24,000 nt of DNA, taken from assembly GCA_027065235.1 (NCBI GenBank), contig JAMOOR010000393.1:1-24000 (forward strand), given 5' to 3'. How positions within the stretch are numbered: position 1 is the stretch's first letter; each line of letters begins with the position of its first letter. The DNA comes from Thermotogaceae bacterium. Its GTDB lineage: Bacteria > Thermotogota > Thermotogae > Thermotogales > Thermotogaceae. The notes beneath the pieces are model-generated. The model saw only the letters and a program-made list of their open reading frames with translations, ran no database searches and was not told the DNA's origin. The position numbers and the translations under genes were made by a program. This document shows positions 1 through 24,000 of this stretch, piece by piece.

Positions 1-182
1 CAAGGATGGTTGGTGGAGGCTTTGGCGGCGGGATAATAGTCCTATCAAAGCCTGGTGAGATAGAAGAAGTTTACAGGGATCTTTCAAAGAAATACCACGA
101 AAAATTCGGCTTTCACCCACGTTTCATAGAAATTGATAGCGATGATGGCGGTAGGAGTATAACATCAAAGCGAAAACCATAA
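1..182 (+). CDS. C-terminal fragment of a GHMP-family sugar kinase (galactokinase-like); the 5' end lies outside the window
   Basis: Frame 3 is open from the window edge to TAA at 180-182. It reads RMVGGGFGGGIIVLSKPGEIEEVYRDLSKKYHEKFGFHPRFIEIDSDDGGRSITSKRKP. The GGGFGGG stretch fits GHMP kinase motif III (GAGFGGC in galactokinases). It is absent from the ORF track because it has no in-window start. Confidence 0.6.
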   Translation, partial: RMVGGGFGGGIIVLSKPGEIEEVYRDLSKKYHEKFGFHPRFIEIDSDDGGRSITSKRKP

Positions 183-237
183 GATGATATTCTGATCGCT
201 TTCAAGTTAAAAGTCCCACTACCTACAATAACAAAAA

Positions 238-254
238 GCCCCCTTGAAGGGGGC
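238..254. terminator. Intrinsic terminator hairpin between convergent genes (kinase fragment + / ferredoxin -)
   Basis: GCCCCC(238-243)-TTGAA-GGGGGC(249-254), a perfect 6-bp GC stem. The minus-strand reading is followed by TTTTTGTT, a good terminator for ferredoxin. The plus-strand T-run is weaker (AATACTTTTAT). Confidence 0.75.
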
Positions 255-275
255 AATACTTTTATACAAGATTTC

Positions 276-532
<257 letters not shown>

Positions 533-559
533 ATCAAATTCTCCTTTTTCAAAGTGTAA

Positions 560-565
560 ATTATA
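560..565 (-). promoter_or_regulatory. Candidate -10 box (TATAAT) of a ferredoxin-leader promoter
   Basis: The minus strand reads GGTTTGTGTATAATTTACAC, with a perfect TATAAT at 565..560 about 100 nt upstream of the fdx ATG. The -35 is poor (TCTTCA at 17-nt spacing). Confidence 0.3.
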
Positions 566-749
566 CACAAACCAGATGGATATGAAGATATTATTCTGTT
601 GATAAAAAGAGGGAACAGAAGGTAACACAGCTCTCATTTTCATGCCAAGATTCATATAAGTGCAATATACAAATATATGATATCACTCAAAGTGCCTTTA
701 TAAGTTTTTTCTCATACTCAATAAACTCTAAAAAATCACAGAAATTCCT

Positions 750-842
750 TCAATATCCTGCAAAATTTACCAATATGGCATTCATCCTAGTCAGCATCAC
801 AATTATTCCAAAAAGTATCACTATAAACGGGAGTATTTTCAT
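750..842 (-). CDS. Candidate 30-aa single-pass membrane micro-protein (MKILPFIVILFGIIVMLTRMNAILVNFAGY), below the ORF-track cutoff
   Basis: The ATG at 842 is preceded by GGGGTGATTTT, the same SD type as neighbouring genes. It lies 16 nt after the TAG of the 653-aa gene. It has a hydrophobic 18-residue core and ends at TGA 752..750. Confidence 0.35.
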   Translation of the reverse strand: MKILPFIVILFGIIVMLTRMNAILVNFAGY

Positions 843-858
843 AAAATCACCCCATAAG

Positions 859-2820
859 CTAAAAGCTGTAAAAGAATCCTACATCAACTTCAAAACTCCT
901 TGGATAACTCCAATAAACAAAACCCGATATACCCGCTGACTGAGGCTTGAATATTGTTTCATAAAACGGGTAGTTTATCTCAAGACCAACTTTAAAAGCA
1001 GCTGTGTATTCCTGCTCAGGGACTGACCCATAATCATCTTCCGATTCTTCATAAGGTAAGACAACCTCTAATGAAATCTTTGGAGCTACTGCTATGGATT
1101 TGTTAAACAAGATGTACCACTTTCCATATCCTCCCAACGCGTAACCATTCAAGGAGGCACCCAAGATCATGCCAAAGGAGAATTTTTTGTTTGCAAAGAG
1201 GTCGCGTTTTGTGTATCCGACTTCTGTGTAGATTTCATTTGAGTTCATATTGAGAGAAACATCCATGCCAAAAAATGGCTTATAATCAAAATCTTCCAAA
1301 GCATAGTTCCCCATTTTTATCTTTGAGCTTTTTTCTAAATACCGGATTATCCTAGACACAGAACTTTTTTCTTTAACACCTGTAACTTTCACATAACCTT
1401 GAGTAAATCCATCATCTATTATCCTAAAGTAATAGCCTCTTTTTACACCATAATTCTTTCCTGCACTTATCTCAACATTGCTCCCTTTAATACTGCTCAC
1501 TTTTGCCTCTATCGCAAAGAACCGTCTTACATAATCCGATATTTCTTTTCCAAGTTTCTCATAAGCACTCTCAATAACCTCTTCTTTGTATTCTCCACGG
1601 ATAGAGCCAAACCTATCCTCTCTTATGCTTTCAGGAGATTTTATAGAAATGGTGAATTTCTTTGCAATTTTTAAATTTCCATTCTTACCATCGATTACAA
1701 TCACTAAAGCATCGATGAAGTAAGAGTGAAATGAGACATTCTCTATAAATATATCGTTGAAGCTACCAGCAGATATGTACTCATCCTCAGTTGCCCATGC
1801 CCCTTTCTTTACTCTTACATATTCACCTTTTTTCCTATCAGGTATATATCTTCCTGATTTTAAATCGAACCTATAATATTCACCTGCATAAACGGGTGTT
1901 GTTCCTATGTATTCTCCGTTAACCGGGTTGGGAAATTTAAGGTATTCTGTAGATTCCACCAATTCATACCTACTGTCTAGTATCTTCACCACTACAAGGT
2001 ATCTTGCTGGTTTAAGATATGTTCCGACTTCTCCCCCCCCACTTATGAGGTCTTGATATTTCATCTCCTTAAATAGGTAATTCAAGTATGATCTATCGTA
2101 CATAGTGTATCTATCTTCCTCATAGAAATATTTTTTCACAAAGTTTCCAAGAGGAGAAAGGCTGCCTTCATAAAAAGCTATTGTGGGTTTTTCTGTATAC
2201 ATCTTTTCTTTTCTCAAATCTATTTTTATGTTGTTAAGGATATCCATGTAGGAACTTCCACTAAGGACAAAGCCTTTCTGAAATAAGATGAAAGACGTTT
2301 TGAAATCGATAAATGTCAGTGAGGCGTATAGCCAGTATCTTCTGTCACTCACATACTTTACAACTTTTCTATAAAAACCTGTATAATAGGTGTACTTTTC
2401 GTTTTCATCCCTTGCCCACACAAAATTCATGAGACGAACATAATTTCCATATCTATCTGGTACATACTTTTTCTTTTTATAGTCGTATTTGTACAGCGTG
2501 CGATAGGCCTTATAGTAAGATCCAGCATATCTTACATAGCTCCCATTTTTGTCATCCCTGACAAAAACTACTTTCTTAAATCCTCTTTTACTTTCTTTGA
2601 AATCAGTTATATGAAAAATTAGTCCATATCTTGCCGGCCTTTCATTGGGATCCAACTTAAAAGCTTCAGCGGAATTTATAAGTATCTTTTTAATACCCTC
2701 TCCTATACTTTCTGGTATGGAAAGCGATTTGTCCTTCATAACAATTATTCTTACTCCAGTTGAAAATTCCATAATCGTTATAAGTAACATGACCAATACA
2801 ATTAACCGGGGCTTCACCAT
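859..2820 (-). CDS. Hypothetical exported envelope protein (653 aa). N-terminal signal/anchor, two Tyr/Lys-rich 'ARY...NG.Y...Y(K/R)(Y/F)D..K.(G)RY(V/I)PDR..G.YVR' modules, an SH3-like 'FAIEAKV..I.G..V.I.AG...GV..G' module, and a beta-barrel-like C-terminus ending ...VGFFYSF
   Basis: Long ORF with a strong SD (GGGGGTGATC, 6 nt before the ATG). The ATG overlaps the upstream stop (ATGGTGA). N-terminus MVKPR + LIVLVMLLITIM. The C-terminal ~140 aa show alternating hydrophobic/aromatic strands and a terminal Phe, as in OMP barrels. It is a paralogue of the upstream gene. I recognise no characterised family. Confidence 0.85.
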   Translation of the reverse strand: MVKPRLIVLVMLLITIMEFSTGVRIIVMKDKSLSIPESIGEGIKKILINSAEAFKLDPNERPARYGLIFHITDFKESKRGFKKVVFVRDDKNGSYVRYAGSYYKAYRTLYKYDYKKKKYVPDRYGNYVRLMNFVWARDENEKYTYYTGFYRKVVKYVSDRRYWLYASLTFIDFKTSFILFQKGFVLSGSSYMDILNNIKIDLRKEKMYTEKPTIAFYEGSLSPLGNFVKKYFYEEDRYTMYDRSYLNYLFKEMKYQDLISGGGEVGTYLKPARYLVVVKILDSRYELVESTEYLKFPNPVNGEYIGTTPVYAGEYYRFDLKSGRYIPDRKKGEYVRVKKGAWATEDEYISAGSFNDIFIENVSFHSYFIDALVIVIDGKNGNLKIAKKFTISIKSPESIREDRFGSIRGEYKEEVIESAYEKLGKEISDYVRRFFAIEAKVSSIKGSNVEISAGKNYGVKRGYYFRIIDDGFTQGYVKVTGVKEKSSVSRIIRYLEKSSKIKMGNYALEDFDYKPFFGMDVSLNMNSNEIYTEVGYTKRDLFANKKFSFGMILGASLNGYALGGYGKWYILFNKSIAVAPKISLEVVLPYEESEDDYGSVPEQEYTAAFKVGLEINYPFYETIFKPQSAGISGFVYWSYPRSFEVDVGFFYSF

Positions 2821-4088
2821 GATAGATCACCCCCAAAAGCCACTCCATTCGTGGATAATGCAACGTACGGATTCAGATTGAAAAATGAAAATCCACCGTA
2901 AATGCAATAGTTGTCTATAGATGAAGTGAATCCTATAAAGAAGTTTCCAAAAACACGGGCTCTAAAATCTACACCATAATTTATCTTACCTTTAAAGGGA
3001 TCATAGGAGATGAAAGAAGAGCCCGATGCCCTTTCCCTCCAATGGAGATCGATGATTCTTATTCCTAATGAAAGATATGCTCCGTTAAAAGTGGAGTAAC
3101 CAACACCAATATGAAGAAAAGAAGGGAATTTAAAATTTTGATTTTCTTTGAGCTCTTTTACGCTTTCCAATGGCACATCAGAAAGCTTTATAACCTCTGC
3201 TTCCGCCGAATCTTGTGTAACTTCCCTGACCATGAAAATATTTCCATTTCCCTCGAAAACCATTCCAGGTTTGATTCCTTCCTCTTTACCTTTATCTATT
3301 ATAACTATCATATCTTTTGCTTTTACAACTTCCGCCTCTATAGTGAACTTCTTCTTTAAATCGCTCAATACTTTCTTTGAAAGCTCTTCTGCAACCTCAC
3401 TTGTCCAGAGCTTTTCGTTATCATAATGTTTTATAAGATGTTTATTTAAACCATCATATGTATAGTAAACTCTTCTCCTTTTTAAGTCCTTTTTGAAATC
3501 ACCGCTGAGTTTTTTTTCAGTTCCATGATAGAGCACGTAACTGGCATTTATTTTTATTTCTACCCAGATTTCGTCAACGGGCAGCTTTCTATAAAAGTCC
3601 CCGGAGTAATAGTAGTATTTCCCATCAACCGATCTAACATATCTTCCCTCATCGTTAAGAATGTATCTTCCCTTTGAATAATCGTATTTGTACCATTTTC
3701 CCACGTATACCTTTATGAATTTCCCGTTAATCAATATGTAGTCGCCATTTTCATTGTCTTTTAGATATATCTTTCTCTTTTTAAACGTTTTTATGGAAAA
3801 GTTTTTTATGTTTAAAACCATCCTATATTCCGCATCCTTAAAGGTACCCGCCAAAAGATCCTCTGATGTGAAAAGATCCTGAAAGTTAACCTCTTTGAAT
3901 ACAACCTTAAAGGCTTCGGAAAAGTAAATATAAAATCTCTCCGAGTCGGTAATGCTGGATAGGGTGTAACCCTTTGCCACATCTGCCATCTGTCCAGAAC
4001 CAGAGAAGAGAAGTTGAACATAGGGTTTTGAGATTAAAATTGAAGCGGTCAAAATCAAGAAAACCAAGAGAAAAAATTTTCTCACCAC
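2814..4088 (-). CDS. Hypothetical exported envelope protein, shorter paralogue of 859-2820. It has one Tyr-rich module, an SH3-like 'FTIEAEVV...IDKGKEEGIKPG' module, and a beta-barrel-like C-terminus ending ...GGDLSW
   Basis: The ORF-track start is a TTG at 4103. GAGGGGG at 4102-4096 looks like the SD, so GTG at 4088 (or 4085) is the likelier start, giving MVRKFFLLVFLILTASILIS (n-region + h-region). Module, SH3-like and C-terminal regions align by eye with the downstream protein. Confidence 0.85.
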   Translation of the reverse strand: MVRKFFLLVFLILTASILISKPYVQLLFSGSGQMADVAKGYTLSSITDSERFYIYFSEAFKVVFKEVNFQDLFTSEDLLAGTFKDAEYRMVLNIKNFSIKTFKKRKIYLKDNENGDYILINGKFIKVYVGKWYKYDYSKGRYILNDEGRYVRSVDGKYYYYSGDFYRKLPVDEIWVEIKINASYVLYHGTEKKLSGDFKKDLKRRRVYYTYDGLNKHLIKHYDNEKLWTSEVAEELSKKVLSDLKKKFTIEAEVVKAKDMIVIIDKGKEEGIKPGMVFEGNGNIFMVREVTQDSAEAEVIKLSDVPLESVKELKENQNFKFPSFLHIGVGYSTFNGAYLSLGIRIIDLHWRERASGSSFISYDPFKGKINYGVDFRARVFGNFFIGFTSSIDNYCIYGGFSFFNLNPYVALSTNGVAFGGDLSW

Positions 4089-4108
4089 TATCAACCCCCT
4101 CAATTTGA

Positions 4109-4136
4109 AGTATACTATTCAATTGTGTTGACTCAA
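4109..4136 (-). promoter_or_regulatory. Candidate sigma70-type promoter for the 2814-4088 / 859-2820 operon
   Basis: The minus strand reads TTGAGT (4136..4131), a 16-nt spacer, then TATACT (4114..4109). The -10 lies ~20 nt upstream of the proposed start. Confidence 0.4.
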
Positions 4137-4152
4137 AAAGGGGTGATTTTTT

Positions 4153-4671
4153 GTGATAATTGCAATAACTGGAAAACCTGGAAGCGGAAAGACTACGATA
4201 GTTAAAGAAGTCGTGAAAAGAATTGGAGGAGTTGGATTTTACACGGAAGAAGTTAGAAAAGAAGGAAAAAGAATAGGATTTATGGCTGTGACTTCATGGG
4301 ATGAAAAAACTTGGATAGCAAAGGTTGGAACCGCCGGAGAAAAGAAGGTAGGGAAATACACCGTGCTTGTGGAGAATTTTGAAAACAAAGTGGTGAAGAA
4401 ACTGATATCAGAGATGAAAAAAGAAAGGCTGATATACATTGACGAAATAGGAAAGATGGAGATGCTATCGAATGAATTTAAAAAGATGGTTGGAGATATG
4501 CTGAACATGAAAAAGCTATTCATAGTGACCGTTCCTGTTAAAAACTTCAACCATCTTGTAAGAAAGGTCAAAGAAAAGGCAACTCTCATCATAGACGCTT
4601 GGGATTACTGGGATAACAAGGAAAAGGCTGTTGAAACTATAATTCAAGTAATTAAGTCTTCAAGTGTTTAA
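4153..4671 (+). CDS. THEP1-type nucleoside-triphosphatase (NTPase_1 family)
   Basis: GTG start with SD AAGGGGTGA 6 nt upstream. Walker A ITGKPGSGKTT sits at the extreme N-terminus and Walker B-like IYIDEIGKME follows. The ~170 aa size is typical of the Aquifex THEP1 family. Confidence 0.8.
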   Translation: MIIAITGKPGSGKTTIVKEVVKRIGGVGFYTEEVRKEGKRIGFMAVTSWDEKTWIAKVGTAGEKKVGKYTVLVENFENKVVKKLISEMKKERLIYIDEIGKMEMLSNEFKKMVGDMLNMKKLFIVTVPVKNFNHLVRKVKEKATLIIDAWDYWDNKEKAVETIIQVIKSSSV

Positions 4672-4727
4672 AACAATCCTTGTTTAGAAATAAATCATTC
4701 TAAAAGAATCCACCCAAGTTAACAAAA

Positions 4728-4749
4728 AAGCCGGCAAGAACGCCGGCTT
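4728..4749 (-). terminator. Intrinsic terminator after the epimerase gene
   Basis: AAGCCGGC-AAGAAC-GCCGGCTT. The minus-strand reading is followed by TTTTTTGTT directly after the TAG stop at 4752..4750. Confidence 0.8.
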
Positions 4750-5685
4750 CTACCTTTCCATTTTCTTTTTAAACCACTCAACCGTTTTTTTCAATCCTTC
4801 TTCAAGACTCACTTTTGGAGTCCAATTAAGAACCTTTGCTGCCTTTGAAACATCGAGGATGCTCTTTCTTAAATCTCCAGGTCTTGGCGGAGCGTATACA
4901 GGATCCTTTTCATAGCCAGTTATTTCCTTCAGCATTCTGAAAAGCTCATTGACAGTGGTCCCCTTTGATGTACCTATGTTGACAATTTCTCCATCAGCCT
5001 TATCCATAGCAGCCATGTTGGCTTCTACAACATCCCCAACAAATACATAGTCTCTTACATATTCTCCATCACCAAATATTTTGACTTCTTCGTTCTTAAG
5101 CATCCTCTCAGTAAATATAGCTACAACTCCTGCTTCTCCATAAGGATCCTGCTTTGGTCCATATACATTGCCGTACCTTAGAATTGTGTATCTCAGTCCG
5201 AATTCATGATTGAAGAATCTAAGATAGTTTTCCACGGAGAATTTAGCTATACCGTAGGGCGATATCGGTTTTGGGAACTCCGTTTCTGGAGTGGGAATCT
5301 TGGAAACTTCGTCTCCGTATATAGCCCCTCCAGTTGACGAGAAAATGAACTTCTCGACACTATACTCAACAGAAAGCTTGAGTAAATTCAGGGTACCAAT
5401 TATGTTTACATTTGCATCAAAGTCCGGTTCTCTAACAGACCTCGAAACACTTGCTTGAGCCGCTAGATGGAAAACATATCTAGGTTTGTGAAGCATAAAA
5501 ATTCTTTTGAGCATTTCTACGTCGGTTATATCATGTTCATAAAACAATACCTCTTGGGATAAATTCTCAACCTTTCCAGTTGAAAGATTATCTACAACTA
5601 TTACTCCCTCGCCCAATTCAGTAAGCTTTTCAACAAGGTTGGAGCCGATAAAACCGGCCCCACCCGTTACTAAGATATTACTCAT
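4750..5685 (-). CDS. galE: NAD-dependent NDP-sugar epimerase, extended SDR family (UDP-glucose 4-epimerase-like)
   Basis: TGGAGFIGS Rossmann motif, catalytic YGIAK (YxxxK) and ~311 aa. I moved the start to ATG 5685 (MSNILVTGGAGFIGS), which sits 1 nt after the upstream TAA and has GAGGTGAGGAG upstream. The ORF-track start at 5724 overlaps the preceding gene. Confidence 0.8.
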   Translation of the reverse strand: MSNILVTGGAGFIGSNLVEKLTELGEGVIVVDNLSTGKVENLSQEVLFYEHDITDVEMLKRIFMLHKPRYVFHLAAQASVSRSVREPDFDANVNIIGTLNLLKLSVEYSVEKFIFSSTGGAIYGDEVSKIPTPETEFPKPISPYGIAKFSVENYLRFFNHEFGLRYTILRYGNVYGPKQDPYGEAGVVAIFTERMLKNEEVKIFGDGEYVRDYVFVGDVVEANMAAMDKADGEIVNIGTSKGTTVNELFRMLKEITGYEKDPVYAPPRPGDLRKSILDVSKAAKVLNWTPKVSLEEGLKKTVEWFKKKMER

Positions 5686-5686
5686 T

Positions 5687-6151
5687 TTACTCCTCACCTC
5701 TTGAAAGTTTCTTACTTTCCTCAATAAAAGCTACCAGTTCCTCTGTCTTTTCCTCATTGAAGTCTTTGATTATCTCGTAGAACTTATCAAATCTATCTTT
5801 TACGCTTTCGTCAACATAGTGAGAGAAGCTTCTTGCCAATTTATCAGAAACCGTTGGCTCAAGTCCTATAACATTCATGAAGAAATCTCTGAACCTTGAC
5901 TGGAGCTCTTCCTTAACTTTTGCTCTCTCTTTTCCTTTTCTTGTAAGGGTTATCATGTTATATTTTTCGTAATTAACAAATCCAAGTTCAGAGAGTCTCT
6001 TCATGGCGTTGGTAACGCTTGGAAGGCTGACTCCAAGCCTTCTGGCTATCTGGCTAACCCTAGCTGCTGGCTGCTTCTTGGTTATCTCATATACTACTAC
6101 CAGGTAGTCTTCAAGATGGACTGTTATCTCCTTTTTTCTCCCTCTCCTCAT
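5687..6151 (-). CDS. DtxR/MntR-family metal-dependent transcriptional regulator
   Basis: LEDYLVVVYE...ARVSQIARRLGVSLPSVTNAMKRLSELGFV...ITLTRKGKERA is the DtxR-type winged-HTH pattern. The preferred start is ATG 6151, with AGGAGG 7 nt upstream. The ORF-track TTG at 6169 is less likely. Confidence 0.8.
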   Translation of the reverse strand: MRRGRKKEITVHLEDYLVVVYEITKKQPAARVSQIARRLGVSLPSVTNAMKRLSELGFVNYEKYNMITLTRKGKERAKVKEELQSRFRDFFMNVIGLEPTVSDKLARSFSHYVDESVKDRFDKFYEIIKDFNEEKTEELVAFIEESKKLSRGEE

Positions 6152-6165
6152 CTTCCTTCCTCCTT

Positions 6166-6768
6166 TCAAATTTTCCGATATTTGTCATAGTACTCTTTTA
6201 TTTTCTTCATATCCTGCATAGCAAGATCGTATGGTGATCCCGGACCCGTTGCTCTGTTCCTCAACAAATAACTCGGATGAAAGGTCGGGAAAAGTATTAT
6301 ACCACCTATCCATTCAAGTTCCCTGCCACGCATCTTGGTAATTGAGACTTTCTTCTCTAAAAAAAAGTTTAAAGCTGTCGCACCCAAAGTTACTATGACT
6401 TTAGGATTTACTATTTGGATTTGCGCTAAAAGGTGATGCGAACAAGTGAGCATCTCTTGGTTTGTGGGAACTCTGTTGTTTGGTGGTCTACATTTTACAA
6501 CATTCGTTATGTAGACTTTTTCTCTTGGAAGTCCCACTTCCTCCATCATCTGCGTTAACAACCTGCCGGCTCTTCCAACAAACGGCCTACCTGTTTTATC
6601 CTCTTCTTCCCCCGGCCCTTCTCCCACAAACATAACGGGTGAATCCAAGCTACCTTCACCGGGAACGGGATTTATCCTTGTAGGGCCAAGAGGACAGGCA
6701 AAACACTTTTCTATTCTCTTTATAACTACATCCATCAAATCTTCCTTTTTTATAATAAAGCTTTCCAT
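6166..6768 (-). CDS. udg: Family-4 (thermostable, Fe-S) uracil-DNA glycosylase
   Basis: CFACPL, VGEGPGEEED (motif A), NVVKCRPP and FHPSYLLRN (motif B) are the family-4 UDG hallmarks. Confidence 0.9.
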   Translation of the reverse strand: MESFIIKKEDLMDVVIKRIEKCFACPLGPTRINPVPGEGSLDSPVMFVGEGPGEEEDKTGRPFVGRAGRLLTQMMEEVGLPREKVYITNVVKCRPPNNRVPTNQEMLTCSHHLLAQIQIVNPKVIVTLGATALNFFLEKKVSITKMRGRELEWIGGIILFPTFHPSYLLRNRATGPGSPYDLAMQDMKKIKEYYDKYRKI

Positions 6769-6801
6769 TCCGCCTCCTCCTAAAGGAATACCTTCCAGCC
6801 T

Positions 6802-6829
6802 ATTATACTATAGAAACAAGTTTTATCAA
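6802..6829 (-). promoter_or_regulatory. Near-consensus sigma70-type promoter for the udg / DtxR-family / galE operon
   Basis: The minus strand reads TTGATA (6829..6824), a 16-nt spacer, then TATAAT (6807..6802). This lies ~35 nt upstream of the ATG at 6768, with GGAGGAGG between them. Confidence 0.55.
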
Positions 6830-6874
6830 AAGTATTTTTTTCGGCATCTTAAACAAAATACATCCCAAAGAAAA

Positions 6875-6893
6875 GCCCCGCAAAATGCGGGGC
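6875..6893 (-). terminator. Intrinsic terminator after the MalE-like gene
   Basis: GCCCCGC-AAAAT-GCGGGGC, a perfect 7-bp stem. The minus-strand reading is followed by TTTTCTTTGGG. Confidence 0.85.
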
Positions 6894-6921
6894 GGACAAT
6901 TCTGTTTGGATTATAGAATAG

Positions 6922-8097
6922 TTATTTTTCTATCTGTTCTTTTATCTTCCTAACCGCATTTTTCATAGCTTCTTCAGGAGTCGCTTTCCCATTTATTATA
7001 AGACTTAGAGCATCTCCCATGGCTCCCCATACGGCTCCCATTTGTGGCACATTTGGCATTGGTATACCGTTCTTTGCACTGTTTGTGAACCCAACAACAT
7101 CAGGATTATCTTTAACAAGGTCCAAGACGTCTTTTCTGGATGGAAGTCTCGGATCTGCAAGATAGAGTTTGTACATGGTATCTTTACTCGCTATGAATCT
7201 TAAGAGGAAGTCCATGGCTATCTCCTTGTTGGGGGACTTTGAGTTAACCATGAACCCCTGTACACCAACAAACGGTCTTGCAGGTTTTCCTGGCTGCAGT
7301 TCTGGGATTGGGACAACACCGTAGTCGATTCCTGCATCCTTATAAGCTTTAACAGCCCATGGCCCATTGATTATCATAGCAGCAGAATCATCTTTGAAGA
7401 GCGAATCCATTACACCGTAATTATCTCCACTTTGGAGAATTCCCTCATCATAGAATCTCTTAATTAAAGCAGCTCCTTTTATAGCCCCTTCGTTGTCAAG
7501 CCCTATGTCATGAACATCCAATCCTTTTGGTGTGTTCTTAAAGACATATCCTCCATATCCGAAAATAAAAGGAGCAGAGAAATAGAAATTTGCTGCGTCG
7601 TATACAAAACCTCTAACCTCTCCCTCATATTCCTCATCGATCTGTTTTGCCATCTCAATGAGTTCATCAATCGTCTTTGGAGGATTTTCTACATAAGACT
7701 TGTTGTATATAAGCGCAATAGCTTCCATTGCATAAGGAACTCCATATAGTTTCCCGTTGAATGTAAAAGCATCAAGAGCTGTCTGGTAATACTCCTTTTT
7801 GTCTGCAAGATAACTGATGGGTTCCAGTAGCCCATTTACAACAAGCTCTCCCACCCAATCATGAGGTCCTATTATAATGTCTGGCCCTTCTCCAGCTTGA
7901 GCTGAATTGAGGAATTTTGGCTTTATAGAGTTGAAATCAACCTGTTGAACCTCAACGTCGACACCTGTCTTGGCTTTGTAATCCTGCCCCAATTTTTGGA
8001 GGATATCCACTTGTTTCTCCGAACACCAAATGGTAATCTTGGTAGAAAAGGCAAAAACAACCAAAACGCTTAAAATTACCACTAAGAGCTTCCTCAC
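6922..8097 (-). CDS. malE: Maltose/maltodextrin ABC transporter substrate-binding protein (MalE family)
   Basis: Signal peptide MRKLLVVILSVLVVFAFS. GEGPDIIIGPHDWVGELVVNGLLEPI and FNGKLYGVPYAMEAIALIYNK align with E. coli MalE ([47 protein letters not shown]). GTG start with GGAGG 8 nt upstream. Confidence 0.9.
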   Translation of the reverse strand: MRKLLVVILSVLVVFAFSTKITIWCSEKQVDILQKLGQDYKAKTGVDVEVQQVDFNSIKPKFLNSAQAGEGPDIIIGPHDWVGELVVNGLLEPISYLADKKEYYQTALDAFTFNGKLYGVPYAMEAIALIYNKSYVENPPKTIDELIEMAKQIDEEYEGEVRGFVYDAANFYFSAPFIFGYGGYVFKNTPKGLDVHDIGLDNEGAIKGAALIKRFYDEGILQSGDNYGVMDSLFKDDSAAMIINGPWAVKAYKDAGIDYGVVPIPELQPGKPARPFVGVQGFMVNSKSPNKEIAMDFLLRFIASKDTMYKLYLADPRLPSRKDVLDLVKDNPDVVGFTNSAKNGIPMPNVPQMGAVWGAMGDALSLIINGKATPEEAMKNAVRKIKEQIEK

Positions 8098-8183
8098 AAT
8101 CTTTCCCTCCTTTTTTAATTTTCAAATACAGCACCATAAGAGATTTTACAATAAATTATATTTAACTTACAAAATAAATATGT

Positions 8184-8197
8184 GAGAATCAATTCTC
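8184..8197. promoter_or_regulatory. 14-bp palindrome GAGAAT-CA-ATTCTC upstream of malE and downstream of the MFS gene
   Basis: Perfect 6-bp inverted arms read directly. It lies ~90 bp upstream of the malE start and 36 bp after the MFS stop. It could be an operator or a weak AT-rich hairpin. Confidence 0.3.
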
Positions 8198-8232
8198 TTA
8201 CAAATTCAATTTATCGGCATCTGAATCTCATT

Positions 8233-9450
8233 TCATTTGAGCTTTAAGAGAAAGTATAGGGAAAGCATAACAGCACCTGCGAATGCTAATCCTCCACCCA
8301 CTCCGGTGATGTCTGCAAGATATCCAACGAGTGGTGCCATCGAGGCTTTAAATATAGTCTTTATCTGAGATTCAACAGAAAGAGTGGATGTTAAGGCGGA
8401 GGAAGGAGCTCTCTCGCTTATGTAAGCAACCATAAGGGGTTTCCTTAAATTTTGAAGAACATAGATAATCACAAGAAAAATAGCTGATAGAACAGATAGT
8501 TTGAAGCTCATAAACACTCCTGAAAGTAAAATCGAGAGAGCTGCAAAAAGGAATATAGAATTAGCAGCAAATTCTATGCTTTTAACCTTTTTTACAAATT
8601 TTCCTGAGTTTCTCGAGGCAGAGCTAGTCATAAGATATACAAAGAAATACACTATTCCAACAACTATTGCCGTTCTCTGGTAACCACTCATGCTAAGGAA
8701 AATCGGCAAAGAAAGAGCCAATGTCTTGAGTATTGGCTGGAGGTAGGATTTGGATATTCCGAATGATCCATCAAATATAGCACTGTTTATTATGGGTTTT
8801 AAAACTTTCCAATTTTTGAATATGGATATGAAATCAAGGAGTGCTTTCTTCTTGGATTTTTTCTTCGAAGCAACTTCTCCTTCGAGATATTTTGGATAGG
8901 TTGCAAGGTTTATGAGGTTCAATGTGTAGGGAATAAGGGCAAATAGAAAAACGTTTTTGTAATTTTTAGTGAATATCACAACTACTGCCGACAAAATAGC
9001 GTTGAAGGCTGAACCAAGCTGGGAAAATGAACGCGTAGCACCATAGTATTCTACTTTTAAATCGTACATGTTGTTTATCTTCAGATACTCATAGATCATA
9101 GATTTATGTGTTCCCGTTCTGAATGTATCTCCCAGAGCGATTAGAACCATACCAAGGGATAACATCCAAAAGTGTTGGAAGAAATAGAAAATCAAAAATG
9201 CAACGATATAGGAGAACATAGAAAATACCATCGATTTTCTTCTTCCATATAAATCAGCGACTATACCTGTTGGGATCTCTAAAATATAAGTAGAGATCTC
9301 GGATATTGAAAAAAGAAACCCTATTTGGAGGAAAGAAAGTCCAAGCGATCTGAAGTAAAGTATAAAGAATGGCTCATAAAAATTAAGATTTTTTAAAAAA
9401 CCATAAGCTGCAAATCTGACAAATTGAAAATCTTTTTTAAAGCTCGCCAT
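8233..9450 (-). CDS. Major facilitator superfamily transporter
   Basis: 405 aa with ~12 hydrophobic segments. MFS motif A-like GIVADLYGRRKS lies after TM2. Confidence 0.75.
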   Translation of the reverse strand: MASFKKDFQFVRFAAYGFLKNLNFYEPFFILYFRSLGLSFLQIGFLFSISEISTYILEIPTGIVADLYGRRKSMVFSMFSYIVAFLIFYFFQHFWMLSLGMVLIALGDTFRTGTHKSMIYEYLKINNMYDLKVEYYGATRSFSQLGSAFNAILSAVVVIFTKNYKNVFLFALIPYTLNLINLATYPKYLEGEVASKKKSKKKALLDFISIFKNWKVLKPIINSAIFDGSFGISKSYLQPILKTLALSLPIFLSMSGYQRTAIVVGIVYFFVYLMTSSASRNSGKFVKKVKSIEFAANSIFLFAALSILLSGVFMSFKLSVLSAIFLVIIYVLQNLRKPLMVAYISERAPSSALTSTLSVESQIKTIFKASMAPLVGYLADITGVGGGLAFAGAVMLSLYFLLKLK

Positions 9451-9453
9451 CCC

Positions 9454-10332
9454 TTATTCCGTCTCACCCCTAAATCTTTCCAAACCTATACCTACCATTC
9501 CCGGCGCAACATGTTTTGTAATAACCTTGCCCGTTAGTGCCCTATCAAAAAACACAACATCAAATTTTTCCTTAACTGCATTTGCTACCATTTCCGCTTC
9601 ATCGTCAGCTCCAGCTGTGATGGAAATGTAGTTCACCTTTTCTCCATCCTTGAAGCCCAATTCACTAAGTTTTGAGAGAAGCATCTTTATAGCTTTGTTG
9701 ACTCCTCTTGCCTTTCCAAAAGGTTCCATCGTTCCATCTTGTTTTATGTAAACCCCAACTTTCATTTTAAGCATACTGCCAAGAAAACCCTGAAATTTGT
9801 TTATTCTTCCACCTTTTACGAGGTAATCAAAATTTGATACATAGAAAACGGCTTGGTAATCTCCATTATCGAATCGCTCTTTTAGTATTTTCATGATCTC
9901 TTGACTGTCTTTTCCCTGATTTGCCAAAAGCCTTGCAGTCCTTGCTATAAGAGCAACTATCGAGGATGCTCTGAGAGTGTCAAAAACGTAGACGGGTATT
10001 TCCACCTCTTTCGCTGCAAGCGTTGCACTGTTGAATGTACCTGACATCTGAGTAGATATCGTTATAACAAGTATTTCATCGTAACCTTTTTCCATTATTT
10101 CTTTATACTTTTCAATGAAGTCAGGAACTGTTGGCTGGGAAGTATCCGGTATCTCTCCAATGTCTAAAAGCCTTTGATAGAACTTTCTTTTTTCCTCATC
10201 AAGCCATGTGTCCTTCTCTTGGGATCCATCCGGCCATATTATGTACAGAGGTACTACATCAATATCGTATTTTTCGAGGAAGTGTTCCGGAAGGTCTGCT
10301 GTGCTATCGACTATAATTTTTATCTTTCTCAT
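9454..10332 (-). CDS. DegV-family fatty-acid-binding protein
   Basis: KIIVDSTADLP N-terminus and ~290 aa with overall DegV pattern. The ATG overlaps the glk stop (ATGA). Confidence 0.85.
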   Translation of the reverse strand: MRKIKIIVDSTADLPEHFLEKYDIDVVPLYIIWPDGSQEKDTWLDEEKRKFYQRLLDIGEIPDTSQPTVPDFIEKYKEIMEKGYDEILVITISTQMSGTFNSATLAAKEVEIPVYVFDTLRASSIVALIARTARLLANQGKDSQEIMKILKERFDNGDYQAVFYVSNFDYLVKGGRINKFQGFLGSMLKMKVGVYIKQDGTMEPFGKARGVNKAIKMLLSKLSELGFKDGEKVNYISITAGADDEAEMVANAVKEKFDVVFFDRALTGKVITKHVAPGMVGIGLERFRGETE

Positions 10333-11258
10333 CTTTTCACCTCCAATCTTTCAAGTGCCACTGATGCCGCTCCCAAAACCCCAGAATCATCAAGAAGCTT
10401 ACTTATAACAATTTCGTAAGTCCCTTCAAAACTTGGCATAACTCTGCTTTTAACTACTCTTTTCAATGGTTCAAGTATTATGTCTCCAGCTCTTGACACT
10501 CCTCCTCCAAGTATAACAATTTCTGGGTTGAATATATGTATAAATCCGGCTATGGCTATTCCCAAAGCTTCCACCATTCTATCTCTAACCCTAAGCGCAA
10601 GTTCATCTCCTTTCTTTGCAGCATCCATCACAACTTTTGCGGTTATTTCATCAGATTTGAATATCAAAGAACTTGGATACTTCTTTCTTCCTTCATTCGC
10701 CATACGAACAATAGCCGTAGCAGAAGCGAGTGCTTCTAAACATCCGTAATTCCCGCATCCACATATCGGTCCATTCGGCATAACAGTCACATGACCAAGC
10801 TCTGCACCAATACCAAGATGGCCTTTTAAAAGTATCCCGTGGGTAATGACTCCCCCTCCAACACCTGTTCCCAGAGTCAATGCCACTATGTGGCTTTTAC
10901 CCTTTCCATCTCCAAACCATTTCTCTCCAAGAACAAAGGAATTTGCATCATTCTCTACATAGGTTTTAAGCCCTGTCCTTTCCTCTATCATTTTCGCAAG
11001 GGGAACTTCTTTCCAATCAGGAAGGTTTGGAGAAAACCGCACAACACCATCATATATGGAGCCTGGTGAGCCAACACCCACAGCAACTGCATCACTTTTT
11101 ATTTCATTGATTACATCAGATATCCTTTCTATAACCCTTTTATATCCTTCATGAGCCTTTGTGCTGATCTGAACTTTATTAACGATGTCGCCCCTTTCTG
11201 AATCTACAAGTCCTATCGTCGTTGTGGTACCACCAAGATCAACCCCTACAACCCTCAC
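10329..11258 (-). CDS. glk: ROK-family glucokinase
   Basis: VGVDLGGTTT ATPase motif, ROK zinc motif CGCGNYGCLEA and GIGAELGH. The GTG start overlaps the nrnA stop (GTGA). Confidence 0.85.
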   Translation of the reverse strand: MRVVGVDLGGTTTTIGLVDSERGDIVNKVQISTKAHEGYKRVIERISDVINEIKSDAVAVGVGSPGSIYDGVVRFSPNLPDWKEVPLAKMIEERTGLKTYVENDANSFVLGEKWFGDGKGKSHIVALTLGTGVGGGVITHGILLKGHLGIGAELGHVTVMPNGPICGCGNYGCLEALASATAIVRMANEGRKKYPSSLIFKSDEITAKVVMDAAKKGDELALRVRDRMVEALGIAIAGFIHIFNPEIVILGGGVSRAGDIILEPLKRVVKSRVMPSFEGTYEIVISKLLDDSGVLGAASVALERLEVKR

Positions 11259-12235
11259 TTTACTCCCACCTCTTGCTGCAATTTTTCAACCAGTTTCGGA
11301 ACTACCATATCGATCACTTCTTGAACACTCTTTCCTTCTATGCTGGCTCCTGCAGCCCTTTTGTGACCCCCACCGCCTATGCTTTTTGCAAATTCTGCCA
11401 AATCGAACCATTCCCTGCTTCTCATAGAAACATGCACATGCTTCGGCTCAACTTCCATAAACATAACTGCAACTTCTACACCTCTTATACTTCTCAATTC
11501 ACTTACGAATCCGGAACTATCATCCGAAGTGCAATTGTGCTTTTTGTACATCTCTTGGGTTATATAAGAATATACCAAAAGCCCGTCCGCTTCCATCTTC
11601 ATTTTGTCTAAAACTTCTGAAAACAGTTTGAACTGTTCAAGTCTTTTGTTTTCAAGAATCATTCTTGATATTACATATGGTTTTCCCCCTCTTTCCACAA
11701 GCTTTGTAGCATCTTTAAAAGCCCTAACATCAGCATTTGGATACCTTAAAAAACCCGTGTCCGTCAATATTCCCATGAGGTTTAAAGTGGCAAGTTTTTC
11801 GTCATACTCAGCTCCCAGCTTTTCCAGTATTCTCAGTACCATCTGAGCACAAGCTCCAAAGGTGGAATCAACCCAGCTATAATCGGTGAATTTCTGATGA
11901 GTTTGGTGGTGATCAACAACCGCCGTTTTGACTTTCTCAACAAGTTCTGCAAACCTACCTATCCTGTCAGGTGAGGATACATCGACTATCAACATAAGAT
12001 CCGGTTTAAAACCACTCTCAATGAAACCATCATAGTCTACTATATCTTTAACCTCTTCAAGCTCTTCGAAAATCCAAGGAATATTCCAGTCAATGGCCGG
12101 CATAACCTCTTTACCCATACGCTTTAAAGCCGTGTACATTGACAAAACAGAAGAAATATCATCACCATCCGGCATTATATGGCCAACAACAAGAACCTTG
12201 TTTGCCTCTTTCAATGCTTTAACTATCTCTTCCAT
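11255..12235 (-). CDS. nrnA: DHH/DHHA1 phosphoesterase (NrnA-type oligoribonuclease / pAp phosphatase)
   Basis: GHIMPDGDDISS, VVDHHQT and GGGGHKRAAG motifs. SD GGAGG lies 7 nt upstream of the ATG. Confidence 0.85.
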   Translation of the reverse strand: MEEIVKALKEANKVLVVGHIMPDGDDISSVLSMYTALKRMGKEVMPAIDWNIPWIFEELEEVKDIVDYDGFIESGFKPDLMLIVDVSSPDRIGRFAELVEKVKTAVVDHHQTHQKFTDYSWVDSTFGACAQMVLRILEKLGAEYDEKLATLNLMGILTDTGFLRYPNADVRAFKDATKLVERGGKPYVISRMILENKRLEQFKLFSEVLDKMKMEADGLLVYSYITQEMYKKHNCTSDDSSGFVSELRSIRGVEVAVMFMEVEPKHVHVSMRSREWFDLAEFAKSIGGGGHKRAAGASIEGKSVQEVIDMVVPKLVEKLQQEVGVK

Positions 12236-12276
12236 TATTATGCCTCCTTAACTATAAATTTTAACAAGAAATTATA

Positions 12277-15200
12277 TCACTTCTTTTTTATGTTGATGGC
12301 ATCTTTGTAAATAGATCTCAAAGCTTCTGTATAGTCAACTTCTGCTTTTTCCACCTTATCCATCATTTCCTCAAGTTTTCTTGTAGTCTTATCAGTGACA
12401 AACTTCGTGTAATTTTCCTTTAGAAATCTATAAACCTTTCTTCCCAAAGCAGTTGGCCAAAGTCTGCTGTATTTGTCTTCCTTCACATATCCCCTTTTGA
12501 AGAGTATTTCTATGATTTTAGCATAGGTAGAGGGCCTTCCGATCTTTCTGTTTTTCATCTCCTCTATTATCTTTGCCTGAGTGTACAAAGGGACGGTATG
12601 TTTCTTGTAATGCTTTATATCTTCAACTTCTATCCATCCAGCTTTATAGCAGAACGTTTCCACAGGTTTTATAAGATTCCATCCGCCCTCTATTATCTCT
12701 TTGATAACCTCATCTTCAATTTGGGTATTGCCAAATTGCAGGGTTACCTTTTGCTTTTTAACCTTCACAGCCTTTGCTTGACTTTGAAGAAATCTTTCAT
12801 AAATCATTTTGTATACGTTTATGTGTTTTCTGGTTATGCCTTTCAAAATTCCCTCGTAAACCATCTCTTCTATTTCATCAGGTGACACAGCTTTTGCGGG
12901 TCTTATAGCTTCGTGGGCTCCTTCACCACCACTGGTCCAGTCTCTTCCTCTATATATATCCGACAACTTCAACCTTTCAAAGATCCTTTTTGCAATAACC
13001 TTTCCCACATCAGATATCCTTGTAGAATCCGTCCTATGGTAGGTTATGAATCCATACTCGAAAAGTTCCTGAAGGATATTCATTATCTCAACAGCAGAAT
13101 ACCTGTACCTTGATGATATCTCAGTGAGGACGGAATCCGTCGTATAGGGAGGCAAAGGATTTAGTGTATCCTCAAACTCTTCTTTTATGTCTACAAAAAC
13201 TCTTCTCTCTTCTATCTTTCCCTCAACTTCAATTTTTCTTCCATTTATTATAAAACTCGTGAACTGCTTTTCACTGTCTTTATATTCTTTTTCTCTTTCT
13301 ACAATCCAGCCAAGTACCGTACTCTGAACCCTACCTGCAGACAATTGTTTATTCTTGAACCTCTGCTGTACAACTTGGGACAGTTCAAATCCAACCCATC
13401 TGTCCTGAATCCTTCTTACAACCTGGGCTTCAACAAGATTTTCATCGTAGCTTCTTGGAGATTGGAACCTTTTTTTAAACTCCTGCCTGGTTATCTCATG
13501 AAGTTCCACTCTCTTTACATTCTCATTAACAGGCTTTAGATACTGGATAACATCGTAGGAAATTTTTTCTCCCTCCGTGTCTGGATCTGTGGCTACAAAA
13601 ACTTCATCTACTTCCAAAGCTATGTCTCTCAAACTCTTCACAGCATCTGTTTTATCATCTATATCCTCTGATCCGCATCTTGGACAAACAGAACTTTCAG
13701 TTGTGAATTGATACCCGCAGCTTCTGCACCTTTTAATTGTTGTATAAACCGGTGTGAAAGTTCCGTCCACCTTAACCCCATGAAATCCTTCATCCGTTAC
13801 TAAATCATAAACATGACCTCTTGTTGCAGTGAAGATAACAATATTTCCATCATAGACTGACTCGTATGCGATAATTCCCTCGTACTTCCTTGAAGAAGAT
13901 CTACCAAAAAACGATGAGATGGTAGCAGCCTTTGTGGGTGATTCTACGATGAAGAGAACGGACTTAAAGTCGATTTTTTCTGCACTCTCATTCTGTCTTG
14001 TCATAACGACTTCTTCCATTTCTTTGTCCCAATCTACTTCTTCAAAATCTTTCCAATCCTCTTCAACGAGCCATTCCAATCTTTCCTTCAAAATTTCAAA
14101 AAGTTTATCGTTGTCTTCAAGAAGTACTGAAATCCCTTTAGTCAATCCTCCTTTTGCGAACCTTGACGCTCTTCCAGAACCTTGGATATATGTAAGCACA
14201 TCGGGTATTAAAACTTTATTATCCTTTATCTCAAACTTTGAAAACACCTCTTTTGCTTTCTCAAGCCATTCTTTATCATCTATTGGGAGCTTCTTTCTAA
14301 ATTCATCTATATCTTTCACTTTATCGGCGGAGTAAAACAACTTTCTAAAAGTATCCCCTCTATCTAAAAACTCCCTCAAAACCTTCTTTATTACAAATTT
14401 TGAAGCCTTCTCCTTTTCCAAACTGAATTCAAAATGGGGAGTTCCATAAAATACAACCGCCTTTACCCTCTCTGGCATGTCTATTCCTCTAACCAGCTTT
14501 CCGTAATAGCTGCTTACCCCTGCAACTACACTTATTTTCCCTTCTTTAAACTCGTCCATCACCCTTTCTTCAGAGGAAAGAACACTTTCTATGCTGTATC
14601 CTTCTTCTTTGAGTTTCTTTACAACTTCTGACAGCTCATCTTTTGTGTTAAAAAATACAATCACACCGTCTTTTAAAATATCAAGAATTTCTTTAAGGCT
14701 TTCAAAATCTTTCGACTTGATCCTAACGTTGGTTATATTCCTACTACTTACAACAAGACTGCCTATATCAAAGCCAAGAATTTCTCTAAACAGAAGGTGC
14801 CTTAATCCCTTCGGTTTTGCCGTAGCGGAAGAAACCACCAAGACCCCTGTCTTTTCTACATTTATCTTTTCTTTCCCTTTACCTAAGATATTCTTGTAAG
14901 CCCTTTCTATCGTTTTTTCATCAACACCAAGGAGCATCAAAATCCTGTCAATATTCTTCGAAGACTTAAGGATCGCATCAACATCATCTACAAATACGAA
15001 ATCAAATCTTTTATCCTTTAAATATTCAAAATTCCTTGAAATGAACTGCGTGGACACAACAAGGACACTGAAGTTACCCTCTTTTATTTTTTCAAGAACC
15101 TCTTTTTTCTCCTTTGATGACATTTTAGAGGTATATTTTAGAGAATCTTTCGAACCAAGGGACCTCAATCTATCATAAACCTGATCCACTAGAAGAACTG

Positions 15201-15591
15201 TTGGCAAGACTATCAAGGATCTCTTCTTCTTTTCTTCAAAATAAAGAGAAGTTAGGATGCCGAACGTAGTCTTCCCCATTCCGGTCGGTGCAATCGCTGT
15301 AAAACTCTTGTTTAAAAGCACCCTCTTAATCCATAACCTTTGAAAACCATTGGGTGGTGTCTTGAGTTTTTCTTCAAAAAAGCTCTCAACTTCCTTGTAT
15401 CTTTCCCTGAATTCATAAAGACGTTTATAATCCTTTATTTTGCCGCTACTTACCAGATATTCGTACACATTTACATTTAAATCTTCCTCTGGAAGACACA
15501 CCTTACATGGAAGCCCTTTCAAATTTCTAACATCTGTATTCTTGCCGCCACAATTTATACAGGAATGATGGAACTCCAAGCCTATAGCCAA
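12277..15591 (-). CDS. rgy: Reverse gyrase (helicase-like domain fused to type IA topoisomerase)
   Basis: 1104 aa. N-terminal Zn finger CINCGG...CKVC, helicase motifs APTGMGKTT / VDDVD, TOPRIM ESPTKA and DPDTEGE, internal Zn ribbon CRSCG...CPRCG, and catalytic Tyr context ITYHRTDS. Confidence 0.97.
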   Translation of the reverse strand: MAIGLEFHHSCINCGGKNTDVRNLKGLPCKVCLPEEDLNVNVYEYLVSSGKIKDYKRLYEFRERYKEVESFFEEKLKTPPNGFQRLWIKRVLLNKSFTAIAPTGMGKTTFGILTSLYFEEKKKRSLIVLPTVLLVDQVYDRLRSLGSKDSLKYTSKMSSKEKKEVLEKIKEGNFSVLVVSTQFISRNFEYLKDKRFDFVFVDDVDAILKSSKNIDRILMLLGVDEKTIERAYKNILGKGKEKINVEKTGVLVVSSATAKPKGLRHLLFREILGFDIGSLVVSSRNITNVRIKSKDFESLKEILDILKDGVIVFFNTKDELSEVVKKLKEEGYSIESVLSSEERVMDEFKEGKISVVAGVSSYYGKLVRGIDMPERVKAVVFYGTPHFEFSLEKEKASKFVIKKVLREFLDRGDTFRKLFYSADKVKDIDEFRKKLPIDDKEWLEKAKEVFSKFEIKDNKVLIPDVLTYIQGSGRASRFAKGGLTKGISVLLEDNDKLFEILKERLEWLVEEDWKDFEEVDWDKEMEEVVMTRQNESAEKIDFKSVLFIVESPTKAATISSFFGRSSSRKYEGIIAYESVYDGNIVIFTATRGHVYDLVTDEGFHGVKVDGTFTPVYTTIKRCRSCGYQFTTESSVCPRCGSEDIDDKTDAVKSLRDIALEVDEVFVATDPDTEGEKISYDVIQYLKPVNENVKRVELHEITRQEFKKRFQSPRSYDENLVEAQVVRRIQDRWVGFELSQVVQQRFKNKQLSAGRVQSTVLGWIVEREKEYKDSEKQFTSFIINGRKIEVEGKIEERRVFVDIKEEFEDTLNPLPPYTTDSVLTEISSRYRYSAVEIMNILQELFEYGFITYHRTDSTRISDVGKVIAKRIFERLKLSDIYRGRDWTSGGEGAHEAIRPAKAVSPDEIEEMVYEGILKGITRKHINVYKMIYERFLQSQAKAVKVKKQKVTLQFGNTQIEDEVIKEIIEGGWNLIKPVETFCYKAGWIEVEDIKHYKKHTVPLYTQAKIIEEMKNRKIGRPSTYAKIIEILFKRGYVKEDKYSRLWPTALGRKVYRFLKENYTKFVTDKTTRKLEEMMDKVEKAEVDYTEALRSIYKDAINIKKK

Positions 15592-15605
15592 GATTTCATC
15601 TCCTC

Positions 15606-16358
15606 TCAGCGGCTAAACATAATCACATCAAAGACGATGAGATAAACAAATGACACTATCGCTAAGACAACAAAAGCCATGCTTATTAAAAACCATATAG
15701 CTTCCTTTCTTTGATATTGATGCCACGGACTTGTCCAAAAATCTTTTTTAAAGATTTTTTTAATCATGTCTGGTATCGAAACATAATACGAATATCCACC
15801 AGCTGGTATGACTTTTCCAAGTAATAGCCCTGCTGCTAACCCCCCAATATGGGCAGCGTTGTTTATATGGCTTCCAGGTATGAATCCGTAGATAACATTG
15901 ATAAGAATCATGGGAAGCACACCCATAGCTAAAGATTTCATATAATGTGCGGTTTCTTCTTTGTAACCGGTTATAAAGAGGGCTCCCGCAAGACCAAATA
16001 TCGCTCCGCTGGCTCCAACAGATAAAGAGTTGTAATAGAAAATTTGAGTTGCGATGTTTCCAGCAATTCCTGACGCAAAGTATATGACCAGCATCTTCCA
16101 CTCACCATAAACCATTTCAATTATGTATCCAAGCTGATATAAAGCATACATGTTAAAGGCTATGTGCAAAATCCCACCATGGACAAACAGCGCTGTAACT
16201 ATCCTAAACCACTGTCCTTGGGAAACCAAAGGGCCGTATTGAGCACCGAAAACGAGATATTTATACGGACCAAACCTATTTCCGAAAAGCAGCATTGCAA
16301 GGTACAAAACTATGTTTACTATTATTAACGAAACGGTTATCTTCATATTTCTTCGCAC
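15606..16358 (-). CDS. Rhomboid-family intramembrane serine protease
   Basis: WFRIVTALFVHGGILHIAFNM, catalytic GASGAIFG and AAHIGGLAAG. The start is re-called to GTG 16358 (GGAGG 8 nt upstream) or ATG 16346, because the ORF-track extension to 16442 runs through the spoVS terminator. Confidence 0.85.
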   Translation of the reverse strand: MRRNMKITVSLIIVNIVLYLAMLLFGNRFGPYKYLVFGAQYGPLVSQGQWFRIVTALFVHGGILHIAFNMYALYQLGYIIEMVYGEWKMLVIYFASGIAGNIATQIFYYNSLSVGASGAIFGLAGALFITGYKEETAHYMKSLAMGVLPMILINVIYGFIPGSHINNAAHIGGLAAGLLLGKVIPAGGYSYYVSIPDMIKKIFKKDFWTSPWHQYQRKEAIWFLISMAFVVLAIVSFVYLIVFDVIMFSR

Positions 16359-16397
16359 ATTGAACCCCTCCAAAGAAACTTTCTTTAATAAAAACAA

Positions 16398-16420
16398 AAC
16401 CCCGCTAAAAGCGGGGCTTG
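16398..16420 (-). terminator. Intrinsic terminator after spoVS
   Basis: The minus strand reads CCCCGC-TTTTA-GCGGGG followed by TTTTGTTTTTATT. It begins ~20 nt after the spoVS stop. Confidence 0.85.
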
Positions 16421-16438
16421 TTTTTCTAAAAACCCATA

Positions 16439-16702
16439 TCACTCTCTTGGGAAAACGATAAACTTGATTCCTGTTTTCTTCTCGCCATCAATCTCAACAT
16501 CAGCAAAAGCTGGAACACAGACAAGATCGATACCACTCGGTGCAAGGTATCCCCTTGCAATTGCTATGGCCTTAATAGCCTGGTTAACAGCACCGGCACC
16601 AATGGCCTGAAGTTCAGCTTTACCATTTTCCCTAATAACTCCTGCGAGCGCTCCAGCTACCTTGTTAGGATTGGAGTTAGAAGCTACTTTTAAAACTTCC
16701 AT
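16439..16702 (-). CDS. spoVS: SpoVS-family protein
   Basis: 87 aa. MEVLKVASNSNPNKVAGALAGVIRE...QAIGAGAVNQAIKAIAIARGY.APSG.DL.C.PAF is almost colinear with Bacillus SpoVS as I recall it. Confidence 0.9.
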   Translation of the reverse strand: MEVLKVASNSNPNKVAGALAGVIRENGKAELQAIGAGAVNQAIKAIAIARGYLAPSGIDLVCVPAFADVEIDGEKKTGIKFIVFPRE

Positions 16703-16752
16703 GTTCTTACCCCCTTCGTTGTTATGATGTTATAGAGCATTCATTCCGCCGG

Positions 16753-16829
<77 letters not shown>

Positions 16830-16834
16830 CACCC

Positions 16835-16911
16835 TGGGGTGGCCAGTGGGATTCGAACCCACGACCACCTGATCCACAGTCAGGCGCTCTACCAGCTGAG
16901 CTATGGCCACC
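16835..16911 (-). tRNA. tRNA-His (anticodon GTG) with genome-encoded G-1, CCA encoded
   Basis: G(-1)-GTGGCCA-TA-GCTC-AGCTGGTA-GAGC-G-CCTGA-CT[GTG]GA-TCAGG-TGGTC-GTGGG-TTCGAAT-CCCAC-TGGCCAC-C-CCA. Confidence 0.9.
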
Positions 16912-16919
16912 ACAAATAG

Positions 16920-16993
16920 CGCGCCCGGTGGGAGTCGAACCCACAGCCCTCGGATTAGAAATCCGATGCTCTATCCTATTGAGCTACGGGCGC
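16920..16993 (-). tRNA. tRNA-Arg (anticodon TCT), no encoded CCA
   Basis: GCGCCCG-TA-GCTC-AATAGGATA-GAGC-A-TCGGA-TT[TCT]AA-TCCGA-GGGCT-GTGGG-TTCGACT-CCCAC-CGGGCGC-G, followed by CTATTT. Confidence 0.9.
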
Positions 16994-17013
16994 TTTCAAA
17001 GACCCAATATAAA

Positions 17014-17089
<76 letters not shown>

Positions 17090-17098
17090 CCGCTTCAC

Positions 17099-17174
17099 TG
17101 GTCGGGGAGAGAGGACTTGAACCTCCGGCCTCCTGCTCCCAAGGCAGGCGCGCTCCCACCTGCGCTACTCCCCG
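17099..17174 (-). tRNA. tRNA-Pro (anticodon TGG), CCA encoded
   Basis: CGGGGAG-TA-GCGC-AGGTGGGA-GCGC-G-CCTGC-CT[TGG]GA-GCAGG-AGGCC-GGAGG-TTCAAGT-CCTCT-CTCCCCG-A-CCA. Confidence 0.9.
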
Positions 17175-17196
17175 ACCTATCCATATCCGTGGATGT

Positions 17197-17225
17197 ATAT
17201 TAGCAGCATTTTCCCTCCTCGTCAA
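17197..17225 (-). promoter_or_regulatory. Candidate sigma70-type promoter of the tRNA cluster
   Basis: The minus strand reads TTGACG (17225..17220), a 17-nt spacer, then TAATAT (17202..17197). The -10 ends ~22 nt upstream of the tRNA-Pro 5' end. Confidence 0.5.
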
Positions 17226-17266
17226 GACATATGTACATTACCCCCAGCTATACGAGGACATATCGA

Positions 17267-17449
17267 CTAACAGCACTTAGTTTGGACATAGTACCCAGTT
17301 TTCAGGAAGGAGATACTTGTAAAATTACTCTGGATGGATTCCCCTATATCTTTGAATAGCAGCTCAAGTGCTTTCTCTTCACCACCTAAGGTTTTTTGTG
17401 CTACAATTTTGCCAAGGGCTTTTATAGCTTCCACATAGTTTGGGACCAA
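17267..17449 (-). CDS. Doubtful 60-aa ORF with one TPR-like motif (possible gene remnant)
   Basis: Only a TTG start and no convincing SD. The frame is open upstream to 17497 without an ATG. The PNYVEAIKALGKIVAQKTLGGEEKALELLFKDI stretch resembles a single TPR. Confidence 0.2.
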   Translation of the reverse strand: MVPNYVEAIKALGKIVAQKTLGGEEKALELLFKDIGESIQSNFTSISFLKTGYYVQTKCC

Positions 17450-17529
17450 GCTGTATAAGTTGAGAGCTTTGATTGTTCTGCTATTATATTTGTTTTCTTA
17501 TTTCCTTTTCCCCACCTTCATTCCTCATT

Positions 17530-19242
17530 TTATAGTGTATCAACCTGAATTTTTACATTCTTTCCACAAAACGCTATTCCAAAGCCGATTACCTTGTAAC
17601 CTAATCTTTGCATTTTTGCATAATATTTCCTTTCCTTTATTTGCTTTAGGGCTTCTTTGGCTTTTTCTTCTAATTCCTTTTCGTCGTCAGACTTTTTTAC
17701 CTCAAAAATCGCCGCATACTGCCCATAGTTTTTGTCCTTAGGATATACCACAACATCAAGTCTGCCGTATCCTGACTCCCTCTCACTTCCTACCACATAC
17801 CCATTCACAGTTATAGCAAGCATTCCGAGCAGGAAGCCCTTGTAGAATCTTTCGCTTTCGTCCTTTGCAACATCGTAGTAGCTAAGACCATCTATCAAAA
17901 ATTCTGTGAGCCACCCGGCAAATTCTTTATACTCTCCTCTTTTCAGCATGCTGCTTATTTTGTCTGCTACACTGCTACCATCTATACCGGTTTTTTCTTT
18001 TATCCATTCTATCACTGTACCTTTGAAAAATCTCATCACCTCTTCATTCGGTATTCTCAAGTAAAAATTTTCTGCCTCTCCACTGTCATAGTTGTATCTC
18101 GGTGATAAGTAGCCACTGCTGGCAAAAAGCACCCATACACCACTTTCATTCTTCTCAAGCTCTATAAGGGATATCGATGTATCAAGTGTTTTGTTTATTT
18201 CCTCTCCTTTGATCAGTTCAAGTAACTCATTGTGAACTTCCTTGTTGTTAATTACCTGATCTTTGATAAGCTGGTTTTCAGATGTAAAAATCCAATATTT
18301 TTTAGCATGAGCGATGGGAGGCCTTTTCGAATTTATTCTTTCACTTACATAGTTAACAACACTCCATGGATTATAAAGGTTATGAGCTTCGCCTACGATA
18401 TACCCGCTGTACCATTTATCTATTATTTCTTTATCTTCCTTTGTAAGGTTATAGTAAAAGATCATTTCATTTACTTCGTCCTCTGTAAAGCCAAATTTAT
18501 CATCCATTCCCTCATTAAAAACTGTGTACACGGCAAGATTATTGAGTCCGGAGAATATCGATTCCTTAGCTATTCTGTATACACCTGTAAGCACTCCAAA
18601 TTCCAAATATTCGTTATCTTTGAGAGCTGCCGTGAGAAGGTTCCTCATGAAAGCTACCATGTTGTCGTAGTAGTCTTTGTCCTTCTTTTCGTATGTATAT
18701 GCCGCTTCTATTGGAACATCGTATTCGTCAATGAGAAGTATAGTTCTCCTTCCATATGCATCATAATACATCCTCGTAAGAGCTTTTAAATACAGGAAGT
18801 ATTCTTCTATATTCAACTTTCTATAAGCAATACCCTCTAAGTATTTTCTGTCTTCTTTTTTTATAAGCTTATTCTGTAAGTGTTCTTTCGCATTCTCGGA
18901 GAATAGCGCCATCATATGGGCTTTAGCGCTCTCCCATGTCATATCTTTTATCTCTTTAAATGTGATGAAAACAATCGGATATTTGTGATAATAATCCTTT
19001 ACTATCCCCGTTTCTTCCCATATCTTAAACCCGTTAAACAGTTCTTCTTTTTTATTCAAAGAGAAAAACTCTTGTAGCATTTTCATGTTCAAAGTTTTTC
19101 CGAAGCGTCTTGGACGAGTGATAAGCTTTACCTTACCCGGAAGGTCTATTATGTCTTTTATTAGCAGGGTTTTATCGACATAGTAGTAATTACCTTTTAT
19201 CATTTCTGAGAACTCGCTTATCCCTATTGGGAGTTTCTTCAC
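17530..19242 (-). CDS. AAA-ATPase-like N-terminal domain fused to a C-terminal PD-(D/E)XK nuclease-like domain (Pfam AAA-ATPase_like + PDDEXK_9 / former DUF1703 architecture); function unknown
   Basis: The N-terminus LPIGISEFSEMI..NYYYVDKT....RPRRFGKTL is the hallmark opening of this family. The C-terminus ESGYGRLDVVVYP.....AAIFEVKK gives the D...E.K core. GTG start with GAGGTGA 6 nt upstream. Confidence 0.8.
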   Translation of the reverse strand: MKKLPIGISEFSEMIKGNYYYVDKTLLIKDIIDLPGKVKLITRPRRFGKTLNMKMLQEFFSLNKKEELFNGFKIWEETGIVKDYYHKYPIVFITFKEIKDMTWESAKAHMMALFSENAKEHLQNKLIKKEDRKYLEGIAYRKLNIEEYFLYLKALTRMYYDAYGRRTILLIDEYDVPIEAAYTYEKKDKDYYDNMVAFMRNLLTAALKDNEYLEFGVLTGVYRIAKESIFSGLNNLAVYTVFNEGMDDKFGFTEDEVNEMIFYYNLTKEDKEIIDKWYSGYIVGEAHNLYNPWSVVNYVSERINSKRPPIAHAKKYWIFTSENQLIKDQVINNKEVHNELLELIKGEEINKTLDTSISLIELEKNESGVWVLFASSGYLSPRYNYDSGEAENFYLRIPNEEVMRFFKGTVIEWIKEKTGIDGSSVADKISSMLKRGEYKEFAGWLTEFLIDGLSYYDVAKDESERFYKGFLLGMLAITVNGYVVGSERESGYGRLDVVVYPKDKNYGQYAAIFEVKKSDDEKELEEKAKEALKQIKERKYYAKMQRLGYKVIGFGIAFCGKNVKIQVDTL

Positions 19243-19319
19243 GACACTTCACCTCTTCTTCAAATCTTAGTAACCCCAGTACATAGTCTAAGTTACATTA
19301 TTAACCTTTGCTCTCATCA

Positions 19320-20078
19320 TCAATAATATTCAACCTCTGGTATAGCATGAAGAAGCAATCTTGGGATAATTTTGAAGCCTTCTGCCTTTTCACAATCTAT
19401 TTCTTTTCCATACATCTTCGCTTTTTCTCCCAAGTAGTACTTTAGCATTTCCCACATCTGACCAAATTGACTTTTATGCTGAGACAAAGCCTCCAATTTT
19501 TTATCATAAGTATCTTCTACACATACATAGGTGTTTGTCGACGGCGTGAAATAAAGTGCAGCAGCTTTTACATCATGCGGAGAAAATTCAGGCATAATGG
19601 AGGAAAATTTAGAAAAGAGTACAGCTTGCAGGGCGGCCGTACCTACTTTTATGTGATCCGGATGCATCTCGTATTTAACATAGGGATCGACGGTAAAGAC
19701 GATATCTGGTTTTACAGTTCTAATAAGCTGAACCATTTTGTCTCGAACCTGCTCCACAGTGTAATCTCCAAGATCTTCGAAATCCAAAAAGAAAACTTCC
19801 TTTATCCCTAAAATCTTTGCAGCCTGGAGTTGCTCGTTTTGCCTAAGCCTTGCAACATCTTCTTCAGTTACCTCATCAAGACCCGAGTAACCTTTTCTTC
19901 CATCCGTGACAACTGCAAGATAAACCTCTTTTCCAAGATTTGCTAATTTTCTTATCGTTCCTCCGCAGTCAAGCTCCGAATCGTCTGGGTGGGGGGAAAT
20001 AAAAAGGTACCTCTCAAATCCAAGTATGTCTGGCTTTTCCACAAGAGAGTTTATGAATCCTTTTTTATTCACAGTCAT
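19320..20078 (-). CDS. PIG-L/LmbE-family N-acetylglucosaminyl deacetylase
   Basis: SPHPDDSELDCGGT and MHPDHIKVG zinc-site motifs. The start is uncertain: ATG 20078 (GAGGTG immediately upstream) or TTG 20105 from the ORF track. Confidence 0.8.
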   Translation of the reverse strand: MTVNKKGFINSLVEKPDILGFERYLFISPHPDDSELDCGGTIRKLANLGKEVYLAVVTDGRKGYSGLDEVTEEDVARLRQNEQLQAAKILGIKEVFFLDFEDLGDYTVEQVRDKMVQLIRTVKPDIVFTVDPYVKYEMHPDHIKVGTAALQAVLFSKFSSIMPEFSPHDVKAAALYFTPSTNTYVCVEDTYDKKLEALSQHKSQFGQMWEMLKYYLGEKAKMYGKEIDCEKAEGFKIIPRLLLHAIPEVEYY

Positions 20079-20119
20079 CACCTCACGAAAAATATTATAG
20101 ACCAATTACCATACCGTTG

Positions 20120-20128
20120 TGGTATATT
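20120..20128 (+). promoter_or_regulatory. Candidate extended -10 (TGgTATATT) for apt
   Basis: TGG TATATT at 20120-20128, ~38 nt upstream of the apt ATG. The -35 is weak (TAGACC, 19-nt spacing). It sits in the 60-bp divergent gap next to an ATACC-GTTGT-GGTAT inverted repeat (20111-20125). Confidence 0.3.
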
Positions 20129-20166
20129 ACCCTATGTGTGAAGAAATCGTAAAAGGGGGTAGAGGA

Positions 20167-20679
20167 ATGGACATTAAAAAATTCATAAGAGATATACCAG
20201 ACTTTCCAAAGGAAGGGATAATTTTTAAAGATATAACACCGCTTCTTAAGGATAAAGACGCGTTTAGAGAGACGATAGATCAGCTTTGTAAAAAGGTAAA
20301 GGATCTGAATTTTGATCTGATAATAGCACCAGAGGCAAGAGGATTCATCCTTGGTTCTGCCATGGCTTACAAATTGGGAAAGGGTTTTGTTCCTGTTAGA
20401 AAACCTGGAAAACTTCCATATAAAACAGTCTATGAGGAATTTCAACTTGAATATGGAACCGATCAGCTCCATATACATGTAGATGCTGTTGAAAAGGGCC
20501 AGAATGTTCTCATAGTTGATGATGTCTTAGCTACCGGTGGAACAGCCAAAGCCCTTGCCAACCTTGTGGAAAAGGTTGGAGGAAATGTTGCTGGAATGAT
20601 ATTTTTAATAGAACTTTCCTTCCTTAATGCAAGGGAAAAACTGCAAGGCTACTGGGTTGAATCGCTCATCGAGTTTTGA
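20167..20679 (+). CDS. apt: Adenine phosphoribosyltransferase
   Basis: [27 protein letters not shown] and PRPP-binding [13 protein letters not shown]. The ATG at 20167 is preferred over the ORF-track GTG at 20119, giving a canonical Apt N-terminus with purine-rich AAGGGGGTAGAGGA upstream. Confidence 0.9.
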
Positions 20680-21071
20680 ACAGGTTTTAAAGAAAGAGAA
20701 ACGAAATCACCTTCGAAGTTTAGATCGAAAATAACGAATCTTTTCAGTAGAGAGAACATTTTAGATGGGAAGACATAAAGCTTCCCATCTTTTATTTCAA
20801 AAGATTTGCTTGAGTAGCCTTTTATTATATTCATTACGAGTTTGTTGGTCTTTATTTCAAAAATTATCGGATCGTCGGGAGATTCTTGAACCTTGGACAA
20901 GGCAAGCCTCACAGACACAGGTATTTTCAACATCCCCATCAATTTCCCAGTTATCACTATATTCACCGACTTTCCCTCTGGTTCAACTGTCATGTTATCA
21001 ACATCTGTTATGTCCTTGAAAAACTTAGATATCAAATTGTTCCCTATTTTAACCTCTATGTGATCACTCAC
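20649..21071 (-). CDS. Hypothetical small beta-rich protein (~140 aa), no signal peptide, translationally coupled to the upstream PBP-fold gene
   Basis: The preferred start is GTG 21071, with AAGGAGGT 8 nt upstream. It overlaps the upstream TGA (GTGAGTGA). The ORF-track ATG at 21104 is the alternative. I recognise no family. Confidence 0.6.
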
Positions 21072-22113
21072 ACTCAATACCTCCTTCGTATATTCTCTTT
21101 CCATTCTCTATCCTGACGAACAAAACCTTTCTTCTCGTTTTTCCATTCTTTTCAATGATGAATTCCCCAAAACTCCCCGGATACTCAGCACCGGATTTGA
21201 TTTTATTTATAAGTTCCCCTGTTCCGTCATAGTTATTTAAAGCGTGCCATGCTACAGAATAAGCATCAAAAGCTAGGGCAGCCCTGAAATTAGGGGTATC
21301 TCCAAATTTTCTTCTGTAAATGTCAAGAAAAGCTTTAGGAATTCCTTTTAAATCTTCTTTTGGAAAATACGCTGTTGTGTGAACGACTCCATCAAGTTCT
21401 CTTAATTTTTCATCGTTACAACCTGATAAATAGTCATTTGAAAGTATTTTAACTCTATTCCCCGATTTAGATACTATCTTATTTATATTCATTGCAATTT
21501 CTTCAGCCCCTAAAGCAATTACCATATCAGATTTTGATATCCAGTCTGTTTCAATAGGGTCAAAAGATATTTCTTTCTCTTGCCTTTTAAAGATCTGCGT
21601 TATATTTATATTTTTTTCTTGCGCTCTGCTGCGTATCGTTTCAGCCATGAAGGAGAGTTCTTTATACTTTAAATGAAAAATGAGCGTTAGGCGATCCACA
21701 TAATAATATCTTTTTGAAAAATTTACCATAGCTTTTGCCTGATCTTCGTCAGTGTACACCAAGCTAACAGAATGTTTGGAAATTTTAGATATAAAAGGGA
21801 CTGAAGCTACAGTTAAAAGAAGAGGAATCTTAAACTTTTCAACTACCGCAGAAATTGCAGGAACATATGTTGAAAATAGCGGCGAAATTACCACATCATA
21901 TTTACTTCTCGAAAGCAAATACGAAAGCTGAGAATAAGTTTTATCAATTGACAAATCAGCTTTTTTAAAAACAATTTCCACATTTCTTTTGTTCCCAAAT
22001 ACTTCTCTTGCTACCTCTATTCCTCTCAAAGTCTCTTTCATTAAAATCTCAAACTTTCCCTTTTGCGGTCCAAAGACAAGAATCTTCTTTTCCTTCCTTC
22101 TAAAAAATCCCAT
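21064..22113 (-). CDS. Type-I periplasmic-binding-protein fold protein (LivK/Peripla_BP_6-like) lacking a signal peptide
   Basis: KILVFGPQKGKFEILMKETLRGIEVAREVFG....VEIVFKKAD and C-terminal YPGSFGEFIIEKNGKTRRKVLFVRIENGK follow the Leu/Ile/Val-binding-protein pattern. The N-terminus MGFFRRKEKK has no hydrophobic segment. The start is firm, with AGGAGG 7 nt upstream and a terminator just beyond. Confidence 0.7.
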   Translation of the reverse strand: MGFFRRKEKKILVFGPQKGKFEILMKETLRGIEVAREVFGNKRNVEIVFKKADLSIDKTYSQLSYLLSRSKYDVVISPLFSTYVPAISAVVEKFKIPLLLTVASVPFISKISKHSVSLVYTDEDQAKAMVNFSKRYYYVDRLTLIFHLKYKELSFMAETIRSRAQEKNINITQIFKRQEKEISFDPIETDWISKSDMVIALGAEEIAMNINKIVSKSGNRVKILSNDYLSGCNDEKLRELDGVVHTTAYFPKEDLKGIPKAFLDIYRRKFGDTPNFRAALAFDAYSVAWHALNNYDGTGELINKIKSGAEYPGSFGEFIIEKNGKTRRKVLFVRIENGKRIYEGGIECE

Positions 22114-22152
22114 TACAATCCTCCTCGCATTGCTGTGTTAATCAAAAATACA

Positions 22153-22180
22153 ACAGCCCCTGCCTTCTGGCAAGGGCTGT
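22153..22180 (-). terminator. Intrinsic terminator after the Clp ATPase gene
   Basis: The minus strand reads ACAGCCCTTGCC-AGAA-GGCAGGGGCTGT (11 of 12 positions paired), followed by TGTATTTTTGAT. Confidence 0.85.
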
Positions 22181-22198
22181 TTATATTTTAAGTCCATC

Positions 22199-24000
22199 TC
22201 ACGATGCCTTCTGCACCATGTTGCTCTCATCAGCCTTTTCCACAACTATCTTTCCATCTTTAACATCGATGAGAACTGTATCTCCTTCATTTATCTCACC
22301 GGCTATGAGTTTTGTAGCTAATGGTGTTTCTACTTCCCTTTCTATAACCCTCCTAAGTGGTCTTGCACCAAATGCTGGATCGTATCCTTTGTTTGCCAAA
22401 TATTCTTTTGCCGCATCGGAAATCTGGAGCTTCAAGTTCTTATCCTTGAGTCTTTCTTCAAGTCTGTTTATCATAAGCTGTACTATCTGCTTCACATGTT
22501 CTTTCTTAAGTGGCTTGAATATAACCACAGAATCTATCCTGTTTATGAACTCCGGCCTGAAGTACCTCTTGAGCTCTTCCCTGACCAAGCTTTCTATTTC
22601 TTCAAAGTCCTTTCCTCTTTCAAGGTTCCTCAATATGACATCACTCGCTATGTTGCTTGTCATGATTATTATCGTGTTTCTGAAGTCCACAGTGTTACCC
22701 TTTCCATCGGTAAGCCTTCCGTCGTCAAATACTTGAAGGAGAACATTAAAGACTTCTGGATGCGCTTTTTCTACCTCGTCAAGTAGCACTACGCTGTAGG
22801 GTCTTCTTCTAACAGCTTCTGTGAGCTGTCCTCCTTCTTCGTATCCAACATATCCCGGAGGCGCTCCTATAAGTCTTGATACACTATGTTTCTCCATGTA
22901 TTCGCTCATATCAATTCTTATCATTGCGTCTTCACTGCCAAAGAGAACCTCTGCCAAAGCTTTTGCAAGCTCTGTTTTTCCAACTCCAGTTGGTCCTAAG
23001 AAGAGGAATGTACCTATCGGTCTTTTCGGATCCTTTATTCCAGCTCTTGCCTTTCTTATAGTATCTGCAATTACTTTAACAGCCTCTTCCTGATCTATAA
23101 TTCTTTTGTGAATTAAATCCTCAAGATGCAAAAGTTTCTCTCTTTCTGACTGAACCATCTTGCTTGCTGGGATTCCCGTCCAGCTTTCCACTACTTTAGC
23201 TACTGCTTCTTCATCTACGGTGTTGTCTGTTTTAACTCCAAGCTCTTTTGCAAGTTTGTCGTATTCCTTGTTCATCTTAAGAAGCTGCTGCTTTTTCTCT
23301 GCAGCTGCTTTGTAATCTCCCTTCAAAGTAAGGTCGTCGACTTCCTCTTCCAATTTCTTTATTTCTTTTTCCAATCCTACAAGCTTTGGATCCTTCATGT
23401 GCTTAGAAAGCCTTACTTTAGATGCTGCCTCATCTATAAGGTCTATCGCTTTGTCGGGCAAGAATCTATCAGTTATGTACCTTGCAGAGAGTTTTGCTGC
23501 AGCTTCTATCGCATCATCCGTTATCCTTACATCATGGTGCTTTTCGTAAACATCTCTAATACCTTTCAAAATCTCTATCGTTTCTTCAACAGAAGGTTCT
23601 CCAACATAAACCGGCTGGAACCTTCTTGCCAAAGCTTTATCCTTTTCTATGTACTTTCTGTACTCTTCCATTGTTGTTGCTCCGATGGTATGGAGCTCCC
23701 CCCTTGCAAGTGCAGGCTTTAAGAGGTTGGCTGCATCCATTGAACCTTCCGCTGCACCAGCTCCTACTATGGTGTGAAGCTCATCGATAAAGAGTATCAC
23801 CTTATCCCCAAGCTTTTTGATCTCGTCTATCACATTCTTTAGTCTTTCTTCAAATTCTCCTCTGAACTTAGAACCTGCAAGGAGCCTTCCCATATCAAGC
23901 ATCAAAACTCTTTTACCTTTCAATGAATCGGGCACTTCACCTTTTACTATCTTCTGGGCAAGACCTTCTACTATAGCTGTTTTTCCAACTCCCGGGTCCC
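22199..24000 (-). CDS. Class-I Clp/Hsp100 AAA+ ATPase (ClpC/ClpB family); the N-terminal part lies outside the window
   Basis: The frame stays open upstream of the ORF-track start to the window edge, reading [26 protein letters not shown] (NBD1 Walker A). Also present: [11 protein letters not shown]2 [20 protein letters not shown] and GARPLRR. Confidence 0.92.

Follow-up and report, generated by a model that had tools for sequence, protein, structure and literature searches.

Two large, adjacent genes, here called A and B, in a 24-kb stretch of DNA (the window) from a heat-loving Thermotogaceae bacterium encode paralogous exported proteins that are remote, heavily modified members of the CsgG/FlgT superfamily. 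The reading we favor, to which we give a probability of about one half, is that A and B are translationally coupled outer-membrane (toga) proteins forming an oligomerizing scaffold, and that their family is a small, previously unannotated branch of this superfamily restricted to the Thermotogota. The features of the locus are collected in Table 1; all three ORFs (A, B and a micro-ORF) lie on the minus strand.

Table 1. Features of the A/B locus, in positions of the window; folds, barrels and arms are as predicted
Feature	Position	Strand	Remarks
Promoter match, sigma-70-like	4109..4136	-	TTGAGT-16-TATACT, immediately upstream of A; consensus match only
Shine-Dalgarno of A	4094..4101	-	GAGGGGGT; 5 nt ahead of GTG 4088
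ORF A	2814..4088	-	424 aa; signal peptide, 1 CsgG-like domain with Tyr-rich beta-arm, small FlgT-C-like barrel, C-terminal 8-stranded barrel ending GGDLSW
Signal peptide of A	4029..4088	-	aa 1-20, MVRKFFLLVFLILTASILIS then KPY; no lipobox Cys
Tyr-rich insertion (beta-arm) of A	3567..3779	-	about aa 104-174; seven consecutive G-x-aromatic turns, flanking strands 22-25 residues
Helix + small barrel of A	3144..3416	-	aa 225-315; long helix then FlgT-C/TsaP/MreC-type barrel, F.IEA.V...G...G.K.G motif
Outer-membrane barrel of A, 8 strands	2817..3116	-	aa 325-424
Shine-Dalgarno of B	2827..2834	-	GGGGGTGA; within codons of A's conserved C-terminal GG-D (dual coding)
A/B start/stop overlap	2814..2820	-	ATGGTGA, exact; A ends TGG TGA, B begins ATG GTG
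ORF B	859..2820	-	653 aa; signal peptide, 2 tandem CsgG-like domains each with Tyr-rich beta-arm, small FlgT-C-like barrel, C-terminal 8-stranded barrel ending GFFYSF
Signal peptide of B	2761..2820	-	aa 1-20, ...ITIMEFS then TGVR; no lipobox Cys
Tyr-rich insertion 1 of B	2371..2568	-	about aa 85-150; 21% Tyr
Tyr-rich insertion 2 of B	1750..1935	-	about aa 296-357; insertion relative to CsgG/HfaB short form
Helix + small barrel of B	1291..1587	-	aa 412-510; long helix then small FlgT-C-like barrel
Outer-membrane barrel of B, 8 strands	862..1266	-	aa 519-653; matches OprF-N 4RLC, minimal OmpA-type platform 2JMM
Micro-ORF	750..842	-	30 aa, hydrophobic, MKILPFIVILFGIIVMLTRMNAILVNFAGY; SD GGGGTGA at 853-847

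The overlap of the two large ORFs is exactly as a preliminary description of the locus had reported. ORF A is listed with a TTG start (4103-2814, 429 aa); the GTG at 4088 is the likelier start codon, because it agrees with the database protein P0001 and with the N-termini of the homologues. The statement that all three ORFs use the same GGGGTGA-type Shine-Dalgarno sequence holds for the micro-ORF and B, whereas that of A is similar but not identical. The region as a whole has no more sigma-70-like matches than would be expected from shuffled sequence.

The pair was found in every related locus examined: A and B are adjacent in six of six further Thermotogota loci, where the flanking genes are unrelated. 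The overlap is kept as ATGGT(G/A)A in four of these (L013, Fervidobacterium L003, Thermosipho L010 and the MAG locus L005), and a gap of 10-12 nt separates the two genes in Tepiditoga (L011) and Petrotogaceae (L012). Chance is excluded for the ORF pair, which is kept in different genera and has homologues with E values as low as 1e-278. The family comprises 40 representatives among 1.84 billion, all annotated as hypothetical, and no paper in the literature mentions the locus tags of its members. Among the named cluster members, for which some representatives were looked up, no homologue from Thermotoga, Kosmotoga or Mesotoga was seen; should this absence hold, the pair would not be common to all togas.

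A and B are related to each other (BLASTP E = 5e-10, 26% over 245 aa), and the first Tyr-rich module of B matches A separately (E = 2e-4), indicating that the module is present twice in B. Each N-terminus combines a basic n-region with a hydrophobic core and small residues, followed by a conserved KPY in A or (T/A)GVR in B. Tyrosine accounts for 7.3% of A and 9.8% of B, compared with 4.4% in 15 other ORFs of the window, and it reaches 20-21% inside the modules. The last residue is W in A and F in B, and one or the other ends every other A-type or B-type member checked, except P0008 (M). Paralogy, signal-like N-termini, Tyr richness and terminal aromatic residues had all been described before; these observations are confirmed as real, the translational coupling of two exported paralogues is supported, and the interpretation built on them is supported in part.

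Neither protein had been placed in a characterized family, and neither passes any Pfam threshold; nonetheless, Foldseek and hhalign revealed remote homology to CsgG and FlgT. For the AlphaFold2 models (pLDDT 84.5 for A and 84.2 for B), the best Foldseek matches are FlgT 3W1E and the 8Z5N LPHT ring (E 1e-7 to 5e-7, probability 1.0), followed by the CsgG pre-pore 4UV2 (E about 4e-3, probability 1.0), and MreC is also among the matches for A. Identity to FlgT and CsgG is 9-13%, with global TM-scores of 0.13-0.27 that are low because the domain arrangement differs. In hhalign, the short form of the "CsgG/HfaB family" from Thermosipho and Fervidobacterium aligned with the A family at 97.9% probability (E = 3.9e-13) and with the B family at 98.0% (E = 1.8e-13). 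This short form passes Pfam CsgG (28.6 bits versus a cutoff of 20.8), and distant relatives carry Pfam CsgG/LpoB and FlgT_C. The domain order given in the preliminary description is matched by the AlphaFold secondary structure, but its helix linker is actually the helix that closes the CsgG-like domain, and its SH3-like segment is a small barrel of the kind found in FlgT-C, TsaP and MreC. Among solved structures, the best matches of a pooled profile of this small barrel were MreC 2J5U (E = 3.9e-4) and TsaP 3JC8 (E = 6.6e-3).

The closeness to known systems differs from domain to domain. The alpha/beta domain of A and B is homologous to that of the CsgG/HfaB family (PF03783; hhalign 98%, E~1e-13 to the short form), and the short form (about 392-396 aa) likewise runs from a CsgG-like domain through a helix and a small barrel to a C-terminal segment whose last residue is F. 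FlgT of the Vibrio flagellar H-ring (PDB 3W1E, 8Z5N) also has an alpha/beta domain followed by a C-terminal small beta-barrel (FlgT-C), and is itself periplasmic, outer-membrane-associated and ring-forming. Unlike A and B, FlgT is soluble, is 377 aa long, has a distinct N-domain, lacks a membrane barrel and a Tyr-rich arm, and is encoded among flagellar genes; identity is 9-12%, and neither A nor B passes the Pfam FlgT profiles. TsaP, the type IV pilus secretin-associated protein, and MreC have only one small domain in common with A and B, the barrel after a long helix: TsaP has an N-terminal LysM domain and neither a CsgG-like domain nor a membrane barrel, and MreC is held in the inner membrane through an N-terminal helix with a coiled coil.

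The layout had been likened to an inverted OmpA, in which the periplasmic part comes first and the barrel lies at the C-terminus, and the models agree with this. AlphaFold predicts eight C-terminal strands in each protein, most of which alternate hydrophobic and polar residues (dyad hydrophobicity), and the C-terminal part of B matches OprF-N 4RLC and the OmpA-type 2JMM with TM-scores, normalized to the target, of 0.58 and 0.50, respectively; Pfam OMP profiles matched neither A nor B. The predicted eight antiparallel strands within the last 100-135 aa, their dyad hydrophobicity and the terminal aromatic residue recall the N-terminal barrels of OmpA and OprF, whereas the order is reversed and the OmpA_C peptidoglycan-binding domain is lacking in A and B.

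The Tyr-rich modules, each about 60-70 aa long, are a clean insertion in the hhalign comparison with the CsgG/HfaB short form. The insertion site appears to be the turn where CsgG carries its first membrane hairpin, the position of which we take to follow the numbering of Goyal et al. 2014. Judged from predicted secondary structure alone, the module would form a soluble long beta-sheet arm, whose long strands contain many Lys, Arg, Asp and Glu residues and have no dyad hydrophobic pattern. The G-x-aromatic motif is enriched in both proteins (11 versus 2.9+-1.6 in A, 14 versus 4.5+-2.0 in B), and the invariant module residues are mainly Gly, Tyr and Trp.

Homology to the CsgG superfamily, the apparent position of the insertion, and the fact that CsgG oligomerizes prior to insertion (PMC4389571) could suggest a secretion channel, in which long hairpins from many subunits would form a large beta-barrel pore exporting a polymer across the toga. 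This is very improbable, as the charged arm strands have no alternating hydrophobic face, A and B are each already predicted to be anchored by an 8-stranded barrel of their own, and no csgE/F/A/B-like substrate or accessory genes occur near the pair. Furthermore, the lipoprotein CsgG of E. coli uses its two amphipathic hairpins to form a nonameric pore with 36 strands, whereas A and B have no lipobox, would be anchored by their own barrel, carry the charged arm at the apparent first-hairpin site and, in the case of B, have two tandem domains.

The most likely function is instead that of a co-translated, toga-anchored periplasmic scaffold that oligomerizes through its arms. A Sec signal peptide would export each protein, and the C-terminal barrel with its terminal aromatic residue would insert it in the outer membrane, standing in for the lipid anchor used by CsgG. 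Because the predicted strand number is even, the remaining chain would stay periplasmic. In this part, CsgG/TolB-N-like alpha/beta domains (one in A, two in B) would precede a long helix and the small barrel, and each alpha/beta domain would bear a Tyr/Lys-rich insertion at the CsgG-first-hairpin-like turn that lengthens the flanking strands to about 25 residues and is tipped by short G-x-aromatic hairpins. The conserved start/stop overlap points to A and B being made in equal amounts, and they would therefore probably assemble as a hetero-oligomer at the inner surface of the toga. Elsewhere in the superfamily, rings are knitted together by hairpin insertions, as in the CsgG barrel, the disk rings of FlgP and the ring of FlgT. 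The most likely role of the arms is therefore to make beta-sheet contacts between subunits, and the resulting ring or lattice would act as a scaffold or reinforcement for a structure of the outer membrane.

In the FlgP/Lpp20/FlgT fold family, ring oligomerization correlates with a beta-hairpin insert (PMC12222027); the FlgT ring has C26 symmetry, and TsaP, with two FlgT-C-like domains, has been modeled as a heptamer in the spoke density around the PilQ secretin. The basal-disk proteins FlgP and Lpp20 of the LPP20 family resemble A and B in principle, rather than through demonstrated homology to FlgP, in that a small alpha/beta fold forms rings through a long beta-hairpin insert and a continuous intersubunit sheet (PMC12222027). 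FlgP differs in being a lipoprotein of about 11.5 kDa with a hairpin extending 35 A, shorter than the roughly 25-residue strands predicted in A and B.

The preliminary description had suggested a toga tether or surface assembly, which is possible. As a tether between the outer membrane and cell-wall or other glycans, the barrels would be embedded in the toga, and the arms would use the aromatic G-x-Tyr hairpins of their tips to bind peptidoglycan or a periplasmic or surface polysaccharide, akin to choline- or glucan-binding hairpin repeats, thereby setting the spacing between toga and cell body. The short aromatic periodicity of the modules, a faint Choline_bind_3 match (E = 0.04), the conservation of mainly Tyr, Trp and Gly, and the small barrel common to TsaP, which is predicted to bind peptidoglycan, point this way, as do the glycan-assembly genes adjoining the pair in Fervidobacterium and Thermosipho (a Wzy_C protein of 1070-1091 aa, Glycos_transf_4 and PIG-L) and an epimerase gene near it in the window. 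We nonetheless consider a tether unlikely: this neighborhood is not kept beyond the Fervidobacteriaceae, no LysM, OmpA_C, SLH or other known wall-binding domain was detected, and the need for two coupled paralogues is left unexplained. The analogy with choline-binding repeats lacks significant profile support, since the Choline_bind_3 match reaches 14 bits, far under the cutoff of 27. The short G-x-aromatic periodicity is real, despite this insignificant match.

Taken together, the neighboring genes in the window and the related loci give no consistent functional hint. In Thermosipho, a CsgG-type protein (the short form) is encoded directly downstream of the pair, and an LPP20-domain lipoprotein also follows in the same gene block; LPP20 is the Pfam family of FlgP, and the arrangement recalls the FlgT/FlgO/FlgP H-ring set of Vibrio. 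In one MAG, fliR-flhB-flhA-flhF-flhG-pilZ lie about 2 kb downstream, and upstream of the pair there is an MCP gene in Petrotogaceae and GGDEF genes in two lineages. With FlgT as the best structural match of both proteins and the small barrel common to TsaP, A and B might thus form a collar of a trans-envelope machine, namely an outer-membrane-associated ring, as FlgT and TsaP do. It would encircle the flagellar rod or LP-rings, as a counterpart of the H-ring or basal disk, or else a pilus or a secretion pore. Such a collar is decidedly unlikely: neither flagellar nor pilus genes occur in the 24-kb window, the promoter candidate is of the sigma-70-like kind, and motility genes are linked to the pair in a single lineage, with pgk-tpi in between. 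Furthermore, Thermotoga is flagellated but is not among the genera of the named members, and the same fold serves non-flagellar systems (CsgG, LpoB, MreC).

The micro-ORF had been counted as part of the module. Among the loci examined, it recurs only in the closest relative (78% identity), and it is a lineage-specific add-on outside the conserved pair.

The two genes lie on the minus strand, with A directly ahead of B, and are coupled through their sequence (positions are collected in the table below). A is listed with a TTG start, and its real start is almost certainly the GTG at 4088, because the database copy of the protein (P0001, 100% identical) is 424 aa long and its homologues begin MKK…; the sequence GAGGGGGT is found five bases 5' of this GTG. 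The 3' end of A reads …GGT GAT CTA TCA TGG TGA and the 5' end of B ATG GTG, and the heptamer ATGGTGA common to both is exactly the overlap noted in the preliminary description. The Shine-Dalgarno sequence of B, GGGGGTGA, falls within the codons for the conserved C-terminal Gly-Gly-Asp of A. The junction is thus a clean example of dual coding, in which the codons for the GG-D-x-x-W of A also provide the ribosome-binding site (GGGGGTGA) and the start codon of B. Immediately 5' of A there is a sigma-70-like match, TTGAGT-16-TATACT. No terminator-like site was predicted on the coding strand at either gene boundary, and the sole minus-strand match of this type lies within ORF A; the total of promoter- and terminator-like matches is not above shuffle expectation. 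No Rfam family reached the gathering threshold in positions 1-5000 of the window.

Positions of the genes, sites, predicted structural elements and neighbouring genes, and sizes of the related pairs (ORFs as in the ORF listing; aa, amino acids)
Feature	Sequence	Position	Strand	Remark
ORF A	window	4103-2814	minus	TTG start as listed, 429 aa
ORF B	window	2820-859	minus	ATG start, 653 aa
Micro-ORF	window	842-750	minus	30 aa
Micro-ORF counterpart	L013	7985-8077
Sigma-70-like match	window	4136-4109
Terminator-like match	window	3033-3017	minus	within ORF A
ATGGTGA overlap	window	2820-2814	minus
Shine-Dalgarno of B	window	2834-2827	minus	within A
Dual-coding stretch	window	2814-2834	minus
Most conserved stretch of A family	window	3837-3917	minus	A residues 58-84
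Predicted long strands	A model	88-112, 165-188, 191-212		after signal helix and beta-alpha-beta region
Predicted short hairpins	A model	117-160		flanked by the long strands
Predicted helix	A model	225-247		23 residues
Predicted small barrel	A model	251-315
Predicted eight strands	A model	325-423		C-terminal
Predicted module 1, long strands	B model	65-88, 150-172
Predicted module 2, long strands	B model	274-297, 354-377
Predicted helix	B model	412-435
Predicted small barrel	B model	438-509
Predicted eight strands	B model	519-652		C-terminal
A-B pair	L001-L004			Fervidobacterium, 459 + 674 aa
A-B pair	L005-L007			MAG lineage, 432 + 646 aa
A-B pair	L010			Thermosipho africanus, 416 + 599 aa
A-B pair	L011			Tepiditoga spiralis, 425 + 665 aa
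A-B pair	L012			Petrotogaceae, 437 + 663 aa
A-B pair	L013			78%-identity relative, 423 + 655 aa
Two further envelope genes	L010	9852-13105		T. africanus, after the pair
Two further envelope genes	L016	9001-12227		Thermosipho, after the pair
Wzy_C protein gene region	L004	778-6589
Wzy_C protein gene region	L001	1-3170
Wzy_C protein gene region	L016	2716-5928
Flagellar gene region	L005	10001-17941		MAG lineage, after the pair
Reverse gyrase	window	12277-15591	minus
Five tRNA genes	window	16753-17174	minus
AAA-ATPase-nuclease fusion	window	17530-19242	minus	predicted
Two ORFs	window	20095-21104	minus	127 and 151 aa

What had been noticed about the two proteins from sequence holds well: their paralogy, composition, repeat motif and signal peptides all bear it out. 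A and B align by BLASTP with E=5e-10 (26% identity over 245 residues), and the single module of A separately matches the first module of B (E=2e-4), from which it follows that B holds the module twice. Tyrosine makes up 7.3% of A and 9.8% of B, as compared to 4.4% in 15 neighbouring ORFs, and reaches 20-21% in the modules. There are 11 copies of the short motif G-x-(Y/F/W)-φ in A (2.9±1.6 in shuffles) and 14 in B (4.5±2.0), and seven of those in A follow one another at a period of 7-10 residues. Both N-termini (…ASILISKPY in A and …IMEFSTGVR in B) are organised like Sec signal peptides, in n-, h- and c-regions; small residues precede the conserved KPY (A) and (T/A)GVR (B), and no lipobox cysteine follows the hydrophobic core in A, B or their homologues.

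The family is small and confined, as far as its members carry names, to a few lineages. Only four A-type and five B-type proteins came out of a word-indexed search of 5.8 billion clusters, and a B-family profile run against all 1.84 billion representatives retrieved 40 proteins, comprising about 15 of B-type, about a dozen of A-type and a few distant relatives. The taxonomy was read from the cluster names, since a genome scan with a 5-sequence alignment had given two loci only. The named members come from Fervidobacterium, Thermosipho (africanus, japonicus, globiformans and affectus), Tepiditoga spiralis, Petrotogaceae MAGs and Thermotogaceae MAGs, the last being the closest named relatives of the window; neither Thermotoga, Kosmotoga nor Mesotoga appears among the representatives looked up, which were some of the 40 and included several without a name. 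All named members are annotated "hypothetical protein", with one UniRef label reading "Outer membrane protein", and their locus tags led to nothing in the experimental literature.

The pair behaves as a conserved unit: an A-type gene stands directly ahead of a B-type gene in all six further loci, with flanking genes that differ between lineages, and the pair is present as well on another Thermosipho contig (L016). The junction reads ATGGT(G/A)A in the window, the 78%-identity relative (L013), Fervidobacterium (L003), the MAG lineage (L005) and T. africanus (L010). In Tepiditoga (L011) and Petrotogaceae (L012) a gap of 10-12 nt separates the genes, both of which have a GGAGG-type Shine-Dalgarno. 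In the five overlapping cases the A-type protein ends in W (its TGG contributes the TG of the ATG of B), and in the two cases without overlap it ends in F. This conserved coupling points to co-translation in fixed proportion, and hence would favour a heteromeric complex.

The micro-ORF downstream of B, which the preliminary description had included in the module, does not share this conservation. It recurs only in L013, with equal length, an equal Shine-Dalgarno (GGGGTGA, seven bases ahead of the ATG) and 22 of its 30 residues identical, and is therefore placed outside the conserved module; of the six related loci examined, five (L003, L005, L010, L011 and L012) lack it behind the pair, and tblastn detected it nowhere else. 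The two copies differ at 28 nucleotides, of which 18 are third codon positions; 19 codons are affected, the stop codon among them, and 11 of these are synonymous. It is probably a genuine gene for a small hydrophobic membrane peptide, specific to this clade.

Direct profile searches placed neither protein. Nothing passed the threshold when A, B and the micro-ORF were scanned against Pfam and NCBIfam (for A and B this includes FlgT_N and FlgT_M as well as FlgT_C), PDB sequence profiles for each family in full brought up no significant match and did not retrieve FlgT, and Pfam CsgG (PF03783), missing from A and B, matched weakly in five of 16 B-type proteins (best 0.0017, below threshold). The connection comes through intermediates. 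In Thermosipho the gene that follows the pair encodes a 396-aa protein which passes Pfam CsgG (28.6 bits against a cutoff of 20.8) and whose orthologues in Thermosipho and Fervidobacterium bear the NCBI name "CsgG/HfaB family protein". This short form shares the helix and the small barrel, its C-terminal segment has F as its last residue, and it aligns by hhalign with the A family at 97.9% probability (E=3.9e-13, 261 columns) and with the B family, from module 2 onward, at 98.0% (E=1.8e-13). Among distant relatives retrieved with the B profile, Pfam FlgT_C falls exactly at the "F.IEA.V…G…G.K.G" segment in P0042 (30.9 bits, cutoff 27) and P0045, the latter having also an N-terminal CsgG/LpoB domain (8e-10 and 3e-9). 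FlgT_C is weak in one of 15 A-type proteins and in nine of 32 pooled domains (best 3.6e-4), and rises above the cutoff in the distant P0042 only. A pooled profile of 32 copies of the helix and small barrel, compared with solved structures, matched MreC (3.9e-4) and TsaP (6.6e-3); TsaP is reported to have two FlgT-C-like domains and has been modelled as a heptamer in the spoke density around the PilQ secretin. These alignments indicate kinship of A and B with CsgG at the superfamily level rather than membership of the family.

The structure predictions agree with this kinship. AlphaFold2, run on alignments of 15-16 sequences, gave a mean pLDDT/pTM of 84.5/0.66 for A and 84.2/0.71 for B. In a Foldseek search of the PDB the first match for both was FlgT (3W1E; 4e-7 for A and 2.9e-7 for B, probability 1.0), with whose combination of an alpha/beta part and a C-terminal barrel the models agree, together with the LPHT-ring chain 8Z5N_0 (5e-7 and 1e-7, probability 1.0). 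The 3W1E and 8Z5N_0 matches align over about 350 columns, and the low global TM-scores (0.13-0.27) are due to a different arrangement of the domains and to arms that have no counterpart. The CsgG pre-pore (4UV2, E about 4e-3, probability 1.0) came next, and A matched in addition MreC (2J5U, 3e-4) and the N-terminal barrels of F1/V1-ATPase subunits. The earlier statement that the proteins could not be placed beside any characterised family must therefore be revised: A and B are most like the FlgT, CsgG and TsaP-type outer-membrane-associated scaffolds, yet stand outside those families.

Each protein is predicted to end in eight strands of 7-18 residues (pLDDT mostly 70-93), most of which alternate strictly between a hydrophobic face (0.75-1.0) and a polar one (0-0.33), as in LHIGVGYS (1.00 versus 0.00) and EVDVGFFYS (0.20 versus 1.00). 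Of the A-type and B-type members checked, all have W or F as their last residue apart from P0008, where it is M. The C-terminal part of B resembles the N-terminal 8-stranded barrel of OprF (4RLC) and the minimal OmpA-type platform 2JMM, with TM-scores normalised to the target of 0.58 and 0.50, respectively; Foldseek gave no specific barrel match of comparable quality for A, and Pfam OMP profiles matched neither protein. Since the strand number is even, both barrel ends would lie on one side of the membrane, by analogy with OmpA the periplasm, so that the N-terminal modules are predicted to be periplasmic. The models thus uphold the inverted-OmpA layout proposed before, a periplasmic part followed by an outer-membrane barrel. 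The paper on the toga proteome of T. maritima lists six uncharacterised putative OMPs and mentions nothing CsgG-like or FlgT-like.

One stretch of the A model stands apart. Residues 58-84 have pLDDT below 50, the sole long low-confidence region, and this region is overlapped by the most conserved stretch of the A family (DSERFYIYFSEAFKVIFKEV.FQD.FTSE), whose counterpart in the alignment with the CsgG-type short form is the helix-strand motif "R..L..I.KER.L". This stretch may serve as an interaction surface and become ordered only within a complex.

The Tyr-rich modules are among the features that set the pair apart from its relatives. When both families are aligned with the short form by hhalign, the module is a clean insertion at the hairpin turn between …LTELTSNYEKNG and YTASLRLSLKLYDLKTGELL. 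By inspection, the equivalent turn in E. coli CsgG lies between IMVEGSIIGYESN and DQIAVNLRVVNVSTGEIL, at the place of segment VKSGGVGARYFGIGADTQYQL. This segment we take to be the first membrane hairpin of CsgG. A direct hhalign comparison of the short form with E. coli CsgG was too weak to count (probability 0.4%), with the expected "NLRVVNVSTGEILSS / SLKLYDLKTGELLAS" strand aligned, and it is from this alignment, the Pfam hit and inspection that the insertion site appears equivalent to the CsgG hairpin. Whereas each CsgG subunit contributes two amphipathic membrane hairpins and carries a lipobox cysteine, A and B lack that cysteine and have a charged insertion at the apparent turn of the first hairpin; the arm strands show no hydrophobic/polar alternation and are rich in Lys, Arg, Asp and Glu. 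A CsgG-like pore, for which the position of the arms might be taken to speak, is highly improbable given this charge and the separate barrel anchor, and neither the window nor the related loci examined contain curli-type substrate or accessory genes.

Proteins with this class of fold typically assemble into rings, and the arms are best read as oligomerisation elements on that ground. CsgG forms an octameric or nonameric ring in which the hairpins build the pore (PMC4389571), FlgT a C26 ring, and FlgP concentric rings by means of a 35-Å beta-hairpin insert, with which the subunits build one continuous sheet between them; in that family the formation of rings correlates with the presence of the insert (PMC12222027). 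By this reasoning A and B would form a hetero-oligomer beneath the toga, with the long soluble arms at the CsgG-like hairpin turn as oligomerisation elements whose aromatic tips could also bind a ligand; we give this reading a probability of about 0.5, its structural and architectural side being much firmer than the ring.

The same aromatic tips might instead bind peptidoglycan or polysaccharide and make the pair a tether. The G-x-aromatic periodicity suits such a role, as do the genes for Wzy_C, GT4 and PIG-L proteins that neighbour the pair in Fervidobacterium and Thermosipho, but that glycan-gene neighbourhood is not kept elsewhere and no known wall-binding domain was detected. The likeness to choline-binding repeats, seen by eye in the preliminary description, shrinks to a faint match: the isolated modules, scanned at E<=10, gave Choline_bind_3 alone, in one of the three, at a non-significant E=0.04 and 14.3 bits (cutoff 27), far too little to support the choline-binding reading. 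The tether is for us a doubtful alternative. Somewhat less likely still is a collar of a flagellum or pilus, an idea that draws on FlgT and TsaP as nearest relatives, on the Thermosipho block of two FlgT-like, one CsgG-type and one LPP20-type lipoprotein gene, which recalls FlgT/FlgO/FlgP, and on fliR-flhB-flhA-flhF-flhG-pilZ downstream in one MAG. However, that MAG is the only case with fliR-flhB-flhA nearby, the Thermosipho block has no motility genes, the window has no flagellar or other motility genes, the promoter match is sigma-70-like, and no homologue was seen in flagellated Thermotoga among the named members.

The hetero-oligomer can be carried further, to an assembly of A and B in 1:1 ratio as a large periplasmic ring or lattice, hung from the toga by dozens of small barrels in place of lipid anchors and joined by an intersubunit beta-sheet of Tyr-rich arms. 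This is speculative and rather unlikely. If true, the flagellar H-ring/basal disk or the CsgG collar would have in it a counterpart anchored by barrels, and the adjacent CsgG-type and LPP20-type proteins of Thermosipho would form further rings. Thermotogota are commonly regarded as deep-branching among diderm bacteria, and outer-membrane-associated ring scaffolds of the CsgG/FlgT/FlgP type would then be ancient and not a proteobacterial invention.

The combination itself appears new: a predicted barrel anchor that replaces the lipid anchor, a Tyr-rich arm of 60-70 aa that is inserted in the alpha/beta domain and of which B has two, and an obligate, overlapping A-B pair; no annotation or paper describing it was found. 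The toga is among the least understood bacterial outer envelopes, with few proteins identified (Omp-alpha, Omp-beta, BamA and some putative OMPs), and the pair adds to this list a lineage-restricted, conserved two-gene module. Seen as an insertion-bearing relative of CsgG and FlgT with a predicted barrel anchor, it gives two "hypothetical proteins" a hypothesis that can be tested, a hetero-oligomeric ring or lattice under the toga, and carries a superfamily so far met mainly in the curli secretion and flagellar rings of proteobacteria into a distant phylum with a new, predicted mode of anchoring. The pair thereby offers specialists of the envelope and of the flagellar motor a concrete object in a poorly known envelope.

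Several metagenomic proteins outside the named Thermotogota members (P0038, P0040, P0042/P0098, P0043 and P0045, the P0042 and P0045 clusters including Tara Oceans sequences) are distant relatives that combine a CsgG/LpoB-like domain at the N-terminus with one or two FlgT_C-like barrels and a strand-rich C-terminal segment whose last residue is F; they lack a lipobox. Like the pair, this wider CsgG/FlgT_C architecture with a barrel anchor appears to be uncharacterised.

The neighbourhoods of the pair vary. In Thermosipho (T. africanus and L016, the contig that carries the T. melanesiensis-type protein P0106) two further envelope genes follow it. The first encodes a CsgG-domain protein of 394-396 aa without the Tyr-rich insertion, whose C-terminal segment closes with F; Fervidobacterium islandicum has the CsgG-type gene on its own. 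The second encodes a protein of 676-682 aa, which in L010 is a lipoprotein, its lipobox reading LFSC, that carries an LPP20 domain (26.7 bits, cutoff 25.9) and is not a B-type paralogue (hhalign probability 0.3%). A Wzy_C protein of 1070-1091 aa, O-antigen ligase/polymerase-like, adjoins the pair in Fervidobacterium and Thermosipho; in the former its gene is accompanied by Glycos_transf_4 and esterase genes, and a PIG-L deacetylase gene lies directly upstream of the A-type gene. This neighbourhood may be a link to envelope glycan assembly or inherited synteny. In the MAG lineage (L005) the pair is followed by pgk and tpi and then by fliR, flhB, flhA, flhF, flhG and a PilZ gene; upstream of the pair there are GGDEF genes in L005 and L011 and an MCP gene in L012.

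Elsewhere the window contains, besides two ORFs (127 and 151 aa) that match nothing in Pfam, housekeeping genes, a reverse gyrase, which is a hyperthermophile marker, a cluster of five tRNA genes (Arg-TCG, His, Arg-TCT, Gly-TCC and Pro-TGG) and a predicted AAA-ATPase fused to a PD-(D/E)XK nuclease domain.
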